A DNA stretch of 64,000 nucleotides from Felixounavirus NRG857CP1. The notes below the pieces were generated by a model. That model was not told where the DNA came from. It made no database searches and saw nothing but the letters and a program-made list of their open reading frames with translations. This document shows, in pieces, positions 1-64,000 of this stretch. Within the stretch, counting starts at the first letter, position 1, and each line of letters starts with the position of its first letter. Both the position numbers and the translations under genes were made by a program. Where the stretch lies: sequence record OZ035796.1. One strand, written 5' to 3'.

Positions 1-78
1 AATAGTGTTGGTGGTGGACAAGCTTTCAACATTGAGCAGCCATCCTTTGTACTGTATGTATGGCAGAGAACAGCTTAA
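1..78 (+). CDS. C-terminal fragment of an upstream gene (partial, runs off window start)
   Basis: Open frame from position 1 to TAA at 76-78, followed by a hairpin plus T-run. Confidence 0.4.
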   Translation, partial: NSVGGGQAFNIEQPSFVLYVWQRTA

Positions 79-87
79 TTTCTTTAC

Positions 88-109
88 AGGGGCTTTATAG
101 CCCCTTTTA
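88..109 (+). terminator. rho-independent terminator candidate
   Basis: AGGGGCT-ttat-AGCCCCT stem-loop followed by TTTTAA. Confidence 0.5.
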
Positions 110-124
110 AGAGGAAAATTTATA

Positions 125-2506
125 ATGGCAGATTACAAATTGAGTGAATTAAACTCAATCGATACAATCCGTTCAGACGACCTTCTTCATGTCAGGGTTA
201 AAAAGAGACCTGAAATGCTGGGTGATGAAGACCGTCGAATGACCTATCAAGACTTCTTAGCATCTTTTAAACTTGAAAGATTTGTTCAGATTACTGGTAG
301 CACTATGGCGGGTGACTTAGGGATTGTTAAGTTACTTTATGGTGGTAAGGTAGTCTTTGACCCAACAGGCTCTTCTGAGATTACTATTGGGGATGTTTTA
401 AAGTCTTTTAAAATCAATGCAAATGGCCTTAAACTAACTATTGCTGACGCTTCAAGGTCGGCAACTGTTTATCATACTCTGAATAAACCAAGCCCTAATG
501 AACTTGGGATGAGAACTAATGAAGAGAATGATGCAAGATATGCAAGGCTTGCTGTGAATAATACCTTTAGAGGTACTCAAGCTATTCTCTCTGACAATGA
601 AGCCCTTATTGTTAAGAATATTACACAAGGGATGCCACTCTATATTCGTGGTCAAGATGCAGATGGCACTAACAGATGGTATCTAGGCAATGATAATAAA
701 GGCACAGACAACCTTGTTTTAAAAAACGTTAAATCTGGTGCATACGTAGCGATTTTAGCTAACCTAATCTCTGTGAATAAATCAATTCAAATCACTGGTC
801 AAGTTCAACCTTCTGATTGGGCTAACTTAGATACTAGATACTTTACTCAGACAGCAGCTAATCAGAGATTTGCGCAGTTAGCTGGTAATAACACATTTAG
901 TGGTTCTAATATTTTTACTAATTTTGTTGTTAAGAAGAATGCTAATGCTATTACTATTCAAAATGTAGATACAACTGCGGCTTTGTATATCCAAGCAAGA
1001 AAGTCAGATGGGACTAATAAGTGGTACATTGGTAATGACGGTGATGAGAACATTGTAAACATCTATAACTATTTAGCAAAAACACAAATCTCATTAGGTA
1101 ACACCATTACCATGAGCAGAACAGTCCAAATTGGTGGTCAAGTTCAACCTTCTGATTGGACTAACATTGACTCTAGATACATTCCAGCAGGAACTTTGAG
1201 TAATCTTGCTAAACTAAGTGATGTAAACACTTTCAGGTATGCACAGGTTATTAAGCAGAATGGTTCATTGTTACAGCTAAAGAACACTACACAAGACAGA
1301 GAGCTTTACTTTGCTGGTCATAATGCTGATGGTGTTAGAAGGTGGTACATCGGTAATGGGGAACCATCCAACCCAACAAGATTTACTATCCGCAACGACA
1401 GAACTGCAACTACGCTTTATATGCAAGACGATTTCTTGTTGGATAAAACTGTCAGAATTACTGGTCAAGTTCAACCTTCAGATTTCTCTAACTTAGATGC
1501 TAGATATTTCTTAAAAACAAAACTGTTAAACCAATCTTTAATGACAAGGACAGCTAATAGACTGGATGACCCATCATCATTCAACAAAGATTGTTCAGGG
1601 TTTGTAAGAAACAACGCTATTGAGCAGGGTCTGAAAGATTTAGCCATCCATGTAGCACATTCTGCTGGTATTGCTCATGCCAGAGGTATTGCTTTTACAT
1701 ATGGGTCTAAAGGTCTTGATGTCTTCACATACGCTTATGGGTCAGATGGAGCATATGTTGGAGAGGCACAGTTGTATTCAACGGCATTTAAACCAGCCCC
1801 TTCAGATATTGGTGCATACACTAAAGCTGAAACTGACCAGAAGATTGCACAGGCAGTAAGTGACTCTACAGACCTTAACAAAATCTATCCAGTAGGTATT
1901 GTAACATGGTTTAACAGTAATGTTGACCCTAATACGGCACTTCCTGGTCTAACTTGGACGTACCTGAACAATGGTGTTGGTAGAACTATCAGAATTGCAG
2001 CAGCAAATGGTTCAGATGTTGCTACAACTGGCGGTTCAGATTCTGTAACGTTAGCTGTTGGTAACTTACCATCACACACCCACAGCTTCTCTGCTACCAC
2101 TTCATCTTTTGATTATGGTACGAAGAGCACTAATAGCACTGGTGGTCATACTCACTCTGTAAGTGGTACAACAAGTGCTGCTGGTAACCACGCTCACCAC
2201 TTAGGTCTGCTATTGGTTAATGGTGGTGATGCTCAGTACGGTTATACAACTGTTAGCAATAACAAGACGAGAACTCTTGACTGGCTTGACAGAACTGATA
2301 ACAAGTTCCCTAACACTAACACAACTGGTAACCATACACACACATGGTCTGGTACTACAAGTAACACTGGTGCTCACACCCACTCTGTAGGTATTGGTGC
2401 TCACACCCATACAGTTAGTGGTAACACTGGTGGTACAGGTTCTGGTTCAGCATTTAGTGTCACTAACCAGTTCTACAAGTTAATGGCTTGGGTGAGAACT
2501 GCTTAA
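125..2506 (+). CDS. tail fiber protein
   Basis: 793 aa; three internal repeats each ending in a [14 protein letters not shown] motif; C-terminal cluster of HxH motifs ([42 protein letters not shown]) like myovirus fiber tips; AAGAGGA Shine-Dalgarno. Confidence 0.75.
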
Positions 2507-2585
2507 TCCCTTGTTGACTGATTGTTAAGATGGTGTTAATATTCTTTATGGGTATTCTCACCATCTTGGCTGATGAGGTGATTAA

Positions 2586-2780
2586 ATGCCTACAATCCTA
2601 GCAATTCTTCTAAAAAATCTAGGTAGCTTCTTCTGGAAACTCATTTTATCCCTTCTAAGTGAATACATGATTGAGAAAGTGTTCTTTAAGCTTGCAAGAT
2701 ACCTTGCGAGTAAAACAGACACACCTATTGATGATGAGTTCGTAGATAACTTAGAAAAAGCTTTTAAGGGGGAGAAATAA
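2586..2780 (+). CDS. small hydrophobic membrane protein
   Basis: 64 aa, hydrophobic N-terminal half; GAGGTGA Shine-Dalgarno; directly downstream of tail fiber. Confidence 0.55.
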   Translation: MPTILAILLKNLGSFFWKLILSLLSEYMIEKVFFKLARYLASKTDTPIDDEFVDNLEKAFKGEK

Positions 2781-3152
2781 ATGAAGTGGCTAGAGGAAGC
2801 TTTTAAAAATAATATTGGTGTAATTGTAGTTGGTATTTTTAGTGTTATTGGGATGTATACCACGATGCAAGTTTCAAGTGGTAAACAAGAAGTGTCTGTC
2901 ACAACAAAGTTACAGCAGCTAGATAATTATTCCAAAAGTAACTATTCAGCTATTCGTGATTTACAGTCTGACATGAGACTGATTCAGCTAGGGATGGAGA
3001 ACCAGAAAGTTCAGTTAGAGAATGTTAAGGGTGAAAACGCAAAACTTACCAAAACTCTTGATAAATTCTCTGACAGTGTGAATAATCTGGCTCAATCAGT
3101 ATCAGCCCTCCAAGCTATTACTGAGAAGAACACAAAGAATACTGAGAAATAA
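2781..3152 (+). CDS. membrane-anchored coiled-coil protein
   Basis: 123 aa; N-terminal TM segment (IGVIVVGIFSVIGMY) then heptad-like Q/L/N-rich region; GGGGGAG Shine-Dalgarno. Confidence 0.55.
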   Translation: MKWLEEAFKNNIGVIVVGIFSVIGMYTTMQVSSGKQEVSVTTKLQQLDNYSKSNYSAIRDLQSDMRLIQLGMENQKVQLENVKGENAKLTKTLDKFSDSVNNLAQSVSALQAITEKNTKNTEK

Positions 3153-3160
3153 AATTTTAA

Positions 3161-3190
3161 GGCTCCTTTTGACGGGAGCCTTTTTTGTTT
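3161..3190. terminator. bidirectional rho-independent terminator candidate
   Basis: GGCTCC...GGGAGCC hairpin followed by TTTTTTGTTTTT; lies between convergent genes. Confidence 0.6.
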
Positions 3191-4090
3191 TTACTTACCT
3201 ACTGACAAAGGTGCTTCAATCTTTCCTGCATGTTTGTAGTTGTTGATGCCACCAATAAAGTCACTTGCAGTAAGATGTTTTAAGTCACTTAAGGTGTTAA
3301 GTTGTACACCAATCTCAAAAGTAGGTGCATGGAACTCTTCATTGTTCATCAGTTCATAAACCTGCTTCATATGGTTCTGGTAAATCTGAGTGTCTCCAAA
3401 GACACCTATCAAGTATCGTGGAGTGTATCCAGTCATCTTACAAAGAACTTCTAAGATGAAGCCATAAGACGCAATATTAAACGGAAGTCCTAAAAATGTG
3501 TCTACAGAACGCTGATACCATTGCAAATCTACTTCACCTTCGTTGGTGATATAAATCTGAAACAGAACATGACAAGGTGCTAAAGCCATCGAGTTTGCTG
3601 CAATATCTGCTGCATTCCAAGCATTAACAAGCATGTAGCGGTCTGTGATATCACCTTTCATCTTTGTTACTAAGGTCTCTAACTGGTCTACAACACAACC
3701 ATTATGACCTTCAAAGTTTCTCCACTGAACCCCGTAGATTCTCCCACCTGCATCTTCTAACCAATCTTGTTCAGAAGAATAATTAGAGCTTAACCAGCGT
3801 TTAAAATCATCTGACCAGATAGTCCAACGCTCCCCATCATTTTCACCCCAAGTACGATAACGGAGTTCACCAAGTTTATTCTCACCATTCAGGAACCATA
3901 AAGCTTCCCCAATAACTTGCCGTGTAAACACCTGTTTAGATGTTAAGAGTGGAAAACCAGTACGCATATCAAAACGAAACTGTGGTGGAGCAAATGCAGA
4001 GATAACATCTCCAGTTCGTGTAGTACGCAGTTCACCAACGGATAAAACATGGTTCAGGATATTTTTGTAACTTGAATCTGCTTGTGACAT
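3191..4090 (-). CDS. thyA: thymidylate synthase
   Basis: 299 aa; ThyA-like sequence throughout, including the LAPCHVLFQ active-site Cys motif. Confidence 0.9.
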   Translation of the reverse strand: MSQADSSYKNILNHVLSVGELRTTRTGDVISAFAPPQFRFDMRTGFPLLTSKQVFTRQVIGEALWFLNGENKLGELRYRTWGENDGERWTIWSDDFKRWLSSNYSSEQDWLEDAGGRIYGVQWRNFEGHNGCVVDQLETLVTKMKGDITDRYMLVNAWNAADIAANSMALAPCHVLFQIYITNEGEVDLQWYQRSVDTFLGLPFNIASYGFILEVLCKMTGYTPRYLIGVFGDTQIYQNHMKQVYELMNNEEFHAPTFEIGVQLNTLSDLKHLTASDFIGGINNYKHAGKIEAPLSVGK

Positions 4091-4091
4091 A

Positions 4092-4637
4092 TCAAAAGTG
4101 TCCTTTTACTTGTGGAACATAAATTTCAAAAGTTGCTTTACCATCCTCTGATGGTTTTGACTGTACCTTTGTAAATACACGGTTATCATACAGCTTCTCA
4201 AAGAAGTTTTCAAAAGGTAAATGTACAGTGACCTCTTCAGTAACTTTATGGAAAACAGTATGGAACACTACATCAGCATATGGTAAAGCATTGACAAGGA
4301 CACCTGCACCACCAATTACAAAGACATCTTCATCAATAGAGCTATCAAGATACTTCAAAAATGCTCCAAATGACTCTTTACTGGCTTTAGCATACATTAC
4401 ATCATCTTTGCCAAAGTCTATGCCTAAGTATGGTACAGAATTTGTTAAGACGAGGTTTGCACGTTCTGGTAATGGTTTACTGCCCAGAGTCTTAAAAGTC
4501 TCGTTACCCATGACTACTAAGTTATTTTTAGTGAGTCTCTTAAACTCTTGCATATCCTGTTTATGTCGAGGCCACGGCATACCAGTTGGAGTACCAAACT
4601 CCCCATTTTCACCACTTGCAAAGATTAATTTAATCAT
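4092..4637 (-). CDS. folA: dihydrofolate reductase
   Basis: 181 aa; N-terminal MIKLIFA...GMPWP DHFR signature; adjacent to thyA as in T4 td/frd. Confidence 0.85.
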   Translation of the reverse strand: MIKLIFASGENGEFGTPTGMPWPRHKQDMQEFKRLTKNNLVVMGNETFKTLGSKPLPERANLVLTNSVPYLGIDFGKDDVMYAKASKESFGAFLKYLDSSIDEDVFVIGGAGVLVNALPYADVVFHTVFHKVTEEVTVHLPFENFFEKLYDNRVFTKVQSKPSEDGKATFEIYVPQVKGHF

Positions 4638-4894
4638 TTTGTAAATCCTTTCTTAATGAACCAGTTGATAACATTCTTCACAGCTTTATTGCTATGGTAG
4701 ATTAAGTGTGGTGTAGGTTGGTATGAACCATAAGCCCAGAAAGCAATGATTTCATTACATCCTGTACACCTTGTACTCTCTTCAGCAATATGACCGTTGA
4801 CTATTTCACTTACCTCACCTTGTAAGTCTGTACACCCACAATGTGGACATCGGATAGGTGTTCCATCAGACTCATAGCAGTGTTCAATTTTCAT
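4634..4894 (-). CDS. small Cys-rich zinc-ribbon protein
   Basis: 86 aa; CPHCGC...CTGC pattern; overlaps the DHFR start by 4 nt. Confidence 0.5.
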   Translation of the reverse strand: MKIEHCYESDGTPIRCPHCGCTDLQGEVSEIVNGHIAEESTRCTGCNEIIAFWAYGSYQPTPHLIYHSNKAVKNVINWFIKKGFTK

Positions 4895-5410
4895 TTATTT
4901 AACCTCAAAAACTGGCTCAAGAACCAATATAAAGTCTACACAGTCATCTTCTTCATCCAGAATACCATCAAAGTTCTTAGGAACGAAGTCGAAGAGGCTC
5001 ATAACAAAACAGTCAGAAGTGACCTTGATAGTTCCTCCCATGTTCTCTACAGTCAACACTGTACGACTTTCTTTTACCTCCCTCAGAAGATTACCCACAA
5101 AGTCATCTAAGAAGTACTTCATCAGTGACTTAAAACCTTTAGGGTAATCTGTACCAGAGTATGTTTCAATCTGAGGAACAAGCTTAACATTTATACTAGT
5201 CTTTGTTAAGAATGTATTAGAGAACATACTATCAGGTAACTTACAAACAGTCTTTCCAGTACCTTCATGTTCAATCTCAACAAAACCAGCTTCATCGCCA
5301 CATGTAACTATTTTAAAAGATGCTTCATTCTCATAATGTGAAGCCATAAACTTTTTAAGCATCTCTTTAAGGAAATCTGCATGAGCATCTTGTAAGTAGA
5401 TATCAATCAT
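4895..5410 (-). CDS. hypothetical protein
   Basis: 171-aa ORF tightly packed in the minus-strand operon. Confidence 0.5.
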   Translation of the reverse strand: MIDIYLQDAHADFLKEMLKKFMASHYENEASFKIVTCGDEAGFVEIEHEGTGKTVCKLPDSMFSNTFLTKTSINVKLVPQIETYSGTDYPKGFKSLMKYFLDDFVGNLLREVKESRTVLTVENMGGTIKVTSDCFVMSLFDFVPKNFDGILDEEDDCVDFILVLEPVFEVK

Positions 5411-5423
5411 AGTTAATCACCTA

Positions 5424-5783
5424 TTATGGGAACAGACACTTAATGTCGTCGTTTTTGAAAACAAAACTCGTGTAGTTATGACCGTCAACATCCAGCCAAA
5501 CAGCCTGAACATCTACACCATCAAGATTCTGGTAAAGCTCTTTGATGAAGTGGTCTTTCACAATCTGACTGCTAGTTGTTTCCAGCTTAATGTTCGAGAT
5601 TGCTGAACCTACAGCCATATAGCCCATGACACGTTTCTTCTCAGTATGCTTAATCTTACCATCTTTGTAAGCCATAATGAGATTGGAGAGAATCTTCACA
5701 CCATAATACTTTTCAAGGTGAGTGGGTACGCCATAAAAACCTAATGCGAAGTTTTCAGAGTGGATAATGTTTTCACGTTTCAT
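5424..5783 (-). CDS. hypothetical protein
   Basis: 119-aa ORF, co-oriented and tightly packed. Confidence 0.5.
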   Translation of the reverse strand: MKRENIIHSENFALGFYGVPTHLEKYYGVKILSNLIMAYKDGKIKHTEKKRVMGYMAVGSAISNIKLETTSSQIVKDHFIKELYQNLDGVDVQAVWLDVDGHNYTSFVFKNDDIKCLFP

Positions 5784-5784
5784 A

Positions 5785-6084
5785 TTAATCTGCCAACCTT
5801 AAATTAAAATTAACACCAAATTTTTCACATACTTCCAACATATACTCAAGGGAAACATTCCCAGTGAGGTGGATTATGTTGGATACACGAGCCTGAGAGA
5901 TACCACAAATTTTAGCAACTTGCTCTTGAGAAAGACCTCTGGATTTAATCTCTCTCTTAAAACGATGTGCAACGAAGTCTCTCATTTCGTCTACATCCAT
6001 TGGACAAATATAACTCTCCATTTCAGCCTCTCTATCAGCCTCCCAATCATCTTGTGGGGCATAAGGGTCAAAAACCTCATTCAT
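5785..6084 (-). CDS. helix-turn-helix (XRE/Cro-like) DNA-binding protein
   Basis: HTH-like segment LSQEQVAKICGISQARVSNIIHL; start moved to the internal ATG at 6082-6084 preceded by GGAAGAAGAAAGA. Confidence 0.5.
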   Translation of the reverse strand: MNEVFDPYAPQDDWEADREAEMESYICPMDVDEMRDFVAHRFKREIKSRGLSQEQVAKICGISQARVSNIIHLTGNVSLEYMLEVCEKFGVNFNLRLAD

Positions 6085-6289
6085 CTTTCTTCTTCCGTTT
6101 GCGTGAAGTGTCAATCAATGAATCTATGTTTGTAGCTCTAACCTTTTCACGTTCATCGTTAAGATAATCATCAAGAGCCTTTTCAATCTGTGAATCATCT
6201 TGACAGATAACTGTAAAGACTGTAAATCCGTCTTTATCGTCAATTATCTTACCATAACCGCTTCTGGGATGTAACTTTTTAAGAGCCAT
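6077..6289 (-). CDS. hypothetical protein
   Basis: 70-aa ORF; 8-nt overlap with the downstream gene. Confidence 0.4.
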   Translation of the reverse strand: MALKKLHPRSGYGKIIDDKDGFTVFTVICQDDSQIEKALDDYLNDEREKVRATNIDSLIDTSRKRKKKDE

Positions 6290-6290
6290 A

Positions 6291-6674
6291 TCAAATACCT
6301 GTGCAGCTTCTGTTTTCTAAGAAATACTCCACACCATACATAGCTTTTTGCATCAAATCTTCTTTAAACTGGATACGATGGTTGAGCATAGCCTGTACAT
6401 CAATATCATCATGGTGCTTCTCTTTAATGTTTGCAGATTGCAGGAAATACTCTGCAAGAACACGATATTGGTAGTCAGTCACCTTATCAGTCATCTCTGT
6501 CAAAGACTCTTCAGAGATTGGTTTAAGTAGCTCACCTTTAGATAGAGCAACACCTTTTACAATATGGCAAGTGTCTTCTGGAACACCTGATAAGTCCACA
6601 TTTGGAAGTTCTGTTGCATTGACTGGTAAATTTATTGCCATAACCATTGCAGCAGCTAATAAAATCTTTTTCAT
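6291..6674 (-). CDS. secreted protein with signal peptide
   Basis: 127 aa; N-terminus MKKILLAAAMVMAINLPVNA is a typical Sec signal. Confidence 0.55.
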   Translation of the reverse strand: MKKILLAAAMVMAINLPVNATELPNVDLSGVPEDTCHIVKGVALSKGELLKPISEESLTEMTDKVTDYQYRVLAEYFLQSANIKEKHHDDIDVQAMLNHRIQFKEDLMQKAMYGVEYFLENRSCTGI

Positions 6675-6699
6675 AATGACCTCAAAGTTATATTAAATT

Positions 6700-7060
6700 T
6701 TGTATTACATTGAGTATAAAAATAAGCTATAACACCTGACTTGTCAACAGATTTTATAGCTTATTTGGCAGATTTTTTATAAGGCTACTGCCATCCTTCC
6801 ATACATTACCTAACCAAGCCGAACATCACACAACCAGACCGAGCCGCACCCCGCCTTATTAAAAGACCCTCTTTAAAGACCTTTTAAAAAGGTGAGTCTC
6901 ATTTTAATGTAGCTGAGACTAACTACCCATACCGAACCTCACCGCACCATACTACACCTGACACCACCTTACACCACCGCACCATACCTGACCGAGCTAC
7001 ACATCACTTAAAAACCCTTTTCAAAGACTCTTAAGTGATGCTGGTGAGTACCCGTTGGTT
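6700..7060. repeat. C/A-rich non-coding region with two diverged direct repeat units
   Basis: Two ~110-bp units share ACCGAAC-TCAC, ACCGAGC, TTAAAA-ACCC-TT, AAAGAC, GGTGAGT blocks; composition is atypical for the window. Confidence 0.45.
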
Positions 7061-7094
7061 TATGCTGCTCAGTATACTCACCAAATTTTCTATG

Positions 7095-7283
7095 TCAACA
7101 ACTTTCTAATAAAGTTTTATGAAGATTTTGCTTAACAACCCGCCTCACATGCCTGTGCTCTTTCTTAATAAAGAGTGACCTCTTCTTGATAGAGCGCCTA
7201 TTCTTGTAAGTATTACTAGGATACTTATCATGAACCGGACAACAGCTACCCGGATTGGTAAACTTGATAATCTCTCTTTTCAC
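7095..7283 (-). CDS. small basic protein
   Basis: 62 aa, K/R-rich; 1-nt overlap with the ligase stop. Confidence 0.45.
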   Translation of the reverse strand: MKREIIKFTNPGSCCPVHDKYPSNTYKNRRSIKKRSLFIKKEHRHVRRVVKQNLHKTLLESC

Positions 7284-8383
7284 TATTCATAATCCCTAAT
7301 AACTAACCCGACAGGGAACTGTAAAGAACCCTTACGAGTCATCTTCTGAAACTGAACCGTTAAAGGCTTCCCGATAAACTCTTCAGGATGTTCAGCAAGA
7401 TACTGTTTCTTCTCGTGTGTAGTCTTCCATGAGACATCTACAAAGACGTTAGGAAGAGTCTCTACAACGAACTTGCCATGACCACGTTTATCGGTCTTTA
7501 CACCAGTCACTTTAAACTCTTCAGTGTGCATCTTCTTATGCTTAATCAAGAAGTATGAACGGTGACAACACTCATAGAAGGAGTCTTCAGAGATTGAGCG
7601 GTACATTGCACCTTCAAACTTAGCTTCAACCCACTTATCATGAGCTTCATCAAACTCTTCCCAAGAATTTACACGGATAGTCTGTACAGGAACCACTCTA
7701 CAGGTATCCCCAAGCTCAACAATAGGTGAGTTATCAATAACTTCACGACGCTCAGGCCAAGATTTTGAATTGTCACAGATATCATACCAGTAGAATTTAA
7801 GAAGGTGACGGTCTGGATTGTCAGCATTCTTAATCATAGATACAATATCTTCTAAGTCCCAGCCATGAGCATAAATCTCTCCATCAAAGTCTTCAACTTG
7901 CGGATGTAATTTAAGCAACAAAAGTAAGTCTGGGATTAGTTCTGCTGGAACGTTGTAAACAGTATTCTCACGAGAATAAGCTGTGAAACTGACTGAATCA
8001 GCATCTCTTGAAATTCTACAACGTACACCATCCAGTTTTGGTTGAGCATCAGCAGGGAACTTCAGATACTTTGCATGACTAACCTTTGCAGCATCATGAG
8101 CAAGCTGTACACCTACCTTCTCAGTATTCTGTGCAGACTCTTTTGTGTAAGCATAACCTTTACGGTCAACTTGCTTTTTATACTTAGCAGCAACTTCAAA
8201 GAGAGCTTGCTGTTCAGCGTTACGCTCATTCTTTTTACCGATGTTTTTCGGTTCTGCTGTGTACTCTTCAAACATCATCTTGCCATTTTCTTTACCATAG
8301 GTTGTAATAACTTTGTCACCTACAGCAACGCATGACCAGACGTTGAAAGAGCCATCTTTATTTTGTTTGTATAGGATTGTCAT
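7283..8383 (-). CDS. ATP-dependent DNA ligase
   Basis: Nucleotidyltransferase motif I (PKLDGVR); size typical of phage ligases; start set at the ATG at 8381-8383 preceded by AGAGGA. Confidence 0.8.
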   Translation of the reverse strand: MTILYKQNKDGSFNVWSCVAVGDKVITTYGKENGKMMFEEYTAEPKNIGKKNERNAEQQALFEVAAKYKKQVDRKGYAYTKESAQNTEKVGVQLAHDAAKVSHAKYLKFPADAQPKLDGVRCRISRDADSVSFTAYSRENTVYNVPAELIPDLLLLLKLHPQVEDFDGEIYAHGWDLEDIVSMIKNADNPDRHLLKFYWYDICDNSKSWPERREVIDNSPIVELGDTCRVVPVQTIRVNSWEEFDEAHDKWVEAKFEGAMYRSISEDSFYECCHRSYFLIKHKKMHTEEFKVTGVKTDKRGHGKFVVETLPNVFVDVSWKTTHEKKQYLAEHPEEFIGKPLTVQFQKMTRKGSLQFPVGLVIRDYE

Positions 8384-8385
8384 TT

Positions 8386-8577
8386 TTATTCCTCTGAGTG
8401 ATACCAAGTATTGCAAGCATTACATGCGTAAAGCTCTAAGTCATTTTTATCTGGTTTATGAAAACAGTTTGCTCCGCAGTGGCAACGAAATGGCTTTCCA
8501 CCAACTGTCAGGACGAAGGACTGAATCTTTCCATCAGGAGTCCGTACAGCATTTTTATACTTATCTTCTTTGTTCAT
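8386..8577 (-). CDS. small zinc-finger protein
   Basis: 63 aa with CHCG...C...CNACN Cys/His cluster. Confidence 0.45.
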   Translation of the reverse strand: MNKEDKYKNAVRTPDGKIQSFVLTVGGKPFRCHCGANCFHKPDKNDLELYACNACNTWYHSEE

Positions 8578-8780
8578 TTCCTCTTGCCACCAATTTCTAC
8601 GTCAATAACTTGAACATCACCAGCAACATCAAACTTATGAATGATGCTTTCCACAGTGTAAGTCCAACCATCAATGCGAACCAACTCACCTTCTCGTGGG
8701 ACGATTGGGTTACGTTGAGCTACCGTTGTAGTAGAGTGAACAACATCATAACAATAGATATAGTTTACTAGGACTTCCAT
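8574..8780 (-). CDS. hypothetical protein
   Basis: ORF 8574-8879 trimmed to the internal ATG at 8778-8780 (GAGGG Shine-Dalgarno) to avoid overlap with the upstream lipoprotein gene. Confidence 0.4.
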   Translation of the reverse strand: MEVLVNYIYCYDVVHSTTTVAQRNPIVPREGELVRIDGWTYTVESIIHKFDVAGDVQVIDVEIGGKRK

Positions 8781-8790
8781 CGTGAAACCC

Positions 8791-9027
8791 TCACTCAATA
8801 ACCGTAGTGTGTGATTGACCATTTTTGCCATAGCTATAAGATGTTGTTGTTTGGGAGTTTGGACATCTGACAACAACAATATCTCTGCTTATAGCATCAC
8901 CATGTAACTTGTATACTCTGCAATCTTGCATCTCTGGTGGGAGGCTGTAAGAAGCATTTTTATCTTCATAAGAAGGGTTGCAGCCAGATAGAAAAATAAC
9001 ACCAAGCGCAATTACTGATTTCCACAT
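8791..9027 (-). CDS. lipoprotein
   Basis: N-terminus MWKSVIALGVIFLSGC has an LSGC lipobox; AGGGG Shine-Dalgarno before the ATG at 9025-9027. Confidence 0.55.
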   Translation of the reverse strand: MWKSVIALGVIFLSGCNPSYEDKNASYSLPPEMQDCRVYKLHGDAISRDIVVVRCPNSQTTTSYSYGKNGQSHTTVIE

Positions 9028-9214
9028 AATACACCCCTGTTTACTGTTCACGATGCTCTACTTCTCTGTATGTACGTCGATAATGAATGATAAGTGGTGC
9101 TAATTCATTGCTTTTAACATTTGAGCGTAACAGTTGCCAGTCAAAACCTTTACCAACTCTTCCATATAAATTAAAAAACTTAACTTTGCGTTTCATTTTC
9201 GGTATCTCCAATAT

Positions 9215-9427
9215 TCAGAGGTTAATATTAATACGTTCGCCCTTAAGGACTCCAGTACGGTCCCTTGCAATCTTACCATCAACAATAAGGATATGCGCAG
9301 ACCTTAAAGAGTCATTATTAAAACCTTTTACGAACTTACTAGGCATCACTACAATAAGCATCTCCTGAATCAACTCTGGAGTATAGCAGTTATCATGAAG
9401 TTGTTGGATAACGTCTGCAAGTGTCAT
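9215..9427 (-). CDS. hypothetical protein
   Basis: ORF 9215-9442 with start moved to the ATG preceded by GGAGA. Confidence 0.45.
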   Translation of the reverse strand: MTLADVIQQLHDNCYTPELIQEMLIVVMPSKFVKGFNNDSLRSAHILIVDGKIARDRTGVLKGERININL

Positions 9428-9633
9428 TTTTGATGTCTCCAATACTCAATGTCAATAAGTTCTTGTGCAATGCTTTTCAGATTACCTTTCAAGAAAACCT
9501 TCTCAGAACCTGAAAGAGATGAATTGTCAATTAACCTGTTCATTCTCTCAAACAACTTCTGCTTACGGTTCTTGATAGTTTCCTTTGAAGCGCCTTTCAT
9601 CATCGCTGCATGGGTTCTTCCACGATGGCTCAT
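9424..9633 (-). CDS. hypothetical basic protein
   Basis: 69-aa ORF, K/R-rich; ATGA-type overlap with neighbour. Confidence 0.45.
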   Translation of the reverse strand: MSHRGRTHAAMMKGASKETIKNRKQKLFERMNRLIDNSSLSGSEKVFLKGNLKSIAQELIDIEYWRHQK

Positions 9634-9684
9634 AAGTCCTCCTATACAAGATATTGTATAAGGTACTCTTCCCTGAGCACCTTG

Positions 9685-10197
9685 TCAACTTAGTTTTGCA
9701 AACTCTCCGTGGAGTTTAATAGCAGCTTCACAGTAAGCTTTATGGGCTTCTTCTGGTGTGTCAAACATACCAAGATGATAGTTTTTACCTTGTAAACGTA
9801 TCATTGCTCGAAACCTTTTACTTATCTTCTGTACACCTTTTGGCAACCCAGATGGGGACTCTCTTGACCGATTGCAAGAGTTTTGTGAAGCTGTACAAAC
9901 CCTTAAATTCAAGTACCTATTGTCCCAACCGTCCCCATTCTTATGGTCAACCTGTAAGGTTTTATCAGGTAGATATCCATCCATATACAAGATAACTAAA
10001 CGATTTGCTTGGTAACCCCTTCCATCAATCAGCAACTGAACTGACTTGTGTCCATCAGTATTTGTTCTGTAGTTTCCAGCCCTCTTACCTCCAAATCTAG
10101 AGTTAAAGTTTGCATTACCTTCTCTAAACTTCCAAGTAAAGACCCCTGTTTCGGGGTCGTAGTCCAATAGCTCCTTAAGACGAATTTCTGTAATCAT
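9685..10197 (-). CDS. HNH homing endonuclease with AP2-like DNA-binding domain
   Basis: LLxYDPETGVFTW N-terminal motif, HKNGDGWDNR-LNLRVCT-QN HNH core, C-terminal AP2-like YRA...G-Y-LG-F motif; free-standing next to the polymerase gene. Confidence 0.75.
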   Translation of the reverse strand: MITEIRLKELLDYDPETGVFTWKFREGNANFNSRFGGKRAGNYRTNTDGHKSVQLLIDGRGYQANRLVILYMDGYLPDKTLQVDHKNGDGWDNRYLNLRVCTASQNSCNRSRESPSGLPKGVQKISKRFRAMIRLQGKNYHLGMFDTPEEAHKAYCEAAIKLHGEFAKLS

Positions 10198-10207
10198 TTC
10201 AACACCA

Positions 10208-12907
10208 TCAATGCACTTCCAACCAGCTCTTACCAACCTTACCTGTGCCAGTTACAAGCGTCTCACTCTTCAAACCTAAATTCTTAGATGCCTGACCATA
10301 CATCCAGTCAGTTATGGCTTTAACTTCTTGAGTCATACTTTCTGGGCACTCCCAACTGTTTTCATCGTGGTATGCCAGCAAAAGCCTAGCACCAATTGCT
10401 GGTTTTCGTCCATTTAATTTTGTCAACCCTTCTTCACATGCTCTTCTACAAGCAAGGTTAATCGCCTCATTTTGAATCTGAGCCTCTGAACCCATGAGCA
10501 AATAATTCAATAACTTATGTGGAGATTTACACCACAACCAAGCTCCAGCAACCTTTACAAAACCCCCTTTAGAGATTGCAGCAGTCTTACCAAACACCTC
10601 TTCAAGTGCCTTTTTAGTTGCTTTGTAGTCAGCTTCCAAGTCATCTAGCAGCTTCTTAATTTTAGGCAAACGAATAAAGTAAGTCTGTTTAGTCAGTGCT
10701 CCTTCCTGAGTAGTTGCAGCTTTAATCGTCTTAGCAAACTTCTCATCACCTGCACCGAACAGCAGTGCATAGATACCATTCTTAGCTTTCTTACGACCTT
10801 TGCTAATCTCATGAAGAAGATTCTCATCCTGAGTAGCTCGACAAGTCAAGATATCCTGCTCATCATTCAAGCTAAAGTAAATACTGTTCAGTGTATGTGC
10901 ATCAGTCCCTGAATAGACAACGTACAGGTCATTCTCAGAGTCATAGCGAAGGTACTTATCAATTTCTGGGTTGAGATACTCATCAAAATGTTTGCAGTAA
11001 TAGCGTCCATCTTCTTGACGAATGAACTCAATCTCTTCTTTACCTTGCGTTACCGCTTTGGTGAAGTCTTTGTCACCCATAAAGTTACAAAGAAGAACTA
11101 GCTGGGCTGAGTTCATGTCTACAGAGACAACGTTAGTCCCTTCCTCACAAATCCACACTGCCCTCATTGGTTCCCCATAGACAGCAGCACCAGACGGTAC
11201 GTTTACAATACCATATTGTGTCATACGTCCAGTTGAAGTACCAAACACCATTGCACCAGCACTAAGGCGACCATCAGGACGAATCTGGTTCAACCAACCT
11301 TTTTCATCATCCTTTGAGTTCTCAATAGTTCTGCGTCTGTGCATCAAAGTGTAGTATTTCGCAATCTTCTGTCCAAGCTCACCTTCAATCGTATCATAAG
11401 ATGATTCAGTAAGTTTTGGTGAAGTACGGATTAAGCAAGGCTCAAGCAAATCTGTGTACTTCTTCACAGACCAGTTATGCTCAATATACTGTACACCTTC
11501 GTGCTCAACATAGCTCAAACCACACCGCTCAACCATTTCCTGCCACTTAGGATGTTTTGTAATCATCTTTTTATTGTCTTTGAAACGACAAACTTTGACA
11601 GGGCGACCATCTGAGTCTTTCTTGTAGTTCCAGTCATCTGGAATCCAACCAACTGATTTCAAGTAGTCTTTAACAACTGCTACCTGAGTCATACGAGAAA
11701 CTTCAAACTCAATTGGTGTATACGGTGCATCAATCAAACCTGTGTAGCGACTTGACTCAAGTTCAAAGTGGTTAACAACGTGACTGTTATAGTACTTCAC
11801 AGTTTTGACTGTTTTTACTGGCTTCCAGTCTTTGCATTTCTTACCAATCTTTGCATTCAACTCATTGCAAATTTCACGAGCATCCTTCATTGCTACAAAA
11901 CCCTCCTTGTACTCTTCACCAGTTACAGAGTTGGTTGGTGTATAGCAATTCCTTTTTTCAATGTTAAAAATCTTTGTAGTTGGCTTACCAAATGGTTTGA
12001 TTTCATAAGTCTGCATCTCACCATTACGTACCTGCTGACGATACTTTGTCTTAGGGTACTTGGTAATTCTTTTCAGTCCATCTGCATGACCAAATGCTTC
12101 AACATACTCATTCCAAGCTTTTGCAAACTCTTCTCCAGTGACTTTACCTTTGGTCTTAATAGTTGGAGGTAGATGTGGTTCAACCTCTGAAGCAAGCTCA
12201 TTAGTCAACTTGTCAAGTTCCTTTACATGGAACTCCATAAGCTCCTTATCAGCTTTCCAACCATTGATAGCTTGTTGACTCATCCAGAAAGATGTTTCTT
12301 TAGCTCGCATGTAAGTTTCATAAGTGTCTATACCACACTTCTTAAGCTTGAGATACTCGTTATCAAGTGCCCGTTTAGTTTTGGCGTTAATACGGATATC
12401 TTCTACAACACGAGTGAAGATTTCTGCATTCCACACACCCCAATGTTCAATCTCTGGTTTACGAACACCAACACGAGCACCCCATGCAGCCAAACCATGA
12501 GCACCTTTATAGCCCTTTGGAGTTGGTCTATCCATCCACTGAACACGAGACTGGATAAGAGAATCCTGAAAGAAATTACTCCACGGTTTACACTTTGGAT
12601 TATCAAAGTTCCATAAATCAGGTGCAATGTGATTGAAAACCCACCAGTCATAACCGAGACCATTGTGGATGCAAAGACGTTTTGCCTTTAACGCAAACTC
12701 AATACCTTCACGTAAGCCACCCTTGATGTACTTAGTGTACTTGTGACCGAGGATAGGCTCATCTGTAAAGACCCATACAGGTGGCTCTTCATCGTCAGAT
12801 TTATAGTCTGCGAAAGCCATTACGTGCACTTTAGTGAACTCAAGGAGTAAACCATCAGTTTCTGTATCACCAACTAAATGTAAGTTTTTAAAATCTACGT
12901 TTTCCAT
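10208..12907 (-). CDS. DNA polymerase, family A, with 3'-5' exonuclease domain
   Basis: 899 aa; Exo I motif DTETDGL near N-terminus; C-terminal YHDE motif C-like; start set at the ATG at 12905-12907 preceded by AGAGGGAG. Confidence 0.85.
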   Translation of the reverse strand: MENVDFKNLHLVGDTETDGLLLEFTKVHVMAFADYKSDDEEPPVWVFTDEPILGHKYTKYIKGGLREGIEFALKAKRLCIHNGLGYDWWVFNHIAPDLWNFDNPKCKPWSNFFQDSLIQSRVQWMDRPTPKGYKGAHGLAAWGARVGVRKPEIEHWGVWNAEIFTRVVEDIRINAKTKRALDNEYLKLKKCGIDTYETYMRAKETSFWMSQQAINGWKADKELMEFHVKELDKLTNELASEVEPHLPPTIKTKGKVTGEEFAKAWNEYVEAFGHADGLKRITKYPKTKYRQQVRNGEMQTYEIKPFGKPTTKIFNIEKRNCYTPTNSVTGEEYKEGFVAMKDAREICNELNAKIGKKCKDWKPVKTVKTVKYYNSHVVNHFELESSRYTGLIDAPYTPIEFEVSRMTQVAVVKDYLKSVGWIPDDWNYKKDSDGRPVKVCRFKDNKKMITKHPKWQEMVERCGLSYVEHEGVQYIEHNWSVKKYTDLLEPCLIRTSPKLTESSYDTIEGELGQKIAKYYTLMHRRRTIENSKDDEKGWLNQIRPDGRLSAGAMVFGTSTGRMTQYGIVNVPSGAAVYGEPMRAVWICEEGTNVVSVDMNSAQLVLLCNFMGDKDFTKAVTQGKEEIEFIRQEDGRYYCKHFDEYLNPEIDKYLRYDSENDLYVVYSGTDAHTLNSIYFSLNDEQDILTCRATQDENLLHEISKGRKKAKNGIYALLFGAGDEKFAKTIKAATTQEGALTKQTYFIRLPKIKKLLDDLEADYKATKKALEEVFGKTAAISKGGFVKVAGAWLWCKSPHKLLNYLLMGSEAQIQNEAINLACRRACEEGLTKLNGRKPAIGARLLLAYHDENSWECPESMTQEVKAITDWMYGQASKNLGLKSETLVTGTGKVGKSWLEVH

Positions 12908-12967
12908 TTTTACTCCCTCTAAAATCATTAACCTCATACATTACTGCAAAAAATTATAAAAAGCAAG

Positions 12968-12996
12968 TTGACAATGCACTTGACAAGGTGTTAATC
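12968..12996 (+). promoter_or_regulatory. sigma70-like promoter candidate with tandem TTGACA and conserved TTGACAAGGTG box
   Basis: TTGACA(12968)-N6-TTGACAAGGTG; possible -10 TTAATC after a 17-nt spacer; divergent intergenic region. Confidence 0.4.
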
Positions 12997-13104
12997 TTTG
13001 CGAAGTGGGTTTTTACTTAAAAGGTTACTTAACAGTTTAACTATACAGATACTTTAAAACTCTTAAAAGATTATTTAATAGCTTTTAAAAAGCTTTAAAG
13101 TATA

Positions 13105-13121
13105 ACGTATAGAATACGTTA
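13105..13121. promoter_or_regulatory. perfect palindrome, operator candidate
   Basis: AACGTAT-AGA-ATACGTT in the divergent intergenic region. Confidence 0.35.
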
Positions 13122-13164
13122 AGATAAAAGATTAAAACTTAATAGTTACTTAAAAGAGGCTTAC

Positions 13165-13587
13165 ATGCAGAAAATGTTTGTTCACCCAGACATAGCTGAC
13201 TTTGTGAGAGCTTTGCAGAAGTTGGAAGAACTTGACATTGCTGCTCAACGGGAATATGCTCACCATCACAGGAGAATGGTTGATATACAACATGAAATAG
13301 AGTTGTCTGAAAACTATGAAGATGACTTAAAATGCTCTGTATTTGAGCATATGAAAGATGTTGCTACAGCGAGGCGTAAAGCTAAAGACACAGTTGCTTT
13401 ACTAGATTCTCTTAAAAAGAGGTTGCAAAGTGGCACAGACCTGTGTAATCTAGCGTCACTGATTAACGATGTTGAAACTTCTTGGGATAGGCACTATTAT
13501 CCACGTTCTGAAAAGACACTTGACTTTTCTTCATCCGAAAACTTAAAATGTTCTAGAAAGAAACTTAACCAACTGAGAGAGAAATAA
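13165..13587 (+). CDS. hypothetical protein
   Basis: 140-aa ORF, first gene of the plus-strand block. Confidence 0.5.
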   Translation: MQKMFVHPDIADFVRALQKLEELDIAAQREYAHHHRRMVDIQHEIELSENYEDDLKCSVFEHMKDVATARRKAKDTVALLDSLKKRLQSGTDLCNLASLINDVETSWDRHYYPRSEKTLDFSSSENLKCSRKKLNQLREK

Positions 13588-13588
13588 T

Positions 13589-14389
13589 ATGAATATCGAT
13601 GTAGAAAAGATGCTTGAAGAGAAAGGTGTTGATGAAGCATTCTTAATCAATGCCGTAGAAAGCATGGCTATGATTCTTCGTGGTAATAACTACACAGAAC
13701 AGTTTATGCCTGCAAGCTATAACTTGCCTGAAGACAAGTCTGATAACAGTGCTTTTGCAGAACAGGTCAACATGATGCTTTGCGACAAAACACTTGCTTT
13801 AGCATCTATCGTTGTAGGTGTTGATGCTCTTGCAGAGTTCATTTTTTATGAGATGCAGAAAAATGACTATATTGCCATGACCACTGAAGAAAAAGACTTG
13901 CTACTACTCGCAGGTAATGATGAACTAATTGACCTGTTAATTTCATCAACTAGTGCTGTTATGGCTGCTCTTGAGAAGCGCATGGAAGAGAAACTTTCAC
14001 GATATGAAAAACTTGATTGGGGCGTAGAAGAATTAAACCCACGAATCAAAGAGATTATACAGCAAACTAAAGAGTCTTTGGAAGAAGCTGTTGAAAATGA
14101 CTCTGTAGCTGATATAGAACCACTTCAGGTGAAAGTTGCGCTGATGATTCCAGCTATCTCCACGATGATGAATATCGTTGCACTAATCCAACTTTCACAG
14201 ATGATGGGTGTGAGTATTGAGTTCATTGAAGAGATGACTGGTGGCGTCAGTATGCAAGCAATCAATGATGTTTTGGTGAACATTGGTGCTTCCATCATTG
14301 AAGAGAAACTACGCATTAACTTCGGTGATGATTTTGTGAAGCAACTCTCAGCTATGGCTGAAAAAGAGTCTGCTGAGCAACTGAACTAA
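13589..14389 (+). CDS. hypothetical acidic protein
   Basis: 266 aa, rich in E/D; tightly coupled to upstream gene. Confidence 0.5.
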   Translation: MNIDVEKMLEEKGVDEAFLINAVESMAMILRGNNYTEQFMPASYNLPEDKSDNSAFAEQVNMMLCDKTLALASIVVGVDALAEFIFYEMQKNDYIAMTTEEKDLLLLAGNDELIDLLISSTSAVMAALEKRMEEKLSRYEKLDWGVEELNPRIKEIIQQTKESLEEAVENDSVADIEPLQVKVALMIPAISTMMNIVALIQLSQMMGVSIEFIEEMTGGVSMQAINDVLVNIGASIIEEKLRINFGDDFVKQLSAMAEKESAEQLN

Positions 14390-14450
14390 GTCTTTATAAA
14401 TCTTACAAGCCTCCTTAGTTGGGGGCTTTTTAGTAATTAATGGAGATAAA

Positions 14451-15194
14451 ATGAGTAATATTATAGCATTTACTGGAAAGGCGCGTTCTGGAAAAGACAC
14501 CTCATGTTCTATTGTGAAGAACATCTTAGAGGATGAGCACGGCTACAATGTTGCAGTAATGGCCTTTGCAGACAACCTTAAACTATCTGCATCAAAGATA
14601 TTTGACTTGACTTGGAATGACCTGTACGGTGAAACTAAAGAGACTCCGCAGGTATTTGACTTATCATATCATGAACTGATGTTTAAAGTTACGGAAGCTA
14701 TGGAGTTCACCTTCAGGGATGAACGTTACCATATGGACTTCAAGCTTATGTCAGAGTTAACCGGACGATTAATCATGGAGCTTAAGAAGGTTGCTAAACC
14801 GACTCTATTGACACGTCTGGGGTTTAGTAAAAAGTATAAATTCTCATCAAGACAAATTCAACAGATTTGGGGTACTGAAGTTGTCCGTAAAGTAATGGGC
14901 GACAAGTTCTGGTCTAAAGACCTTGAAAAAAGAATGGTTAGATTCCATGAAATGTGCTCACTTAGAAATCAATATGGTTTTGTCTTAATCAGTGATTTAA
15001 GATTTGACTCTGAAGCTGAATGGCTGAGTAGATTTGCACACCAAACTATTGAAGTAAAAAGAGACAATGTGGACAAAGTTTCATCACATGTTTCAGAAAA
15101 TGGAATTTCTACAAAATATGAGCGTGACATTATTCATAATAATGGTACTCTTGCAGACCTTGAGAACAAGCTAAGAGCCATCATTAAAGTTTAA
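14451..15194 (+). CDS. deoxynucleoside monophosphate kinase-like P-loop kinase
   Basis: N-terminal IAFTGKARSGKDT P-loop resembling T4 gp1 dNMP kinase; 247 aa. Confidence 0.55.
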   Translation: MSNIIAFTGKARSGKDTSCSIVKNILEDEHGYNVAVMAFADNLKLSASKIFDLTWNDLYGETKETPQVFDLSYHELMFKVTEAMEFTFRDERYHMDFKLMSELTGRLIMELKKVAKPTLLTRLGFSKKYKFSSRQIQQIWGTEVVRKVMGDKFWSKDLEKRMVRFHEMCSLRNQYGFVLISDLRFDSEAEWLSRFAHQTIEVKRDNVDKVSSHVSENGISTKYERDIIHNNGTLADLENKLRAIIKV

Positions 15195-15202
15195 AAGAGA
15201 TA

Positions 15203-15403
15203 ATGAAGATGAGAGTAAAAGACAATTTTAAAGTTATTGACCACCGTTTAGTGGAACTCTCATCTCTTTCCAATGAGGTAATGATTGAACGTCTTAAGAG
15301 AGTTGAATCACGAAGGAAAGAGATTGCAGATGAAATTCATGAACTGGACAAGATTGAAAATGGATTGAAGGCAGAACTACAACGAAGAGGTGCTAATGTC
15401 TAA
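15203..15403 (+). CDS. small coiled-coil protein
   Basis: 66 aa, charged heptad-like. Confidence 0.45.
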   Translation: MKMRVKDNFKVIDHRLVELSSLSNEVMIERLKRVESRRKEIADEIHELDKIENGLKAELQRRGANV

Positions 15404-17381
15404 AGGTCGTAAATTGAAAGAGGCTGGTCAGTTTGTTGGTCATTGCGCATGTCCACGTTGTGGTTCATCAGATGCTGGTTCAATCTATCACCATGACGAT
15501 GATTCTTATTCAATGACTTGCTTTAGTTGTAACAAAGGTTTCCCAGAGTGGGATTTTGATAAAGGACAAATCGTGAGCACTTATTCTACTGGTTCAGACA
15601 ATAAAAACCGTACTTTCCGTGGAATGGATTTAGACGATGTGAAAGAAAACCTTGAAGCAATGGACTTAAAGGACAGGAAGATTCCTGCAAAAGTTCTTGA
15701 GCGTTTGGGTATCAAGGTTGACATTGACAGTGACGGTGAAATTGACGCACATTTCTACCCAACTTACAAACGTAATGAAGATGGTAAGCTAGAACATGTT
15801 GGCTACCGTGTTCGTCACCGTTATCCCGAAGACCATCCAAAAGAACACCTACGTGGTAAGCTAAAAGATTTCTCAGGTGGTGTTGGAGACATTAAAGGTG
15901 AACTGGCAATGTTCGGTTCATGGATTGCTCCAGAAGGTGGTAACCGTCTATTCATCTGGGAAGGTGAGATGGAATGTGCGACAGCAATCTATATGACTTC
16001 TCTTGCGATTAAGGACAAGTCTCGTCGTAAGAATTACTGTCACGTATCTGTCCCATCAGGTGCAAACATTAAGTCTATCAAAGACAACTATCAGTACATC
16101 ACATCATTTGATGAGATTTACTTGTGCTTTGATAACGATGAAGCAGGTGCTAAAGCTACCAAAGAGGCTGCTGGTATCCTACCTATTGAGAAGGTTCGTT
16201 TATTCCAGTATCCAGAGGGTGTAAAAGACCTTAACGAATGGTGGACAAAGTTCTATAAAGAGAAAGATACAGTTCTTGAAGGGTTTAAGCAGCGTATATA
16301 CAATGCACCCCGTTACTGTCCTGCTGGTATCAAGAACTTCGCAGATGGTTTTGAGGCAATGAAGAATCGTGGTCAGATTCCATTGATTCCTTTCCCAGAA
16401 TCATTCGGAGATTTGAACAGACTGACTTATGGTGGTTATGGACTAGGTGAGATTACAACTCTGGCAGCACCATCTTCAGTAGGTAAGTCAGCTTACACTC
16501 GTGAGATGATTTATTCAGCTTGGAAGGAAACCGATTACAATATTGGTGTAATTCCTGTAGAAGATACCTACGAAGAGTTGATGGAGATGCTCTGTGCAAT
16601 CCACCTGAGTAAGCAGATTTCCGAGATTCCTTATGACGAACGTGATTGGGATGAATTAAAGGAAGCACACGCAGAACTATCTAAAGGTCGTCGTATCCAT
16701 ATCGTTGACCATCAAGGGGCAATTGACCAAGATAACCTGCTGGAGTTTGTTGACTATCTTGTTAATAGTTTAGACTGTAAGATTATTATTCTTGACCCTA
16801 TTACGTTGGCTCTGTCACGTTCTGATACGGATGAAGAGGAAGTATTGTCTGAACTATTGCGTCGTTGCAAACGCTACCAGTATGCACAGGTAAACGTCTG
16901 TCACGTTCGTAAGAGTGCAGGTGGTCAGAAGGCTAACTCTGAAGGTGGGGATATCTCTGAAGAGGATATTAAAGGCTCTGGTGCGTATTTCCAGATTTCT
17001 ATGAACAACATTCTGTTAATGCGTAACAAGGTTGACCCAGACCCTGTTAAGAAAAACTTGACAAAAATCAAGCTAACTAAATGTCGCCGTCACGGTAAGT
17101 CAACGGGTATTGCTGGTCATACTTGGTACAATCCAGATACAGGACGCCTCATCAAAGCATCTGGTTGCGGAGTTGACATTGATGGTGCAGCAGAAAATAT
17201 TCGCCAACAGTTTGGTATTGGTGAAGCTGAAGACCATTACGATGACTCTTTACCACATTATGAGGATGAAGTGTTTGACCGTGAGACTGGTGAAGTTTAT
17301 ACTGAAGAGCATCGTCAAAGCTCAACGATTCCACCTGTATTAAGTGAGGATGCAGATGACTGCCCATTCGAAACTGAGTGA
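15396..17381 (+). CDS. bifunctional DNA primase-helicase (T7 gp4-like)
   Basis: N-terminal CxxC...CxxC zinc ribbon, central TOPRIM-like region, DnaB-family Walker A (AAPSSVGKSAYT); AAGAGGTG Shine-Dalgarno before the ATG at 15396. Confidence 0.8.
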   Translation: MSKGRKLKEAGQFVGHCACPRCGSSDAGSIYHHDDDSYSMTCFSCNKGFPEWDFDKGQIVSTYSTGSDNKNRTFRGMDLDDVKENLEAMDLKDRKIPAKVLERLGIKVDIDSDGEIDAHFYPTYKRNEDGKLEHVGYRVRHRYPEDHPKEHLRGKLKDFSGGVGDIKGELAMFGSWIAPEGGNRLFIWEGEMECATAIYMTSLAIKDKSRRKNYCHVSVPSGANIKSIKDNYQYITSFDEIYLCFDNDEAGAKATKEAAGILPIEKVRLFQYPEGVKDLNEWWTKFYKEKDTVLEGFKQRIYNAPRYCPAGIKNFADGFEAMKNRGQIPLIPFPESFGDLNRLTYGGYGLGEITTLAAPSSVGKSAYTREMIYSAWKETDYNIGVIPVEDTYEELMEMLCAIHLSKQISEIPYDERDWDELKEAHAELSKGRRIHIVDHQGAIDQDNLLEFVDYLVNSLDCKIIILDPITLALSRSDTDEEEVLSELLRRCKRYQYAQVNVCHVRKSAGGQKANSEGGDISEEDIKGSGAYFQISMNNILLMRNKVDPDPVKKNLTKIKLTKCRRHGKSTGIAGHTWYNPDTGRLIKASGCGVDIDGAAENIRQQFGIGEAEDHYDDSLPHYEDEVFDRETGEVYTEEHRQSSTIPPVLSEDADDCPFETE

Positions 17382-17637
17382 TAGTTATAAAAGAGAGGGG
17401 TTCACACCCTTCTTTGAAGAAAAAAGTTTAAATAAATTTCAGGAAGAGTGTTTGACAAAGATTGATAGGTTCTATAGAATGCTCCTTATGAAATGCGATG
17501 GGGAAGTTGAGATAAAAGAAGATTTCCACCAAAGCATGATTACAGTCATCATTGCGCTACCTCAGCATAATATTAGCTGGCTGTTTATAATTAAAGAAAA
17601 TGTGTTTGAATATCAAGTATATCGGAGAATATCATGA
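17356..17637 (+). CDS. hypothetical protein
   Basis: ORF 17344-17637; start placed at the ATG preceded by GAGGA; overlaps the helicase 3' end. Confidence 0.4.
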   Translation: MTAHSKLSDSYKREGFTPFFEEKSLNKFQEECLTKIDRFYRMLLMKCDGEVEIKEDFHQSMITVIIALPQHNISWLFIIKENVFEYQVYRRIS

Positions 17638-17783
17638 AACACTCTAAAGCATTTGAAAAAGTTTTTGGGGATTCCTTAAAAGCCACTGCTGGAAAACCAG
17701 CAAAATACTATGAAGAGAAACGTGTAAGAACTGGAAAAACTGCACGTAAAGCAGCTTCTAAAGATAAGCACAACTTCCAGTAA
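17634..17783 (+). CDS. small basic protein (49 aa)
   Basis: ATG at 17634 preceded by GGAGAA; frame runs to TAA at 17781-17783; below the ORF-track cutoff. Confidence 0.4.
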   Translation: MKHSKAFEKVFGDSLKATAGKPAKYYEEKRVRTGKTARKAASKDKHNFQ

Positions 17784-17790
17784 TTAGTAT

Positions 17791-17819
17791 TTGACAATAG
17801 AGTATCAACAAATTAGAAT
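17791..17819 (+). promoter_or_regulatory. sigma70-like promoter candidate
   Basis: TTGACA - 17 nt - TAGAAT upstream of the SSB gene. Confidence 0.5.
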
Positions 17820-17855
17820 TGGTACTCTTCATAAATTGAGATAGAGGTTTAAATA

Positions 17856-18713
17856 ATGTCTAAAGTTGTTAAAATGAAAGCTCCGGTAGAGAAGTACAAC
17901 GGTACTGAACGTCAAACTCTGCGTTACCTGCTGAAAGATGTCTGGTTTTATTACCTGAACACTTCACCACGTCCGGGAAAAGGTAAGTCTATTGATAAGA
18001 AATTCCCAGGAAAAGATTGTAACTACAGTGTGTCAATTCTGGCAGAAGATGGTAACAAGCTGTTTAAAGAGTTTACTAAGTCTAAGAAAAACCCAGAAGG
18101 TTGGGATAAAGTTACTACTGAAGCAGTTGATGCAGATGACTTCGAAGAGAAGTTTGGTTGTAAACCACCTTTTGAAGCAGACACTTACTACATCTTGAAA
18201 GTAAGTCGTGCAGCAGCTTATAAAGATGGTGCTGTATGGACAGCTAAACAGTCATTCCCTGTAATGCTGATTGAAGAAGTAAATGGTAAGCGTGTAGCTG
18301 TTAAGCAGCCGATGAAGAAAATCAAAGCTCAAGCATCTGATAAACATGAAGATGACAAGAACTATGATGTAATCCATCCAGATATTGCAGTTGGTAACGG
18401 TTCTTTTGGTAGTGTGATTCTTTCTACTCACTTCTACACTTTTGAGAACAATGTTCTGACAAAACCTATTCAGGAACAGTTTATCATTGATACTCTTGTA
18501 CCTTACACTGGTGGTAACGGTGCTAATGGCGAGCCTGAACTGGATGAAGATGAACTGGCTATGCTTGGTCTTGATGGTGTTGAAGATAACGGTGAAATCA
18601 CTGAAGAAGACGCAACAGACCATAAACCTTCGAATGCTTCTGATGATGGTGATGATGAAGATTTACCAGACCCAGATGACGAAGAAGATGAAGACTTCGA
18701 TACAGAAGACTAA
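17856..18713 (+). CDS. single-stranded DNA-binding protein
   Basis: 285 aa with a strongly acidic C-terminal tail (DDGDDEDLPDPDDEEDEDFDTED), the hallmark of phage SSBs; sits between helicase and exonuclease. Confidence 0.6.
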   Translation: MSKVVKMKAPVEKYNGTERQTLRYLLKDVWFYYLNTSPRPGKGKSIDKKFPGKDCNYSVSILAEDGNKLFKEFTKSKKNPEGWDKVTTEAVDADDFEEKFGCKPPFEADTYYILKVSRAAAYKDGAVWTAKQSFPVMLIEEVNGKRVAVKQPMKKIKAQASDKHEDDKNYDVIHPDIAVGNGSFGSVILSTHFYTFENNVLTKPIQEQFIIDTLVPYTGGNGANGEPELDEDELAMLGLDGVEDNGEITEEDATDHKPSNASDDGDDEDLPDPDDEEDEDFDTED

Positions 18714-18775
18714 TCTCTAAAAGTTACTTTAAAGCCCCATACTAAGTACAGGGCTTTTTCATATGGAGAGCCATA

Positions 18776-19822
18776 ATGGAGAAGTACACATTAACAAAAC
18801 TTCCCGATTCAGTTACACATGTTTTTATTGACTCTGACAGTATTGCCTATAAAGGTGCTTGTGTAGTTGAGAAAGCAAAATATAAATATGTCAATAAACT
18901 CACAGCAGAAGAATCTGAACCATTTGATAATGCGAAAGATGCTGCAAGATGGTTAGCAGACCAGAGAATCCTTGTGGAAGAACTTGGCCTGACATTTGAT
19001 GAAGATGAATGGGAAAGACAGACTTGGAAAGAAGCTAAGAGTGAAAAAGAAGCTATCATGGCTACTCAACAGGTTCTTCAGGAATGGCTTAAGGTTGTTG
19101 GTAAAGAGAGAACTTGGGTAGGTTACTTAACAGAGAAAGGTGTGCATAAACATAAAGACATTAAAGGTCTTGAGCACCAATATCAAGGTAACCGTAAAGA
19201 TGCTGTCACACCAACACACTTAGTTGCTTGTCGTGAATATCTTCTGTCAAGACCAGAGTTCAAACTCTTAAGGGGAGGCTTCGAAGCCGATTCAATCGTA
19301 ATTGCTAAAGCTGAAAAGATGGGTAAGAAAGCTGCTCTTATGAGTATTGACAAAGACCTTCGACAAGCTGAAGGGACTTATTGTATTGATATGACTTATG
19401 AAAAATCACCACTAATTTTTATCGCTGATAATAATGTTGGTAATATCTGGGATTGCCCTATCAAATCAAAACCAAAAGCTGCAAAAACAGTTGGTGTAGG
19501 TTTTAAATTCTTGTGTTATCAGGCTGTTGCTGGAGATAATGCAGACAACTACTTCGGCCTAAAAGGTGCTGGTAAAGTAGCTGTGATGAATGCTTTAGAG
19601 GGTAAAGAGACCTACAAAGAGTGTCTTGACGCTATCTATGAACTTTATGCTAAAAAAGACTCTTATACCTATGTGTCATGGGATGGACAGACCGTTACAA
19701 AGACGCCGTTAGAGTTAATGGAACAGCATTTCTTCCTAGCTTATCAAGAGCGAAATAAATCAGATATTTTTTCATTTGAAAAGTATGGTTGGACTCCAAA
19801 TGTTGACTCAGCAGATACTTAA
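18776..19822 (+). CDS. 5'-3' exonuclease (T7 gene 6-like)
   Basis: Conserved blocks MSIDKDL and GDNADNYFGLKGAG match the T7 gp6 ISCDKDF / GDITDGYSGIAGWG blocks as recalled; GGAGAG Shine-Dalgarno. Confidence 0.7.
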   Translation: MEKYTLTKLPDSVTHVFIDSDSIAYKGACVVEKAKYKYVNKLTAEESEPFDNAKDAARWLADQRILVEELGLTFDEDEWERQTWKEAKSEKEAIMATQQVLQEWLKVVGKERTWVGYLTEKGVHKHKDIKGLEHQYQGNRKDAVTPTHLVACREYLLSRPEFKLLRGGFEADSIVIAKAEKMGKKAALMSIDKDLRQAEGTYCIDMTYEKSPLIFIADNNVGNIWDCPIKSKPKAAKTVGVGFKFLCYQAVAGDNADNYFGLKGAGKVAVMNALEGKETYKECLDAIYELYAKKDSYTYVSWDGQTVTKTPLELMEQHFFLAYQERNKSDIFSFEKYGWTPNVDSADT

Positions 19823-20300
19823 AGAATATCTACACTATGACCCCGAAACAGGGGTCTTTACGTGGATAAAGAAATCAGCTAAAAGAACAGTTATAGGTTC
19901 CATTGCAGGTACACCACATAAGCGAGGTTATATTAGGATAAAAATTAAAAGAAAACCCTATATGGCTCATGATTTAGCAATCCTGTACACAGACGGTTTC
20001 CTACCTAACAGAGTAGACCATCGAAATGGTATTACTAATGATAATCGGAGATTAAATCTAAGGGTTTGCACACAAGCTGAAAACTCTTGGAATAGAAGAA
20101 CACACTCCAACAACACATCTGGAGTTAAGGGTGTATCTTTCTATAAGGCTAACCAAAAATGGAAGGCCAGAGTTATGACACACGGAGTATCTCACTTTCT
20201 GGGGTATTTTGACAGTATTGAAGATGCCAAAGATGCAGTCACAAAGAAAAGAGAAGAACTACATAAAGAGTTTTCAAATCACGGAGAAGCTTATGAATGA
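19785..20300 (+). CDS. HNH homing endonuclease with AP2-like domain
   Basis: Paralog of the 9685-10197 protein (LKEYLHYDPETGVFTW, VDHRNGITNDNR-LNLRVCTQAEN, AP2-like C-terminus); start ATG uncertain (19785 or 19800). Confidence 0.7.
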   Translation: MVGLQMLTQQILKEYLHYDPETGVFTWIKKSAKRTVIGSIAGTPHKRGYIRIKIKRKPYMAHDLAILYTDGFLPNRVDHRNGITNDNRRLNLRVCTQAENSWNRRTHSNNTSGVKGVSFYKANQKWKARVMTHGVSHFLGYFDSIEDAKDAVTKKREELHKEFSNHGEAYE

Positions 20301-20794
20301 AGATTAAAGGATTTGGCAATTGCCCTACCTACGGTCATTGGGTATCTTTATGTGGGGAAGTTGACCCCACTAAACATTTTGGCTTTGTCTATTTAGTGCA
20401 CTGTAAGAAGACTGGACAATATTATATCGGAAAGAAACAGTTTAACAGTGTGACCAAAAGAAAAGTTGCTGGGAAGACTCGGAAGAAGATAGTCACTAAG
20501 GAAAGTGATTGGATGACTTATGAGACTTCTTCTGAGTATATTAAAAAAGATATTGAGAGTTTTGGAAAAGAATTTTTTGACTTTTACATTATTCAGACCT
20601 ACTACACAAAAGGTGGCCTAGTCTATGGTGAAGCAAACCTTCAACATAAATTCGATGTAATGACAAAAAGGATTGACTCTAAGCTCAGACTCTTCTACAA
20701 TGCCAATATTGCAGCAATTAAGTTTATCACTAAAGAAACTTATGAAGATGCTGAAAAAAGAATCCATAAGGTAATGAAAGCAAATTGTGCTTGA
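20297..20794 (+). CDS. GIY-YIG family endonuclease-like protein
   Basis: FVYLVHCKKTGQYYIGK matches the GIY-x(10)-YIG motif; 165 aa. Confidence 0.6.
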   Translation: MKIKGFGNCPTYGHWVSLCGEVDPTKHFGFVYLVHCKKTGQYYIGKKQFNSVTKRKVAGKTRKKIVTKESDWMTYETSSEYIKKDIESFGKEFFDFYIIQTYYTKGGLVYGEANLQHKFDVMTKRIDSKLRLFYNANIAAIKFITKETYEDAEKRIHKVMKANCA

Positions 20795-20815
20795 TAACTA
20801 TTGAGAGAGAATAAA

Positions 20816-21064
20816 ATGTTTAACAAAAGTAAAGCTGTGAGTCATGTAGCAAAAGTTGACAGCAAGATTGAAGAACTTGAGCGCATCCTTGCAAATGCTA
20901 GAGAGTCAATAATTAAAGAAGTTGAAGCTGTTGAGTCTCAAATGCAGCACCTAATGCTTAAACGTCAAGAGCTACGTGAACATCTAGAATATATTGAAAC
21001 ACGAGAGCTAAAGGTTAACAAATATTTTAAGGAGTCCGAATGTTTAACTCAAGAGAATCAGTAA
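20816..21064 (+). CDS. hypothetical coiled-coil protein
   Basis: ORF with start at the ATG preceded by AGAGAGA. Confidence 0.45.
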   Translation: MFNKSKAVSHVAKVDSKIEELERILANARESIIKEVEAVESQMQHLMLKRQELREHLEYIETRELKVNKYFKESECLTQENQ

Positions 21065-21795
21065 AAAACTGGAACCTTCGTTGTGGAAACACTCAAAAGC
21101 AACCTTACAGTGATGAGTATTGGGAATCTTTAAAATCTCAATCTCTGTGTATGCTTGAAGAAGCAAAAGAGCTTGTAAAAGCAATTGAAGAGAAAGACCC
21201 CATTGAGACACTGGATGCTCAGGCAGATTTGCAATATGTTCTTGACGGTTTGATTTATCTGTCACAACATGACCATAACGGTGCTATGAAAGCTGTTTGC
21301 CATAATAATGACCTGAAGTACACAGATAACTATGAAGAAGCTTTAAAACGTCTTGCAGACATTGAAAAGCGTACTGGTCAAGAGTGTATTATCAGAATGT
21401 CAGTAGTTGATGGTAAAGAGTGGTATGCTATTGTTCGTGCAGCCGATGGGAAGATTATGAAGCAATCAAATCTCCCTAAAGTACAGCTTGGTGAATACAT
21501 TGTAGAACTTGAAAGCCAAGAACTTTTTGTGGTAGTATCTGAGACATGCGTTATTTGCAAAGGTATTGTAGGTAGCTTAAAGGATTTGGGTGTAGATGGT
21601 TTTGTAGAAGTTAATCCAATTACCTCTAAAGCAGATAAAGACTTCTGTAAAGAGAACGGACTATGGATTGCAGATATTGTCTACTATGATGGTGAGCAGT
21701 TCCATGTAACCTCATACCCGAAACTGAATTATGATGCTAATAACCTGAAGTGCTGGTTAAAAGGGGTTGGTTATAATGGATTCACAGAACATTAA
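21040..21795 (+). CDS. hypothetical protein
   Basis: 251-aa ORF; AAGGAG Shine-Dalgarno. Confidence 0.55.
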   Translation: MFNSRESVKNWNLRCGNTQKQPYSDEYWESLKSQSLCMLEEAKELVKAIEEKDPIETLDAQADLQYVLDGLIYLSQHDHNGAMKAVCHNNDLKYTDNYEEALKRLADIEKRTGQECIIRMSVVDGKEWYAIVRAADGKIMKQSNLPKVQLGEYIVELESQELFVVVSETCVICKGIVGSLKDLGVDGFVEVNPITSKADKDFCKENGLWIADIVYYDGEQFHVTSYPKLNYDANNLKCWLKGVGYNGFTEH

Positions 21796-22099
21796 TAAAG
21801 AGGGTGTGGCTCAGAAGAGCCACTTCTCAAACTACAATATTTCTATGACGGTGTTTATGAATGACCCGTTACTAGAAAAATATGGTGAGACTCCAGATAC
21901 ACTTCTGGACAATGAACAAGTTTTAAAAGCAGTCCTGTACAAATACGGTATTGATATTGAGAAAGAGTATTCTTTTGAAATCTGCCAACACAGAAACACT
22001 TTTGGTAAAGTTGTGATGGCTCCACTCTTTATGGGCGTAGAAAGGACTGACTATGGCTGGTTGTATCTGAAAAGAAACTTGGAGAAATACCGTGTCTAA
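21776..22099 (+). CDS. hypothetical protein
   Basis: ORF 21767-22099, start at the internal ATG preceded by AAGGGG. Confidence 0.45.
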   Translation: MDSQNINKEGVAQKSHFSNYNISMTVFMNDPLLEKYGETPDTLLDNEQVLKAVLYKYGIDIEKEYSFEICQHRNTFGKVVMAPLFMGVERTDYGWLYLKRNLEKYRV

Positions 22100-22427
22100 A
22101 GCAAAAAAGCTATCTTATGATGACATTATCTCAGGTGCTAAGTTAGGTGTTGATAGTATCGGACAAGATGTTAAGCACGGAGACACAGTCATGTACTGTG
22201 ATGACCGAAGAGGTAGAAGTGCAATCTTGTTTGGAAGAATTGTTTGCAAGATGAGAGGTAATTACGTTGTTGCAGACATGGATGTGAACGTTACACAAAA
22301 ACTTGAAACAATTATGGATGCTAGCGCACCATCATGGTTCCTAAATTGTATGCACACCTCGTCAGTCACAAAAGTAAGTGATAAGTTTTACGATATGTGG
22401 CAGAATGAGCAAATTTTCAAGATTTAA
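22092..22427 (+). CDS. hypothetical protein
   Basis: 111-aa ORF, co-oriented. Confidence 0.45.
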   Translation: MSKAKKLSYDDIISGAKLGVDSIGQDVKHGDTVMYCDDRRGRSAILFGRIVCKMRGNYVVADMDVNVTQKLETIMDASAPSWFLNCMHTSSVTKVSDKFYDMWQNEQIFKI

Positions 22428-22473
22428 ACTATGGAGCCTCTTCGGAGGCTCTTTTCATCTGTAGGATTCAAAA

Positions 22474-24708
22474 ATGATTAAGACAATTAAAAAATCAAAC
22501 GGTACAGTAGTAAGCTTTGACCCAGAAAGACTGAATAAGTGGGCATCATGGGCAGATAAACGTGGGATTATCTGGTCAGAAGTCACTATGGAAGCCATGA
22601 AACGTGTCTATGAGGGTTGCACTACAAAAGAGATGCACCAAGCCATGATTGATGTTTGTGTTGATAAACAAACTCAAGAGTACTCAGATATGGCTGGACG
22701 ACTGCTTTTGGGTATTATCTACAAAGAAGCCTTTGGAGGCTTTACTAAGGTTCCTACGCTGGTTACCTTCGTTAAAAATATGGAGAGAGCAGGACTTTGG
22801 GAGAAGATGGATTATTCACAGGAAGAGCTTGAATACCTGCAAGGTTACATCGTACACTCAAAAGATATCTCTTACGGTTATGCAGTCTTGAAACAGTTCA
22901 GAGACAAGTATGGTATCCGTGATATTAAAACAGGAAGACTTTTTGAGTCACCACAATTTATGTTTATGGGTATGGCTATGAAAGCCTTTGAGAAGCAACC
23001 AAAGCACCGTAGACTGCAAGATGTTATCAAGCTGTACACTTACCTATCTGACCTGAAGATTAATGCTCCTACGCCTTATTTAAATGGTTTAAGAGCTACT
23101 AAATCAGGTTATGCGTCATGCTGTTTGATTAAGGCGAATGATACTGCTGAATCTCTAGGTATTGCTGCAAAGGTTGCCTATGACATGACCACAAAGCAAG
23201 CTGGTATTGGGATGCTGATGGAGACTCGCACTATTGGTGATGGCATCCGTCAAAATACTATTGAACACATGGGTAAGCTGCCTTATTATAAGCTTGTACG
23301 TTCATCTGTAGAGGCAAACAAACAGAAGAGTCGTGGTGGTTCAGCTAATAACTTCTACACTGCTCTAGACCCGCAGATTGAAGATTTACTGCGTTTGAAG
23401 CACCCTACAACGGTTCCTTCTAAACGTATTAATGAGATGGACTACTCATTCGGCACAAACGATTATTTCTGGCAGTGTGTTCAGTATGATACAGATTGGT
23501 TGCTATTCTCTTACAAAGATGCACCAAAACTCTATGACATGTTCTACACAGCATCTGCTGATGAGTTTGCTATGGCAGTTGGTCACGCAGTACATTCAGG
23601 AGTTAAGCACAGACGAGTAAAGGCTCGTGAAATTGCTAAGCTGTTTATTCAACAGCGTTATGCTACAGGTCGTGTGTATCCATTCTTCACTAACAATGCA
23701 AACACGCATACACCATTTAAAGAGTCATTGAAGATGTCAAATCTTTGTATGGAAATTGTGTTGCCAGTGTATGGTTTTGAGAAAGAGACAGACCTTTACA
23801 GAGATGATGCTGTGAAAGAGGATGGTGAGGTGGCTCTTTGCTTCCTAGCTAGTTTGGTTGCAGGGAGAATTTCAGAAGATGAATACGCTGACGTTGCTTA
23901 TTATGCTCTTGCAATGGTTGACTCCGTTATTGACCTTATGGATTATCCGTATCCGTCGATGCGTAACCATGTTCAGAAGCGTCGTTCTGTTGGGATTGGC
24001 CTTACAAATGTGGCTCATTACCTTGCGAAGAACTACGTGAACTACTCTTCACGAGCAGGTAAAACGAAGCTTCATGAGCTTGCTGAAATGCACTCTTACT
24101 ATCTGCATGAAGCCTCTCTGAGACTTGCTAAAGAGCGTGGTGTTCCAGAGTACATGAAGTTCACTAAGTATCCTGAAGGCTGGGTTCCTCCAAAGACAGC
24201 TAACAAGAAGATTGATGAAAAGCATGATGCAAAACTAAGATATGATTGGGATGACTTAGCACAACGTATCAAAGAGAATGGTGGAATCCGAAACTCTGTA
24301 TTAGAAGCTTACATGCCTAATGAGAGTTCTTCACTAGCAACTAATACGACAAATGGCTTGTACCCAATTCGTGACTTTATTTTAACTAAAAAATCTGCAA
24401 CTGGTAACGTACTGTTTATTGTTCCAGATTATGAAGAGTTGAAGTATGTTTATGAAATTGCTTGGGATATTGACACCTTTGATATGATTGATTGTTATGC
24501 AATTGTTCAAAAGTTCACTGGTCAAGCTATTTCTTCAGACTTCTATGTTGACTATGCAAAGTCTAAGAAGGTATCATTGGCTCAAGCTTTGAAGTACATG
24601 ATTTATGCCAACTCAGTTGGTATGAAAACCATGTACTACCTTAACAGTCGCATTGGTGTAGGTAAATCTGCACTGCAAGATGCTTATTGCGAGGGTTGTG
24701 GTGTTTAG
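22474..24708 (+). CDS. nrdA: ribonucleoside-diphosphate reductase large subunit (class Ia)
   Basis: 744 aa; N-terminal ATP-cone-like region; followed by the R2 subunit and glutaredoxin genes. Confidence 0.85.
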   Translation: MIKTIKKSNGTVVSFDPERLNKWASWADKRGIIWSEVTMEAMKRVYEGCTTKEMHQAMIDVCVDKQTQEYSDMAGRLLLGIIYKEAFGGFTKVPTLVTFVKNMERAGLWEKMDYSQEELEYLQGYIVHSKDISYGYAVLKQFRDKYGIRDIKTGRLFESPQFMFMGMAMKAFEKQPKHRRLQDVIKLYTYLSDLKINAPTPYLNGLRATKSGYASCCLIKANDTAESLGIAAKVAYDMTTKQAGIGMLMETRTIGDGIRQNTIEHMGKLPYYKLVRSSVEANKQKSRGGSANNFYTALDPQIEDLLRLKHPTTVPSKRINEMDYSFGTNDYFWQCVQYDTDWLLFSYKDAPKLYDMFYTASADEFAMAVGHAVHSGVKHRRVKAREIAKLFIQQRYATGRVYPFFTNNANTHTPFKESLKMSNLCMEIVLPVYGFEKETDLYRDDAVKEDGEVALCFLASLVAGRISEDEYADVAYYALAMVDSVIDLMDYPYPSMRNHVQKRRSVGIGLTNVAHYLAKNYVNYSSRAGKTKLHELAEMHSYYLHEASLRLAKERGVPEYMKFTKYPEGWVPPKTANKKIDEKHDAKLRYDWDDLAQRIKENGGIRNSVLEAYMPNESSSLATNTTNGLYPIRDFILTKKSATGNVLFIVPDYEELKYVYEIAWDIDTFDMIDCYAIVQKFTGQAISSDFYVDYAKSKKVSLAQALKYMIYANSVGMKTMYYLNSRIGVGKSALQDAYCEGCGV

Positions 24709-24763
24709 TTTTAATAACTATGAGGGTCGTAAAAGACCCTCTAAAAATAACTTTGGAGAGACC

Positions 24764-25021
24764 ATGAAAGATTTAATAGAAAAACATGAGCGACCTATAT
24801 ACTTGCTCCACAAGCCTCGGAAAACGATGTACTATGTGAGTAGTACAGATATGATGATAAAACAAAAGGATGACTCATGGGTTGCTGGTATCTCTTACAT
24901 CTCCACAGTAGATGGTAAAATCTATGCAAGACCTTATGAGATGTTTAACAAAGAAAATTGGGAAGTTTTAGACAGAAAACAAGCCTCAGAAATGATAAAG
25001 AAAGGAGAAATCACACTATGA
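24764..25021 (+). CDS. hypothetical small protein between nrdA and nrdB
   Basis: 85-aa frame from the ATG at 24764; TGA overlaps the nrdB ATG. Confidence 0.45.
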   Translation: MKDLIEKHERPIYLLHKPRKTMYYVSSTDMMIKQKDDSWVAGISYISTVDGKIYARPYEMFNKENWEVLDRKQASEMIKKGEITL

Positions 25022-26091
25022 TTAACCAGCACCCAATCTTTTTAGGTGGTGAGAGAAAAACTTTTGACTCACTCAATAAGCACTACCCAAAAATCTTTGA
25101 ACTTTATAAACAACAAAAAGCACAAGATTGGTCAGAAGATGAGTTCCCTTTTGAACAATCACGTCTTGATTTTGAGAGTGTCCCAGCATCAATGTCAGGT
25201 GTAATGCTTGAGATTCTTAAGTGGCAATGGGAAGCAGACACTCAAGTTGCTAAGAGCTTGGCATTTGCCTTTGCACCCTTTATCTCTGACGACATCTATG
25301 CAACTGCAATTATGAAGCAGTCTGAGATTGAAAACCTACATGCTCTTACTTACTCAGAGATTGTAAGACAATGTATTAAAAACCCTGAAACAATCTTAGA
25401 TGAGATTAACCAGAATGTTGCTGTGCAAGACCGATTAAAAACTGTGAATCGTGTTCTCGAAGAATTGCTGGATGAGGGTATAAACTATCGACTGAGTTAT
25501 GTCCGTGACTCACTTCTGGACAAAGACCCTTTACACTTCCATAAAGTGATTCTAAAAGGTCTATTTGCAGTGACTGCACTGGAAGGTATTTCTTTTATGG
25601 CATCCTTTGCATGTACTTTTGCACTTGATGCTCAAGATAAATTTCAGGGTATTGCTCAAGCTGTCCAGAAAATTATGCTTGATGAAATCCTTCACACTAA
25701 AATTGATATTGAAGTTTTAAAAGAAACTTTAAGAGATGATGAGTGGCAGAAAGCTTTTCAACAGATTCTTCCAGAGATTAAAGTAATCTTAGATGAAGTA
25801 GTTGAAAGTGAAGAGAAATGGTCGTATTATATCTTCTCCGAAGGACGTGCTGTAGTTGGCTTAAATACAAAGCTTCTTCATGAGTGGGTTTACTATAATG
25901 CTGCACCACTGTATGATATGTTTGGCATTCCCAGAGATTTTGTAGCTCCTAAAGAACCACCTTTGAAGTACATGATTAAGAAGATGGAAATTGATAAAGA
26001 GCAGAATGCTAATCAGGAGCAACAGAACGGTGCGTACCTATTGAATACTGTTGTAGATGATTTGAATAGTGGATTTTTAGAGGTTCCTTAA
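25018..26091 (+). CDS. nrdB: ribonucleoside-diphosphate reductase small subunit
   Basis: Ferritin-like R2 protein; start at the ATG at 25018 preceded by AAAGGAGA. Confidence 0.8.
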   Translation: MINQHPIFLGGERKTFDSLNKHYPKIFELYKQQKAQDWSEDEFPFEQSRLDFESVPASMSGVMLEILKWQWEADTQVAKSLAFAFAPFISDDIYATAIMKQSEIENLHALTYSEIVRQCIKNPETILDEINQNVAVQDRLKTVNRVLEELLDEGINYRLSYVRDSLLDKDPLHFHKVILKGLFAVTALEGISFMASFACTFALDAQDKFQGIAQAVQKIMLDEILHTKIDIEVLKETLRDDEWQKAFQQILPEIKVILDEVVESEEKWSYYIFSEGRAVVGLNTKLLHEWVYYNAAPLYDMFGIPRDFVAPKEPPLKYMIKKMEIDKEQNANQEQQNGAYLLNTVVDDLNSGFLEVP

Positions 26092-26333
26092 TGACTTATG
26101 TAATTTACTCCAAAACTGGATGCCCTCAGTGTGAGACTGCAAAGAATTTTGCAAAAGCTCGTGGTATTGACCATGTTGTGAGAATGTTAGGGCAGGATTA
26201 TGAACTGTCAGACCTGATGGATATTGCACAGATGCCAGTTCGTCAGATGCCATTCATCATGAAGACTGATGGTCAAAATCTAAAACCTGTTGGGATGCTA
26301 CAGAATTTTATGGCAGAGGTGAATAATGCTTAA
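26091..26333 (+). CDS. glutaredoxin-like protein (NrdH-like redoxin)
   Basis: 80 aa with CPQC active-site motif near the N-terminus; directly after nrdB. Confidence 0.75.
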   Translation: MTYVIYSKTGCPQCETAKNFAKARGIDHVVRMLGQDYELSDLMDIAQMPVRQMPFIMKTDGQNLKPVGMLQNFMAEVNNA

Positions 26334-26532
26334 ACGCCTTTGGGAAGGTTTGGTTGTTGATGCACCAGCCATTGTGATTGGTATGCTTGTTGTTAACCTA
26401 TTTACTGATTTTGAACAAGGTTCATTGTTTGGAGCCATGCTATTATGGGTTATCTTTGAAATATTAGAGATACAGCTAGGCATCACTGAAAAACTAAGAG
26501 AAATCTTTGCGAAGTTTTCTAAAAAGATTTAA
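26326..26532 (+). CDS. small membrane protein
   Basis: 68 aa, two hydrophobic segments. Confidence 0.45.
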   Translation: MLKRLWEGLVVDAPAIVIGMLVVNLFTDFEQGSLFGAMLLWVIFEILEIQLGITEKLREIFAKFSKKI

Positions 26533-26538
26533 AATGAA

Positions 26539-26562
26539 AGGGTCTCTTCGGAGACCTTTTTA
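26539..26562 (+). terminator. rho-independent terminator candidate
   Basis: GGGTCTC-ttcg-GAGACC hairpin followed by TTTTT. Confidence 0.55.
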
Positions 26563-26580
26563 GCATGTAAAGGGGCAATA

Positions 26581-28725
26581 ATGAACAAAGTACAGATTAT
26601 TAAAAAGAATGGCTCACTTGAAGAACCTGATATCAAAAAAGTTTTAGCAGCAGTCACAAAATCAGCTAACAGAGTTGGTTATAAAGAGCTTCCACCAGAT
26701 GTTACTCAAGCTCTTGAGTCAGCATTTATGAGGATTCTGGTAAAGTCCACTAAGCAGAATAATTTGCTAATTTCGGTAAATGATATTCACAGTATTGTTG
26801 AGGGTGCTTTGGCAGAAGTCAATCACGAGATTTATGAGTCTTACTCAACATATAGAAATTACCGTAAAGAAGTTGCTCAAAATTGGGATGAACTCTACCA
26901 GAAGACTAAAGATACACTCTTCTTAGGTGACCGTGAAAATGCTAACTTTGACAGTAGTTTAATTTCTACAAAAGGTTCAATTATTCGTGGTTATCTGACT
27001 AAAGAAATCTTTAAACAGTACCATTTAACACCAGAGGAACTGGAAGCCATTGAAAAAGGATTTATCTATATCCATGATTTAAGAGACCTGATTTTTGGTG
27101 GTATCAACTGTTGCCTGTTTGACATTGGTAAAGTCCTGAAAGGTGGCTTTGAAATGTCTGGCATCGAATATTGTGAACCAAAGTCTGTGCTGTCGGCCTT
27201 ACAGGTTATTGGTGACGTAGTTCTTTCAGCAACTGCACAACAATTTGGTGGCTTTACTTTAGCAGAGATTGATAAGGTACTTGTACCGTATGCTAAGAAG
27301 TCTCTACGCTATCATGCTGAGAAAGCAGCATCTTATGGTATTCCTAAAGAACATTACCACAATTATGTCATGGAGCAGCTACAGATTGAACTGACTCAAG
27401 GTTTCCAGTCACTTGAAATGAAACTAAACACTGTACCTTGTAGCCGTGGGGATTTTGCATTCACAACTTTGACATTCGGGTTACTTGACTCAGATATGTC
27501 CAATGAAGATAACCGACTGCAATATATGATTGCAAGTACCCTCCTAGATGTTCGTATGAATGGTCAAGGTAAGAGCAAGAAACCTGTTGTATTCCCTAAA
27601 CTGGTTTATATTTATGACCAGAAGAGACATGATGAAAATATCTGTCAAAGTCACCTGTACAGTAAAGCTATTGAGTGTTGCTCTAAAGCAATGTATCCAG
27701 ACTTCTTAAGTGTATCTGGTCATGGTGCTGTAGCAGAGGCTTTTGAGCGTTCTGGCAAGGTTATTTCGCCGATGGGTTGCCGAGCGTTCTTATCTCCGTA
27801 TCTTAACGAGAATGGGGAAGAGTTCTACGTTGGTCGTGCTAACATTGGTGCTGTATCTTTGAACTTACCAATGATTTACCAGTATTCTAAAGAGAATGGT
27901 TTAGATTTCTGGAAAGAGCTTGATAAGTACCTAGAGATGATTCGTAGTTTCCACAAGAAACGTTACGAAATGATTGCTAATATGCCAGCAAGTTCTAACC
28001 CTCTTGCATTTACACAAGGTGGTCTGTACAAAGGAACTAAGAAGCCTACTGACAAGGTTGGTTGGGATATTGTGAAGTCCTTCACAGCTTCTTTTGGTGT
28101 TACTGCGCTTGATGAGCTATCTGTTCTTGCTGAAGGTAAACGACTTCATGAAGTTGGAAGCTGTAGTTTTGCATACGATGTTCTGGCATACATCAACATG
28201 AAAACTGAAGAGTTTAAAAATGAAGATGGCTTCTTATATGCCGTCTATGGTACTCCAGCAGAATCACTTTGCGGAACTCAGTTAAAACAGTTCAGAGATA
28301 TGTTTGGCGTTATCAAAGGTGTTTCTGATAAGGAATACTTTACAAACAGTTTCCATATGAATGTTGCAGCAGACATCTCACCATTTAAGAAGCAGGACTT
28401 AGAAGAGCCATTCTTCCATATCTGTAGAGGTGGTAGAATCCAGTATGTCAGGGTAGCTAATCCAGAAAACTTAACAGCACTTAAAAGTTGTATTACCAGA
28501 GGGATGTTGAAAGGTTTCTATCAGGGGCTTAACTTTGACTTAGCAATCTGTGAACATTGTGGTAACAGACCAAAGGCTGATGTTGAAGAATGTGAGGTTT
28601 GTCATTCACACGATATCTCTGTGATTAACAGGGTGTGCGGGTACTTGTCATTCACAAAAATTAAAGGTCAGTCTCGAATGAATGACGCTAAGATGGCAGA
28701 AATTAAGGATAGGGTTTCTATGTAG
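26581..28725 (+). CDS. nrdD: anaerobic ribonucleoside-triphosphate reductase (class III)
   Basis: 714 aa; C-terminal glycyl-radical motif RVCGYLS preceded by a Cys cluster (CEHCG...CEVCH). Confidence 0.85.
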   Translation: MNKVQIIKKNGSLEEPDIKKVLAAVTKSANRVGYKELPPDVTQALESAFMRILVKSTKQNNLLISVNDIHSIVEGALAEVNHEIYESYSTYRNYRKEVAQNWDELYQKTKDTLFLGDRENANFDSSLISTKGSIIRGYLTKEIFKQYHLTPEELEAIEKGFIYIHDLRDLIFGGINCCLFDIGKVLKGGFEMSGIEYCEPKSVLSALQVIGDVVLSATAQQFGGFTLAEIDKVLVPYAKKSLRYHAEKAASYGIPKEHYHNYVMEQLQIELTQGFQSLEMKLNTVPCSRGDFAFTTLTFGLLDSDMSNEDNRLQYMIASTLLDVRMNGQGKSKKPVVFPKLVYIYDQKRHDENICQSHLYSKAIECCSKAMYPDFLSVSGHGAVAEAFERSGKVISPMGCRAFLSPYLNENGEEFYVGRANIGAVSLNLPMIYQYSKENGLDFWKELDKYLEMIRSFHKKRYEMIANMPASSNPLAFTQGGLYKGTKKPTDKVGWDIVKSFTASFGVTALDELSVLAEGKRLHEVGSCSFAYDVLAYINMKTEEFKNEDGFLYAVYGTPAESLCGTQLKQFRDMFGVIKGVSDKEYFTNSFHMNVAADISPFKKQDLEEPFFHICRGGRIQYVRVANPENLTALKSCITRGMLKGFYQGLNFDLAICEHCGNRPKADVEECEVCHSHDISVINRVCGYLSFTKIKGQSRMNDAKMAEIKDRVSM

Positions 28726-28732
28726 AATACAA

Positions 28733-29296
28733 ATGAATTACGAACTAATATATAATGCAATTATTAAAAAGGCACATTCTGAAAGGGGTGTGCCTCTCAC
28801 ATACTACAAATGTCAAGGTAAGGGTTATGAAAGACACCATATCATACCAGTATGTCTAGGTGGCGATAAAATTAGTGGAGATAACATTGCTTTACTTACA
28901 CCTAGAGAGCATTATATAGCTCATAAATTACTGGTTAAGATGTATCCAAACAATCATAAGTTATGGTTTGCATGGAGCAGGTTAGCTCATGATGGCCTAG
29001 ATAGGAAAATATCATCCAGAGACTATGAAAAGGTAAGGGCTTTAAACTCGAAAGCTCTATCGATTGTGAATAAAGGTAGGGTTTTCACTGAAGAGCATCG
29101 AAGACGATTAGGAGAAGCTCAAATAGGTAATACAAAGTCAAAAGGTTGTAAAAGGTCTATGGAAACAAGGAAGAAGATGTCAGAAGCCGGAAAAAAGCCA
29201 AAGAAAAAGAAAACTTGCCCGCATTGTGGCATGACTGGTGGTGCTGGTAACATGACTCGATATCATTTTGACAATTGTAAGAAAAAAAAAAAATAA
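28733..29296 (+). CDS. HNH homing endonuclease
   Basis: HHIIPVCLGG...N HNH core and a NUMOD-like FTEEHRRRLGEAQIGN segment; K-rich C-terminus; inserted between nrdD and nrdG. Confidence 0.7.
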   Translation: MNYELIYNAIIKKAHSERGVPLTYYKCQGKGYERHHIIPVCLGGDKISGDNIALLTPREHYIAHKLLVKMYPNNHKLWFAWSRLAHDGLDRKISSRDYEKVRALNSKALSIVNKGRVFTEEHRRRLGEAQIGNTKSKGCKRSMETRKKMSEAGKKPKKKKTCPHCGMTGGAGNMTRYHFDNCKKKKK

Positions 29297-29309
29297 CCTT
29301 ATGTAAAAC

Positions 29310-29340
29310 TTGACAAGGTGGTGTGGGTCTTGATAGGCTT
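29310..29340 (+). promoter_or_regulatory. promoter candidate carrying the conserved TTGACAAGGTG box
   Basis: TTGACAAGGTG followed 18 nt later by TAGGCT; same box as at 12980 and 55780. Confidence 0.4.
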
Positions 29341-29368
29341 ACATCACCTTTTTATTTGGAGTTACATT

Positions 29369-29704
29369 ATGGACTTGTGGCTTTATGTAGCAGTTTGTGG
29401 GATTGTATGTCTGATAATCTTATTTATTCTTGGAATAATGCGATTTAGAGACATCATACAGTCAGATTTTTTGCCTGAGTTTGCCATGATGGTTGGAGTT
29501 ATTGCACTTTGTGTCTTGGCGGTGTTCTATTCATACAAAACTGTGATATGGATGAAGTCAAACAATTGTGTAAAAACTCATCAACATCGTGAGGTTACTT
29601 ATTTTGTGAGTGTACTTAGTGGGAACACCACTGTACTTGTCCCACAAACTTCTGTAGAGTATCTTTACACATGTGATAATGGTAAAACTATATGGTGGAA
29701 TTAA
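29369..29704 (+). CDS. membrane protein
   Basis: ORF 29318-29704 trimmed to the ATG at 29369 (GGAG Shine-Dalgarno); two hydrophobic helices. Confidence 0.5.
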   Translation: MDLWLYVAVCGIVCLIILFILGIMRFRDIIQSDFLPEFAMMVGVIALCVLAVFYSYKTVIWMKSNNCVKTHQHREVTYFVSVLSGNTTVLVPQTSVEYLYTCDNGKTIWWN

Positions 29705-29706
29705 CA

Positions 29707-29907
29707 ATGGCAACACTCTTAAAGGTATTGACACCCACACTACACATAGTAATCTTCTTCTTTGGGGTTAGTGTTATGGTATGGGGTTTTTCAGACCCAC
29801 AATGGAGTTTCTCATATCATGGTCAGATGGATTTATGGTCATGCTTCAAACCATTTTTAGGGTTAGTCATAGCATTCAGTGCATTACCAACTAAGGTGAA
29901 ATTATGA
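29707..29907 (+). CDS. small membrane protein
   Basis: Start ATG immediately after the upstream stop; hydrophobic segments. Confidence 0.45.
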   Translation: MATLLKVLTPTLHIVIFFFGVSVMVWGFSDPQWSFSYHGQMDLWSCFKPFLGLVIAFSALPTKVKL

Positions 29908-30299
29908 TTAAGTTGAGTCAAAAACAGTTAGAGTGGATTAAAGATTATGCCTCAGAGTGTGGCTCTTGTGAAAAGAATCACGTAAGATACTCAACATTCC
30001 ACACGGTCTTCACATTGTATATCGGCGACAATGTTCTAAGTGATTCTGTAGAAGATGGTGTAGCATTGCCTAATGAATTGCTTGACAAATTAGCTGTAGT
30101 CACTGGAACTTGGTCTGAAGAAGATGGTCACGAACTATCTGATGATGTTGTCTTCTACAGTCTTGAAAACATCATGAATCCAGAGTACATTATGCTAATG
30201 ACTTGCGCACAAGATTGTGTACCATTACAAAACTTCATTAAAGAGCACTGTGAAGAATTTATTACTAAACAGGTTCCTTGTCAGGTGGTGTTTGAATGA
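29904..30299 (+). CDS. hypothetical Cys-containing protein
   Basis: 131-aa ORF, ATGA overlap with upstream gene. Confidence 0.5.
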   Translation: MIKLSQKQLEWIKDYASECGSCEKNHVRYSTFHTVFTLYIGDNVLSDSVEDGVALPNELLDKLAVVTGTWSEEDGHELSDDVVFYSLENIMNPEYIMLMTCAQDCVPLQNFIKEHCEEFITKQVPCQVVFE

Positions 30300-30358
30300 G
30301 TAAAACAATTCGAAGAAAAGGTTTAAAGAACGTTTATATTTATTGGTGAGGTAACTAG

Positions 30359-30844
30359 ATGAATTACATGGAGATTAGGCCATTTGACACAGCTAATGGT
30401 GAAGGGGTTCGTGTAAGCCTCTTCGTAGCTGGTTGTAAGCATCACTGCGAAGGCTGCTTTAACAGGGAGTCTTGGAAGTTTAATGCTGGTAAAGAGTTTA
30501 CTTATGCAAACCTCTACGGTATCATTAAGTTAATGGATGATGAGGCCATCAGTGGGTTGTCAATACTCGGTGGAGAGCCTCTGGATGATAGAAATATTCA
30601 AGAGGTTACCAACATATGCAAGCGTATTAAAACTGTTTATCCAGAAAAGTCTATATGGCTTTGGACAGGTTTTCAGTTACATGAAAAAATTCACCTTGAT
30701 GTGATGAAATATGTTGACGTGGTGATTGATGGTAAGTATGATTCATCTAAACCAACAGTTAAACCGTATCGTGGTTCAGATAACCAAAACCTCTGGAGAA
30801 AAGAGTACGGATGGCAAGGTGATTGTCAGTGGAGAGCAGAGTGA
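30359..30844 (+). CDS. nrdG: anaerobic ribonucleotide reductase activating protein (radical SAM)
   Basis: N-terminus MNY...GxGxRxSLFVAGCKHHCEGC carries the CxxxCxxC radical-SAM cluster motif; N-terminus resembles E. coli NrdG as recalled. Confidence 0.8.
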   Translation: MNYMEIRPFDTANGEGVRVSLFVAGCKHHCEGCFNRESWKFNAGKEFTYANLYGIIKLMDDEAISGLSILGGEPLDDRNIQEVTNICKRIKTVYPEKSIWLWTGFQLHEKIHLDVMKYVDVVIDGKYDSSKPTVKPYRGSDNQNLWRKEYGWQGDCQWRAE

Positions 30845-30939
30845 TTATTCTGGCAAATGGACTAAGGTATAACTCCAATTGGTATCACTGAAGAAGAACT
30901 TCATAAGTTCTGTATTAAACTTTAATGAGAGAGGCTAAA

Positions 30940-31206
30940 ATGGGAATTTTAGGTAATATGAAAGCTGGCTTCTTGAAGGCACTGGCAAAAGCAGCAGCAA
31001 TCATTTCTATGACTGGAAAGCAGGTTGGTGTAGATGCTTCAGCAGTTGCACAAGTTCTTACAAGCCAAATTGAACAGCAACCTTACATCTATGTAGGCCG
31101 TGGCAAAGGTGGTAAGAAACAAGCCCACCGTCCGTCTGGTGCAGCAGCTATTAAACGAGCAGCCAAGAAAGCTCGTAACCGTAAACGTAATAAGAAGGCT
31201 AAATAA
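30940..31206 (+). CDS. small basic protein
   Basis: C-terminus highly K/R-rich; start ATG preceded by GAGAGAGG. Confidence 0.45.
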   Translation: MGILGNMKAGFLKALAKAAAIISMTGKQVGVDASAVAQVLTSQIEQQPYIYVGRGKGGKKQAHRPSGAAAIKRAAKKARNRKRNKKAK

Positions 31207-31208
31207 TC

Positions 31209-31529
31209 ATGAGCAAAGTTTATAACACTCGCAAATTACAGATTTTCGTACTGTGCCAGTTTATGGCTAAAGAATACAACTTCTACTATTGCGGCACAGG
31301 TTTTATTAGTGATGATGATGGCTCATACCTTCCATTCAAAGAAGCTGTGAAGCTCTTTAATGAAGAGGAAAGCTCTAAGAAAGATATTGAAAAGGTGAAA
31401 CTGACCTACAGCAAGAAAGATAAGAAGATTATCTGCCTAGATAACTTTGTAAAAGTTACTGGAAAAGCAAAAGAGCTTATGGATGAGAGTGAGATTCCAT
31501 TCACAAGCCTCTTGAAAGTAGCTCAGTAA
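31209..31529 (+). CDS. hypothetical protein
   Basis: 106-aa ORF. Confidence 0.45.
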   Translation: MSKVYNTRKLQIFVLCQFMAKEYNFYYCGTGFISDDDGSYLPFKEAVKLFNEEESSKKDIEKVKLTYSKKDKKIICLDNFVKVTGKAKELMDESEIPFTSLLKVAQ

Positions 31530-31541
31530 ACAGATACTATA

Positions 31542-31567
31542 GGGGAACTGTAAAGGTTCCCTTTTTA
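31542..31567 (+). terminator. rho-independent terminator candidate
   Basis: GGGGAAC-loop-GTTCCC followed by TTTTT. Confidence 0.55.
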
Positions 31568-31580
31568 TTTTGGAGGTAAA

Positions 31581-32096
31581 ATGTATCTGTCAAACCTGAA
31601 ACGTTCGGTTGCAATGTCAGTTCTAAGACTCAGCTTTGATGAGCGTCAAGAATTTATAGACTCCCACAAATATGACCCTTCAAATTCTAATCACATGGTT
31701 CTTTGGAATCGTGATAACTTCCGTGAAAGAGCACTTGTCCGTTATTACCCACACTACACAATAGATAACCTGTATGAATGGTGTGTTGTGAAGAACACCA
31801 TTGCAACACTGAACAATCTTTGCAGGTATACGGGTAAGCAAACATTTACACTAGGCCACCACAAACCTGTTACAAAGGGTGGTGAGCATCACTGTGCAAA
31901 CTGGTTTATCCAGACTAAACTTGATAACCAGAAGCAAGGAGATAACCTTCTAAGCACACCTAAGATGACCTATGAAGAGCAAGAGAAATATATCAAAAAC
32001 AATATGCCAGATGTGCTTGACAACAACTATACAGATTTGGCAATATCTCTCCTGTTGAAGTTCGAGACAGTTTATAGGGCAACTTACAATGGCTAA
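31581..32096 (+). CDS. hypothetical protein
   Basis: 171-aa ORF; GGAGG Shine-Dalgarno. Confidence 0.5.
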   Translation: MYLSNLKRSVAMSVLRLSFDERQEFIDSHKYDPSNSNHMVLWNRDNFRERALVRYYPHYTIDNLYEWCVVKNTIATLNNLCRYTGKQTFTLGHHKPVTKGGEHHCANWFIQTKLDNQKQGDNLLSTPKMTYEEQEKYIKNNMPDVLDNNYTDLAISLLLKFETVYRATYNG

Positions 32097-32367
32097 AGAA
32101 AAGTGGGAGATTTTACCATTAGTCAGTGAAGGTGGTAATGGTTGTGAGATGTACATGATACGTGGTCATGTCCCAGAGCCAATTGCACTTGAGATGGTAA
32201 ACAACTTTACAGATGGTTCTTACAAAGACTTAGGCGAACCAACTGTCAAGCAACAATGGGTTAAACCTGTACCAGACAGCACAGGTAACTGTAGTGTACT
32301 TTATCACGTTGTAGACCCTGCAAAATGCAAATCTGCAATGGCAGTAACAAACGTAACTTTTGATTGA
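32089..32367 (+). CDS. hypothetical protein
   Basis: 92-aa ORF. Confidence 0.45.
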   Translation: MAKEKWEILPLVSEGGNGCEMYMIRGHVPEPIALEMVNNFTDGSYKDLGEPTVKQQWVKPVPDSTGNCSVLYHVVDPAKCKSAMAVTNVTFD

Positions 32368-32378
32368 GAGAGAAAACT

Positions 32379-33260
32379 ATGAAAACATCTATCCGTGTTA
32401 CAGTTCATTCACCAACTAAAGGGACTCATGAAGAAGAGTTTAACATCATCCAATTTCCTTCTGGTGAGATTGGTGGACACTTTTCGCCAGAGTTTGTTGA
32501 TTTCACTGCTTATGCAGCATCATCCATCAACAATGTGATTATGATTGTAAAAGGTTATGATAAGGACACATTGTTTGCTGTGGCACTTGCTAAAGAAGCA
32601 ATTGATGATTTAATTCCTCATGATTATGCTTTAAAGACTGTCATCTTTTACTACTTACCAAATGCACGATATGACCGTCACATGTTTAAAGGCGACGCAG
32701 CAGCTTTAAAGGTTTTTGCTAAACAGGTAAATGCAATGGGATTTGGTGCAGTCTGTGCAGTTGACCCTCACAGTTACGTTCCAGATAACCTGTTTAACTG
32801 CTTCCAGAGTATTCCTCAAAAGGAGATTGCAGTCCACTATGCAAATGACCCACTGGTTGATTACTTAGTAGCCCCAGATGCAGGTGCTGCTAAGAAGGTT
32901 GCAGAGACAGCTAAAGAGGTGGATAAACCATATATCACAATGTCTAAGGTGCGTAACCTTAAGACTGGTGAAATTACTGGTATGCGAATCCTTGATGATG
33001 TTGATTTGACAGATAAAACCGTCATGATTCTGGATGATATCTGTGATGGTGGTCGAACCTTCATAGAAGCAGCTAGACATCTTCGTGAAGCAGGTGCAAA
33101 ACGTGTGGAACTCTATGTAACACATGGTATCTTCTCTAAAGATGTTGAAAACCTTCTTGACAATGGCATTGACCACATCTACACTACAAACTCTTTAGGG
33201 GAAGCTAAAGACCGTGGCTTAACACATTATGGTCAAGTTACTGTAGCAAACCTTGATTAA
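32379..33260 (+). CDS. ribose-phosphate pyrophosphokinase-like enzyme (PRPP synthetase family)
   Basis: Phosphoribosyltransferase-type nucleotide-binding loop VMILDDICDGGRT; size and layout of Prs; immediately upstream of the NAMPT-like gene. Confidence 0.65.
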   Translation: MKTSIRVTVHSPTKGTHEEEFNIIQFPSGEIGGHFSPEFVDFTAYAASSINNVIMIVKGYDKDTLFAVALAKEAIDDLIPHDYALKTVIFYYLPNARYDRHMFKGDAAALKVFAKQVNAMGFGAVCAVDPHSYVPDNLFNCFQSIPQKEIAVHYANDPLVDYLVAPDAGAAKKVAETAKEVDKPYITMSKVRNLKTGEITGMRILDDVDLTDKTVMILDDICDGGRTFIEAARHLREAGAKRVELYVTHGIFSKDVENLLDNGIDHIYTTNSLGEAKDRGLTHYGQVTVANLD

Positions 33261-33269
33261 AACTTTATA

Positions 33270-33290
33270 GGGGCTTAAAAGCCCCATTTT
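33270..33290 (+). terminator. hairpin, weak terminator or processing site candidate
   Basis: GGGGCT-taaaa-GCCCC followed by ATTTT. Confidence 0.4.
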
Positions 33291-33305
33291 GAGAGAGATT
33301 AAAAG

Positions 33306-35087
33306 ATGACTAAATCACTTTATGCAGTACCAGCAGGTTTAAACGCAGATGCTTACAAATCTGGTCACATTTACCAGTATCCTAGTGCAACAGAATACTT
33401 GATGTTCAACCTGACACCACGTAGTGATAAATGGTTTAACAGCCCTTTAGCAATTGACGGTGTAGTGGCTTTTGGTATTCAACGTTTTGTTAAAGATTAC
33501 TTGATAGACCACTGGAATGCCACTTTCTTTGAACGTGATAAAAAAGAAGCCATTGATGAAATCTTAGAAGTCATGAATGGTGTTCTGGGTAAAGATGCTA
33601 TCGGTCGAGAGCATTGGGAAGCACTTCACGACTTAGGTTATCTACCAGTTGAAGTATACGCTGTAGAAGAAGGCACAGTTGTTCCAATGCGTGTCCCGAT
33701 GATTGTCTTTCAGAACACTGTTTCAGGTTTTCATTGGGTAGCAGGTTATCTGGAAGATGCTTTCTCTGCTGAAATTTGGAAGGCTTGCACCATTGCAACT
33801 ATTGCATTGCATTACAAACGCATCTGTAAGAAGTGGGCTGAACTTACTTGTGACAATGACTTACATTTACCTTATCAGTGCCATGATTTTGCTATGCGTG
33901 GTATGTCCGGCTTTACTGATGACGCATTTAACGCTGTAGGCCACTTAACCAGCTTTAAAGGAACTGATAGCTTCCCTGCTGTGTATACGGCTAAACGAAT
34001 CTATGGACAGCCTTACCCAATCTCTGATATTGGTAGCTCTGTACCAGCCACTGAGCACTCTGTAATGTGTGCAAACATTGCTTGGGAAGGTGGTAATGAG
34101 TTGATTGAAGAAGAAAGACGCTTTAAAGGTGAGTTACAAACCTTCCGTCGCTTCTTAACAGAAACTTACCCAACTGGTATTGCAAGTGTTGTTTCAGACA
34201 CTTATAACTTCTGGAGAACTGTGTCAGAAATTTTACCAGCACTTCGTAAAGAAATTATGGAACGTGATGGCAAACTGGTAATTCGTCCTGACTCTGGAGA
34301 CCCTGTACATATTGTCACAGGTTATAAAGCAATCCACTTAGAATGTGCTAAGAAGGCTTATTATGAACATCTTAGCAAGCTGGAAGCTAGTGATACAATG
34401 CTAAGCTCTGTCCTGAACATGAAGCTTGAAAACATCAACTATGGTATTGCTGGATGGCTACTGTCAGAAGGCTACGAAATGGTTGTTGACAGAGAAGACT
34501 TTGAAGTTGCTGATACAGTGATGTTGAAAAATGCTTATATGGTTGGTTCTGCAAACGTTGTAACACGTCCTATAGCTGAGATTGATGGAGCTATTAAGAC
34601 TCTGTATAACATCTTTGGAGGAACTATTAACTCTAAAGGTTTTAAGGTACTTGATGAGCACATTGGCCTTATCTATGGCGACTCTATCACGTTGGAACGT
34701 GCAAACGAAATCCTGAAGCGTCTGTATGAAATGGGTTTTGCAAGCTCTAACGTAGTTTTTGGTGTAGGTTCTTACACTTATCAGTACATGACTCGTGACA
34801 CCTTTGCATTTGCTGTTAAAGCAACTCTTGCAAGCATCGGTGGTAAAGAGATTATGCTTGCAAAAGACCCTAAAACAGATAGTGGTGTTAAGAAATCTGC
34901 CTTTGGTGGTGTAGCACCTATGTGGGATGGTGATAAGCTGAAAGCTGTAGATGGCTACGGATTCCAGAGTTTTGCAGATGTACTTGACCACCCAGCTTGT
35001 GCTTTACGTTTAGTCTTTAGTGACTCTGAGCAGTTTGGTTACACAACTCTTGGTGATATTCGAAATAATATTGACAAGCAGCTTTAA
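33306..35087 (+). CDS. nicotinamide phosphoribosyltransferase-like enzyme (NAMPT/NadV family)
   Basis: 593 aa; N-terminal region (Y-A-V-P-A...D-A-Y-K-S-G-H-I-Y-Q-Y-P) resembles NAMPT family N-termini as recalled; paired with the Prs-like gene. Confidence 0.6.
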   Translation: MTKSLYAVPAGLNADAYKSGHIYQYPSATEYLMFNLTPRSDKWFNSPLAIDGVVAFGIQRFVKDYLIDHWNATFFERDKKEAIDEILEVMNGVLGKDAIGREHWEALHDLGYLPVEVYAVEEGTVVPMRVPMIVFQNTVSGFHWVAGYLEDAFSAEIWKACTIATIALHYKRICKKWAELTCDNDLHLPYQCHDFAMRGMSGFTDDAFNAVGHLTSFKGTDSFPAVYTAKRIYGQPYPISDIGSSVPATEHSVMCANIAWEGGNELIEEERRFKGELQTFRRFLTETYPTGIASVVSDTYNFWRTVSEILPALRKEIMERDGKLVIRPDSGDPVHIVTGYKAIHLECAKKAYYEHLSKLEASDTMLSSVLNMKLENINYGIAGWLLSEGYEMVVDREDFEVADTVMLKNAYMVGSANVVTRPIAEIDGAIKTLYNIFGGTINSKGFKVLDEHIGLIYGDSITLERANEILKRLYEMGFASSNVVFGVGSYTYQYMTRDTFAFAVKATLASIGGKEIMLAKDPKTDSGVKKSAFGGVAPMWDGDKLKAVDGYGFQSFADVLDHPACALRLVFSDSEQFGYTTLGDIRNNIDKQL

Positions 35088-35102
35088 AAGTATATGATAA
35101 GA

Positions 35103-35125
35103 GGCTCCTACGGGAGCCTTTTTAA
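35103..35125 (+). terminator. rho-independent terminator candidate
   Basis: GGCTCC-tacg-GGAGCC followed by TTTTT. Confidence 0.6.
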
Positions 35126-35140
35126 TTTCTGGAGAAAACT

Positions 35141-35476
35141 ATGAAAATCAAAGAGATGAACATCAACATTGTCTTAGAAGAACGTTGGGAGAACATCAAG
35201 AAGCCTGAAGATGGTCATAAGTTCCTTAACAAAATCTTGGTAGCAGCTAAAGAAGAACTGACTGGCAAGGTCGCAGCAGCAATCACAATAAAGGTCTGCG
35301 TAAAAGGTCTTCCGCAACATCACCAATTTGCACTTGACGAGTTTAAAGAGAGCTTCTACAATCCAAACAAACAGATGCTTGAAAGTAACTTTGCAGTGTC
35401 TACAAGTATTGTCCATGACAGAAGCTTTATCCTTTACAAGAATATGAGAGGTGAGTCATGCAAGCATATTGGATAG
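35141..35476 (+). CDS. hypothetical protein
   Basis: 111-aa ORF. Confidence 0.5.
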   Translation: MKIKEMNINIVLEERWENIKKPEDGHKFLNKILVAAKEELTGKVAAAITIKVCVKGLPQHHQFALDEFKESFYNPNKQMLESNFAVSTSIVHDRSFILYKNMRGESCKHIG

Positions 35477-35634
35477 AAATTTTACTGTCACTTGGTAGTG
35501 TAGCAGTATTTGTTTACCTCCTTTGTAAGTACTTTGCAGAGCACAAAAAATGTGACTACTGTAATGGAGAGGGGTACATAAGGGCAGGATGTTGCCCTAT
35601 GTGTGGTGGTTCTGGTAAAATGTTTAATAAGTAA
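35458..35634 (+). CDS. small membrane-anchored zinc-ribbon protein (58 aa)
   Basis: ATG at 35458 preceded by GAGAGGTGAG; hydrophobic N-terminus then CDYCNGEG...CPMCGG; below ORF-track cutoff. Confidence 0.45.
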   Translation: MQAYWIEILLSLGSVAVFVYLLCKYFAEHKKCDYCNGEGYIRAGCCPMCGGSGKMFNK

Positions 35635-35662
35635 TTTAACAGTAAACTGAGAGGAAAGTATT

Positions 35663-38029
35663 ATGCGCATGGTAAACGACCACGCAGAAGTGATTAAGAG
35701 TTCAACTTCTTTAGAGACGTCTCAAGCACAGATTACAATGACACCTGAAATGTTCAGCCTTTTGAGTTCTGGTGTATATACCTTTAAAGAAAGGGCAGTG
35801 ATTCGTGAACTGTCATGTAACGCAGTAGATGCTCAGAAAGAAGCTGGAAAAGAGAATATCCCGTTCCATGTGCATTTACCTACTCGTTTTGAGCCTTACT
35901 TTGAAGTCCGTGATTTTGGAACTGGATTGACTCATGATAAAGTTATGAGTTTGTACCTAAACTACGGGGCTTCTACGAAGAATGACTCTAATGATTACAT
36001 TGGTGCAATGGGTATCGGCTCAAAATCTCCATTTGCAATTGCTCAGTCATTCACAGTATCTAGCTATGTTGACGGTGTTGTTAATAAGTACTCAGTTTAC
36101 CTTGAGAATGGTATCCCTCAAGTAACTAAGCTTACTACCAACCCAACAAAGGAACCTAATGGCTTAGCTGTACGTGTAGCAGTTGCTGACCATCGTATCT
36201 CAAAATTCTTTGAAGAAGCTGGTCACGTATACTCATACTTTGCTGTAAAACCAGAAAGCAATATCGAGTATGACGATGTATTAGCAGATATGAACGTCAT
36301 TGCCCGTGAAGAAGGTGTTTATGATGCCATGATTCATAAGCAAAGCTGGCGTTCTAGTAGTAACAGGACAGAGTTTAATGTGGTGATGGGTAACATTGCA
36401 TACCCTGTTAACATGGAAGCATTACTTGGTGATGATTTCTTCAAAGTCTTGCCAGAATTTTTCCGTAGGAGCGTAGACCTTGTAAACATCTACATGCCTA
36501 TTGGTTCAGTTGCTATTGCAGCTTCTCGTGAAGCATTGCAGATGAATGACACGACAAAAAATGTTATCATTGAGGCTACTAAAAAGATAACTGAAGCAAT
36601 TACAAAGGATGTTATCAAGAAAGTTAATAGCCAACCTACACTCATGGATGCTGCACAGGCTTATGCTGAGTTACGTTTGAACTCACGAGAGATGTTTAAT
36701 GCTGTGTGTACAAAGCTAGAGTGGGGAGGTGTTAAGCTTGATTCTCTGGAAGAAGAATTACTAAACATTCGTCGTGGAATTATCTACGCAGAGGACGGCT
36801 CAGTCATCTATGAACGTGACGGCAAAGGTAATATTAAGGTTGACAGTAAAGGAAACAACATTCCTAAAGTGGACTACCTATACAATCCAGTTGCTTATGT
36901 TAAGTTCAACTCTTTAGAGAGTAAGATTCGTGCAACAGCACTTTCCTACACTCAAGAGGCGAGCATGTTCAATATCTTTGGTGCAATGCGTAAAAGTCAA
37001 ATTGAACAGTTTTTGTTCGTGATTAATGACCGTCGCAATAAAAACGGTACTGAGAAGACTGTAGGACGCAATCAAATCTTGCGTGGTGCATGTCGAGATT
37101 ATGCCAGTGAGTCGAATCTGTTTCACAGATACAATGGTATTGTGTTTGTATTCTCGACTGAAAAAGAGTTAGATGATTTAATCAATCTACATAAACTTGA
37201 TAAAAGCTTGTTAAAGATTGTGAAAATGTCTGATAAGGAGCACCATTACCAGCGCAAAGAAGCTGTAAGGGGTGTTGTAAAACTCTGGAAAGCTGTTCCA
37301 GCAGAAGGTGTAGCTTCCTATAAAGAGGTTTCAGAGGACTTTGATACAATTGAAGAACCTCAGCTTTACATTAAGGCAGTTGGTGACACAGTTGATGGCG
37401 AATGTTTTTGCTCATCTCCAGAAGATGTAGCCAAGTCAGTTGCTAATGTTACAGGGAAGACAGTCTATGTTTTCCGAAAAGCAAATTGGAAAAAGATACC
37501 AGAAGACTGGATTGAAGTAGATGAGAAACTCTTGAACGACAGCTTAACTGATGTTCATTGGATTAATCATAACAGGTATATGACACGTATCTATATGAAT
37601 GGTGTCCTTGACCTTACAAGCAGTTGGATTATTGCCAGAAACTTTACGTTCAATAACAGGAAGATTTCTCGTGGCTATTGCTATTCACGGGATACAAACA
37701 AAACTATCTTCCTAGAAGGAAATGAAGATGCTGTAGAGGCAATGTTCGGTAAAATCCAATACGTTGCTGCACCATTTGCATACACTTATACTATTAGTGT
37801 ATTGAAAACTTTGAAAGACTGTCTTGACAATGATACAAAGCTTTACAAGAAAATTAAGAAAGCTGGTGACCGTATGGTCATTAAGGTGACAAACTACCTT
37901 TCAAAAAGAAAACAAGAAAACTTCTTGCTTTCTCATTTAGATTGGAATAAAGTGTCACCCATCGAAGTGAGTAAGTTCTTAGGCTTTGATGTAAAATGTG
38001 TTCCAGAAGGGACTACAATTTATGATTAA
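35663..38029 (+). CDS. rIIA: rIIA-like protein
   Basis: 788 aa; N-terminal GHKL/HATPase-like motifs (ELSCNAVDA, RDFGTGLT, GAMGIGSKS); directly upstream of a clear rIIB homolog. Confidence 0.7.
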   Translation: MRMVNDHAEVIKSSTSLETSQAQITMTPEMFSLLSSGVYTFKERAVIRELSCNAVDAQKEAGKENIPFHVHLPTRFEPYFEVRDFGTGLTHDKVMSLYLNYGASTKNDSNDYIGAMGIGSKSPFAIAQSFTVSSYVDGVVNKYSVYLENGIPQVTKLTTNPTKEPNGLAVRVAVADHRISKFFEEAGHVYSYFAVKPESNIEYDDVLADMNVIAREEGVYDAMIHKQSWRSSSNRTEFNVVMGNIAYPVNMEALLGDDFFKVLPEFFRRSVDLVNIYMPIGSVAIAASREALQMNDTTKNVIIEATKKITEAITKDVIKKVNSQPTLMDAAQAYAELRLNSREMFNAVCTKLEWGGVKLDSLEEELLNIRRGIIYAEDGSVIYERDGKGNIKVDSKGNNIPKVDYLYNPVAYVKFNSLESKIRATALSYTQEASMFNIFGAMRKSQIEQFLFVINDRRNKNGTEKTVGRNQILRGACRDYASESNLFHRYNGIVFVFSTEKELDDLINLHKLDKSLLKIVKMSDKEHHYQRKEAVRGVVKLWKAVPAEGVASYKEVSEDFDTIEEPQLYIKAVGDTVDGECFCSSPEDVAKSVANVTGKTVYVFRKANWKKIPEDWIEVDEKLLNDSLTDVHWINHNRYMTRIYMNGVLDLTSSWIIARNFTFNNRKISRGYCYSRDTNKTIFLEGNEDAVEAMFGKIQYVAAPFAYTYTISVLKTLKDCLDNDTKLYKKIKKAGDRMVIKVTNYLSKRKQENFLLSHLDWNKVSPIEVSKFLGFDVKCVPEGTTIYD

Positions 38030-38108
38030 AGTGTTTGACAAGGGGCTTTGAAGCCCCTTAAAATAGCATCACAAAATGATTTATTAACTAACAAGAGAGA
38101 GTAATAAG

Positions 38109-39218
38109 ATGACTACTAAAACTAAAGCACAGATTGACGCAGAAATTTACAAACTGGTTAAAGAGGGCAAGCTGACTAAAACCGCTATTGCACAGAAATT
38201 TAACACCTCAACCCGTTCAGTCGGTCGTGCTGTAGAGCGTCATGAAGCAACCTTAAAAGGGAATAAGAAGGTGACTTCTACACCAGCTACGAAGACTTTG
38301 AAGCAAGTTGCCAAGACCTTTAAAAAGAAAGCTGGCAAACCAGTTGAAAAGGTCGTTAAAGATGCTGTACAGAAAGCTCCAGTAAATAAACTACATGAAG
38401 CTATGCAGAAAGATGACAAGATTGAGTACATGATTACTGGTGACTCTGTAATTATGACTTACGGTTCAGAATCTGAAATTGTTGAGTCTACTCATCCGAA
38501 CTATCAAGAGATTGTAGTTCATGTTGTGAAAGGTGAGTTCAAGAAAGCTTTCGAACTGATGAACATTCGTAAGTCTATCGAAAACTTCACTCAGGGTGCT
38601 ATCACAATCAAAGGTGACAAGTTATTCTACGGTGCTGTTGAGATGCGTTCTACTCTGGTTGACCGTATTCTTCACATGATGAAGACTGGAGATAAAGGTT
38701 TTGAACGCCTTGTAATGTTCTTTGAAAAACTGATGGAAAACCCATCTAAAGATTCCGTAGAACAACTTTGGGGCTTCGTATCTCACCTTGATGTTGAAAT
38801 TGATGAAGAAGGCTACATCATTGGTTGGAAGAAAGTCTCTACTCGTGAAGGCAAGCTGGTTGACTCCCACACCTACAGAGTACCTAATGATTTGGGTAAC
38901 ATTGTAGAAATGCCACGTTGGATGGTTGATAATAACCGTAACGTGACTTGCTCTCAAGGTCTTCACGTTGGTGCTTGGGATTATGTTCGCTGCTTCTCAG
39001 GTGATACAATTCTTAAGGTTCGTGTTCATCCACGAGACGTTGTATCCGTACCAACTGATTACAACGATATGAAGATGCGTTCATCACGTTATGAAGTTGC
39101 AGCAATCGTTGATAATCAACGTAAAGTACTGAAAGCATGGGATGGTAAGACTGAAGCTTTACATGTCATCGTTGGTACTGCTGGTGAACTTATCTCTCAG
39201 CGTAAACGTGAAAGCTAA
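38109..39218 (+). CDS. rIIB: rIIB-like protein
   Basis: C-terminal half aligns block-by-block with T4 rIIB as recalled (LFYGAVEMRSTLVDRIL, CSQGLHV, VRVHPRDVVSVPTDYNDMKMRSSRYEV). Confidence 0.8.
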   Translation: MTTKTKAQIDAEIYKLVKEGKLTKTAIAQKFNTSTRSVGRAVERHEATLKGNKKVTSTPATKTLKQVAKTFKKKAGKPVEKVVKDAVQKAPVNKLHEAMQKDDKIEYMITGDSVIMTYGSESEIVESTHPNYQEIVVHVVKGEFKKAFELMNIRKSIENFTQGAITIKGDKLFYGAVEMRSTLVDRILHMMKTGDKGFERLVMFFEKLMENPSKDSVEQLWGFVSHLDVEIDEEGYIIGWKKVSTREGKLVDSHTYRVPNDLGNIVEMPRWMVDNNRNVTCSQGLHVGAWDYVRCFSGDTILKVRVHPRDVVSVPTDYNDMKMRSSRYEVAAIVDNQRKVLKAWDGKTEALHVIVGTAGELISQRKRES

Positions 39219-39234
39219 TAAGTAATTTCTTAAA

Positions 39235-39258
39235 AGGCTGCTTCGGCGGCCTTTTTTA
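39235..39258 (+). terminator. rho-independent terminator candidate
   Basis: AGGCTGC-ttcg-GCGGCCT hairpin followed by TTTTTT. Confidence 0.55.
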
Positions 39259-39287
39259 TTTGTGTTTTGTGCAGAGTGCTGTATAAT
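39259..39287 (+). promoter_or_regulatory. promoter candidate (extended -10)
   Basis: TGTATAAT at 39280-39287 with a weak -35 (TTTGTG) 17 nt upstream. Confidence 0.4.
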
Positions 39288-39318
39288 TGTTGTCACGATA
39301 AACTAAACAGGAGAACCA

Positions 39319-39867
39319 ATGAAGAAATTGATTCTAGGTTTGTGCTTAATGTTTACAGCACACTTATCTTATGCAGTTGACTGCCCAGAGCTATCAATTA
39401 GCCAAAAAGTAAACATGTTAAAAGCTTACCAGTATGGTGAGAATAACATGGGTAAAGGTTGGGGTATAACTCTAGCTGCTATAGCCTTACAAGAGTCAGA
39501 GTTAGGTCTGAAGGTAGAGAATAAAAAGACACATGATTATGGTATTTTCCAGAATCACTTGAAGACTGTTGTAAAGCGTAACAAAATTAGCCCTAATGTG
39601 GCTAAAAAGAAACTCTTAAAAGATTTTGACTATGCTGCGAAGGAAACGCACAAAGAACTTGAGTTTTGGACAAAGGTGCATGGTCAGCCAAAGTCAAAGA
39701 GGACTTTACAAAAAGTTTTAGCATCATATAATGCTGGGTATTCGTACAGAATCCCTAAAGCTAAGAAGTATTCTCAAGATGTCTATAACAACATGAAAGT
39801 TATTGCTCAATGTGAATTTGCAACAAACATTTCTAAGGTAAATCATGAAAAAATTAAGAAAGTCTGA
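39319..39867 (+). CDS. secreted lytic transglycosylase-like protein (SLT-domain)
   Basis: Signal peptide MKKLILGLCLMFTAHLSYA; AIALQESELG...YGIFQ matches the SLT catalytic ES...GLMQ-type pattern. Confidence 0.6.
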   Translation: MKKLILGLCLMFTAHLSYAVDCPELSISQKVNMLKAYQYGENNMGKGWGITLAAIALQESELGLKVENKKTHDYGIFQNHLKTVVKRNKISPNVAKKKLLKDFDYAAKETHKELEFWTKVHGQPKSKRTLQKVLASYNAGYSYRIPKAKKYSQDVYNNMKVIAQCEFATNISKVNHEKIKKV

Positions 39868-40540
39868 TGAAGTACTGTGTCATGCTTATGACTTACATCC
39901 TCATGAGTTAGGTCTTGATTCCTGTGTATGGACTCCAGAACAGTGTAGGGATTTTGAAGACACCGCAAGAGAGGTTGTATGTTCACTCGAAGAGTTCCAC
40001 ACATCAGAGCCAATTGTTAATGTTGTAGATAAAGAGACTGGACAAGCTATAGGTGTAAGTCGTGATAGCTTAGTCATAGTCAATAAAGACCTTGTAGAAA
40101 AAGGGAATCTCATCTTAGCAGATATTGATGGTGTTCTTACAAATTTTAATCACGAAGATTGTTCAACGGAATTGACTGACGGTTCATTCTCGCAGTATAC
40201 CAATCTTCTTGATTCTGTAAGAGCAAAGCCGACGTATGTTTTCAATATCATTGATGCAATTGCTAATCATGCTGCTGTTGGACTCTTGACAGCGAGAGGT
40301 GAATCTCAGAGAATACCTACTGAGATGTTTTTAAGGCACAACATAGAGCATGACTACATGCTTTTTATGCGTGGTTTTGGAACTAACTCTATAAGTGCAG
40401 AAAGTTTGAAAGTGAGGATGATTCAGTCTTGCATCCTGCCTTACTTTAATATAGTATGTTTTATAGAAGACACAGAGAAGAATGTGCAGAAGGTGAACAG
40501 AATCCTTCCACACATTAAAACCATGTTAGTTAAACATTGA
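39845..40540 (+). CDS. HAD-family hydrolase-like protein
   Basis: HAD motif I-like LILADIDGVLTNF and downstream LLTARGE; start uncertain (overlaps upstream gene). Confidence 0.45.
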   Translation: MKKLRKSDEVLCHAYDLHPHELGLDSCVWTPEQCRDFEDTAREVVCSLEEFHTSEPIVNVVDKETGQAIGVSRDSLVIVNKDLVEKGNLILADIDGVLTNFNHEDCSTELTDGSFSQYTNLLDSVRAKPTYVFNIIDAIANHAAVGLLTARGESQRIPTEMFLRHNIEHDYMLFMRGFGTNSISAESLKVRMIQSCILPYFNIVCFIEDTEKNVQKVNRILPHIKTMLVKH

Positions 40541-40550
40541 GAGAAAACTT

Positions 40551-41015
40551 ATGAACAATATCATTACGGTAGCACTGGACGATACGGTAAACAAATCTGC
40601 AATAGTTCGTAAAATGATTCAAGGTAACTTTGAAGGTAAAATTTTTCGTGCTGTTAATGTAAAAGCTGATGGCAGCATTCGTGAATATCGTGCATTATTG
40701 AATGTTAAAAAACACGTAAAAGGTGCTGGTTCAACTACTGCACACAAAGAAAACCTGATGACTATCTATGATATGGGCAAGGCTTCAGAGTTAGGTGCTG
40801 AAGGTATCGTTAAAGAAGGTGCTCCGTATCGCTCTTTCAATCTGGAAACTACTCTTATGCTTTCCTTTACAAGTGGTTCTAAAACAATCACTTATCTCTT
40901 TACTGATGCTGCAACGGTATCTGCTATTAAGGATAGCACTGTCAAAGCTGGCGTAGTTGCTGCTGCAAAAGCTTCTTCGATGGCTGCGAATATCCTTGCT
41001 AAAGTCCTCGGTTAA
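40551..41015 (+). CDS. hypothetical protein
   Basis: 154-aa ORF, Ala-rich C-terminus. Confidence 0.5.
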   Translation: MNNIITVALDDTVNKSAIVRKMIQGNFEGKIFRAVNVKADGSIREYRALLNVKKHVKGAGSTTAHKENLMTIYDMGKASELGAEGIVKEGAPYRSFNLETTLMLSFTSGSKTITYLFTDAATVSAIKDSTVKAGVVAAAKASSMAANILAKVLG

Positions 41016-41027
41016 GGTTAAGATACA

Positions 41028-41050
41028 GGCTCCTTCGGGAGCCTTTTTCA
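41028..41050 (+). terminator. rho-independent terminator candidate
   Basis: GGCTCC-ttcg-GGAGCC followed by TTTTT. Confidence 0.6.
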
Positions 41051-41067
41051 TTTTAGGAGATTGTTAA

Positions 41068-41415
41068 ATGACATTTAAAGAGTTCTGTCAAGCTACTTTC
41101 ATAATTGTTTTCTTAGTTGGTGCAGGTGTCTGGGGAGGATACTCTTACAGAGACTATCAAGTTGCTGAAACTGAGCTAAATAATGAGAAACTAATAAGTG
41201 TTGCTAAAGATGCTTATCAGGAAGGTTTAGCCACACTCAGCACCAATTACAAAAATGATTTGAAAGATGTGCTTGCTAAGAATAAGCATACAAAAGAGGT
41301 ACTAACATATGAAAAAACTAAGCCAGAGTTTTATAATGTTTGTGTTACTGATAACTATGTCAGGGTGTTCAACGAACAAAGTGAGCAGTACATTCAAAAA
41401 CTCCCAAGTAAGTGA
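41068..41415 (+). CDS. i-spanin-like protein (Rz-like)
   Basis: N-terminal TM helix then charged coiled-coil-like region; its 3' end overlaps a lipoprotein gene in another frame. Confidence 0.5.
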   Translation: MTFKEFCQATFIIVFLVGAGVWGGYSYRDYQVAETELNNEKLISVAKDAYQEGLATLSTNYKNDLKDVLAKNKHTKEVLTYEKTKPEFYNVCVTDNYVRVFNEQSEQYIQKLPSK

Positions 41416-41578
41416 GGGTGATAAGTACACCCAAGAAGAATCACGGTATATCATCAAAGGCAACACAGGCAGCGATGTAGCAGCAGCCCTTGAGTTCTAT
41501 CGTGACGGCTTTTACCAGTGCACAATCAAAGCTAACAACCTTATTGACATGATTTTATTAGGGAATAAGCAGCAATGA
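41309..41578 (+). CDS. o-spanin-like lipoprotein (Rz1-like)
   Basis: MKKLSQSFIMFVLLITMSGC with lipobox; ORF overlaps the upstream gene by 107 nt out of frame. Confidence 0.5.
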   Translation: MKKLSQSFIMFVLLITMSGCSTNKVSSTFKNSQVSEGDKYTQEESRYIIKGNTGSDVAAALEFYRDGFYQCTIKANNLIDMILLGNKQQ

Positions 41579-41844
41579 CAGAGAATCAAGATACTTTTTA
41601 CGTAGAAGGGTACTTACTGTTACCACGACCAAAAGAGACTTATATGCGAATTGATTTCTCACCAACCATTATGGATAATGTGATGTGCCATATCTTTATG
41701 CAAGGTGTCACAGCACAGCTTAAACATGTTGGTAAAGAGTGCAAAATAAAGGTTGACACTCATCCAGAAATCAAAGAGAATCACTACACATGGTTCTTAC
41801 CAGATTCTAAAGAAATCTTAGCAGTTCTTAAAACGAGGAAGTAA
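41575..41844 (+). CDS. hypothetical protein
   Basis: 89-aa ORF. Confidence 0.45.
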   Translation: MTENQDTFYVEGYLLLPRPKETYMRIDFSPTIMDNVMCHIFMQGVTAQLKHVGKECKIKVDTHPEIKENHYTWFLPDSKEILAVLKTRK

Positions 41845-41846
41845 CT

Positions 41847-42173
41847 ATGCAGATTAATGGAAGAGACTTTGTAGCCGTTTACTATGAGAAAGGTAAAGAA
41901 GTTGGCGTAGCACAAGTATCTTATGGCAATGGTAAGTGGCTATATGGAACAATCGCAGTAGTAGGAACAAGAAGTGATACAAAAACCTTTAAAGATTGTG
42001 TTGACCTTCTTGAAGAATCCATCCAGAATCATTGGTGTCTGATATGGATGACTGATAACGAAGTGATGGAGCGTTTCAAAAAGATTGATATCAACATTGA
42101 CAGTATTGAGCATGTTGATTTATATGAACTAACTGAGAAGGTAAACTATGAAAGTAATACTAGCCAGAGATAA
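41847..42173 (+). CDS. hypothetical protein
   Basis: 108-aa ORF. Confidence 0.45.
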   Translation: MQINGRDFVAVYYEKGKEVGVAQVSYGNGKWLYGTIAVVGTRSDTKTFKDCVDLLEESIQNHWCLIWMTDNEVMERFKKIDINIDSIEHVDLYELTEKVNYESNTSQR

Positions 42174-42375
42174 AAAGACACGAAAACTTATAAGGTCAGC
42201 AGTATTCATTGGACGAAATGAGGTCATCCCATTTACAGCAAATGATGTGATAGCTTACAGGAAGAACTTAGTATTCACTGACTGCTTACGTGGCTTCATC
42301 TCTGAACCATTGGAAGACTTTAAAAGTCGTTGTGGTAAAGGTATCATCATTCAAGAGGCAATTATTCATGGCTGA
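42148..42375 (+). CDS. hypothetical protein
   Basis: 75-aa ORF. Confidence 0.4.
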   Translation: MKVILARDKKTRKLIRSAVFIGRNEVIPFTANDVIAYRKNLVFTDCLRGFISEPLEDFKSRCGKGIIIQEAIIHG

Positions 42376-42568
42376 CTTCTGTAAAGACTGTTCTATCGAA
42401 ATGTTCGGACGTGATACAGGTGACTTAAAAGGTCTTATCACTGAAGATGATTTTAAAGCTGGTTATGCAATGCCAGTAATCTGTGAAGGTTGTGGGTGCA
42501 TCTGGGTAGACCATGAGGGGCAACGTGTAAAACCTTCAGAAGATAAAGAATCTTGGGAGAGATGCTAA
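42368..42568 (+). CDS. small Cys-rich protein
   Basis: ORF 42290-42568 trimmed to the ATG at 42368; CKDC...CEGCGC. Confidence 0.4.
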   Translation: MADFCKDCSIEMFGRDTGDLKGLITEDDFKAGYAMPVICEGCGCIWVDHEGQRVKPSEDKESWERC

Positions 42569-43354
42569 ATGGGTATTGTAAAAATCATCAATGGTGATAT
42601 CTTTGCTGCATTTGATAAAGGTAAGTTTGACATCATTGGTCATGGTTGTAACTGCATGAACCTAATGGGCGCAGGTATCGCTGACAAGATTTCTAAACTT
42701 TACCCAAAAGCATATGAGACCGATACAGAAGTTTATCTCTATGCAGGTGGTATAGGTCACAAACCCTGTGAGAATTTACTAGGTAATTTCTCTGTAGCAC
42801 GCTTAAAACAAGGTCGTATAGCTAACCTTTACACTCAGCTTAAGACTGGTAAAGATGCCCGATACAGTGCTTTAGAGTCATCTTTGAAACAGCTTAACAG
42901 ATACTGTGAAGTCAATCAGTTGAAGAAAGTTGGTTTACCTATGATTGGTGTAGGTATCGGTGGACTTGACCCTCAAGCCGTCACAGTTATCATCAATCAG
43001 GTGATGAAGAGTGTAGATGTTTATCTATATGTCTATGAAGGAGAGATGTACCACAAGTTACTCTCAGGTTGGAAGAACTACTGTGAACCAGAATACTTTG
43101 CAGGTGTAGCAGTGTTCACAGATAACGCAGTTACCCTCTTCAGACGAAGAAAAGGTAAGATACATCAAAGTAACCCTCCGGTTGAAAAGATGTCTCTAAG
43201 TAACGCTCTAGTTACCCACCTGTCAAAGAGCAATCACAGAATTGCTGTAACATTTGGTAGTGATGCAGAAGCTTATATCTATGCAAGAACTGATGAGGAT
43301 ATTGAGGCAATCTTCTCTTCACCAGAAGTTACCTTCTTAGACGCAAAGAACTAA
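42569..43354 (+). CDS. macro-domain protein (ADP-ribose binding/hydrolase family)
   Basis: N-terminal IINGDIF...FDIIGHGCNCMNLMGAGIADKI resembles the macro-domain VQGDIT...NAAN...GGGGV-GAIH region as recalled; 261 aa with extra C-terminal region. Confidence 0.55.
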   Translation: MGIVKIINGDIFAAFDKGKFDIIGHGCNCMNLMGAGIADKISKLYPKAYETDTEVYLYAGGIGHKPCENLLGNFSVARLKQGRIANLYTQLKTGKDARYSALESSLKQLNRYCEVNQLKKVGLPMIGVGIGGLDPQAVTVIINQVMKSVDVYLYVYEGEMYHKLLSGWKNYCEPEYFAGVAVFTDNAVTLFRRRKGKIHQSNPPVEKMSLSNALVTHLSKSNHRIAVTFGSDAEAYIYARTDEDIEAIFSSPEVTFLDAKN

Positions 43355-43422
43355 GAAACTCTGTAGGATATCCACAATAGCCTAAGCCTTTCTTATCTGG
43401 TAAATTTTTCAGGTAAGGAGGG

Positions 43423-43610
43423 CTTTTTCATTTCAGATTTGTGCAGGTAGATTTCTCTACAGAACTCTATAGAGAAAATTTTGAACTCCAAAGAGAAAAT
43501 TCATTTTCAAACTGTGCAGGTAATCTCCAAAGAGCTTTTTCATTTTCAAAACGTGCAGACCCCGCTCAGGTCGGGCAAGAAAAATCATTTTAGAATTGTG
43601 CAGGTAGGTT
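43423..43610. repeat. four direct repeats (~28 nt, core TCATTTTCA-A-TGTGCAGGTA)
   Basis: Copies near 43428, 43501, 43550 and 43586 with irregular spacing (73, 49, 36 nt); non-coding. Confidence 0.6.
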
Positions 43611-43626
43611 TTTATAGACAGCCAGC

Positions 43627-43661
43627 CCAACCCCTCTCCCCCTCTTACTCCCCCTCTCCCC
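43627..43661. repeat. C/T-rich homopyrimidine tract
   Basis: CCCAACCCCTCTCCCCCTCTTACTCCCCCTCTCCCC; exceptional in this AT-rich sequence. Confidence 0.6.
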
Positions 43662-43782
43662 AAAAGTCAAGAGAAAAATTTGTAGCGGATTGAAAAATAA
43701 TTCTTGATTTGCGTTCTGTTTTGTGGTAGTCGTGCGCACCCGTTTCATTACAGTTTTGCCAAAAATATTTTTAAAATTTTTA

Positions 43783-43811
43783 TTGACTCTTTGAACGTGG
43801 TTATCTAATAT
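43783..43811 (+). promoter_or_regulatory. sigma70-like promoter of the small-gene array
   Basis: TTGACT - 17 nt - TAATAT, followed by the conserved GGGGAGGG-AATGACC-(T)TCCCC leader hairpin and AGGAGA Shine-Dalgarno. Confidence 0.55.
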
Positions 43812-43874
43812 TTACATCAACGGGGAGGGAATGACCTTTCCCACTAAATAAAATCCTAAACTGGAGATTCAAAA

Positions 43875-44063
43875 ATGGCATCAAGAAAAATTAAAGTTGG
43901 CGATGAGGTTAACATTAAGCACGAATACTCTTACAAAATGCTAACTATACGCTCTTATAAGGTTTATCAGGTGGAAGCTATCCACAAAGATAATACTTTT
44001 TCCTTAAAAGGGTATAGCGAACGTTTCCCTGCTGAACTCTTTGAGAAATGGAGCGCGAAATAA
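43875..44063 (+). CDS. small hypothetical protein (array gene 1)
   Basis: 62 aa; conserved leader TAAACTGGAGATTCAAAAATG. Confidence 0.5.
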   Translation: MASRKIKVGDEVNIKHEYSYKMLTIRSYKVYQVEAIHKDNTFSLKGYSERFPAELFEKWSAK

Positions 44064-44269
44064 TGCTTTACAGTCGTGAATTGATGGTTACAACTAACGT
44101 TAACACAAAGGTAAAACGTTTTTACATGCAAATTTGTGGCGTATGGTCTAGAATATCAGAAGCTGACTATTGCAACTATGTAGAAACAGCTATAAACTCT
44201 AATTGCTACCTTACAAGAAATACTAAGAATTTTACAAGGCAAACAGCGATTTACTATTACGATAAATAA
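44063..44269 (+). CDS. small hypothetical protein (array gene 2)
   Basis: TAATG overlap with upstream stop (translational coupling); 68 aa. Confidence 0.45.
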   Translation: MLYSRELMVTTNVNTKVKRFYMQICGVWSRISEADYCNYVETAINSNCYLTRNTKNFTRQTAIYYYDK

Positions 44270-44276
44270 AAAGTAC

Positions 44277-44312
44277 TTTACATGGGGCTTATAGTTCGAT
44301 AAAGTAAGCCCC
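44277..44312 (+). promoter_or_regulatory. promoter/hairpin module type B
   Basis: TTTACA - 17 nt - TAAAGT with GGGGCTTA...TAAGCCCC inverted repeat across the spacer; diverged copies near 44754 and 45360. Confidence 0.45.
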
Positions 44313-44359
44313 AGATAAAGAGCTTTACCAAATTAACCCTTAAACTAGGAGATTCAAAA

Positions 44360-44740
44360 ATGGCATATCGTGCACCTAAATTCATCAACAAAGACAACTT
44401 TCGCAACGCACTGGAGAAGTCACTTGATGAAAATTTTAAAGGCAACATTATCGTTGTTCACGCATTCAATTTTAAGTATGATGTAAACGGGAATAGAATC
44501 AACCATTACACGGCAACCATGTTAGATGGCACACTATCAAGTGAAAAAGCTGTACTGAATGCACTTGCTGGACGTGGTAAAAACCTGATAAAATGCGATA
44601 AGAGACGTTATCAGGGTGGCGCATATGGTTATGATGATGCTATTTATCATCTTGAAAATATGGGCTATCAAGTAGAAAAAGCTGGAGCATCACAAATCAT
44701 CGGCAGTGACGGCTATGTGACAATTTTCAAAATTAACTGA
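44360..44740 (+). CDS. hypothetical protein (array gene 3)
   Basis: 126 aa; conserved leader CTTAAACTAGGAGATTCAAAAATG. Confidence 0.5.
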   Translation: MAYRAPKFINKDNFRNALEKSLDENFKGNIIVVHAFNFKYDVNGNRINHYTATMLDGTLSSEKAVLNALAGRGKNLIKCDKRRYQGGAYGYDDAIYHLENMGYQVEKAGASQIIGSDGYVTIFKIN

Positions 44741-44835
44741 TAAAGTACTTTACAAGGGGCTTAAAAGTTGGTATCTTAAGCCCCAGATAAAGAGCTTTAC
44801 CACTAAATCAAGTCCTTAAACTAGGAGATTCAAAA

Positions 44836-45348
44836 ATGAAAACTGTAGACGCTACCTTTGAAGTTGTAAAAGAAAAATTTTCCATCATTTACGAAGCTGT
44901 TAATTGCTACGAAGCAAGCCATAACCTTGATAATTGGGAATTTACAGATGACCATCAAGGCGGTGTGACTGTTAAAAATCCTAACTATCAGCATAATGCA
45001 TTTAAATATGCAATCCCTTTGCATTACAGCCTTAAACAGCTTTCTAGTGACTATGCAAAACAAGGCCGGGAAAATCCATCAAAAGAGGCTTACGCAAGCT
45101 TACAGAAAGAACTAGAAAGAGATTTAGAGGCTTCAGAGTACAACCTTGCCGCGAAAGTTGTGGATGCAAACGGTAACACGGTTTTAGAAAGTTTTTATCT
45201 TGGTTATGCTTTCGATTGGTGCTATCGTGACGGCGATGATTTAGAGGATAGACTAAAAGAAGAGGTGAACAATTCAGACGCAGAATCTGAAGTATTAGAA
45301 CGTTTGGAATCACTAAAAGATTCAGTGATGAATATCTTTAAGAACTAA
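44836..45348 (+). CDS. hypothetical acidic protein (array gene 4)
   Basis: 170 aa; same conserved leader. Confidence 0.5.
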   Translation: MKTVDATFEVVKEKFSIIYEAVNCYEASHNLDNWEFTDDHQGGVTVKNPNYQHNAFKYAIPLHYSLKQLSSDYAKQGRENPSKEAYASLQKELERDLEASEYNLAAKVVDANGNTVLESFYLGYAFDWCYRDGDDLEDRLKEEVNNSDAESEVLERLESLKDSVMNIFKN

Positions 45349-45440
45349 ATAGATTTCTTTACACGGGGTTATCAAGCTGGTAGGATAGCCCCAGATAAAG
45401 AGATTTATCAAATAAAGTCCTTAAACTAGGAGATTCTAAA

Positions 45441-45737
45441 ATGAAATTATCAAATCAAGTGCGTGAAAATCTAAGCAAATTACTCAACAAAATTGATTTC
45501 ATTGAAACATCAAGGAATAGTCATGATGTTATGGAATGGTTACACGGCAAAATAAAAGGCCGTCGTGTAGTGATTTGCTTATGGAACAGTTGCAGGGAGT
45601 ATAAAAAACCTGTATTGCAAGTTAATATCTATGATGATACTTTTAAAAGTCCTGTAAAGTCTGAAAGTGATTTACTAGATTCTTATGAGATAACTGTAAA
45701 TGGCAAAGTGTCACGTAAAGAGGAAGCACTATGTTAA
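45441..45737 (+). CDS. hypothetical protein (array gene 5)
   Basis: 98 aa; same conserved leader (variant GATTCTAAAATG). Confidence 0.5.
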   Translation: MKLSNQVRENLSKLLNKIDFIETSRNSHDVMEWLHGKIKGRRVVICLWNSCREYKKPVLQVNIYDDTFKSPVKSESDLLDSYEITVNGKVSRKEEALC

Positions 45738-46063
45738 TGATGGGTATCACTGCAATCATTGCTATTATGGCGCTATATAAGGCGTACAGCGCCTACAATC
45801 TGGCAAGTAAGGCAATCACGCAACAGGTCAATAATAGCCTTGTAATGAGTTTTCTGGAGCGTTTAAGTGATGAACAAATAAAACGGTTAGAAATGAGCTT
45901 CAGATTTCAATCAAAAACTTATCAAATCAGCGACATTTTCAAAGATAATTTTCAGCTTGTCGATGATTATAACTCTCTGATAAATGCTTTAAATATCAGC
46001 GACTTAAAAGACTATTACACTATAATTGTCCAAGAACTGAACAAACGAAAAAATTTCTCTTGA
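45731..46063 (+). CDS. small membrane protein (array gene 6)
   Basis: 110 aa, N-terminal TM helix; start overlaps upstream stop. Confidence 0.45.
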   Translation: MLMMGITAIIAIMALYKAYSAYNLASKAITQQVNNSLVMSFLERLSDEQIKRLEMSFRFQSKTYQISDIFKDNFQLVDDYNSLINALNISDLKDYYTIIVQELNKRKNFS

Positions 46064-46088
46064 TTTTAGTTTTAAAAACAAGTAAATT
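46060..46088 (+). promoter_or_regulatory. sigma70-like promoter candidate
   Basis: TTGATT - 17 nt - TAAATT followed by the GGGGAGGG-AATGA-CCTTCCCC leader hairpin. Confidence 0.5.
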
Positions 46089-46152
46089 ACTAATCAACGG
46101 GGAGGGAATGACCTTCCCCACTAAGTAAAATCCTTAAACTAGGAGAGTCAAA

Positions 46153-46683
46153 ATGAACAAGTTTAAAGCTATCAACTTCATTCGTTCAAATGCTGTAATG
46201 TCTAAGCCTGTAAAAGATACATATGAATTTCGTTGTAATGGGGTACACTTTGCAACCATCACTAAGTCAGAAAACGGGGCTTATTATGTACATCGTCGTA
46301 ATGTTGCAACCGTTGTAGTCTCTCACTTTATGCAAGCTGTAGCGGAATTATTACCGTTATTCTTAGAGATTTACTTAGATGAGTGTAAAAACGTTCACAA
46401 CCACGTTAAAAACCTTTTAAACGGTTATAAAATGGCTTATGAACGTTCTATCAAGTCACTAAACAAGTTTTACAATGCACCTGCAAATACTGTTTCAATG
46501 GCTTATGATGTAAACGGTGAGTTAGTTAGTCTCTTTAAAGTGGAAGAAATTAAACTGTATAATCTACGTCCTAGTGGTTACTCTAAGACTCTTGGTGAAG
46601 GTTTAACGTTCAATATCAAGAACTTAGAAAAAACTTTAAAAGATATTGAAAAAGATATTGACGAGACACTTAAAAGTCTGTAA
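46153..46683 (+). CDS. hypothetical protein (array gene 7)
   Basis: 176 aa; leader AGGAGAGTCAAAATG. Confidence 0.5.
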   Translation: MNKFKAINFIRSNAVMSKPVKDTYEFRCNGVHFATITKSENGAYYVHRRNVATVVVSHFMQAVAELLPLFLEIYLDECKNVHNHVKNLLNGYKMAYERSIKSLNKFYNAPANTVSMAYDVNGELVSLFKVEEIKLYNLRPSGYSKTLGEGLTFNIKNLEKTLKDIEKDIDETLKSL

Positions 46684-46686
46684 ATT
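46658..46686 (+). promoter_or_regulatory. sigma70-like promoter candidate
   Basis: TTGACG - 17 nt - TAAATT then the conserved leader hairpin; -10 overlaps the upstream stop codon. Confidence 0.5.
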
Positions 46687-46751
46687 GTCAATCAACGGGG
46701 AGGGAATGACCTTCCCCACTAAATAAAACCCTTAAACTAGGAGATTCAAAA

Positions 46752-47000
46752 ATGGCAACTATCCGCGCTACTGTTAACGAGTTCGGTTTTTCTTCTCTGG
46801 ATGTTAAATTTGACATTGCAGGCACTGATAACGCCTTTGAAATGGTGAAATGTCTTATCAGTCAGACCATCAAAGATTATAATCCTTCGGATGAGTTCTG
46901 GGAGGAAACAAAACAAGAAGTTCTCAAGGATGGTTATACTTATCACTATTGGGGAGAAAAAATCGTCTCCCTGTACTACAACAAACAAGATTATAACTAA
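46752..47000 (+). CDS. small hypothetical protein (array gene 8)
   Basis: 82 aa; conserved leader. Confidence 0.5.
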   Translation: MATIRATVNEFGFSSLDVKFDIAGTDNAFEMVKCLISQTIKDYNPSDEFWEETKQEVLKDGYTYHYWGEKIVSLYYNKQDYN

Positions 47001-47038
47001 TCGACGCAGCGGGGCTATTTAGCCCCAGATACCTGAAC

Positions 47039-47062
47039 AGCCCCTTAAAATGGGGCTTTTTT
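47039..47062 (+). terminator. rho-independent terminator
   Basis: AGCCCC-ttaaaat-GGGGCT followed by TTTTTT; an additional GGGGCT-attt-AGCCCC hairpin lies just upstream. Confidence 0.65.
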
Positions 47063-48706
47063 ACGTCTATGTAATAGCCTCTATTCAATCCTTTTCCTTT
47101 CCTTTCCAGAATCTATCCCACTGATTCAATAGAATCTTATCAGACCTTAAAAGCAATAACTCTATAGTCTACTCTATAACCTCTTATCAAATCAACTTAA
47201 ATAAAAGCCAATAACCCCAGAAAGGGGATGGCCCATTTAAACGCTCTATAAAGCTCTATAACAGCCTTATCAACCTAACTTAAGGGATTGCATTAACTCA
47301 CCCTTAAAAACCCTTTATAAAGCTTCTCAGAGCCTTAAAAGAATCTTATAAGGGTGTAAGCTTTATCATCTCATTAGTATTCTTGTGAATAACTAAACAA
47401 CCCCTTGATAGTCACTAAAAAGTATGTTATAGGGGGCTTTAAAGTTACTTTGAAGTAGCTTAAAAGTTACGTAAAAGAGGTTATAAAGTTACGTAAATGC
47501 TAGCCCCCTTAACATTTTCTTAACAATTTCTTAACAACCCCCTACATAGTTATGCTTGTTAGAGACTTGTTAGCCCCTTGTTAAATCTCTGTTAAGACCA
47601 CGTAAAAGCCTTGTAAGAACCTTTGACATAGCCTTAAAAGCTCCTGTAAAGCCCTATAAAGAGCTATCCATACAGTTGAGGGGTAGATACTAGGAAGAGA
47701 TTTAAAAGAGCTTACAAGGAGCTATAGAGAGCTTTTAAAGGGTATGTTTAGAGAATCACTAAGAAAGAGAGGGAACGATAAGAAAAGAGTAGTGACCATG
47801 TTAATAGCTTGTTAAAAAGATTAAACACTTGTTAAAAACTTGTTAATTATCTTAACAAAATAACTCTTAAAAATTAACTTGTTAGCTCTTGTTAGTCATC
47901 TGTTAAGATTCTGTAAAGCCCATGTATCAACTGTTAAGAAACTGTTAAGCCCTTGTTAGCTCTGTTAAGAATCTGTTAAGACCTTTGAAGAGTTGTTAAG
48001 AAGATGTTAGAACTGTTGAGAGATTGTTAATGATATTTTAAAATTTTGCAAAGTACTTGTAAGGGAGCTGTTAAGGGCTACCAAGCAGATATACATCTTC
48101 TACAGATATTTTTGAGTTCCTTCAAAGACCCTAAAAAAATGACTTGATATTCCTATTTTATAAAAATTTTAAAATTCTGAATAATTACCTATACAGTCTT
48201 TTAAAAATACAGGCATAAACAGGCTTATAAGATACCTTGTTAGTACCGTGTTAGACCTTGTGAGATAAGGTCTGTAAAGATATTCCTGTTAAGTTTGTTA
48301 AAACAGTCTATATAGAGGCTTAGTAATACCTAGTGAACACCTATAGAGGGTAACATAGCTGACATAATGGGTTACTGTTAAGTAACACAGATAACCTAGA
48401 GATTAAGAGGTGTATAGGGGGCTTCTAAGAGGGTATAGAGAGATGGTTAAGGTGATTGTATAGGCTGTTAAGAAGGCTTGTTAGAAGAGTGTTTAGAAGG
48501 GCTATACAGAGGGGCTATTAAGACCACTAGATAGTTACTAAGATACTATATAGTACTATATAACTATATATAGAGAGTAAGCTTAAGAAGGTTGTTAAGA
48601 AGGGTAGATATTTTATTCACATATGATGGTGACCCAGAGGTTGGGACAACCGATGAAATTTTATAAAAATTAAAAAGCCCCCAATTAAGGAGGCTCTTAA
48701 GATATT
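47063..48706. repeat. ORF-free ~1.6-kb island dense in short iterated motifs
   Basis: No ORF of 60 aa or more on either strand; dozens of (C)TTGTTAG / CTGTTAAG / GTTAAGA and CCTTAAAAG / CTATAAAGAGCT copies; lies between convergent transcription units. Confidence 0.7.
48675..48700 (-). terminator. rho-independent terminator candidate (minus strand)
   Basis: On the minus strand AGCCTCC-ttaatt-GGGGGCT followed by TTTTT, just downstream of the last minus-strand gene. Confidence 0.5.
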
Positions 48707-49255
48707 TTAAATCAGTGTTTCCAGAACTGTCTTCAGTGATGACTTGGTTGTCTGATAAAAATGAGTAAATCCATTGTTGTTATCGAATACCTGCATCATG
48801 ATATCATCTCCCTTGATTGGGTACACTCGGATATCATAGTGGAATCCATTAAAGATAGCAGAGCCATTACAGAATGAACTAAAGTCATCAACTGAGATGT
48901 ACTCTTCGTGACCTGTGATTTTTATACAGACACCTTTACTCGGTCTCTTAGGGTTGATATCTTCCATGATAGACATGCTCTGTCCACCAAGAGATACCAT
49001 AGTGACCACTTTACGGTTCTTCTGTTTAAAGTACATCTTAACTTTCTGTAAAGTGTCTTCATAGAACGGATAAGACCTTTCTACAAAGATTCCTTCAAGT
49101 GGCTCTTTACCATTTTCAACTTCTCTGTTATGCCGTACTGCAAAGATAATTTGTTGGAACCAGTCAAGATTTTCTTCGGAGAGTGCTTCCCGAATATCAT
49201 TCCAGTCAAGGACTAGGTAGTTGCCTTCAACATCTTTTAAGTTATCTTTTTCCAT
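48707..49255 (-). CDS. hypothetical protein
   Basis: ORF 48707-49312; start tentatively moved to an internal ATG to remove the 44-nt overlap. Confidence 0.45.
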   Translation of the reverse strand: MEKDNLKDVEGNYLVLDWNDIREALSEENLDWFQQIIFAVRHNREVENGKEPLEGIFVERSYPFYEDTLQKVKMYFKQKNRKVVTMVSLGGQSMSIMEDINPKRPSKGVCIKITGHEEYISVDDFSSFCNGSAIFNGFHYDIRVYPIKGDDIMMQVFDNNNGFTHFYQTTKSSLKTVLETLI

Positions 49256-49268
49256 ATCTATCACACCA

Positions 49269-49733
49269 TTATCGTAAAACTTGGTAGTCTGGTACTGCAA
49301 ACTTGTTGTCATTGTTTTTAATGAGGTCTTCTTCTGTTACTAAGAATGTAAGACCACACAAGTGTGTATAGCGGCTATCATACTCAAATATTTTAAGTAA
49401 GTATTTACCATCATGATAGACAGATTCTACTACACCTTTTGCAACAATCTTTCCGGTCTTGAAGTCTTTAAGACGGTATACATTACCAACTTTAGGGACT
49501 GTTTTCACTTCAGGTTCTTTTAGCTTCTCACCAACTTCTACATCACCTAGTAAGTGAGAACTTTCAAACGCTACATATTGCATATAAGCTTCTGAGCATT
49601 CCCAGATAAAACAATGTACAAGAACCTTAGCAGCATGTCTTGAACAGCTCAACTTATCACAAATCTCTTTGTACATCTCATCTTTAGTTGAGTTGTCAAG
49701 CATTGCTTTTTGGACTACTTCTTTAATTTTCAT
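49269..49733 (-). CDS. hypothetical protein
   Basis: 154-aa ORF. Confidence 0.5.
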   Translation of the reverse strand: MKIKEVVQKAMLDNSTKDEMYKEICDKLSCSRHAAKVLVHCFIWECSEAYMQYVAFESSHLLGDVEVGEKLKEPEVKTVPKVGNVYRLKDFKTGKIVAKGVVESVYHDGKYLLKIFEYDSRYTHLCGLTFLVTEEDLIKNNDNKFAVPDYQVLR

Positions 49734-49785
49734 TTCGCTACCTTCTAAGTTTCTACAAAGGGGCTATCAAGTAACCCCTAAGTTA

Positions 49786-50010
49786 TTACTCAGACTTTTC
49801 AGTCTTCTTATCGGATTTCTTACTAGTCTTCTTCTCAGCTTTCTGTTCAGGCTCCTTCTCAGAAGTTGCCTTAATAACCATATCAAGAAGCTCTGATAAG
49901 TCACTCTTCAGCAAAGTAACAGGCTGCTCGTTGTAGAAGTTTTTGTCAAGATAAACTTTGAACTCTTCTATAGAAGGAAATCCAAAAATTGGTACAGGTG
50001 TCTTAATCAT
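49786..50010 (-). CDS. small protein with Lys-rich C-terminus
   Basis: 74-aa ORF. Confidence 0.45.
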   Translation of the reverse strand: MIKTPVPIFGFPSIEEFKVYLDKNFYNEQPVTLLKSDLSELLDMVIKATSEKEPEQKAEKKTSKKSDKKTEKSE

Positions 50011-50086
50011 TACTTAGTTTCTCCATAGGCATCTTTTAAGATTGCCTTGTTAATCATTTCAGCGATTGCAAAACGAACACATACAG

Positions 50087-50590
50087 CTATAATTGTAGGT
50101 TGCATTCTTTACTTACCTCTTCAAGTTTAACCTCAGAGTCCTTGAGTCGTTTCTTATGAACTCTGAATCTCATTAGTGCGATGATGATACCAACTAAAGG
50201 GACAGCATACAAGTACCAAACATCATATACCTTTGCAGTAATCTGTGTAATGGTTAAGTCTTGAGCTATGGAACTGATTGCTGATACGGCTAGTAATGTT
50301 GCTAGGAAAAATGCCAGTACCATGACAATACTTAAACAACCTCTGGCATGGTGTTCATGCTTAATGCACTTATTCTTTTCGTCAACAACCCTGTTGTAGT
50401 CGTTTGTAAAGTCTCTGTAGAAAGCTTTCAAGTATTCTTTATTGTAGCCTTCAAAGCAACCTGTACCGTACCAATAATCACCACCAAAATGTGCTATGAT
50501 ACCAGTATCTCCATTTGGTTTTGTTACTCTTAGGGAAGTATGATGGCGAGTATCCTGATAATCTATCTTGTATCTTTCTTCGTAAATCAT
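50087..50590 (-). CDS. membrane protein
   Basis: C-terminal two TM helices; start at internal ATG giving an ATGA overlap. Confidence 0.5.
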   Translation of the reverse strand: MIYEERYKIDYQDTRHHTSLRVTKPNGDTGIIAHFGGDYWYGTGCFEGYNKEYLKAFYRDFTNDYNRVVDEKNKCIKHEHHARGCLSIVMVLAFFLATLLAVSAISSIAQDLTITQITAKVYDVWYLYAVPLVGIIIALMRFRVHKKRLKDSEVKLEEVSKECNLQL

Positions 50591-50820
50591 TTTCCAACCC
50601 CTCTCAATCGTTTGTTCCACTCAAGGTCAACAAGTCTTTGCAGGACTTTCCCTCTAGGTGTTACACCTTTTAAGTCTGCATCGTAGCAACGGTAAAAGTC
50701 ACCTTCAGCGTGTTTACCATAGCATTTTCTGATATTCTGACTTCTACGGTATTGTTCTAATAGAGACAGTCTGTAGTAATCTTCAACTGTAGTTAGTTTT
50801 TTCATTCTTTCACCACGCAT
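50587..50820 (-). CDS. hypothetical protein
   Basis: 77-aa ORF. Confidence 0.45.
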   Translation of the reverse strand: MRGERMKKLTTVEDYYRLSLLEQYRRSQNIRKCYGKHAEGDFYRCYDADLKGVTPRGKVLQRLVDLEWNKRLRGVGK

Positions 50821-50888
50821 CTTCTTAAGAAACTAAAAAGGGAACTACCTCTCGATAGCCCCCATCATAGTTAACATTGTATATTTGG

Positions 50889-51470
50889 TCAAGAGTATTT
50901 TTTAGGCAGTAATGCGCTTCTCTTGTTACTCTCTTCACTCAATAGTGCGATAAAATCGTCACCTTTGCCTTTCCACGGGCTGAATGAAGGGATATGTTCA
51001 CGAATAGCCTCAATAACCGTCTTAAGTGCTGTATTTTTCATCCACCAGTCAGAATCTGCTGATGCTACAACATAGTACCCGCCATCATCAGTAAGGATTG
51101 GCTCTGAGATACATGGTGAAATCAGAGTGGTGATGATTGAACCATTGTTCATATAGTATGTACGCTTCATAACCTTTTCAAGAAGCTTGTGAAGGTCACC
51201 AAACAGTGTTACAAGCTCTTTGTGGTCAATGTCTTTTTCGAGATTTGCTCGATACTTCAAAAGTGCAGCATCAACTTCTCTGTCATTAAACTTGAAGTAC
51301 TGAACTTCCTCAACAAGACAAACACTGATGTTGTTAACATTCATAGTCAACTTGCAAACTTTTGCAGGAGAATTGATATTTGGTTGAAAAAGTGCAATAC
51401 ACCCTTCAATGTTTCCAAAATGTTGTACTAATGTCACTTGTGGAGTGATACTCTGTTGCTCTTCGGACAT
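50889..51470 (-). CDS. hypothetical protein
   Basis: 193-aa ORF. Confidence 0.5.
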   Translation of the reverse strand: MSEEQQSITPQVTLVQHFGNIEGCIALFQPNINSPAKVCKLTMNVNNISVCLVEEVQYFKFNDREVDAALLKYRANLEKDIDHKELVTLFGDLHKLLEKVMKRTYYMNNGSIITTLISPCISEPILTDDGGYYVVASADSDWWMKNTALKTVIEAIREHIPSFSPWKGKGDDFIALLSEESNKRSALLPKKYS

Positions 51471-51814
51471 TACAGTTTCCTCATTAAATACTTTTTAAGT
51501 TGTGTGTTAGGTTTCTCAAAAACTTCTATAGAAGATATCTTAACAGATTCACCACGCATACCTGTGTGTTTGAATATATAGTACTCTAACATCCCTATAT
51601 ACTTTGCTGGTAAGTCATGCTTGACATACACCGTTACAGAGTCTTCAAACTCAACAACCTTTGTACCATCTTTGTAGTTAAACTCTTTAGGATGGTCGTA
51701 GTTGTCGATATCGTACATTAAAAAGAGTCTTTTCCGTTGCATGTCAAGCTTATTGGTTAAAGACTCTTTGATGTCTGAGAAGTTTTTGTACACTGTGACA
51801 TGGAGCTTACTCAT
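51470..51814 (-). CDS. hypothetical protein
   Basis: 114-aa ORF, 1-nt overlap. Confidence 0.5.
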   Translation of the reverse strand: MSKLHVTVYKNFSDIKESLTNKLDMQRKRLFLMYDIDNYDHPKEFNYKDGTKVVEFEDSVTVYVKHDLPAKYIGMLEYYIFKHTGMRGESVKISSIEVFEKPNTQLKKYLMRKL

Positions 51815-52100
51815 CGTTAAACTCTCTGACGAAGAAATAGTTGACTTTGTTATTACCTACCATAAGGTCAAAGCAGGTGTTCTCAAAAGGTTTGTTGTAG
51901 GCATCATATGACGTGTACGTATCAGCTACTTGTTTGGTATTGAGCTTTTTACTTGATGGATTTAAGAGGCCACCGTATAGTTTCTTGATAGCCTCTTCTA
52001 CAACAGACCAGATAATTTCGTCAGTAATTTCTTCGTACAGGTCAAGTTCACGCTCTAGTGAGAAGTCACAAATTGGGAAAATAACCTGTACTTTACTCAT
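51807..52100 (-). CDS. hypothetical protein
   Basis: 97-aa ORF. Confidence 0.45.
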   Translation of the reverse strand: MSKVQVIFPICDFSLERELDLYEEITDEIIWSVVEEAIKKLYGGLLNPSSKKLNTKQVADTYTSYDAYNKPFENTCFDLMVGNNKVNYFFVREFNDE

Positions 52101-52504
52101 TAACGAATAACCTGTGTGACTTGAATTGCTTCAGTTACGGACAATTCACCTACTTTCTCTTCTTTGATAAAAGTGAAGGTGAGTTCAACAGGTTCTTCTT
52201 CTTCTTCTTCTTGCTCAACTGGAACACCATTAAGCTCATCAAAGATTGATTTGGTTGTCCAGTCTTCACCACCATCTGGGTAGTGGATTGCGTAGAGAGG
52301 GAACTCCCTGTCAAACCAACCAAATACAGGGCAGCCATCTTCATCATCTCGCATTCGATGAAGGGTGCTTCCAGACCCTGTAAAACGAAGGAATAAATCT
52401 CCGTTGCACTTGAATATTACTGCGTCGGCAAAACCAATGTCTTCTCGACCATCATGGCCAAACGTGTCTACCTTTACTTGAATATCTCTAACATCTTTAT
52501 TCAT
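52100..52504 (-). CDS. hypothetical acidic protein
   Basis: 134-aa ORF with a poly-E stretch. Confidence 0.5.
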   Translation of the reverse strand: MNKDVRDIQVKVDTFGHDGREDIGFADAVIFKCNGDLFLRFTGSGSTLHRMRDDEDGCPVFGWFDREFPLYAIHYPDGGEDWTTKSIFDELNGVPVEQEEEEEEPVELTFTFIKEEKVGELSVTEAIQVTQVIR

Positions 52505-52895
52505 AAAAACCTCTCTCTGCTTGTTCGATTTTCGCTTTTAGAACTTCACACCGTTCAATGTGATATCTGGCTTCATGCTCATGTGTCGCCAAAGTTCTTT
52601 CAAGAATGGTTTTATAGTAACCTGCAAGCTGCTCTCTTGTCAATGGGTTCTCTGAAATAATATCAAGGCCACTTTCACCTAGAGTATTAAATTGTCCATG
52701 CTCATTTACATGGTAAGTCTCAAATTTGAATAAACCGTTATTAGCAGCCTCAATAGGTGAGAGTTCAACCAACTCAACGGTGAACATTGTATGTACCCTA
52801 TCACCAACTGTAACAATGTTACTTCCAATGATGCGTACAAGCGAACCATTACGAGTGTACTTAAAAGTCCCAAAGTCACTAGCCCAAAGCTTCAT
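52497..52895 (-). CDS. hypothetical protein
   Basis: 132-aa ORF. Confidence 0.5.
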   Translation of the reverse strand: MKLWASDFGTFKYTRNGSLVRIIGSNIVTVGDRVHTMFTVELVELSPIEAANNGLFKFETYHVNEHGQFNTLGESGLDIISENPLTREQLAGYYKTILERTLATHEHEARYHIERCEVLKAKIEQAERGFYE

Positions 52896-52908
52896 AATTT
52901 TCTCCTTA

Positions 52909-52936
52909 GAAAATAAAAAAGGCTCCCGAAGGAGCC
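52909..52936 (-). terminator. rho-independent terminator (minus strand)
   Basis: On the minus strand GGCTCC-ttcg-GGAGCC followed by TTTTTTATTTT, directly after the lysozyme stop. Confidence 0.6.
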
Positions 52937-52946
52937 TATGAAGATA

Positions 52947-53411
52947 TTACTTTGGGTATACACTGTCAAGATAAATGTCAGCTTCCATTCTACGTCTGTT
53001 TTTCAGACCGTTTGAAGTGACCTTCTTACCCTTAACTGTAACCTTGTTCCACCACTGCATAGCTTCTGCACAACCTACCTTATTACCAGCATTGTGTCGC
53101 TTGATAAATGTAGAATCCTGCATAGCTGTGATACCGATGTTGTATGTTTCACTTACAAGTGCATCGAACTCATTCTGAGAAGTTGGAACCTTGATAGCTT
53201 TATTCACTGCTGCAACGAACTTCTCAACATCTGCAAGAAGATACTGTTCAGCTTGTTCGGCAGTAATTTTCATACCCATCTTAACAGGTTTTCCGTCAAT
53301 ACGGATTGTACCATACCCGATTGTCGGGATTCCGGCAGAGTCTTCGTAAGCCTCTAACTTCAGACCTTCAAAGAACTTAATAGCTTCTAGACCTTTTCTT
53401 GAGAGTTGCAT
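52947..53411 (-). CDS. endolysin, T4-type lysozyme (GH24-like)
   Basis: FEGLKLEAYEDSAGIPTIGYG matches the catalytic E...D...T region of T4 lysozyme ([21 protein letters not shown]) as recalled. Confidence 0.8.
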   Translation of the reverse strand: MQLSRKGLEAIKFFEGLKLEAYEDSAGIPTIGYGTIRIDGKPVKMGMKITAEQAEQYLLADVEKFVAAVNKAIKVPTSQNEFDALVSETYNIGITAMQDSTFIKRHNAGNKVGCAEAMQWWNKVTVKGKKVTSNGLKNRRRMEADIYLDSVYPK

Positions 53412-54292
53412 TATGCCTCCCCTGCTGGGTTAACTGTAACCGTTGCTGCATTAGATGTTACAGAGCCACCTGCGCCAGTAACTACACAGGTGTAGCTTCC
53501 TGCATCAGCAGTGGTTGCACCTTCTTTGGTGTAAGTTGCAGCAGTTGCATCGAGGATGTCTTCCTCACCTTTCTTCCATTGGTAACCTGTCGCACCTGTT
53601 GCCACAACATTCAGCGTTAAGGTCTCACCTTCAGTGATTTCTTGATTGGTTGGCTGTTGAGTGATAACTGGTAAAGCTTTCACAGTAACGGTTGCAGGGC
53701 TAGAAGTGACAGAACCACCTGCACCTGTTACAACGCAAGTGTATGAACCAGCATCAGAAGGTGCTACAGACTGTTTTGTGTAGGTTGCAGATGTGGCGCT
53801 AGTGATATTCTCACCATCCTTTTTCCATTGATATCCAGTGGCATTAGTTGCAATAATGCTTAGGGTAAGTGTACCACCTTCATTTACTGTTTGATTGGTT
53901 GGTTGCTGAGTAATTGATGGTGGCTTGATAGCATCCTTCAACTTAGCATTCAACATTGAGAATGGTTTAACTCTTGCCAACCATTCACAATAAACTGTAT
54001 CAACGTCTTTACCATTGATAATTGCATATTGTAAGTCCATGAAGAAGTCAGAGGTTCTCATTTGAGCACCAATGCTGTAAAGCAACTCATCACTAAATGG
54101 AACTTTGTAGTCTGGTTTGTAGTCAAACTCATCGACTTCTGCAATATCAGCTTCAGGCCAATACGAACTGTAGGTAAGCGGTAAAATAGCCTCTTGATAT
54201 GTTCTAAAATCATATCTCTTACCAGCCTTTACGTTTGCAATGAAGCCCTTCACAAACTCTTTGAAGTCTGGGTAAGTCTTTGCTTTAATCAT
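53411..54292 (-). CDS. protein with two tandem Ig-like domains
   Basis: Two ~88-aa repeats (ITQQPTNQ...GYQWKK...AGSYTCVVTGAGGSVTS...ATVTV) with Ig-type W and Y-x-C positions; N-terminal ~120 aa paralogous to the next gene. Confidence 0.6.
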   Translation of the reverse strand: MIKAKTYPDFKEFVKGFIANVKAGKRYDFRTYQEAILPLTYSSYWPEADIAEVDEFDYKPDYKVPFSDELLYSIGAQMRTSDFFMDLQYAIINGKDVDTVYCEWLARVKPFSMLNAKLKDAIKPPSITQQPTNQTVNEGGTLTLSIIATNATGYQWKKDGENITSATSATYTKQSVAPSDAGSYTCVVTGAGGSVTSSPATVTVKALPVITQQPTNQEITEGETLTLNVVATGATGYQWKKGEEDILDATAATYTKEGATTADAGSYTCVVTGAGGSVTSNAATVTVNPAGEA

Positions 54293-54660
54293 TTCTTTTT
54301 AGCCTCTAAATGTGCGTTTAGTCTAAAATAACCTTTGTGATGCGGAGATACGTCACCAACAACAATACCTTTAACCTTATAACCTTTACCAATTACATAC
54401 TGGATATCCATAAGGAATCTTCCAAGACCAACAATATGGAACATTGGATATAATAGATTCTCAGAGTCTGGAATATTGATTTCGGGTTTGTAGGTTCGAT
54501 GTTCGATTGTTGGTGTAATATCTTCTTCAGGCCATTTGCTGAGTCTCCATGTCAAAGGTGTTGGGATAACATCATTAAGGCTGTACCTTTCACCATTTTG
54601 CACGGAATTGACATAGGATTGTAGGAAGCAATAAAAGTCTTTTGCACTCTTAGCTTCCAT
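54289..54660 (-). CDS. hypothetical protein, paralog of the N-terminal domain of the Ig-like protein
   Basis: Shared blocks (RY, YKP, LLY, F-MD-QY-I) with 53411-54292. Confidence 0.5.
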   Translation of the reverse strand: MEAKSAKDFYCFLQSYVNSVQNGERYSLNDVIPTPLTWRLSKWPEEDITPTIEHRTYKPEINIPDSENLLYPMFHIVGLGRFLMDIQYVIGKGYKVKGIVVGDVSPHHKGYFRLNAHLEAKKK

Positions 54661-54707
54661 TAAATATCCTTATAAATAGTTAAAGGGGCATCAGCCCCTA
54701 TTCACAC

Positions 54708-55298
54708 TTAAGCTTTGGTCTTAAGTAGGTTCTTAAGTTTTTTAAGATTCATACTCTCATCAAACTTAAAACCAAATCCATTGACATAATCAATGAACTC
54801 GGATTTCTTACTGAGTGACAATGCGTAACTCATATCAAAGTTCTTACTTGTTTCTGCGTCTGGACTAGAGTTCACATCAAATGAAATTTCCGTAGGCTCT
54901 TGCTTACTTTTTCTCATATTATCAACCAACAAACATGTATAGTTTGCTGGATAGAAATTTACACTACCATCAACGTAGCTGTACTTATTATTATGGATAA
55001 GGTTGGAAAAGACCTTAAGGAATGTTTCTGAGTCGTGGCAAACAAGTTTGAATTGGCTGCTCTCTCCAAGCGCAACTAATGAGTACGGACTTTCACTATC
55101 AAAGTCATAATTTGGATTTGATGCCGTTACTGTTACACGCATCAAGTTATTAGCAATGGTCTTCTGTTTAAAAGAATTTTGAACATAGTGAAGACCTCTA
55201 TCACACTGATTGACTAGCTCTTTAAGTAGGTCATTTGCATATGGCGAATTAATTGATACAGAGCCATCACTATTGTAATTAAAACTTACTGTTAACAT
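54708..55298 (-). CDS. hypothetical protein
   Basis: 196-aa ORF. Confidence 0.5.
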   Translation of the reverse strand: MLTVSFNYNSDGSVSINSPYANDLLKELVNQCDRGLHYVQNSFKQKTIANNLMRVTVTASNPNYDFDSESPYSLVALGESSQFKLVCHDSETFLKVFSNLIHNNKYSYVDGSVNFYPANYTCLLVDNMRKSKQEPTEISFDVNSSPDAETSKNFDMSYALSLSKKSEFIDYVNGFGFKFDESMNLKKLKNLLKTKA

Positions 55299-55525
55299 TT
55301 TTCAGTTCTCCTGCGATTTATAATTTTGCTGCAATAGAGAAACGAAGTAAACTCACTGGAAGAAACCATTAAGTGTTGTTCACTAGATTGAGCCATTGCC
55401 CTGAAATACATTCCAGTCAAAGCATCATAGTGACTATTCTTTCCAATTGAGGTTATATAGCCATGACTCTTTGCAGTTTGATATAAATCTATAATATCTG
55501 CGATTTCTAATTGGGAACTACACAT
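55292..55525 (-). CDS. hypothetical protein
   Basis: 77-aa ORF. Confidence 0.4.
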   Translation of the reverse strand: MCSSQLEIADIIDLYQTAKSHGYITSIGKNSHYDALTGMYFRAMAQSSEQHLMVSSSEFTSFLYCSKIINRRRTEKC

Positions 55526-55689
55526 AGATAATCCTCTTGTCTTCTGTAATTTTGAAAGAACAGGTACAGACCAATTTCAGAGGATGAATAGTAGAGTAAC
55601 TCTACCCTTTTTGATTCCTTACAGTGATTGGTATTTTTACCTTTCTTCGGGTTGTTTGATTTTCTCATTAAGTCTCCTTTGTAGAACAA
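55507..55689 (-). CDS. small basic protein
   Basis: 60-aa ORF; start uncertain. Confidence 0.35.
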   Translation of the reverse strand: MFYKGDLMRKSNNPKKGKNTNHCKESKRVELLYYSSSEIGLYLFFQNYRRQEDYLCVVPN

Positions 55690-55767
55690 GGCAGACCTAC
55701 AGCTTTAAGTAAGATGGTACAGTAATCCATACAACAAGTCAAGAACTATTGCAAGTTAAAAAAGTTG

Positions 55768-55796
55768 TTGACAAAGTACTTGACAAGGTGTAGGCT
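55768..55796 (+). promoter_or_regulatory. promoter candidate with tandem TTGACA and conserved TTGACAAGGTG box
   Basis: TTGACA(55768)-N6-TTGACAAGGTG then TAGGCT 17 nt after the first hexamer; divergent intergenic region. Confidence 0.4.
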
Positions 55797-55849
55797 TATA
55801 AATACTTAGAAGATAACTTAAAAGGTTCCTCTAAAAAGGCTATTTAAAC

Positions 55850-55869
55850 AGATATCTTTCTGGATATCT
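55850..55869. promoter_or_regulatory. palindrome, operator candidate
   Basis: AGATATC-tttctg-GATATCT. Confidence 0.3.
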
Positions 55870-55917
55870 ATCTTTTATCTTAAAAGCCTTTTAAGAGGTC
55901 TTATAAGAGGCATACCA

Positions 55918-56289
55918 ATGAAAAACAGAACAAACAAAGGCCAGTTTAAAAAAGGCCAGTCTGGAAACCCATCTGGAAGACCAAAAGGCTCTCGTAACAA
56001 AAGCTCACTTGTAAAAGCTCAACTGACCATTGATAATTCTGCTGAGTTTGCTGCAAAGTTGTTTGAGGCGATTGTTACAAGGGACGCTGCTAAGCTTGCA
56101 GAGTTCGGTTTAAACACAGATGACGTAACCATCAAGAGCATGATTGAGGTCGGTAAAACTATCATGACTCACTCAGCAGGTGAGATGAAAGCAATTGCAG
56201 CAGATACTAAGAAAACCCCTGATAATGGTGGTCAGCCACAGACAGATAACAAACCAACGTTCTCTGCTGTAGCTACTCTCAAAAAATAA
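55918..56289 (+). CDS. hypothetical protein
   Basis: 123 aa; N-terminal basic G-rich segment KGQFKKGQSGNPSGRPKGSRNK. Confidence 0.5.
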   Translation: MKNRTNKGQFKKGQSGNPSGRPKGSRNKSSLVKAQLTIDNSAEFAAKLFEAIVTRDAAKLAEFGLNTDDVTIKSMIEVGKTIMTHSAGEMKAIAADTKKTPDNGGQPQTDNKPTFSAVATLKK

Positions 56290-56301
56290 TTTTAAAAGGT
56301 G

Positions 56302-56336
56302 TTGACAGACTCTACAAAGTTGCTCTAAAGTCTGTC
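56302..56336 (+). promoter_or_regulatory. sigma70-like promoter with overlapping dyad
   Basis: TTGACA - 18 nt - TAAAGT; GACAGACT...AGTCTGTC inverted repeat spans the promoter. Confidence 0.5.
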
Positions 56337-56371
56337 ACATCAAACAACAAAATGAGAGAAGAGAGTAAAAT

Positions 56372-57787
56372 ATGAGCGAGTTATTTAAACATGCGCACCT
56401 TCATGCAGGTCGAACTGAAAATGGTGCTGTAAACCATACTTCATCAATGTCTGCTCTGGTAGACTTCTACAAAGCCGCTGGCTCAAGCCGTAGCAATGTA
56501 GAAATCTTACCAGACCTGTTCTACAAAGCTTTGCGTGAGGATGTTGATGTTGCAGTTCGTATTTTACTGCATATGCGAGATGTACGAGAAGGCATGGGTG
56601 AGCGTAAAGCTTTCCGAACTGTTTTACTTCAAGCGATTGAAGATAAAGTTTTAGAACCTACACAGGTTCTTCGCATTATGGATAAGATTGCAGAACTTGG
56701 TCGTTTTGATGACTTCAAAATCTTCGTAGGTACTCGTTTCGAGACAGATGCCTTCAAACATTTAGAAGCAGCATTACTAGACCCTGCAACAGCAGGTTTA
56801 GCAGCTAAGTGGTTGCCACGAGTAAAACCACGCCACAAACAGTTTGTAAAACGTTTCTGTAAATTTGCAAACTTAAGCGAGAAGGAGTATCGCACACTGT
56901 TATCTGCACTGTCTGATACGGTTGAGCAAAAAATCTCTGCTAATGAGTTTGGTAAGATTGACTACAGCAAGATTCCTTCACTCGCTGCTGCACGTTACCA
57001 AAAACTCTTTAACCGTAAAGATGGAGAACGTTACAAAGCTTACATCGAATCACTCTCAAAGGGTGAGGCTAAGATTAACGCTGGTGCTGTTTACCCATAT
57101 GATGTGATTAAATCTATCAAGCATGGTAATGCAGATGTTGCTAATGAGCAGTGGAAAGCACTACCAAACTGGATGGCAGAAGGTGAGAACATCTTATGTA
57201 TGACTGATGTCTCAAGTTCAATGTCTTTGGTGAACTTTGGTTCAATTACTGCCCTTGATATTGGTGTATCACTTGCCTTGTATGTAGCAGAACGCAATAC
57301 AGGTTGCTTTAAAGATGAGTTAATGGTCTATTCAACAAACCCTCATTTCATTGAACTGAGTGGTGATTTACGAAACCGTCATCGTCAGGTAATGCGTCAT
57401 GTTGAATATGGTTCAACTAACTTACAAGCAGCTTTTGACCGTATTCTTGAAATAGGTAAGAGAAACAACTTGACTCAGAAAGATATGCCAAGTAAGCTTA
57501 TCATCTTCTCTGATATGGAGTTCAATCAGGTTGATGGTGCAAATGGTCGTACAAACTTTGAAGCAATTCAGAGTAAGTACAAAAAAGCTGGATACGAAAT
57601 GCCACAACTAGTATTCTGGTACTTAGCAAACCGTAATGGTACTTGCGAAGTATCTGTTAAGGATAATGGTGTAGCAATGGTATCAGGGTTCTCTCCAGCC
57701 ACTTTAAAAGCTCTGCTTGGTGGTGAGAAGTTTGACCCAATCAGCGTAATGCTCAAAGCAGTAATGATTGACCGTTACATCTGGTAA
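56372..57787 (+). CDS. vWA-domain protein with N-terminal helical domain (possible Ro60/TROVE-like architecture)
   Basis: 471 aa; C-terminal vWA fold with MIDAS-type DxSxS (MTDVSSSM), later STNLQ and LIIFSDMEF elements; the N-terminal ~270 aa was not assignable by eye. Confidence 0.5.
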   Translation: MSELFKHAHLHAGRTENGAVNHTSSMSALVDFYKAAGSSRSNVEILPDLFYKALREDVDVAVRILLHMRDVREGMGERKAFRTVLLQAIEDKVLEPTQVLRIMDKIAELGRFDDFKIFVGTRFETDAFKHLEAALLDPATAGLAAKWLPRVKPRHKQFVKRFCKFANLSEKEYRTLLSALSDTVEQKISANEFGKIDYSKIPSLAAARYQKLFNRKDGERYKAYIESLSKGEAKINAGAVYPYDVIKSIKHGNADVANEQWKALPNWMAEGENILCMTDVSSSMSLVNFGSITALDIGVSLALYVAERNTGCFKDELMVYSTNPHFIELSGDLRNRHRQVMRHVEYGSTNLQAAFDRILEIGKRNNLTQKDMPSKLIIFSDMEFNQVDGANGRTNFEAIQSKYKKAGYEMPQLVFWYLANRNGTCEVSVKDNGVAMVSGFSPATLKALLGGEKFDPISVMLKAVMIDRYIW

Positions 57788-57804
57788 AAAGTTTTAAAAA
57801 GGGT

Positions 57805-57833
57805 ATTGACAATGTGTTTAATACCCTTTAATA
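57805..57833 (+). promoter_or_regulatory. sigma70-like promoter heading the tRNA cluster
   Basis: TTGACA - 17 nt - TAATAT; GGGTATT...AATACCC dyad overlaps it. Confidence 0.55.
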
Positions 57834-57896
57834 TGTCCTACATAGAAACGAAATGAGAGCTTTTCTAAGATACTGAAAAATATTTTAAAAAAGTTC

Positions 57897-57926
57897 TTGA
57901 CAACCACTAAAAAATAATGTTAAAGT
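57897..57926 (+). promoter_or_regulatory. second sigma70-like promoter upstream of the tRNA cluster
   Basis: TTGACA - 18 nt - TAAAGT; CCACT...AGTGG dyad. Confidence 0.5.
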
Positions 57927-57952
57927 GGTTACATAGAGTTTGAAAAGTTTAT

Positions 57953-58029
57953 CTCTGTTTAGCTCAGCTTGGTAGAGCGTTCCGTTTGGGGCGGTAAGGC
58001 CGGAGGTTCAAGTCCTCCAACAGAGACCA
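57953..58029 (+). tRNA. tRNA-Pro (anticodon TGG)
   Basis: Hand-folded cloverleaf: 7-bp acceptor CTCTGTT/AACAGAG, D-arm GCTC/GAGC, anticodon loop TTTGGGG, T-arm GGAGG-TTCAAGT-CCTCC, encoded CCA. Confidence 0.7.
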
Positions 58030-58036
58030 AATTAAT

Positions 58037-58114
58037 GTTCCAGTAGACAAAACGGTAAAGTCACCACTCTTTCAAAGTGGATATTTGAGGGTTCAAATCC
58101 CTTCTGGAACGCCA
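58037..58114 (+). tRNA. tRNA-Glu (anticodon TTC)
   Basis: Acceptor GTTCCAG/CTGGAAC, anticodon stem CCACT/AGTGG with loop CTTTCAA, T-loop TTCAAAT, CCA. Confidence 0.7.
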
Positions 58115-58121
58115 GTTTTGA

Positions 58122-58194
58122 CAGAAGACCAATTACAGCAAACTTAATCTTATTCATCTGAAGCTAAATCGGACAAAGAAGAGATTTGGTCTGG
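58122..58194 (+). ncRNA. conserved stem element A1 (CAGAAGACCA...TGGTCTGG)
   Basis: 20-nt conserved 5' box CAGAAGACCAATTACAGCAA and downstream complementary TGGTCTGG; member of a 4-copy family with covarying stem bases. Confidence 0.4.
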
Positions 58195-58206
58195 TCATTA
58201 AGAATT

Positions 58207-58281
58207 GCGGGTATAGAGAAAGGGCGTCTCACATGTCTCATTAGCATGGTATCGGCAGGTTCGACTCCTGCACCCGCCTCC
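58207..58281 (+). tRNA. tRNA with CAT anticodon (Met or Ile2)
   Basis: Anticodon stem CATGT/GCATG with loop CTCATTA; T-arm GCAGG-TTCGACT-CCTGC; acceptor GCGGGT/ACCCGC. Confidence 0.6.
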
Positions 58282-58288
58282 AATTTTG

Positions 58289-58348
58289 CAGAAGACCGTA
58301 TGCAGCAATAAACTACTTTTTGCGGATAAAAGAAAAAACACGGTCTGG
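58289..58348 (+). ncRNA. conserved stem element A2 (CAGAAGACCG...CGGTCTGG)
   Basis: Same 5' box with A-to-G change matched by T-to-C in the 3' partner (covariation). Confidence 0.4.
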
Positions 58349-58359
58349 CAATGTATTAA

Positions 58360-58436
58360 GGTTAGGAAGCACATAAGGTATGTGCGGTCGCCTGTTAAGC
58401 GAATGGCACAGGGTTCGAATCCCTGACTAACCGCCA
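58360..58436 (+). tRNA. tRNA-Asn (anticodon GTT)
   Basis: Acceptor GGTTAGG/ACTAACC, D-stem GCAC/GTGC, anticodon loop CTGTTAA, T-arm CAGGG-TTCGAAT-CCCTG, CCA. Confidence 0.65.
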
Positions 58437-58445
58437 AATTTAAAT

Positions 58446-58533
58446 GTGTCGTTATCCCGTAGATGGTAGCGGTGGGGACTGTAAATCCCTTGTCATTGAG
58501 ACTCGGTAGGTTCGACTCCTACACGGCACACCA
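58446..58533 (+). tRNA. tRNA-Tyr (anticodon GTA), long variable arm
   Basis: 88 nt; acceptor GTGTCGT/ACGGCAC; anticodon stem GGGGA/TCCCT with loop CTGTAAA; long variable arm; T-loop TTCGACT; CCA. Confidence 0.7.
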
Positions 58534-58539
58534 AATAAA

Positions 58540-58616
58540 GGTTATGTAGTTTAACTGGATAAAATACTCCCCTGTCACGGGAGATGATGTGAGTTCAAGT
58601 CTCATCGTAACCGCCA
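58540..58616 (+). tRNA. tRNA-Asp (anticodon GTC)
   Basis: Acceptor GGTTATG/CGTAACC; anticodon stem CTCCC/GGGAG with loop CTGTCAC; T-loop TTCAAGT; CCA. Confidence 0.7.
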
Positions 58617-58677
58617 ATTTTGAGAGGGCTATTTAGCTCCTCCCTTAAAGAGTTCTTACGAGTATTCTTTAAAGGAG

Positions 58678-58754
58678 CAGAAGACCAATTACAGCAAGTA
58701 CGTATGATATTTTCAAGCCAATTTAATTTTGAAAAAATTTAAAACTTGGTCTGG
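58678..58754 (+). ncRNA. conserved stem element A3 (CAGAAGACCA...TGGTCTGG)
   Basis: Third copy of the conserved box with matching 3' partner. Confidence 0.4.
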
Positions 58755-58767
58755 CTCAACAAATTTA

Positions 58768-64000: not shown

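What the first reader, a model, noticed from the sequence alone, without database searches (positions are those of the whole stretch)
43783..47062. Array of eight small genes, each behind a near-identical promoter/hairpin/RBS leader
The leader CCTTAAACTAGGAGATTCAAAAATG recurs before the genes at 43875, 44360, 44836, 45441, 46153 and 46752. It is preceded by one of two hairpin types: type A GGGGAGGG-AATGACC-TTCCCC (43822, 46099, ~46700) with a TTGAC-N17-TAAATT/TAATAT promoter, or type B GGGGCTTA...TAAGCCCC (44284, ~44760, ~45370) embedded in TTTACA-N17-TAAAGT. This looks like a cassette system in which unrelated small ORFs are plugged into a shared expression module. Early-gene arrays like this commonly encode host-takeover or anti-defense proteins. 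The products have no recognisable domains by eye.
Basis: seen in the sequence. Interest (0 to 1): 0.7.

Follow-up and report, generated by a model that had tools for sequence, protein, structure and literature searches.

The report
Repeated promoter–hairpin modules shuffle phage genes
A Felix O1-like phage carries a row of small genes of unknown function. Most have their own copy of a repeated promoter–hairpin–ribosome-site module. Recombination between these copies adds and removes genes, as already described for "PeSL" elements of T4-like phages.

Summary
The window is a Felixounavirus (99.7% to NRG857CP1). Between 43783 and 47062 lie eight small + strand genes served by six repeated modules, not eight; two genes are translationally coupled.

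There are two module types.
- Type A: -35, 17 nt, TAAATT-like -10, 10 nt, a G-rich 8-bp hairpin, then the leader.
- Type B: TTTACA, 17 nt, TAnnnT, buried inside a ~20-bp interrupted hairpin, then the same leader.

In 18 related arrays the gene order is collinear, but cassettes come and go or are replaced. Each change spans one ORF plus one module. The window lacks a 2,655-bp, six-gene block present in its nearest relative, and the crossover lies in a 55-bp identical stretch of two type-A modules.

Hexamers and spacings are conserved across 80 type-B and 87 type-A copies. Stems show compensatory changes and sense-strand G·U pairs. No internal hairpin is followed by a T-run.

All eight proteins are of unknown function, and two confident or partly confident models gave no informative fold match.

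The architecture and behaviour match PeSLs of T4-like phages. The Felix O1 paper and the wV8 record list these repeats without interpreting them. I rate it a new member of a known kind, of moderate interest. Promoter, hairpin and anti-defence roles remain inferred.

The parts
43384..43425 (+). Canonical intrinsic terminator (stem plus T-run) after the macro-domain gene; upstream boundary of the array region
   Evidence: equals terminator t13 of Felix O1 (PMC3185647)
43783..43877 (+). Type A module 1: -35 TTGACT 43783-88, 17 nt, -10 TAATAT 43806-11, 10 nt, hairpin 43822-43842, leader allele 2 CCTAAACTGGAG.. 43855-43877
43875..44063 (+). Gene 1, 62 aa, basic, phrog_15633 (unknown function)
44063..44269 (+). 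Gene 2, 68 aa, start in TAATG overlap with gene 1 (no module of its own), phrog_5293
44270..44362 (+). Type B module 1: -35 TTTACA 44277-82, -10 TAAAGT 44300-05, interrupted hairpin 44270-44326 (core 44284-44312), leader 44338-44362
   Evidence: MFE -24.2, z -5.9
44360..44740 (+). Gene 3, 126 aa, phrog_4495
44742..44838 (+). Type B module 2: -35 44749-54, TG-extended -10 TATCTT 44772-77, hairpin core 44756-44784, leader 44814-44838
44836..45348 (+). Gene 4, 170 aa, acidic (pI 4.6), phrog_4190. Homologues also in Vequintavirinae and Casjensviridae phages. Confident model without a PDB fold match
45349..45443 (+). Type B module 3 (variant stem GGGGTTATC/GATAGCCCC): -35 45358-63, TG-extended -10 TAGGAT 45381-86, leader 45419-45443
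   Evidence: MFE -25.1, z -7.0
45441..45737 (+). Gene 5, 98 aa, phrog_4401
45731..46063 (+). Gene 6, 110 aa, hydrophobic N-terminus, overlaps the end of gene 5 (no module), phrog_4375
46060..46155 (+). Type A module 2, a recombinant. -35 TTGATT 46060-65 overlaps the stop codon of gene 6; -10 TAAATT 46083-88; hairpin 46099-46119; leader 46131-46155. The left part equals the module before f4 of NRG857CP1 and the right part equals the module before f9. Crossover lies within 46075-46129
46153..46683 (+). Gene 7, 176 aa, phrog_4725; homologues carry PF26821.1; model has an N-terminal beta domain plus a long helical hairpin
46658..46754 (+). Type A module 3: -35 TTGACG 46658-63 (inside the end of gene 7), -10 TAAATT 46681-86, hairpin 46697-46717, leader 46730-46754
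46752..47000 (+). Gene 8, 82 aa, acidic (pI 4.5), phrog_4559
47011..47063 (+). End of the array: promoter-less remnant of a type B hairpin (GGGGCTATTTAGCCCC+AGATA, 47011-47031), then a canonical terminator 47039-47057 with T-run
   Evidence: (D9)

Best explanation
This is an array of self-contained early-expression cassettes in a Felix O1-like phage. It is built on the same principle as the PeSL (promoter-early stem-loop) elements of T4-like phages.

Each repeated ~90-bp module supplies three things: a host sigma-70-type promoter, a G-run/C-run stem-loop, and a standard Shine-Dalgarno leader.

In type A the hairpin starts exactly 10 nt after the -10. It would therefore sit about 3-4 nt from the 5' end of the module's own transcript. 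I infer that it stabilises that 5' end, and that it acts as a 3' hairpin on RNA arriving from upstream.

In type B the promoter lies inside a ~20-bp interrupted hairpin. That hairpin can form only in RNA read through from upstream. I infer that it is a non-canonical attenuator, a processing site, or a 3'-end stabiliser that insulates neighbouring cassettes.

Because the modules are near-identical direct repeats, homologous recombination between them deletes, inserts or replaces units of one ORF plus one module without breaking expression of the neighbours. This makes the region a hyperplastic store of small accessory genes.

Shown here: the repeats, conservation of hexamers and spacings, hairpin conservation with compensatory changes, cassette polymorphism, and a module-to-module deletion in this very genome. 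Inferred: promoter activity, start sites, what the hairpins do, and what the proteins do.
For: Identity of the phage: Felixounavirus.

Repeats are far beyond chance and confined to the array.

Type A, 87 distinct copies from 18 arrays:
- the -10 is always TAnnnT (TAAATT in 56);
- a -35 (TTGCAA, TTGACA, TTGACT, TTGACG, TAGACA or TTGATT) lies at exactly 17 nt in 86 of 87, while spacer sequences differ;
- the hairpin starts 10 nt after the -10 in 83 of 87, and 11 nt in 4.

Type B, 80 distinct copies:
- TTTACA is invariant;
- TAnnnT (one copy TAAAGC) lies at 17 nt in 73 copies, and the other 7 read as TAnnnT at 18 nt;
- the three middle bases vary;
- TG precedes the -10 in 38 of 80.

Hairpins:
- RNA MFE is -22 to -25 kcal/mol (z -3.8 to -7.0) for type B and -15 to -19 for type A.
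- On the 18-pair type B structure, 97.6% of cells are paired against 27-60% in slid registers, with a G-C to U-A swap at one pair in 10 sequences.
- Erwinia phage Pistou has GGTG/CACC in place of GGGG/CCCC.
- Type A stems differ among relatives: GGGGAGGG/CCTTCCCC, GGGGC/GCCCC, GGGA/TCCC.
- G·U pairs occur only on the sense strand: 31 of 80 type B copies and the standard type A stem. This points to an RNA-level structure.

Cassette behaviour:
- In 18 arrays the length is 5.4-9.3 kb, the order is the same, and presence varies, always leaving a single module of 65-110 nt at the junction.
- Unrelated ORFs occupy the same slot: f12 versus f24; f18, f23, f26 or f28.
- The same gene is found behind type A or type B (f2, f6, f8) and behind either leader allele.
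- The window lacks 2,655 bp (f4-f5-f13-f6-f7-f8) relative to NRG857CP1. The flanks are 99.95-100% identical and the crossover lies inside a 55-bp identical block of two type A modules.
- LF82P9 has the same f1-f9 junction in a different cassette background.

Published RT-PCR shows the homologous Felix O1 genes are transcribed: 13, 16, 20, 21 and 22 are maximal at 5 min (PMC3185647).

The PeSL definition and demonstrated properties are in PMC2839356 and PMC4122927.
Against: No transcription start, termination or cleavage data exist for these modules. Promoter and hairpin functions rest on sequence conservation alone.

One of the six promoters (46060) scores only 8 of 12 against consensus, and TAAATT is a weak -10.

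Most stem positions never vary, so covariation support is thin. There are two pairs with double changes in the 80-sequence set, and related sequences inflate the shuffle statistics.

Conservation of the type B arms could partly reflect promoter constraints (the -35 lies in the 5' arm) or a DNA-binding protein.

Gene order is never permuted. Simple loss from a long ancestral array, plus ordinary homologous exchange between co-infecting relatives, explains the pattern without any special 'mobility' of the modules.

Felix O1 RT-PCR places genes 14, 17, 19 and 23 at 25 min, not early.
Confidence: 0.68

Rival explanations
1. The internal hairpins are mainly transcription terminators or attenuators, which is the role originally proposed and reporter-tested for PeSL stem-loops. 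On this view each cassette is a closed transcription unit, and the 5'-stabiliser idea for type A is wrong.
For: A PeSL stem-loop reduced downstream lacZ expression in vivo (PMC2839356). The annotators of ASO1A and wV8 marked several of these hairpins as rho-independent terminators. The hairpins are G+C-rich and stable.
Against: None of the six hairpins in the window, and none of the 87 type A or 80 type B copies examined, is followed by a T-run. The tails are ACTAAATA and AGATAAAG. The array boundaries, by contrast, use canonical stem-plus-T-run terminators (43384-43425 and 47039-47057). A type A hairpin placed after its own promoter would terminate its own transcript.
Confidence: 0.3
2. The long type B hairpin is an RNase III processing site like those between the early genes of phage T7. 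Read-through RNA would be cut into monocistronic mRNAs that keep a protective 3' stem.
For: The type B helix has about 20 pairs in three segments separated by small internal loops. From my own knowledge, this is the size and irregular shape of T7 R sites. It lies between early-type genes. Sense-strand G·U pairs indicate an RNA structure. It can form only in read-through RNA, because the module's own start would lie in or after the 3' arm.
Against: There is no cleavage evidence, and no Rfam family matches. The helix is at the lower size limit for RNase III. The arms are also constrained by the embedded promoter. Type A hairpins (8 bp) are too short for RNase III.
Confidence: 0.25
3. The inverted repeats are operators for a phage or host DNA-binding protein that switches the array promoters off or on together, for example early shut-off. 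The RNA structures would be incidental.
For: In type B the palindromic arms flank and overlap the -35 and -10. The sequence is conserved across genera well beyond what base pairing alone needs: CCCCAGATAAAGAGCTTTA is nearly invariant. Felix O1 has no known mechanism for temporal control (PMC3185647).
Against: G·U (G-T) positions are pairs only on the sense strand; 31 of 80 type B copies and the standard type A stem have them. Compensatory stem changes keep pairing rather than sequence. Type A stems differ widely in sequence among relatives while staying at a fixed distance from the -10.
Confidence: 0.1
4. The modules are targets of a dedicated structure- or site-specific recombination system, making an integron-like cassette platform. 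On this view they are not passive substrates of general homologous recombination.
For: Hairpin-forming repeats flank every cassette, and indels are exact ORF-plus-module units. The PeSL authors raised the possibility of a GGGG...CCCC-binding recombination factor (PMC2839356).
Against: Cassette order is identical in all 18 arrays, with no insertion at a preferred end. Cassettes carry their own promoters. The window's crossover lies in a 55-bp block of perfect identity, as expected for homologous recombination. Type A by type B exchanges occur in the shared leader, not in the hairpin (f6 and f8 behind either type). No recombinase was looked for or seen.
Confidence: 0.05

Closest known systems
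PeSLs (promoter-early stem-loops) of T4-like phages RB49/phi1, T4/PST and KVP40/nt-1 (Arbiol et al. 2010, PMC2839356; Comeau et al. 2014, PMC4122927)
   Same: The composite order is the same: upstream stop codon in an A/T-rich stretch, sigma-70-like -35/N17/-10, G-run...C-run stem-loop placed between the -35 and -10 or overlapping the -10 (type B here), then Shine-Dalgarno and ATG. The elements are about 100 bp and are repeated between small ORFan genes in a hyperplastic region. Indels and replacements between close relatives have crossovers between the -10 and the ATG.
   Different: The host lineage differs (Ounavirinae, not T4-like). The sequences are unrelated to any PeSL consensus quoted in those papers. 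Type A puts the hairpin at a fixed 10 nt downstream of the -10. Type B has an extended three-segment helix that pairs the -35 region with the transcribed region. The elements are confined to one array rather than spread over several regions (within the 64 kb seen). Promoter and terminator activity and mini-circles were shown for PeSLs and not here.
Morons of lambdoid phages (gene flanked by its own promoter and terminator; Hendrix and colleagues, from my own knowledge and as discussed in PMC2839356)
   Same: Autonomously expressed accessory genes are inserted between neighbours without disturbing them.
   Different: Morons are single, unrelated insertions with individual signals. They are thought to arise by illegitimate recombination and are not an array sharing one repeated module.
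RNase III processing hairpins between the early genes of phage T7 (my own knowledge)
   Same: Irregular ~20-bp hairpins lie between consecutive early genes on one strand and are not followed by U-tracts.
   Different: T7 sites contain no promoter. T7 early genes share three upstream promoters. Cleavage is demonstrated in T7 and untested here.
5'-terminal stabiliser stem-loops such as the ompA 5' UTR (Emory, Bouvet and Belasco 1992; my own knowledge)
   Same: A stable hairpin is predicted within a few nucleotides of the mRNA 5' end (type A).
   Different: The 5' end is predicted here, not mapped. The hairpin is part of a repeated module.
Integron gene cassettes (attC hairpins)
   Same: An array of small, unrelated ORFs is separated by imperfect hairpin-forming repeats. 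Cassette content varies between relatives.
   Different: Integron cassettes are promoterless. They are inserted by an integrase at attI, so their order reflects history. Here every cassette has a promoter, the order is fixed, and crossovers fit homologous recombination.

Membership tests
PeSL (promoter-early stem-loop) regulatory cassettes | Intergenic position between small genes of unknown function in a variable (hyperplastic) region | tested here: met
   Six modules lie between eight PHROG-unknown genes. The region length is 5.4-9.3 kb in 18 relatives.
PeSL (promoter-early stem-loop) regulatory cassettes | Sigma-70-like -35 and -10 with about 17-nt spacing and an A/T-rich upstream stretch | tested here: met
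   Met at sequence level only. A 17-nt spacing holds in 86 of 87 type A copies and 73 of 80 type B copies, with 18 nt in the remaining type B copies. The -10 hexamers are TAnnnT apart from one TAAAGC copy.
PeSL (promoter-early stem-loop) regulatory cassettes | Stable stem-loop, typically GGGG...CCCC, between the -35 and -10, overlapping the -10, or nearby | tested here: met
   In type B the stem spans the spacer and the -10. In type A the stem starts 10 nt after the -10.
PeSL (promoter-early stem-loop) regulatory cassettes | Shine-Dalgarno sequence and start codon of the downstream gene at the 3' end of the element | tested here: met
   The leader ...TAGGAGATTCAAAAATG is present at all six modules.
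PeSL (promoter-early stem-loop) regulatory cassettes | Indels and replacements between close relatives with crossovers inside the elements | tested here: met
   A 2,655-bp deletion relative to NRG857CP1 has its crossover in 46075-46129. Clean ORF-plus-module indels occur in 18 arrays.
PeSL (promoter-early stem-loop) regulatory cassettes | Demonstrated promoter and terminator/attenuator activity | not testable with these tools
   This needs reporter fusions or transcript mapping. The only available data are RT-PCR of the Felix O1 homologues (PMC3185647).
PeSL (promoter-early stem-loop) regulatory cassettes | Formation of excised mini-circles by recombination between neighbouring elements | not testable with these tools
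   This needs inverse PCR on infected cells or virions.
Rho-independent (intrinsic) terminators | G+C-rich stem-loop immediately followed by a run of T | tested here: not met
   The terminator scan finds only the two boundary terminators on the + strand (43384-43425, 47039-47057) and none of the six module hairpins. The tails after the hairpins are ACTAAATA or AGATAAAG in all relatives.
Integron gene cassettes | Promoterless cassettes expressed from a common upstream promoter | tested here: not met
   Each module carries conserved -35 and -10 hexamers.
Integron gene cassettes | Integrase gene and attI site next to the array; new cassettes enter at one end | not tested
   No recombinase search was made. 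Cassette order is identical in 18 arrays and variation occurs at internal positions.
T7-type RNase III processing sites | Irregular double-stranded RNA hairpin of about two helical turns between genes | tested here: inconclusive
   Type B folds into about 18-22 pairs with two internal loops. Type A has only 8 pairs.
T7-type RNase III processing sites | Cleavage by RNase III | not testable with these tools
   This needs a comparison of rnc mutant and wild-type hosts, or an in vitro cleavage assay.
Known RNA families (Rfam 15) | Match to a curated covariance model | tested here: not met
   Only two chance-level matches (E 0.39 and 0.92) in 43300-48800.

The most novel reading that the evidence does not exclude
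The modules may be more than passive homology patches. On this reading the promoter-inside-a-hairpin design of type B, conserved from Escherichia and Salmonella to Erwinia Ounavirinae, is a transcription-coupled switch or insulator. Read-through RNA would fold, be processed (for example by RNase III) and set the stoichiometry and timing of each cassette. Alternatively, the hairpins are recognised by a phage factor that actively promotes cassette exchange. Either version would make this a dedicated, integron-like accessory-gene platform in virulent phages.
Probability: 0.1. Interest if true: 0.75.

Novelty: new member of a known kind. Interest (0 to 1): 0.45.

Why it matters
It extends the PeSL principle beyond T4-like phages to the Felix O1 group. 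That principle holds that repeated promoter–stem-loop–RBS modules both express small accessory genes and recombine them. Analogous-looking arrays were also seen in a Seunavirus, which suggests a general way for large virulent enterobacterial phages to keep a fast-turnover gene store.

The conserved leader is a practical search handle. In only 18 arrays it delimits about 25 or more families of small, uncharacterised, dispensable genes. These are natural candidates for host-takeover or anti-defence screens.

The work also explains repeats that were listed without interpretation in the Felix O1 paper and the wV8 record. It may explain why several metagenomic contigs of these phages end a few hundred bases before the first array module. 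It warns that therapeutic Felixounavirus stocks can lose multi-gene blocks by simple repeat-mediated deletion.

Tried and rejected
- Rfam scan of 43300-48800 at E<=1: nothing credible.
- Pfam on all eight proteins: no family at or near threshold. PHROGs: all 'unknown function'.
- PDB sequence search for genes 3, 4 and 7: nothing.
- 'Each hairpin is an intrinsic terminator': rejected because no T-runs follow the hairpins.
- 'Array of recent tandem duplicates of one gene': rejected because the ORF families are unrelated to one another.
- 'Foreign island': not pursued. The G+C of the genes (0.32-0.38) is close to that of the window (0.39).
- Literature searches for PeSL-type elements, cassette dynamics or transcript maps in Felix O1-like phages found only lists of direct repeats and predicted promoters and terminators.
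- I could not locate the genome's physical ends (DTR) relative to the array.

Full report
**What the window is.** Megablast places the region in Felixounavirus, the Felix O1-like myoviruses of Escherichia and Salmonella. The nearest record is Felixounavirus NRG857CP1 at 99.7% identity, and 257 records match. The array lies at the 3' end of a long + strand gene block. It follows a macro-domain/'phosphatase' gene (42569-43354), a canonical terminator (43384-43425) and a ~430-bp non-coding spacer. It ends at another canonical terminator (47039-47057). Beyond that are 1.6 kb of non-coding DNA and a convergent - strand block. In Felix O1 numbering these are genes 14-23.

**Check of the observation.**
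- The 25-nt leader occurs four times with at most one mismatch, against zero expected by chance. Two indel variants sit at 43855 and 46131.
- Its 12-nt core is found nowhere else in the 64 kb.
- The type A hairpin occurs three times and the type B 3' arm plus tail three times.
The one at 46060 is weaker: TTGATT/TAAATT.
- So the features are real and at the stated coordinates.
- Correction 1: six modules serve eight genes. Genes 44063-44269 and 45731-46063 overlap the preceding stop codon and are presumably translationally coupled.

**Anatomy of type A.** From 18 related arrays I extracted 87 distinct type A-like copies.
- A -35 hexamer (TTGCAA, TTGACA, TTGACT, TTGACG, TAGACA or TTGATT) lies exactly 17 nt before the -10 in 86 of 87.
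- The -10 is always TAnnnT: TAAATT 56, TAAAGT 13, TAGTAT 8, TAATAT 7.
- Spacer sequences fall into several unrelated 'alleles'. Hexamers and spacing are therefore conserved while the spacer is not, which is the signature of a working promoter.
- The hairpin begins 10 nt after the -10 in 83 of 87 and 11 nt in the rest.
- E. coli RNA polymerase usually starts about 7 nt after the -10 (established knowledge). The hairpin would then sit 3-4 nt from the 5' end of the module's own mRNA. That is the geometry of 5'-terminal stabiliser stem-loops such as ompA (my own knowledge).
- Stems vary among relatives but remain G-run/C-run hairpins: GGGGAGGG/CCTTCCCC, GGGGAGG/CCTCCC, GGGGC/GCCCC, GGGA/TCCC, GGGC/GCCC. 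A minority of copies are degenerate half-sites.
- None is followed by a T-run.

**Anatomy of type B.** I aligned 80 distinct copies.
- TTTACA is invariant.
- TAnnnT (one copy TAAAGC) lies at 17 nt in 73 copies. The other 7 give frame-shifted hexamers that read as TAnnnT at 18 nt.
- T1 and A2 of the -10 are invariant and T6 is at least 90% conserved. The three middle bases vary freely (AAG, TCT, AGA, GTA, GGA, CCT...).
- TG precedes the -10 in 38 of 80.
- The T and A lie in the hairpin loop, where base pairing imposes no constraint. Their invariance argues for promoter function.
- Around the promoter the RNA folds into three stacked helices of about 18-22 pairs. AAAG pairs with CTTT. CTTTA, which includes part of the -35, pairs with TAAAG. 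GGGGCTTA pairs with TAAGCCCC.
- The MFE is -22 to -25 kcal/mol and z is -3.8 to -7.0.
- On the named 18-pair structure, 97.6% of cells pair, against 27-60% when the partner is slid by 1-3 columns. One pair switches G-C to U-A in 10 sequences.
- In the window's third copy the upper stem is GGGGTTATC/GATAGCCCC.
- In Erwinia phage Pistou (Kolesnikvirus, about 44% protein identity in the neighbouring gene) the module is still recognisable. Its stem is GGTG.../...CACC, changed on both sides.
- Most stem positions never vary, so covariation support is real but thin.
- A second argument for an RNA-level structure comes from wobble pairs. 31 of 80 type B copies have U·G where others have C-G, and the standard type A stem contains a G·U. 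These are pairs only on the sense strand.
- The type B start would fall in or after the 3' arm. The full hairpin can therefore exist only in RNA read through from upstream.

**Comparative test of the cassette idea.** I took 18 arrays bounded by the macro gene and the convergent 201-aa gene. They comprise 16 IMG/VR loci, NRG857CP1 and the window. I clustered their + strand ORFs.
- Array length runs from 5,356 bp (the window, the shortest) to 9,321 bp.
- Order is collinear in every case: (f19/f27) f20 f14 f16 f2 f11 f12|f24 f3-f1 f21 f4 f5 f13 f17 f6-f7 (f18|f23|f26|f28) f8 (f22) f9 f15 f10.
- The following are present in some genomes and absent in others: f11, f12, f13, f14, f15, f16, f17, f18, f20, f21, f22, f23, f24, f26 and f28.
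- Wherever a cassette is missing, exactly one module (65-110 nt) remains.
- Unrelated ORFs occupy the same slot.
- The same gene can follow a type A or a type B module (f2, f6, f8).
- The two leader alleles, CCTTAAACTAGGAG and CCTAAACTGGAG, are distributed as a patchwork across genomes for the same gene. The distant clade uses only the second allele, and the Erwinia phage has its own uniform leader.
- That pattern means exchange within modules and homogenisation within genomes.
It fails on 'same ORFs' and holds on 'same order'.

**The window's own event.**
- Window 42079-46153 aligns to NRG857CP1 at 99.95%. Window 46048-49516 aligns 2,655 bp further on.
- The 106-bp overlap is the type A module.
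- The window's copy carries the promoter allele of the module before f4, and the leader of the module before f9. In between is a 55-bp stretch that is identical in both parental copies (46075-46129).
- Genes f9 and f10 are 100% identical between the two phages.
- This is a recent homologous deletion of six genes (f4, f5, f13, f6, f7, f8) between two modules.
- Crossovers in the same part of the element, between the -10 and the ATG, were sequenced in PeSL mini-circles (PMC2839356).
- A different lineage, LF82P9 (91.7% identical across the junction), has the same f1-f9 junction but keeps f11 and f15. The block is therefore dispensable, and the allele is either recurrent or exchanged.

**The proteins.**
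- All eight belong to PHROG families of unknown function (E 1e-35 to 1e-92), so they are real conserved genes. None has a Pfam family.
- Two are acidic (pI about 4.5-4.6) and one has a hydrophobic N-terminus.
- Gene 4 has homologues outside the subfamily, in Seunavirus and Redjacvirus phages.
- The gene 4 model is confident (pLDDT 89) but matches no solved fold convincingly.
- The gene 7 model (pLDDT 78) gives only generic helical-hairpin matches. Its homologues carry PF26821.1, a family absent from the local Pfam copy.
- The anti-defence or host-takeover suggestion can be neither supported nor rejected.

**How it most likely works.** Each module is an autonomous unit for host RNA polymerase and ribosomes early in infection.
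- Published RT-PCR shows that the Felix O1 homologues are transcribed. Genes 13, 16, 20, 21 and 22 peak at 5 min, and 14, 17, 19 and 23 at 25 min.
- I infer that the type A hairpin caps the 5' end of its own transcript and the 3' end of upstream RNA.
- I infer that the type B hairpin acts on read-through RNA as an attenuator, a processing site or a 3' stabiliser, insulating neighbours.
- The true terminators at both ends of the array have T-runs and the internal hairpins do not. This suggests the internal ones are not simple terminators.
- At the DNA level, the modules are direct repeats with identity blocks of at least about 50 bp. Ordinary homologous recombination, within a genome or between co-infecting relatives, then removes, adds or swaps ORF-plus-module units while every remaining gene keeps a complete expression signal.

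**Comparison with what is known.**
- The architecture matches the published definition of PeSLs almost point by point: stop codon in an A/T-rich stretch, sigma-70-like promoter, GGGG...CCCC stem-loop between or overlapping the hexamers, SD and ATG, about 100 bp, repeated between ORFans. The behaviour matches too.
- PeSLs have been described only in T4-like phages. None of the 15 papers in the library containing 'PeSLs' concerns Felix O1-like phages.
- The Felix O1 genome paper lists a 57-bp repeat (the type B module) and a 39-bp repeat (a type A promoter allele) without interpretation. It states that promoter usage and temporal control are unknown.
- The wV8 record annotates the same elements as DR_1 to DR_9.
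- The ASO1A record annotates some as 'promoter' immediately followed by 'terminator'.
- The type B module occurs about 1,900 times in 284 phage records, all listed hits being Ounavirinae.
- A Seunavirus array around a gene 4 homologue shows analogous promoter, hairpin and SD spacers with unrelated sequence.

**Verdict.** This is a real, non-random feature, and the cassette reading is supported in its essentials. It is best filed as a new member, in a new phage subfamily, of the known PeSL kind. It has two distinctive layouts: a hairpin at a fixed +3/+4 position, and a promoter buried in a long three-part hairpin. The functional roles of the hairpins and of the cassette proteins remain inferred.

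Noticed in passing
window 43428-43664: Four direct repeats TCATTTTCAnnnTGTGCAG(GT) lie at 43428, 43501, 43540 and 43585 and are found only here in the 64 kb. A C-rich tract follows at 43628-43664. Both sit in the ~430-bp non-coding spacer between the macro-gene terminator and the first array promoter. The spacer length is conserved in relatives. They could be regulator binding sites or iterons; the function is unknown.
   Followed up: partly
window 47060-48700: This is a 1.6-kb non-coding, A+T-rich (G+C 0.34) region between two convergent terminators. It holds 10 of the window's 14 CTGTTAAG motifs, plus many TTGTTA and GTTAAGA motifs, often spaced 11, 20 or 31 nt apart. That looks like an iteron or protein-binding array. 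It might be an origin, a packaging site, or the region of the ~600-bp terminal repeat reported for UAB_Phi87. The differences from NRG857CP1 cluster at 47538-47740.
   Followed up: partly
window 44337-44351, 44813-44827, 46129-46143; L034 leaders: The shared leader contains a small hairpin, UCCU-UAAACU-AGGA, that pairs the Shine-Dalgarno bases. The second leader allele, UCC-UAAACU-GGA, has lost one base on each side. Erwinia phage Pistou has CCUU-AUA-AAGG and CCUC-AAA-GAGG. The pairing is weak but seems to be maintained, so it may tune translation.
   Followed up: partly
window 47011-47031: GGGGCTATTTAGCCCC followed by AGATA looks like a promoter-less remnant of a type B hairpin. It lies between the last gene and the true terminator, and resembles the 'half PeSLs' described in T4-like phages.
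   Followed up: no
L038 (OZ035757.1, Felixounavirus LF82P9) 4582-5533: A phage only 91.7% identical across the junction has the same f1-to-f9 junction (the six-gene block is missing). It keeps cassettes f11 and f15, which the window lacks. The deletion is therefore either recurrent or spread by recombination.
   Followed up: partly
L035 (Salmonella phage SPLA5a, Seunavirus) 2300-4800: A homologue of gene 4 sits in an array of small genes separated by 69-102-nt spacers. Each spacer has a TTGAC-type -35, a TAnnnT -10, a G+C-rich hairpin and an AAAGGTAAA ribosome site. The design is the same and the sequence is unrelated.
   Followed up: no
L004, L005, L008, L026 (IMG/VR contigs): Several metagenome-assembled contigs of these phages end 300-415 bp after the macro gene, a few hundred bases before the first array module. 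The repeated modules may be breaking the assemblies.
   Followed up: no
window 46153-46683: Homologues of gene 7 carry a precomputed Pfam hit, PF26821.1, which is not in the local Pfam library. Its name and description could not be checked.
   Followed up: no
window 57953-63585: There is a cluster of 25 tRNA genes on the + strand, as expected for Felix O1-like phages (22-23 reported for Felix O1 and wV8).
   Followed up: no

What the first reader, a model, noticed from the sequence alone, without database searches (positions are those of the whole stretch)
47063..48706. 1.6-kb ORF-free island saturated with TGTTAAG-type short repeats
No ORF of 60 aa or more on either strand across about 1.6 kb, in a genome that otherwise packs genes with overlaps. 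The region lies between two convergent transcription units and carries dozens of CTTGTTAG, CTGTTAAG and GTTAAGA copies plus CCTTAAAAG, CTATAAAGAGCT and TATAG clusters. Candidate roles are an iteron-type replication origin, a packaging or terminal-repeat boundary, a DNA-binding protein array, or a source of non-coding RNAs.
Basis: seen in the sequence. Interest (0 to 1): 0.7.

Follow-up and report, generated by a model that had tools for sequence, protein, structure and literature searches.

The report
Phage genome ends with phased repeats
The gene-free island is where the linear chromosome of a Felix O1-like phage begins and ends (a roughly 580-bp terminal repeat plus its flanks), which is already known for this group, but it is built from about 59 copies of an 8-bp word, CTNNNNAG, that is also twice as common as expected throughout the genome, which appears not to have been described.

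Summary
Window 47063-48706 has no ORF longer than 33 aa, lies between two convergent terminators, and is strongly enriched in short repeats.

The window is a Felixounavirus. Three relatives whose records carry exact terminal repeats (581, 694 and 570 bp) share the same boundary words, GCTA|GCCCCCTTAACA and GGGCTACC|AAGCAGATATAC. Both words are intact and unique in the window. I therefore place the short direct terminal repeat (DTR) at 47503-48082. Published Bal31 and run-off sequencing (UAB_Phi87, 608 bp) and PhageTerm results (581 and 613 bp) agree. The origin and ncRNA options have no support.

New here:
- The repeats reduce to one word, CT-N4-AG: 59 copies against 11.6 expected, spaced about 10.5-11 bp.
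- Copy number stays at 55-65 in three genera despite turnover of individual copies.
- The same word is about 2.2-fold over-represented across the rest of the genome. Inside genes there are 403 copies against 207±11.5 after synonymous-codon shuffling.
- The excess is absent from lambda, T4, T7, rV5 and E. coli.

I infer phased binding sites for an unidentified lineage-specific DNA-binding factor. No binder was identified.

The parts
47039..47057 (+). Intrinsic terminator closing the rightward unit of small genes. A second hairpin lies just upstream at about 47007-47025.
   Evidence: stem-loop plus T run; sequence.
47063..47502 (.). Unique non-coding DNA next to the right-hand repeat copy in the virion (right-end subterminal array). 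It holds 16 CTNNNNAG boxes in 47001-47502, none of the TGT/GTT class (8 TAAAG/TTAAG-class, such as CTTAAAAG, CTATAAAG and CTTATAAG; 8 unclassified). It is the most variable part of the island.
   Evidence: box map; identity 0.76 within the genus.
47503..48082 (.). Short exact direct terminal repeat (DTR), present once in this collapsed assembly. In the virion it would be at both ends. It holds 25 boxes, 17 of them of the TGT/GTT type.
   Evidence: Pr103Blw's 581-bp annotated repeat maps to 47503-48082. NBSal004 (694 bp) and the Mooglevirus HP1 (570 bp) have identical boundaries. The boundary words were found in 12 of 12 genomes. Literature: PMC4837284, PMC8303462, PMC6454146.
47499..47514 (.). 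Left boundary word GCTA|GCCCCCTTAACA. The predicted left terminus lies between 47502 and 47503.
   Evidence: GCCCCCTTAAC is unique in the 64-kb window.
47508..47537 (-). Three boxes in reverse orientation (CTTAACA three times, exactly 11 bp apart) at the extreme left of the repeat. Almost all other TGTTA cores point the other way.
   Evidence: period 11, 94% matches; TTAACA at 47509, 47520, 47531. The homologous start is seen in Erwinia phage Prophecy.
47553..48030 (+). Forward arrays of CTTGTTAG, CTGTTAAG and CTGTAAAG boxes at 10-12 bp spacing. The densest run is 47876-48030.
48031..48095 (.). Conserved right boundary block ...TTTTGCAAAG...GTTAAGGGCTACC|AAGCAGATATACA. The predicted right terminus lies between 48082 and 48083. 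It is recognisable even in Erwinia phages.
   Evidence: (phiEa104 and Prophecy hits). GGGCTACC and AAGCAGATATAC are unique in the window.
48083..48706 (.). Unique non-coding DNA next to the left-hand repeat copy (left-end subterminal region). It holds 18 boxes, an AT-rich stretch at about 48140-48185 and TATAG clusters. It is highly conserved.
   Evidence: Identity is 0.91 within the genus and 0.73 to Moogle/Susp viruses, higher than for the flanking genes.
48673..48698 (-). Intrinsic terminator closing the leftward gene unit that ends at 48707.

Best explanation
The island is the concatemer junction of a Felix O1-like (Ounavirinae) phage, that is, the DNA at and around the physical ends of the linear chromosome.

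The ends. Bases 47503-48082 are the short exact direct terminal repeat. 47063-47502 is the subterminal DNA of the right end and 48083-48706 is that of the left end. By analogy with T7-type phages (inferred), replication gives head-to-tail concatemers with one repeat copy per junction. The terminase then cuts at the two conserved boundary words and the repeat is duplicated, so each packaged genome starts and ends with it.

The boxes. The island is built from about 59 copies of an 8-bp word with symmetric ends, CTNNNNAG, placed about one helical turn apart. I infer that these are phased binding sites for a lineage-specific, probably dimeric, DNA-binding factor. Such a factor would assemble a nucleoprotein platform on one face of the DNA at the chromosome ends. 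The platform could mark the junction for the packaging machinery, organise or protect the ends, or both. The same factor would bind more sparsely along the whole genome, where the word is about 2-fold over-represented.

Shown: the position of the ends (by homology and literature), the word, its phasing, its maintenance across genera, and its genome-wide excess.
Inferred: that a protein reads the word, and that the reading serves packaging or end organisation.

My probabilities:
- Island contains the DTR and the ends: about 0.93.
- Boxes are protein-binding sites: about 0.55.
- Their main role is packaging recognition: about 0.35.
For: Identity of the window. It is a Felixounavirus: 253 phage records match, the best at 98%.

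Position of the ends.
- The exact terminal repeats in Pr103Blw, NBSal004 and HP1 share the same boundaries, and both boundary words are intact in the window.
- At least four further records start at the same base.
- The boundary words are present in all 12 genomes checked, in three genera.
- The predicted UAB_Phi87 repeat is 614 bp, against 608 bp measured by Bal31 and run-off sequencing (PMC4837284).
- PhageTerm gave 581 bp (PMC8303462) and 613 bp (PMC6454146).
- Repeat length varies in steps of about 10.5-11 bp: 569/570, 580/581, 590/591, 601, 613/614.

The word in the island.
- CT-N4-AG is the top gapped word in the island (z=16.6) and in 14 relatives, which carry 55-65 copies each.
- It is also enriched in an Erwinia phage (26 against 7.8).
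- Boxes turn over but their number is kept. 54-63% are shared in register with Moogle/Susp viruses against 33-42% expected, and 18-30 private boxes replace the lost ones.
- The island is more conserved between genera than its flanking genes.

The word across the genome.
- The ratio to other spacings is 2.18.
- Inside genes there are 403 copies against 174±12 after codon permutation and 207±11.5 after synonymous shuffling (z=17).
- Boxes outside the island pair at 11-12 bp and 21-24 bp.
- The excess is absent from lambda, T4, T7, rV5 and E. coli.
- An IMG/VR scan for four phased boxes returned Ounavirinae islands plus unrelated simple tandem repeats only.
Against: - The window holds only one copy of the repeat, so terminal redundancy of this particular phage is inferred, not seen.
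- No binding protein was identified. The flanking proteins have no recognisable domain, and TerL and any small terminase lie outside the window.
- Position by position, CT and AG are only slightly better conserved than spacer bases.
- The two repeat ends are not more alike in inverted orientation than other island segments (94th percentile), so a symmetric cutting signal is not demonstrated.
- In T7, most insertions near the ends were tolerated (bioRxiv 10.1101/2024.10.10.617714), so analogous arrays may be individually dispensable.
- Because the word is self-complementary in outline, selection at the RNA level cannot be excluded for the copies inside genes.
Confidence: 0.62

Rival explanations
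1. The boxes are functionless by-products. Slippage and unequal exchange in gene-free DNA at the junction generate and erode 11-bp units. Only the boundary words and the repeat as such matter.
For: Repeat length differs between isolates by whole units of about 10.5-11 bp. Individual boxes turn over. CT and AG are only marginally more conserved than spacers. T7 end-proximal insertions are mostly tolerated (10.1101/2024.10.10.617714).
Against: - Copy number stays at 55-65 in three genera at about 77% identity, where neutral decay predicts roughly half that number.
- The island is more conserved than the neighbouring genes.
- The same word is driven up two-fold inside genes by synonymous codon choice, which slippage in the island cannot explain.
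Confidence: 0.13
2. The boxes act through DNA mechanics alone, without a sequence-reading protein. Phased CT/AG steps would give curvature or anisotropic flexibility that helps spooling, end anchoring or junction recognition.
For: Spacing is helical, at about 10.5 bp. AA/TT and CT/AG recur at period 11. Pairs at one and two turns occur genome-wide.
Against: A wedge-model estimate shows no excess static curvature. The island gives 24.6 degrees per 42 bp, the rest of the window 23.6, and shuffles 25.8±1.7. The model parameters were recalled from memory, so this is a weak test. Flexibility was not modelled.
Confidence: 0.1
3. Iteron-type replication origin. The boxes would bind an initiator and the AT-rich stretch near 48140-48185 would melt.
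For: There are many phased direct repeats next to an AT-rich segment. Some linear phages start replication at their ends (phi29; established knowledge).
Against: - No initiator-like gene is adjacent.
- The boxes are 8 bp long and about 59 in number, unlike iterons, which are few and about 17-22 bp long.
- DnaA-box matches occur only with one mismatch, one per strand.
- The island lies at the cumulative GC-skew maximum, and the minimum is near 13 kb. This is confounded by gene orientation.
- The genome-wide spread of the word is not expected of iterons.
Confidence: 0.07
4. The island encodes one or more non-coding RNAs.
For: The right flank is highly conserved. It folds somewhat better than shuffles (z=-2.8 on the + strand and -2.3 on the - strand).
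Against: There is no Rfam match at E of 1 or less apart from two sub-threshold chance hits. Promoter-like sites number 10 against 7.3±2.8 expected. The folding signal is equal on both strands, as DNA inverted repeats would give. The repeat itself gives z=-1.0.
Confidence: 0.05

Closest known systems
Concatemer junction of phage T7: 160-bp terminal repeat with flanking arrays of short CCTAAAG repeats (Dunn and Studier's SRL/SRR, named from memory; the sequence was tested here)
   Same: Both have a short exact terminal repeat embedded in gene-poor DNA. Both have short AAG-ending boxes, in and beside the repeat, in phased arrays. In T7 the repeat was measured as 160 bp, with 17 (C/A)TAAAG boxes at about 13-bp spacing in the 658-bp junction. 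Both have fixed, non-permuted ends.
   Different: - The word differs: CT-N2-AG (CCTAAAG) in T7, CT-N4-AG here.
- The period differs: 13 bp against 10.5-11 bp.
- The scale differs: 17 boxes in 0.66 kb against 59 in 1.7 kb, and a 160-bp repeat against 580 bp.
- T7's word is not over-represented in the body of its genome (ACCTAAAG: 2 in the body against 13 at the ends), and T7 shows no CT-N4-AG excess.
- T7's early genes are read inward from the end, whereas here both flanking units are read towards the ends.
phi29 protein p6 nucleoprotein complex (established knowledge; not tested here)
   Same: A phage-encoded protein that covers the whole genome with a regular helical repeat and has preferred nucleation regions near both chromosome ends. 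This is the pattern the box distribution suggests.
   Different: p6 reads bendability with a 24-bp period, not a defined word. phi29 has protein-primed ends and no terminal repeat of this kind. No p6-like gene was identified here.
Centromere-like arrays bound by ribbon-helix-helix proteins, for example plasmid R1 parC with ten 11-bp iterons bound by ParR (established knowledge; not tested)
   Same: Many short boxes one helical turn apart, read cooperatively by dimers on one face of the DNA.
   Different: Those arrays hold about 10 boxes of a single sequence, lie next to their binding-protein gene and are not spread through the replicon. No ParR/ParM-like genes are seen next to the island.
Genome-wide over-represented recognition words, such as the DNA uptake sequences of Neisseria and Haemophilus, or Chi and KOPS in E. 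coli (established knowledge)
   Same: A short word kept far above expectation throughout coding DNA by selection at the DNA level.
   Different: Those words are 8-12 fully specified bases. Chi and KOPS are oriented and bacterial. Here only 4 of 8 bases are fixed, the outline is symmetric, the word belongs to a phage lineage and it peaks at the chromosome ends.

Membership tests
Short exact direct-terminal-repeat (T7-type, non-permuted) phage chromosome ends | The same sequence is present at both ends of the virion DNA. | not testable with these tools
   The window holds one collapsed copy. In relatives, the two record ends are identical over 581, 694 and 570 bp.
Short exact direct-terminal-repeat (T7-type, non-permuted) phage chromosome ends | Ends are fixed and sequence-defined (not permuted), and are the same in independent isolates. 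| tested here: met
   Boundaries are identical in three records from different laboratories and genera. Further records start at the same base. The boundary words are conserved in 12 of 12 genomes and are unique in the window.
Short exact direct-terminal-repeat (T7-type, non-permuted) phage chromosome ends | Ends have been demonstrated physically on virion DNA. | not testable with these tools
   Done for the congener UAB_Phi87 by Bal31 and run-off sequencing, giving 608 bp (PMC4837284). My homology-based prediction for that phage is 614 bp. PhageTerm gave 581 and 613 bp in two others (PMC8303462, PMC6454146).
Short exact direct-terminal-repeat (T7-type, non-permuted) phage chromosome ends | The large terminase groups with terminases of phages that make terminal repeats. 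| not tested
   TerL lies just beyond the window end, about 17 kb from the left terminus in phage D4. PMC4837284 reports a Felix O1-like DTR cluster of terminases.
Iteron-type replication origin | An initiator (Rep) gene lies next to the iterons. | tested here: not met
   Six flanking proteins have no Pfam domain above threshold, and PHROG families of unknown function only.
Iteron-type replication origin | A few directly repeated iterons of about 17-22 bp, plus DnaA boxes and an AT-rich unwinding element. | tested here: inconclusive
   The boxes are 8 bp long and about 59 in number. DnaA-box matches occur only with one mismatch, once per strand. An AT-rich stretch exists near 48140-48185.
Structured non-coding RNA locus | A match to a known RNA family, or a promoter and terminator bounding a strand-specific structure. 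| tested here: not met
   No Rfam match. Promoter-like sites are at chance level. Folding z-scores are similar on both strands. Covariation was not tested.
T7-like terminal short-repeat arrays (SRL/SRR) | Arrays of the T7 heptamer CCTAAAG beside the terminal repeat. | tested here: not met
   The word here is CT-N4-AG at a period of 10.5-11 bp. T7 has CT-N2-AG at a period of 13 bp, and only 3 CT-N4-AG in its junction. The layout is alike but the word is different.

The most novel reading that the evidence does not exclude
Ounavirinae phages use CTNNNNAG as a genome-wide 'own DNA' word read by an undiscovered lineage-specific DNA-binding protein. The word is kept at about 9 per kb in the genome body by synonymous codon choice, often as pairs one helical turn apart. 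It reaches about 35 per kb at the chromosome ends, where the protein would nucleate a platform that directs packaging or end organisation. That would be a phage counterpart of uptake-sequence or p6-type genome marking, in one of the oldest known Salmonella phages.
Probability: 0.4. Interest if true: 0.8.

Novelty: new variant of a known kind. Interest (0 to 1): 0.58.

Why it matters
Placing the ends matters in practice. Most Felixounavirus records, and this assembly, are opened arbitrarily with the repeat collapsed. The two conserved boundary words allow the true termini of any member to be called from sequence alone.

The CTNNNNAG result matters more. It shows strong DNA-level selection reshaping codon choice across a whole phage genome, and a 14-fold concentration of the word (relative to E. 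coli) at the ends. This points to an unknown DNA-recognition component in phages that are widely used for Salmonella typing, biocontrol and therapy. It also gives a concrete bait sequence for finding that component.

For phage engineering, it warns that recoding or shrinking these genomes may remove functional sites. It may also shed light on the long-unexplained short-repeat arrays at T7-type ends.

Tried and rejected
- Rfam search at E of 1 or less: two sub-threshold chance hits only.
- Promoter scan: 10 sites against 7.3±2.8 expected. Apart from the two flanking terminators and an overlapping alternative call of the right-hand one, one weak terminator-like site on the - strand at 47229-47214.
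- DnaA and IHF consensus searches: chance level.
- Pfam and PHROG searches of six flanking proteins: no informative domain.
- Static curvature by a wedge model: not elevated (parameters from memory).
- Terminal inverted repeat at the two repeat ends: only the 94th percentile against other island segments, and not conserved in the Erwinia phage. Dropped as a claim.
- Per-position conservation of CT and AG: only marginally above spacers. The argument rests instead on copy-number maintenance.
- RNA folding: a weak signal, symmetric between strands.
- The PhageMaP paper on the Felixounavirus Bas63: no data for this island in the text, and no supplements are held.
- The Felix O1 genome paper: lists other repeats but does not mention this island.
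- Literature search for CTNNNNAG: only unrelated primer sequences.
- The XRE-type helix-turn-helix protein at 5785-6114 (-) was considered as a binder. Nothing links it to an 8-bp box.
- A density gradient of the word away from the ends: none, the excess is roughly uniform.

Full report
**1.

Between 47088 and 48707 there is no ORF of 40 aa or more on either strand. The longest ORF inside the island is 33 aa. The island lies between a + strand gene ending at 47000 and a - strand gene ending at 48707. Each gene is followed by an intrinsic terminator, at 47039-47057 (+) and 48698-48673 (-).

CTTGTTAG occurs 7 times against 0.03 expected from the other 62 kb. CTGTTAAG occurs 10 times against 0.16, and TGTTA 29 times against 2.5. 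'Dozens' is true only for the words taken together. Tandem Repeats Finder and the repeat finder show many short arrays of period 10-11, 22, 31 and 62 bp.

**2. What the window is**

The island matches 253 phage records, nearly all Felix O1-like myoviruses (Felixounavirus). The best match is 98% identical. The island corresponds to the gap between genes 23 and 24 of Felix O1 (NC_005282, 12306-13931). The Felix O1 genome paper lists other repeats but does not discuss this gap. It concludes only that the phage 'possesses short terminal repeats' (PMC3185647).

**3. The island contains the chromosome ends**

Several related records begin or end inside the island. Phage vB_EcoM-Pr103Blw annotates a 581-bp 'short direct terminal repeat' at both record ends. 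Its two copies are identical, and the repeat aligns to window 47503-48082.

Two more records, from other laboratories, carry exact end repeats with the same boundaries: NBSal004 (694 bp) and the Mooglevirus vB_CbrM_HP1 (570 bp). The boundaries read ...GCTA|GCCCCCTTAACA... on the left and ...GGGCTACC|AAGCAGATATAC... on the right. Both words are intact in the window and occur nowhere else in its 64 kb. They are present in all 12 genomes examined, from Felixounavirus, Mooglevirus and Suspvirus. An Erwinia phage record (Prophecy) starts at the homologous left boundary and keeps a recognisable right boundary block.

The published evidence agrees:
- UAB_Phi87 has a 608-bp repeat by Bal31 digestion and run-off sequencing (PMC4837284). 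My prediction from the boundary words is 614 bp.
- Pr103Blw has 581 bp by PhageTerm (PMC8303462).
- Ro111lw has 613 bp (PMC6454146).

I therefore place the terminal repeat of this phage at 47503-48082 (580 bp). The window shows a single copy because the assembly is collapsed and opened elsewhere. This step rests on homology. It cannot be verified on this phage without reads.

**4. Anatomy**

- Left of the repeat, 47063-47502 is the unique DNA next to the right-hand end. It is the most variable part (identity 0.76 within the genus).
- The repeat starts with three boxes in reverse orientation (CTTAACA, exactly 11 bp apart, 47508-47537). It then carries forward arrays of CTTGTTAG, CTGTTAAG and CTGTAAAG. 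28 TGTTA(A/G) cores point forward and 4 point backward in the island.
- Right of the repeat, 48083-48706 is the subterminal DNA of the left end. It is very well conserved (0.91 within the genus).
- Between genera, the repeat (0.78) and the right flank (0.73) are better conserved than the neighbouring protein-coding genes (0.20-0.66).
- Repeat length differs among genomes in steps of about one unit: 569/570, 580/581, 590/591, 601, 613/614.

**5. One word underlies the repeats**

I scanned all gapped dinucleotide pairs (gaps of 0-9) against dinucleotide-preserving shuffles. CT-N4-AG came out first, with 57 observed against 11.4 expected (z=16.6). CT-N3-AG and CT-N5-AG are not enriched.

Successive boxes are mostly 10-12 bp apart, and the periodogram peaks at 10.5 bp. 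The same word is the top signal in each of 13 further islands from three genera, with 55-65 copies each. It is also enriched in the Erwinia phage (26 against 7.8).

Individual boxes turn over. Only 54-63% of the window's boxes are in register with boxes in Moogle/Susp viruses. That still exceeds the 33-42% expected from overall divergence, and 18-30 private boxes keep the total constant. Position by position, CT and AG are only slightly better conserved than spacers. So the constraint appears to act on the number and phasing of boxes rather than on each copy.

**6. The word is over-represented genome-wide (unexpected)**

- Outside the island the window has 570 CTNNNNAG (9.2 per kb), against 215-332 for every other spacing from N1 to N12. 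This is the strongest spacing-specific pair among all 256 × 12 combinations (z=8.3).
- The excess is seen in all three codon frames and is 3-4-fold in non-coding DNA.
- In 61 ORFs of 100 aa or more there are 403 copies. Codon permutation gives 174±12 (z=18.5). Shuffling only synonymous codons, with the protein sequence kept, gives 207±11.5 (z=17). N1, N7 and N10, which share the codon phase, give z=1.4, 4.1 and 1.0.
- The excess is roughly uniform along the genome.
- Boxes outside the island tend to sit 11-12 bp apart (46 pairs against about 10 expected) and 21-24 bp apart.
- The excess is reproduced in phage D4 (ratio 2.20), Felix O1 (2.72), phiSUSP1 (2.08) and Erwinia phage Prophecy (1.89).
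- It is absent from lambda (0.96), T4 (0.86), T7 (below 1), rV5 (1.03) and 50 kb of E. coli K-12 (0.95; 2.5 per kb).
- A scan of 2.9 million viral contigs for four phased boxes returned 46 loci. 25 are Ounavirinae islands. The other 21 are simple tandem repeats of unrelated sequence.
- I found no paper describing this word.

**7. How it most likely works**

Established knowledge of T7-type phages says that short exact terminal repeats arise when the terminase processes head-to-tail concatemers at fixed sites and the repeat is duplicated. The two invariant boundary words are the natural candidates for those sites (inference).

For the boxes I considered four facts together: the helical phasing, the symmetric outline, the pairing at one and two turns, and the maintenance of copy number both in non-coding DNA and against codon constraints. 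These are best explained by cooperative binding of a lineage-specific, probably dimeric, protein on one face of the DNA. Binding would be densest at the chromosome ends (inference, about 0.55).

Whether such a platform recruits the packaging machinery, protects or anchors the ends, or organises the whole genome cannot be decided here. No small terminase has been recognised in these phages (PMC4837284), and TerL lies just outside the window.

**8. Rivals**

- Pure slippage debris does not explain the maintained copy number, the high conservation or the excess inside genes.
- DNA mechanics alone is not supported by a wedge-model estimate. That test is weak because the parameters came from memory.
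- An iteron origin lacks an initiator gene and typical iterons, and the island lies at the skew maximum.
- An ncRNA locus lacks Rfam matches, promoters and strand-specific folding.

**9. Comparison with known systems**

The closest layout is the T7 concatemer junction, which I tested directly. It has a 160-bp repeat and 17 (C/A)TAAAG boxes at about 13-bp spacing in and beside the repeat. The word, period and scale differ, and T7's word is not enriched in its genome body. In T7, most end-proximal insertions are tolerated, except near the inner edge of the left repeat (10.1101/2024.10.10.617714).

Functionally, the genome-wide spread with nucleation at the ends recalls phi29 p6. The phased boxes recall ParR/parC-type arrays. 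Both of those comparisons rest on established knowledge and were not tested here.

**10. Verdict**

The island itself is ordinary once recognised: it holds the ends of a terminal-repeat phage, a feature already published for this genus. Its fine structure, and the genome-wide CTNNNNAG excess, are to my knowledge undescribed and point to an unidentified DNA-recognition component.

Novelty: new variant of a known kind. Interest: 0.58.

Noticed in passing
whole window outside 47001-48706; also L025 (phiSUSP1), L024 (Prophecy), L028 (D4): CTNNNNAG is about 2-fold over-represented throughout the genome, including inside genes through synonymous codon choice (403 against 207±11.5). Copies often sit as pairs 11-12 bp apart. 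The excess is absent from lambda, T4, T7, rV5 and E. coli.
   Followed up: yes
window 49742-49910: A local run of CTNNNNAG boxes outside the island. Three are at 11-bp steps in the gap between two - strand ORFs (49742, 49753, 49764). Four more are at 12-bp steps inside the 74-aa ORF 49786-50010 (49819-49855). This 500-bp bin has 14 boxes against a mean of 4.6.
   Followed up: partly
window 43816-43879, 46081-46155, 46645-46756 (also 44800-44840): A repeated intergenic cassette precedes several small + strand genes. It consists of a hairpin (GGGGAGGGAATGACCTTCCCC), then ACTAAATAAAA, a ribosome-binding site and ATG. It probably corresponds to the 39- and 57-bp direct repeats reported for Felix O1 genes 15-21.
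   Followed up: no
window 43355-43875: An ORF-poor stretch of about 500 bp with three to four copies of a roughly 35-bp unit (...TTTTCA...GTGCAGGTA...) and a C-rich tract (CCCAACCCCTCTCCCCCTCTTACTCCCCCTCTCCCC, about 43625-43655). It may be a regulatory region upstream of the small-gene cluster.
   Followed up: no
relatives: L001, L002, L005, L007, L013-L018, L021: The length of the terminal repeat differs between isolates in quantised steps of about 10.5-11 bp (569/570, 580/581, 590/591, 601, 613/614, and 694 in NBSal004). That is, whole boxes are gained or lost.
   Followed up: partly
L013 (phiSUSP1 island) against L025 (phiSUSP1 1-50 kb): The Suspvirus island has 35% G+C, like the Felixounavirus islands, although the first 50 kb of that genome has 41% (47% is reported for another Suspvirus). 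Island composition seems to be held constant across genera.
   Followed up: no
window 5785-6114 (-): A small XRE/Cro-type helix-turn-helix protein (...LSQEQVAKICGISQARVSNII...), annotated 'transcriptional regulator' in relatives. It is one of the few recognisable DNA-binding proteins in the window. Nothing links it to the boxes.
   Followed up: no
GU169904.1 (hit H18): A record named Staphylococcus phage SA1 (147 kb) contains the Felixounavirus island at 90% identity. This looks like a chimeric or contaminated database record.
   Followed up: no

What the first reader, a model, noticed from the sequence alone, without database searches (positions are those of the whole stretch)
53411..54660. 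Tandem Ig-like-domain protein next to the endolysin, with a paralog of its N-terminal domain
Two ~88-aa Ig-like repeats are fused to an N-terminal domain that is duplicated as a separate gene immediately upstream. Ig-like domains on phage proteins are usually surface-exposed decoration or adhesion modules. The position beside lysozyme leaves the role open between virion decoration and cell-wall targeting.
Basis: partly seen in the sequence, partly recalled or inferred. Interest (0 to 1): 0.4.

Follow-up and report, generated by a model that had tools for sequence, protein, structure and literature searches.

The report
Known capsid decoration protein plus paralog
The Ig-domain gene is the already solved "Hex-Dec" head-decoration protein of Felix O1-like phages, which plugs into capsid hexamer centres; the only open question is the small upstream gene, an unstudied and dispensable copy of its capsid-binding domain.

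Summary
On the minus strand, 53411-54292 encodes a 293-aa protein: an N-terminal domain of about 122 aa plus two Ig (I-set) repeats of 83 and 86 aa. The gene at 54289-54660 encodes a 123-aa paralog of that N-terminal domain. A phage lysozyme follows at 52947-53411.

The window is a Felixounavirus. The 293-aa protein is the orthologue of Bas63 Hex-Dec (PDB 9NCF chain S) and Sf14 gp20 (PDB 9C2D chain S). [quoted passage not shown] The Ig string projects outward, as in T4 Hoc. So the protein is head decoration, not a "tail protein" (the database label) and not cell-wall targeting. Adjacency to the lysozyme is ancestral synteny.

The paralog is not mentioned in the two structure papers I read. It is under purifying selection (dN/dS 0.13). 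The Felix O1 genome paper reports it co-expressed late with Hex-Dec. It is predicted to share the CapBD fold but lacks the capsid-anchoring Arg79. It was not detected in published virion proteomes, and about 18 phages have lost it. Its role is unknown.

Verdict: already known, low interest. The paralog is a modest testable lead.

The parts
53411..54292 (-). Hex-Dec orthologue (293 aa): the hexamer-centre head decoration protein. Databases often label it 'tail protein'.
   Evidence: phmmer against PDB: 9ncf_S (Bas63 Hex-Dec) E 9e-242 and 9c2d_S (Sf14 gp20) E 5e-192, both full length. phrog_3995 E 9e-168.
53927..54292 (-). Capsid-binding domain (CapBD), residues 1-122, including Arg79 and Arg107.
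   Evidence: Nearly identical to the modelled part of 9ncf_S and 9c2d_S. Arg79 and Arg107 are present; in Sf14 they salt-bridge to MCP Asp221 (PMC11821841). dN/dS 0.04.
53672..53920 (-). Ig-like domain 1 (residues 125-207). It is a hybrid unit: type-1 N-part joined to a type-2 C-part.
   Evidence: Pfam Ig_3 / I-set. The N-part is 96% identical to Ig1 of a 4-Ig allele and the C-part 96% to its Ig2, joined at DAGSYTCVV.
53414..53671 (-). Ig-like domain 2 (residues 208-293), the terminal unit. It corresponds to Ig4 of the 4-Ig alleles such as Bas63.
   Evidence: 95% identical to Ig4 of the 4-Ig allele in L009. Near-identical to residues 376-458 of 9ncf_S.
54289..54660 (-). CapBD-only paralog (123 aa, phrog_4463). 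Equivalent to Felix O1 ORF37, Sf14 gp21, Bas63 gene 125 and VpaE1 ORF40c.
   Evidence: - Pairwise E 7e-15 to the CapBD and E 5e-11 to 9ncf_S residues 3-117.
- AF2 model matches only 9c2d_S and 9ncf_S (TM 0.65-0.69).
- dN/dS 0.13 and an intact ORF in 27 of 27 loci.
- Orthologue positions confirmed.
52947..53411 (-). Endolysin (T4-type phage lysozyme, 154 aa), the last gene of the three-gene cassette.
   Evidence: PF00959 E 6.6e-41; phrog_7 endolysin.
54684..54699 (-). GC-rich hairpin just upstream of the paralog (Felix O1 't38'). An AAGGA ribosome-binding site follows it before the paralog ATG.
   Evidence: Sequence. Fold -14.4 kcal/mol, z -2.5. Identical to terminator t38 in the Felix O1 paper, Table 2.
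52920..52937 (-). Intrinsic terminator after the endolysin (Felix O1 't35'), closing the cassette.
   Evidence: Terminator scan: AGGCTCCTTCGGGAGCCT followed by a T-run. Fold -12.9 kcal/mol, z -3.6. Listed as t35.

Best explanation
**Hex-Dec.**
- The 293-aa protein is this phage's Hex-Dec, a monomeric, Hoc-like head decoration protein.
- Its N-terminal capsid-binding domain of about 120 aa plugs into the acidic centre of major-capsid-protein hexamers. It uses Arg79 and Arg107 as salt-bridge anchors.
- In the solved relatives it occupies only the 60 pentamer-proximal hexamers of the T=9 head.
- The two flexible Ig-like domains project from the capsid surface.
- By analogy with T4 Hoc they probably mediate weak adhesion to surfaces or host envelopes. 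This step is inferred, not shown.
- The Ig number (1-4 among relatives) changes by unequal recombination between repeat units.

**Gene context.**
- The gene sits in a compact paralog / Hex-Dec / endolysin cassette bounded by hairpins, away from the structural module.
- Linkage to the lysozyme reflects shared gene order and late expression, not a cell-wall function.

**The paralog.**
- The upstream 123-aa gene is a tandem duplicate of the capsid-binding domain alone.
- My best guess (about 35%) is an Ig-less hexamer-binding accessory. It would act transiently or sub-stoichiometrically during head assembly or decoration.
- It is not a stable major virion component.
For: **Shown here.**
- The window is a Felixounavirus: 100% identity to OZ035806.1 over window 52900-55300, and 239 related records.
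- Full-length match to the two solved chains. Arg79 and Arg107 are retained.
- The order paralog, Hex-Dec, lysozyme is unchanged in the 29 of 33 related loci that carry all three genes.
- Hex-Dec carries 1, 2, 3 or 4 Ig units. The window's Ig1 is a type-1/type-2 hybrid joined at DAGSYTCVV, and the 1-Ig alleles are Ig1/Ig4 hybrids.
- An exhaustive profile search finds a tiny family: 13 representatives among 1.84 billion proteins. Its distant members fuse the CapBD to Big_2 or other Ig types.
- The distant members keep the order orf196-homologue then Hex-Dec, with no paralog. A lysozyme follows wherever the contig extends downstream (L037, L043).
- Paralog: dN/dS 0.13. A lineage with only 45% identity keeps it. 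Its fold matches only the CapBDs.

**From papers.**
- Cryo-EM placement and the Arg-Asp221 contacts (PMC11821841; PMC12609058).
- Felix O1 gp36 was in virions at 44% coverage. ORFs 36 and 37 were both maximal at 60 min, while the flanking ORFs 35 and 38 peaked at 25 min (PMC3185647; gene identities confirmed).
- Bas63 gene 124 (Hex-Dec) was singled out as more essential on E. coli S17-1 than on three other strains (identity confirmed).
Against: **Hex-Dec.**
- Nothing was measured on this particular phage.
- The Ig domains are disordered in both maps, and no ligand is known.
- The adhesion role rests on analogy with Hoc and on one pooled-screen phenotype.

**The paralog as a capsid binder.**
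- Every paralog has Gly at the Arg79 position and His, Gln or Arg at position 107.
- Its pI is 8.6 against 5.0 for the CapBD.
- It is absent from the Felix O1 virion list, which used a 25% coverage cut-off.
- By inference from the text it is also absent from the 22 VpaE1 virion proteins.
- Both cryo-EM papers report no density on the remaining hexamers.
- 19 records (18 phages) carry one shared internal deletion of about 223 nt.
- The Bas63 gene 125 knockout was near neutral on S17-1 (+0.16, +0.52, +0.26). On the same sheet the major capsid protein scored -1.41, -0.30, -1.02.
Confidence: 0.93

Rival explanations
1. It is a tail protein, as most GenBank, RefSeq and PHROG annotations say (phrog_3995 'tail protein'; Felix O1 gp36 'major tail protein').
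For: The annotation is widespread. PHROG major-tail-protein families hit the protein (phrog_158, 853, 3575). The Felix O1 orthologue was found in whole virions.
Against: - Those tail-family hits cover essentially only the Ig region (about residues 96-206).
- The N-terminal domain is modelled in capsid hexamer centres in two independent cryo-EM studies.
- The label dates from the 2010 Felix O1 paper, which had no localisation data.
Confidence: 0.02
2. It is a cell-wall or envelope-targeting partner of the adjacent endolysin, a lysis accessory whose Ig domains bind peptidoglycan or LPS from within.
For: The overlap with the lysozyme gene is immediate, and the adjacency is conserved even in distant lineages.
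Against: - The protein is a virion capsid component.
- In Felix O1 the lysin peaks at 25 min while ORF36 and ORF37 peak at 60 min.
- The lysozyme is a complete single-domain enzyme.
- On S17-1 the endolysin knockout scored far lower (-1.19, -1.05, -1.11) than the Hex-Dec knockout (-0.23, -0.11, -0.15), so the two behave differently.
Confidence: 0.03
3. The paralog has taken on a new, non-capsid role. It keeps the small two-lobed fold but binds another phage or host partner during late infection.
For: - The Arg79 anchor is replaced by Gly in every paralog, within a paralog-specific, near-invariant HIVGLG...DVSPxHKGY surface.
- The charge is reversed: pI 8.6 against 5.0.
- It was not detected in virions or in the maps.
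- It evolves faster than the CapBD but remains under constraint (dN/dS 0.13 against 0.04).
Against: - It stays strictly next to Hex-Dec with overlapping or abutting stop and start codons, and is co-expressed late with it.
- Arg79 is not universal even among distant Hex-Decs, so its loss does not rule out hexamer binding.
- A basic protein would suit the acidic hexamer centre.
Confidence: 0.3
4. The paralog is a functionless remnant of duplication, or it matters only as an upstream ORF that carries the Hex-Dec ribosome-binding site and delivers ribosomes.
For: - It has been lost in 18 phages, and the deletion allele keeps exactly the 3' end that carries the AGAGG site and the start context of Hex-Dec.
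- The Bas63 knockout is near neutral.
Against: - dN/dS is 0.13, the length stays at 122-124 aa in 27 of 27 loci, and the C-terminal half is nearly invariant.
- It is retained in a lineage whose paralog has diverged to 45% identity.
- Amino-acid-level constraint is not expected for a mere leader ORF.
Confidence: 0.1

Closest known systems
Bas63 (Escherichia phage JohannRWettstein) Hex-Dec, PDB 9NCF chain S; gene bas63_0124
   Same: - Orthologue: the CapBD is about 97-98% identical, and Arg79 and Arg107 are retained.
- The Ig type is the same, and the window's terminal Ig matches Bas63 Ig4.
- The neighbours are the same: paralog bas63_0125 upstream and endolysin bas63_0123 downstream.
   Different: - Bas63 has four Ig domains and this phage has two.
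- The first of the two is a recombinant Ig1/Ig2 hybrid.
Shigella phage Sf14 gp20 (Mooglevirus), PDB 9C2D / 9C3A chain S
   Same: - The architecture and gene order are the same (gp21 paralog, gp20, gp19 endolysin).
- The CapBD is 88% identical.
- It binds pentamer-proximal hexamers through Arg79 and Arg107 to MCP Asp221.
   Different: It has three Ig domains that are more diverged (55-69% identity to the Felixounavirus units).
[quoted passage not shown]
   Same: - It works the same way: a monomer at hexamer centres, with a small capsid-binding domain plus a string of Ig-like domains.
- It is non-essential, and the Ig number varies among relatives.
- PHROG 'Hoc-like' families hit the Ig region.
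   Different: - The domain order is reversed: the Hoc CapBD is C-terminal.
- The CapBD is topologically distinct and unrelated in sequence.
- Hex-Dec has a pseudo-C2 two-lobed CapBD and occupies only 60 of the 80 hexamers (PMC12609058).
- I know of no CapBD-only paralog for Hoc; this rests on my own knowledge and was not tested.
T5 pb10 head decoration protein
   Same: The N-terminal capsid-binding domain is followed by a C-terminal Ig-like domain, and it sits at hexamer centres (as described in PMC11821841). PDB 'Decoration protein' chains 5lxk_A and 8zvi_a match the Ig region at E 2e-10.
   Different: It has a single Ig domain. No sequence similarity was detected outside the Ig region in any search here.

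Membership tests
Ounavirinae Hex-Dec / Sf14 gp20 hexamer-centre decoration protein | N-terminal capsid-binding domain of about 120 aa, homologous to the modelled parts of 9NCF_S and 9C2D_S | tested here: met
   phmmer E 9e-242 and 5e-192 over the full length; residues 1-122 are nearly identical.
Ounavirinae Hex-Dec / Sf14 gp20 hexamer-centre decoration protein | Arg79 and Arg107, which salt-bridge to MCP Asp221 in Sf14 | tested here: met
   Both residues are present at the same positions. The contact itself is taken from PMC11821841.
Ounavirinae Hex-Dec / Sf14 gp20 hexamer-centre decoration protein | C-terminal string of 1-4 I-set-type Ig-like domains | tested here: met
   Two units at residues 125-207 and 208-293. 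Relatives carry 1-4.
Ounavirinae Hex-Dec / Sf14 gp20 hexamer-centre decoration protein | Encoded outside the structural module, immediately upstream of the endolysin | tested here: met
   The lysozyme overlaps the stop codon. No MCP gene lies in the 64-kb window. The arrangement is the same in Felix O1, Sf14 and Bas63.
Ounavirinae Hex-Dec / Sf14 gp20 hexamer-centre decoration protein | Physically bound at the centres of the pentamer-proximal capsid hexamers | not testable with these tools
   Shown by cryo-EM for Sf14 and Bas63 and by virion MS for Felix O1 gp36. Inferred for this phage from about 97% identity.
T4 Hoc family | Hoc-type capsid-binding domain at the C-terminus, after the N-terminal Ig domains | tested here: not met
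   The CapBD here is N-terminal. The PHROG 'Hoc-like' hits (phrog_2973, 4069, 3945) cover only residues 121-291. The Bas63 paper reports a distinct topology and reversed order. It is a functional analogue, not a member.
Phage major tail / tail tube proteins with Ig-like C-terminal domains (the source of the 'tail protein' label) | A tail-tube or tail structural domain outside the Ig region | tested here: not met
   Tail-family PHROG hits are limited to about residues 96-206. The N-terminus matches only capsid-bound chains.
CapBD family, applied to the 123-aa paralog | Sequence and fold homology to the Hex-Dec capsid-binding domain over its whole length | tested here: met
   BLASTP E 7e-15. phmmer against PDB E 5e-11 over residues 2-117. 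The AF2 model (pLDDT 74) matches only 9c2d_S and 9ncf_S, TM 0.65-0.69.
CapBD family, applied to the 123-aa paralog | The capsid-anchoring arginines (Arg79, Arg107) | tested here: not met
   Position 79 is Gly in all five paralogs aligned (five diverse lineages). Position 107 is His, Gln, or Arg in one lineage. Caveat: Arg79 is also missing from some distant Hex-Decs.
CapBD family, applied to the 123-aa paralog | Presence on the capsid | not testable with these tools
   The literature is negative so far. It is not in the Felix O1 virion list. It is not among the proteins newly detected in VpaE1. Neither cryo-EM study reports unassigned hexamer density.

The most novel reading that the evidence does not exclude
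The conserved 123-aa CapBD-only paralog (Felix O1 ORF37, Sf14 gp21, Bas63 gene 125) may be an unrecognised second hexamer-centre ligand. It is a basic, Ig-less 'cap'. It could bind MCP hexamers transiently, for example on procapsids or on the 20 true three-fold hexamers that Hex-Dec leaves empty. In that way it could set where and when Hex-Dec is installed. That would make the pair a two-component decoration system produced by tandem duplication.
Probability: 0.3. Interest if true: 0.45.

Novelty: already known. Interest (0 to 1): 0.22.

Why it matters
**Main protein.** The practical value is annotation. Hundreds of Felixounavirus, Mooglevirus and Suspvirus records call this gene 'tail protein', but it is a capsid hexamer decoration protein with a solved anchor domain. 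Like Hoc, it is a natural display scaffold, and the number of Ig units is freely variable.

**What this analysis adds.**
- Ig copy number changes by unequal recombination at the DAGSYTCVV motif, which produces hybrid units.
- The CapBD family is tiny. It has swapped Ig types (I-set, Big_2) while keeping its place between an orf196-like gene and, where sequenced, the lysozyme.
- The CapBD was tandemly duplicated once into a stand-alone gene that is conserved yet dispensable and has no assigned role.

**If the paralog binds capsids.** It might help explain why Hex-Dec decorates only 60 of the 80 hexamers. That would be a small but clean test case for how decoration patterns are set.

Tried and rejected
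- **Frameshift fusion.** A -1 frameshift would fuse the paralog to Hex-Dec. The window has T AAA AAG two codons before the paralog stop, and Hex-Dec lies in the -1 frame. The motif is not conserved: Mooglevirus, Suspvirus and some Felixounavirus alleles read GCTAAGAA, GCTAATAA or GCTGAAAAG. Rejected as a conserved feature.
- **Shared late-promoter motif.** TATTTATAAGG sits upstream of the paralog. It gives 4 matches with one mismatch allowed against 1.8 expected, and 12 of 100 shuffles do as well. Not significant in this window.
- **Sigma-70 promoter scan of 52-56.4 kb.** 10 sites against 9.9 expected. Uninformative.
- **DNA-level direct repeats.** Only two short paralog-to-CapBD matches were found. 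The Ig units are too diverged at 66%.
- **Word-indexed homologue search with the CapBD.** It returned almost only 210-aa one-Ig forms, so it did not give an architecture census. The exhaustive profile search was used instead.
- **VpaE1 proteomics Table S2.** It is held only as an image, so the paralog's absence there is inferred from the main text.
- **Sf14 supplements.** They do not list the full MS hits, so the status of gp21 is unknown.
- **SP3_SHan-2021 chimera.** Paralog residues 1-48 are fused at WPE-E/A-DI to Hex-Dec. It exists in one record only. Its 99.3%-identical relatives have two genes. It may be a recent deletion or an assembly collapse, so I give it little weight.
- **Literature.** A search for Felixounavirus transcriptomics returned nothing.
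Full report
**What is in the sequence**

On the minus strand there are three tightly packed ORFs.
- 54289-54660: 123 aa.
- 53411-54292: 293 aa.
- 52947-53411: 154 aa.

The last is a T4-type phage lysozyme (PF00959, E 6.6e-41). The 293-aa protein has two Ig-like repeats (Ig_3 1.6e-22, I-set 2.1e-17). Using the P-x-I-T-x-Q-P register, these are residues 125-207 and 208-293, which are 66% identical to each other. Its N-terminal ~120 residues are 34% identical to the 123-aa protein, E 7e-15. The paralog's stop overlaps the next start as ATGA, and the Ig gene's stop shares one base with the lysozyme start. A GC hairpin sits just upstream of the paralog (54684-54699). A strong intrinsic terminator follows the lysozyme (52920-52937). 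The only corrections are the repeat lengths: 83 and 86 aa, not about 88.

**Where it comes from**

Window 52900-55300 is 100% identical to Felixounavirus NRG857CP1 (OZ035806.1) and 90-97% identical to over 160 Felix O1-like phages of E. coli, Salmonella and Shigella. The rest of the window carries replication and nucleotide-metabolism genes and a 25-tRNA cluster. It holds no major capsid protein gene.

**What the Ig protein is**

A sequence search of the PDB gives full-length matches to two chains.
- Chain S of 9NCF (Bas63 capsid, 'Immunoglobulin-like domain protein'), E 9e-242.
- Chain S of 9C2D/9C3A (Sf14 capsid), E 5e-192.

The two cryo-EM papers describe this protein as Hex-Dec / gp20 (PMC12609058; PMC11821841).
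- Only the 60 pentamer-proximal hexamers of the T=9 shell are occupied.
- The Ig domains are disordered and project outward.
- In Sf14, Arg79 and Arg107 salt-bridge to Asp221 of three MCP subunits. Both arginines are present here.
- Both papers compare it functionally with T4 Hoc. They note the reversed domain order and an unrelated CapBD.
- The Bas63 paper notes that the gene lies more than 10 kb from the structural module and that relatives carry one to four Ig domains.

Two older lines of evidence fit. In Felix O1, gp36 (31.6 kDa, 'tail protein') was found in CsCl-purified virions at 44% coverage. I confirmed that ORF35/36/37 are endolysin, Ig protein and paralog. That 2010 label is evidently the origin of the 'tail protein' annotation that PHROGs and RefSeq still carry. 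The tail-family profile hits cover essentially only the Ig region. So the protein is head decoration. The cell-wall-targeting alternative has no support.

**Why it sits next to the lysozyme**

The order paralog, Hex-Dec, lysozyme is unchanged in the 29 of 33 related loci that carry all three genes. An exhaustive profile search with a CapBD-plus-paralog alignment found only 13 cluster representatives among 1.84 billion proteins. The distant members are a CapBD fused to Big_2, I-set or other Ig-like domains.

In their contigs the order is orf196-homologue then CapBD-Ig, again beside the DUF5681 and DUF2828 genes. A lysozyme follows wherever the contig extends downstream (L037, L043). So the adjacency is old synteny. 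In Felix O1 the lysin peaked at 25 min but ORFs 36 and 37 at 60 min with the other structural genes, which argues against a shared lysis role.

**Ig copy number**

Among the 27 fully analysed loci I found 1 (4 loci), 2 (11), 3 (10) and 4 (2) Ig units. Several units are recombinant hybrids.
- The window's first unit has the N-part of type 1 (96%) and the C-part of type 2 (96%), joined at the conserved DAGSYTCVV motif.
- Its second unit is the terminal type 4 (95%).
- Other two-Ig alleles have an intact Ig1 plus Ig4.
- One-Ig alleles are Ig1/Ig4 hybrids.

Copy number therefore changes by repeated unequal recombination between units, and two-Ig forms arose more than once.

**The paralog**

Neither structure paper mentions it. 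The evidence falls into four groups.

*It is a real gene under constraint.*
- It is present at at least 80% coverage in 232 of 252 matching phage records.
- Its length is always 122-124 aa, and dN/dS is 0.13. The CapBD gives 0.04 and the lysozyme 0.08.
- The C-terminal half is nearly invariant.
- A divergent 87-kb metagenomic phage keeps the trio although its paralog is only 45% identical.
- The more distant lineages lack it. It therefore arose once, by tandem duplication of the 5' part of Hex-Dec.

*It probably keeps the fold.*
- Its AF2 model (pLDDT 74, pTM 0.73) matches only the two solved CapBDs in the PDB (TM 0.65-0.69, E about 1e-5). Nothing else scores better than E 0.5.

*It differs from the CapBD where the CapBD touches the capsid.*
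- Position 79 is Gly in all five paralogs aligned.
- Position 107 is His or Gln, or Arg in one lineage.
- The pI is 8.6 against 5.0 for the CapBD.

*It has not been seen in particles, and phages can live without it.*
- It is absent from the Felix O1 virion list.
- By inference it is absent from the VpaE1 list. Only gp54, gp58 and gp68 were new there relative to Felix O1, and the paralog is ORF40c.
- Both maps show no density on the other hexamers.
- 19 records (18 phages from several countries and hosts) share one internal deletion of about 223 nt. It retains the 3' end carrying the Hex-Dec AGAGG ribosome-binding site.
- In the PhageMaP screen of Bas63 on S17-1, three genes can be compared (gene identities).
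  - Gene 125: +0.16, +0.52, +0.26.
  - MCP: -1.41, -0.30, -1.02.
  - Endolysin: -1.19, -1.05, -1.11.
- The same study singled out gene 124 (Hex-Dec) as more important on S17-1 than on three other strains.

**Mechanism, with the status of each step**

| Step | Status |
|---|---|
| Identity, domain layout, anchor residues, synteny, repeat recombination, and the origin of and constraint on the paralog | Shown here |
| Position on the capsid, the Arg-Asp contacts, presence in virions, late co-expression, conditional fitness effect | Shown in relatives by others |
| The Ig domains mediate weak adhesion, as in Hoc | Inferred |
| The paralog acts on the capsid or during its assembly | Inferred |

My preferred reading of the paralog is a transient or low-copy Ig-less hexamer binder that modulates decoration. 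I put it at only about 35%. A new non-capsid function is about 30%. A nearly functionless leader ORF is about 10%. The remainder is something not considered here.

**Verdict**

The flagged gene is an already characterised protein, a structurally solved decoration protein in two close relatives. The finding is ordinary, and its main consequence is a correction of the 'tail protein' label. It is a modest lead that is easy to test.

Noticed in passing
window 54708-55298 (-): A 196-aa ORF (phrog_4034, function unknown) lies directly upstream of the cassette. Its homologues (25-50% identity) precede the CapBD-Ig gene in most of the distant lineages examined, so its link to Hex-Dec is older than the paralog. 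The Felix O1 orthologue ORF38 peaked at 25 min and was not found in virions.
   Followed up: partly
L004 2306-2497 (REP5); L005 (vB_CECAV_041); 19 records: A clade of 18 Felixounaviruses shares one internal deletion of about 223 nt in the paralog. Members include REP5-12, Tf, SP116, mio, Z31, P54, fBSPA4, fKMPT1, EcF-vB and CECAV_FGS030/041. The decayed remnant keeps the upstream hairpin and the Hex-Dec ribosome-binding site. These phages are ready-made natural knockouts.
   Followed up: yes
L003 2501-3379 (Salmonella phage SP3_SHan-2021): A single chimeric gene has paralog residues 1-48 joined at the shared WPE-E/A-DI motif to Hex-Dec residue ~51 onward, with exactly one paralog-to-paralog unit (374 nt) missing. 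It occurs in one record only, and the 99.3%-identical relatives have two genes. It is either a recent unequal crossover or an assembly collapse.
   Followed up: partly
window 54293-54306 (-): The dnaX-like slippery run T AAA AAG sits two codons before the paralog stop, and Hex-Dec lies in the -1 frame. A frameshift would give a tandem-CapBD fusion. The motif is absent from Mooglevirus, Suspvirus and some Felixounavirus alleles, so it is probably incidental.
   Followed up: yes
window 56372-57787 (+) and 57953-63585 (+): A 471-aa DUF2828/DUF7788/vWA protein (phrog_850 'RNA-binding protein', Ro60/TROVE-like) lies immediately upstream of a cluster of 25 tRNA genes. The same DUF2828 and DUF5681 pair flanks the Hex-Dec cassette in the distant metagenomic lineages.
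   Followed up: no
L037, L041-L044 (metagenomic contigs): Distant CapBD family members carry different display modules: Big_2 (P0099, P0100), I-set (P0101), Big-like (P0102), a Lys/Ser-rich tail with no Ig (P0103), or a longer uncharacterised C-terminal region with no Pfam hit (P0104). The anchor domain is a portable capsid-docking module.
   Followed up: partly
and one search hit lists: One record named 'Staphylococcus phage SA1' carries a 99%-identical paralog and the whole Felix O1-like region. The host label on that record is probably wrong.
   Followed up: no
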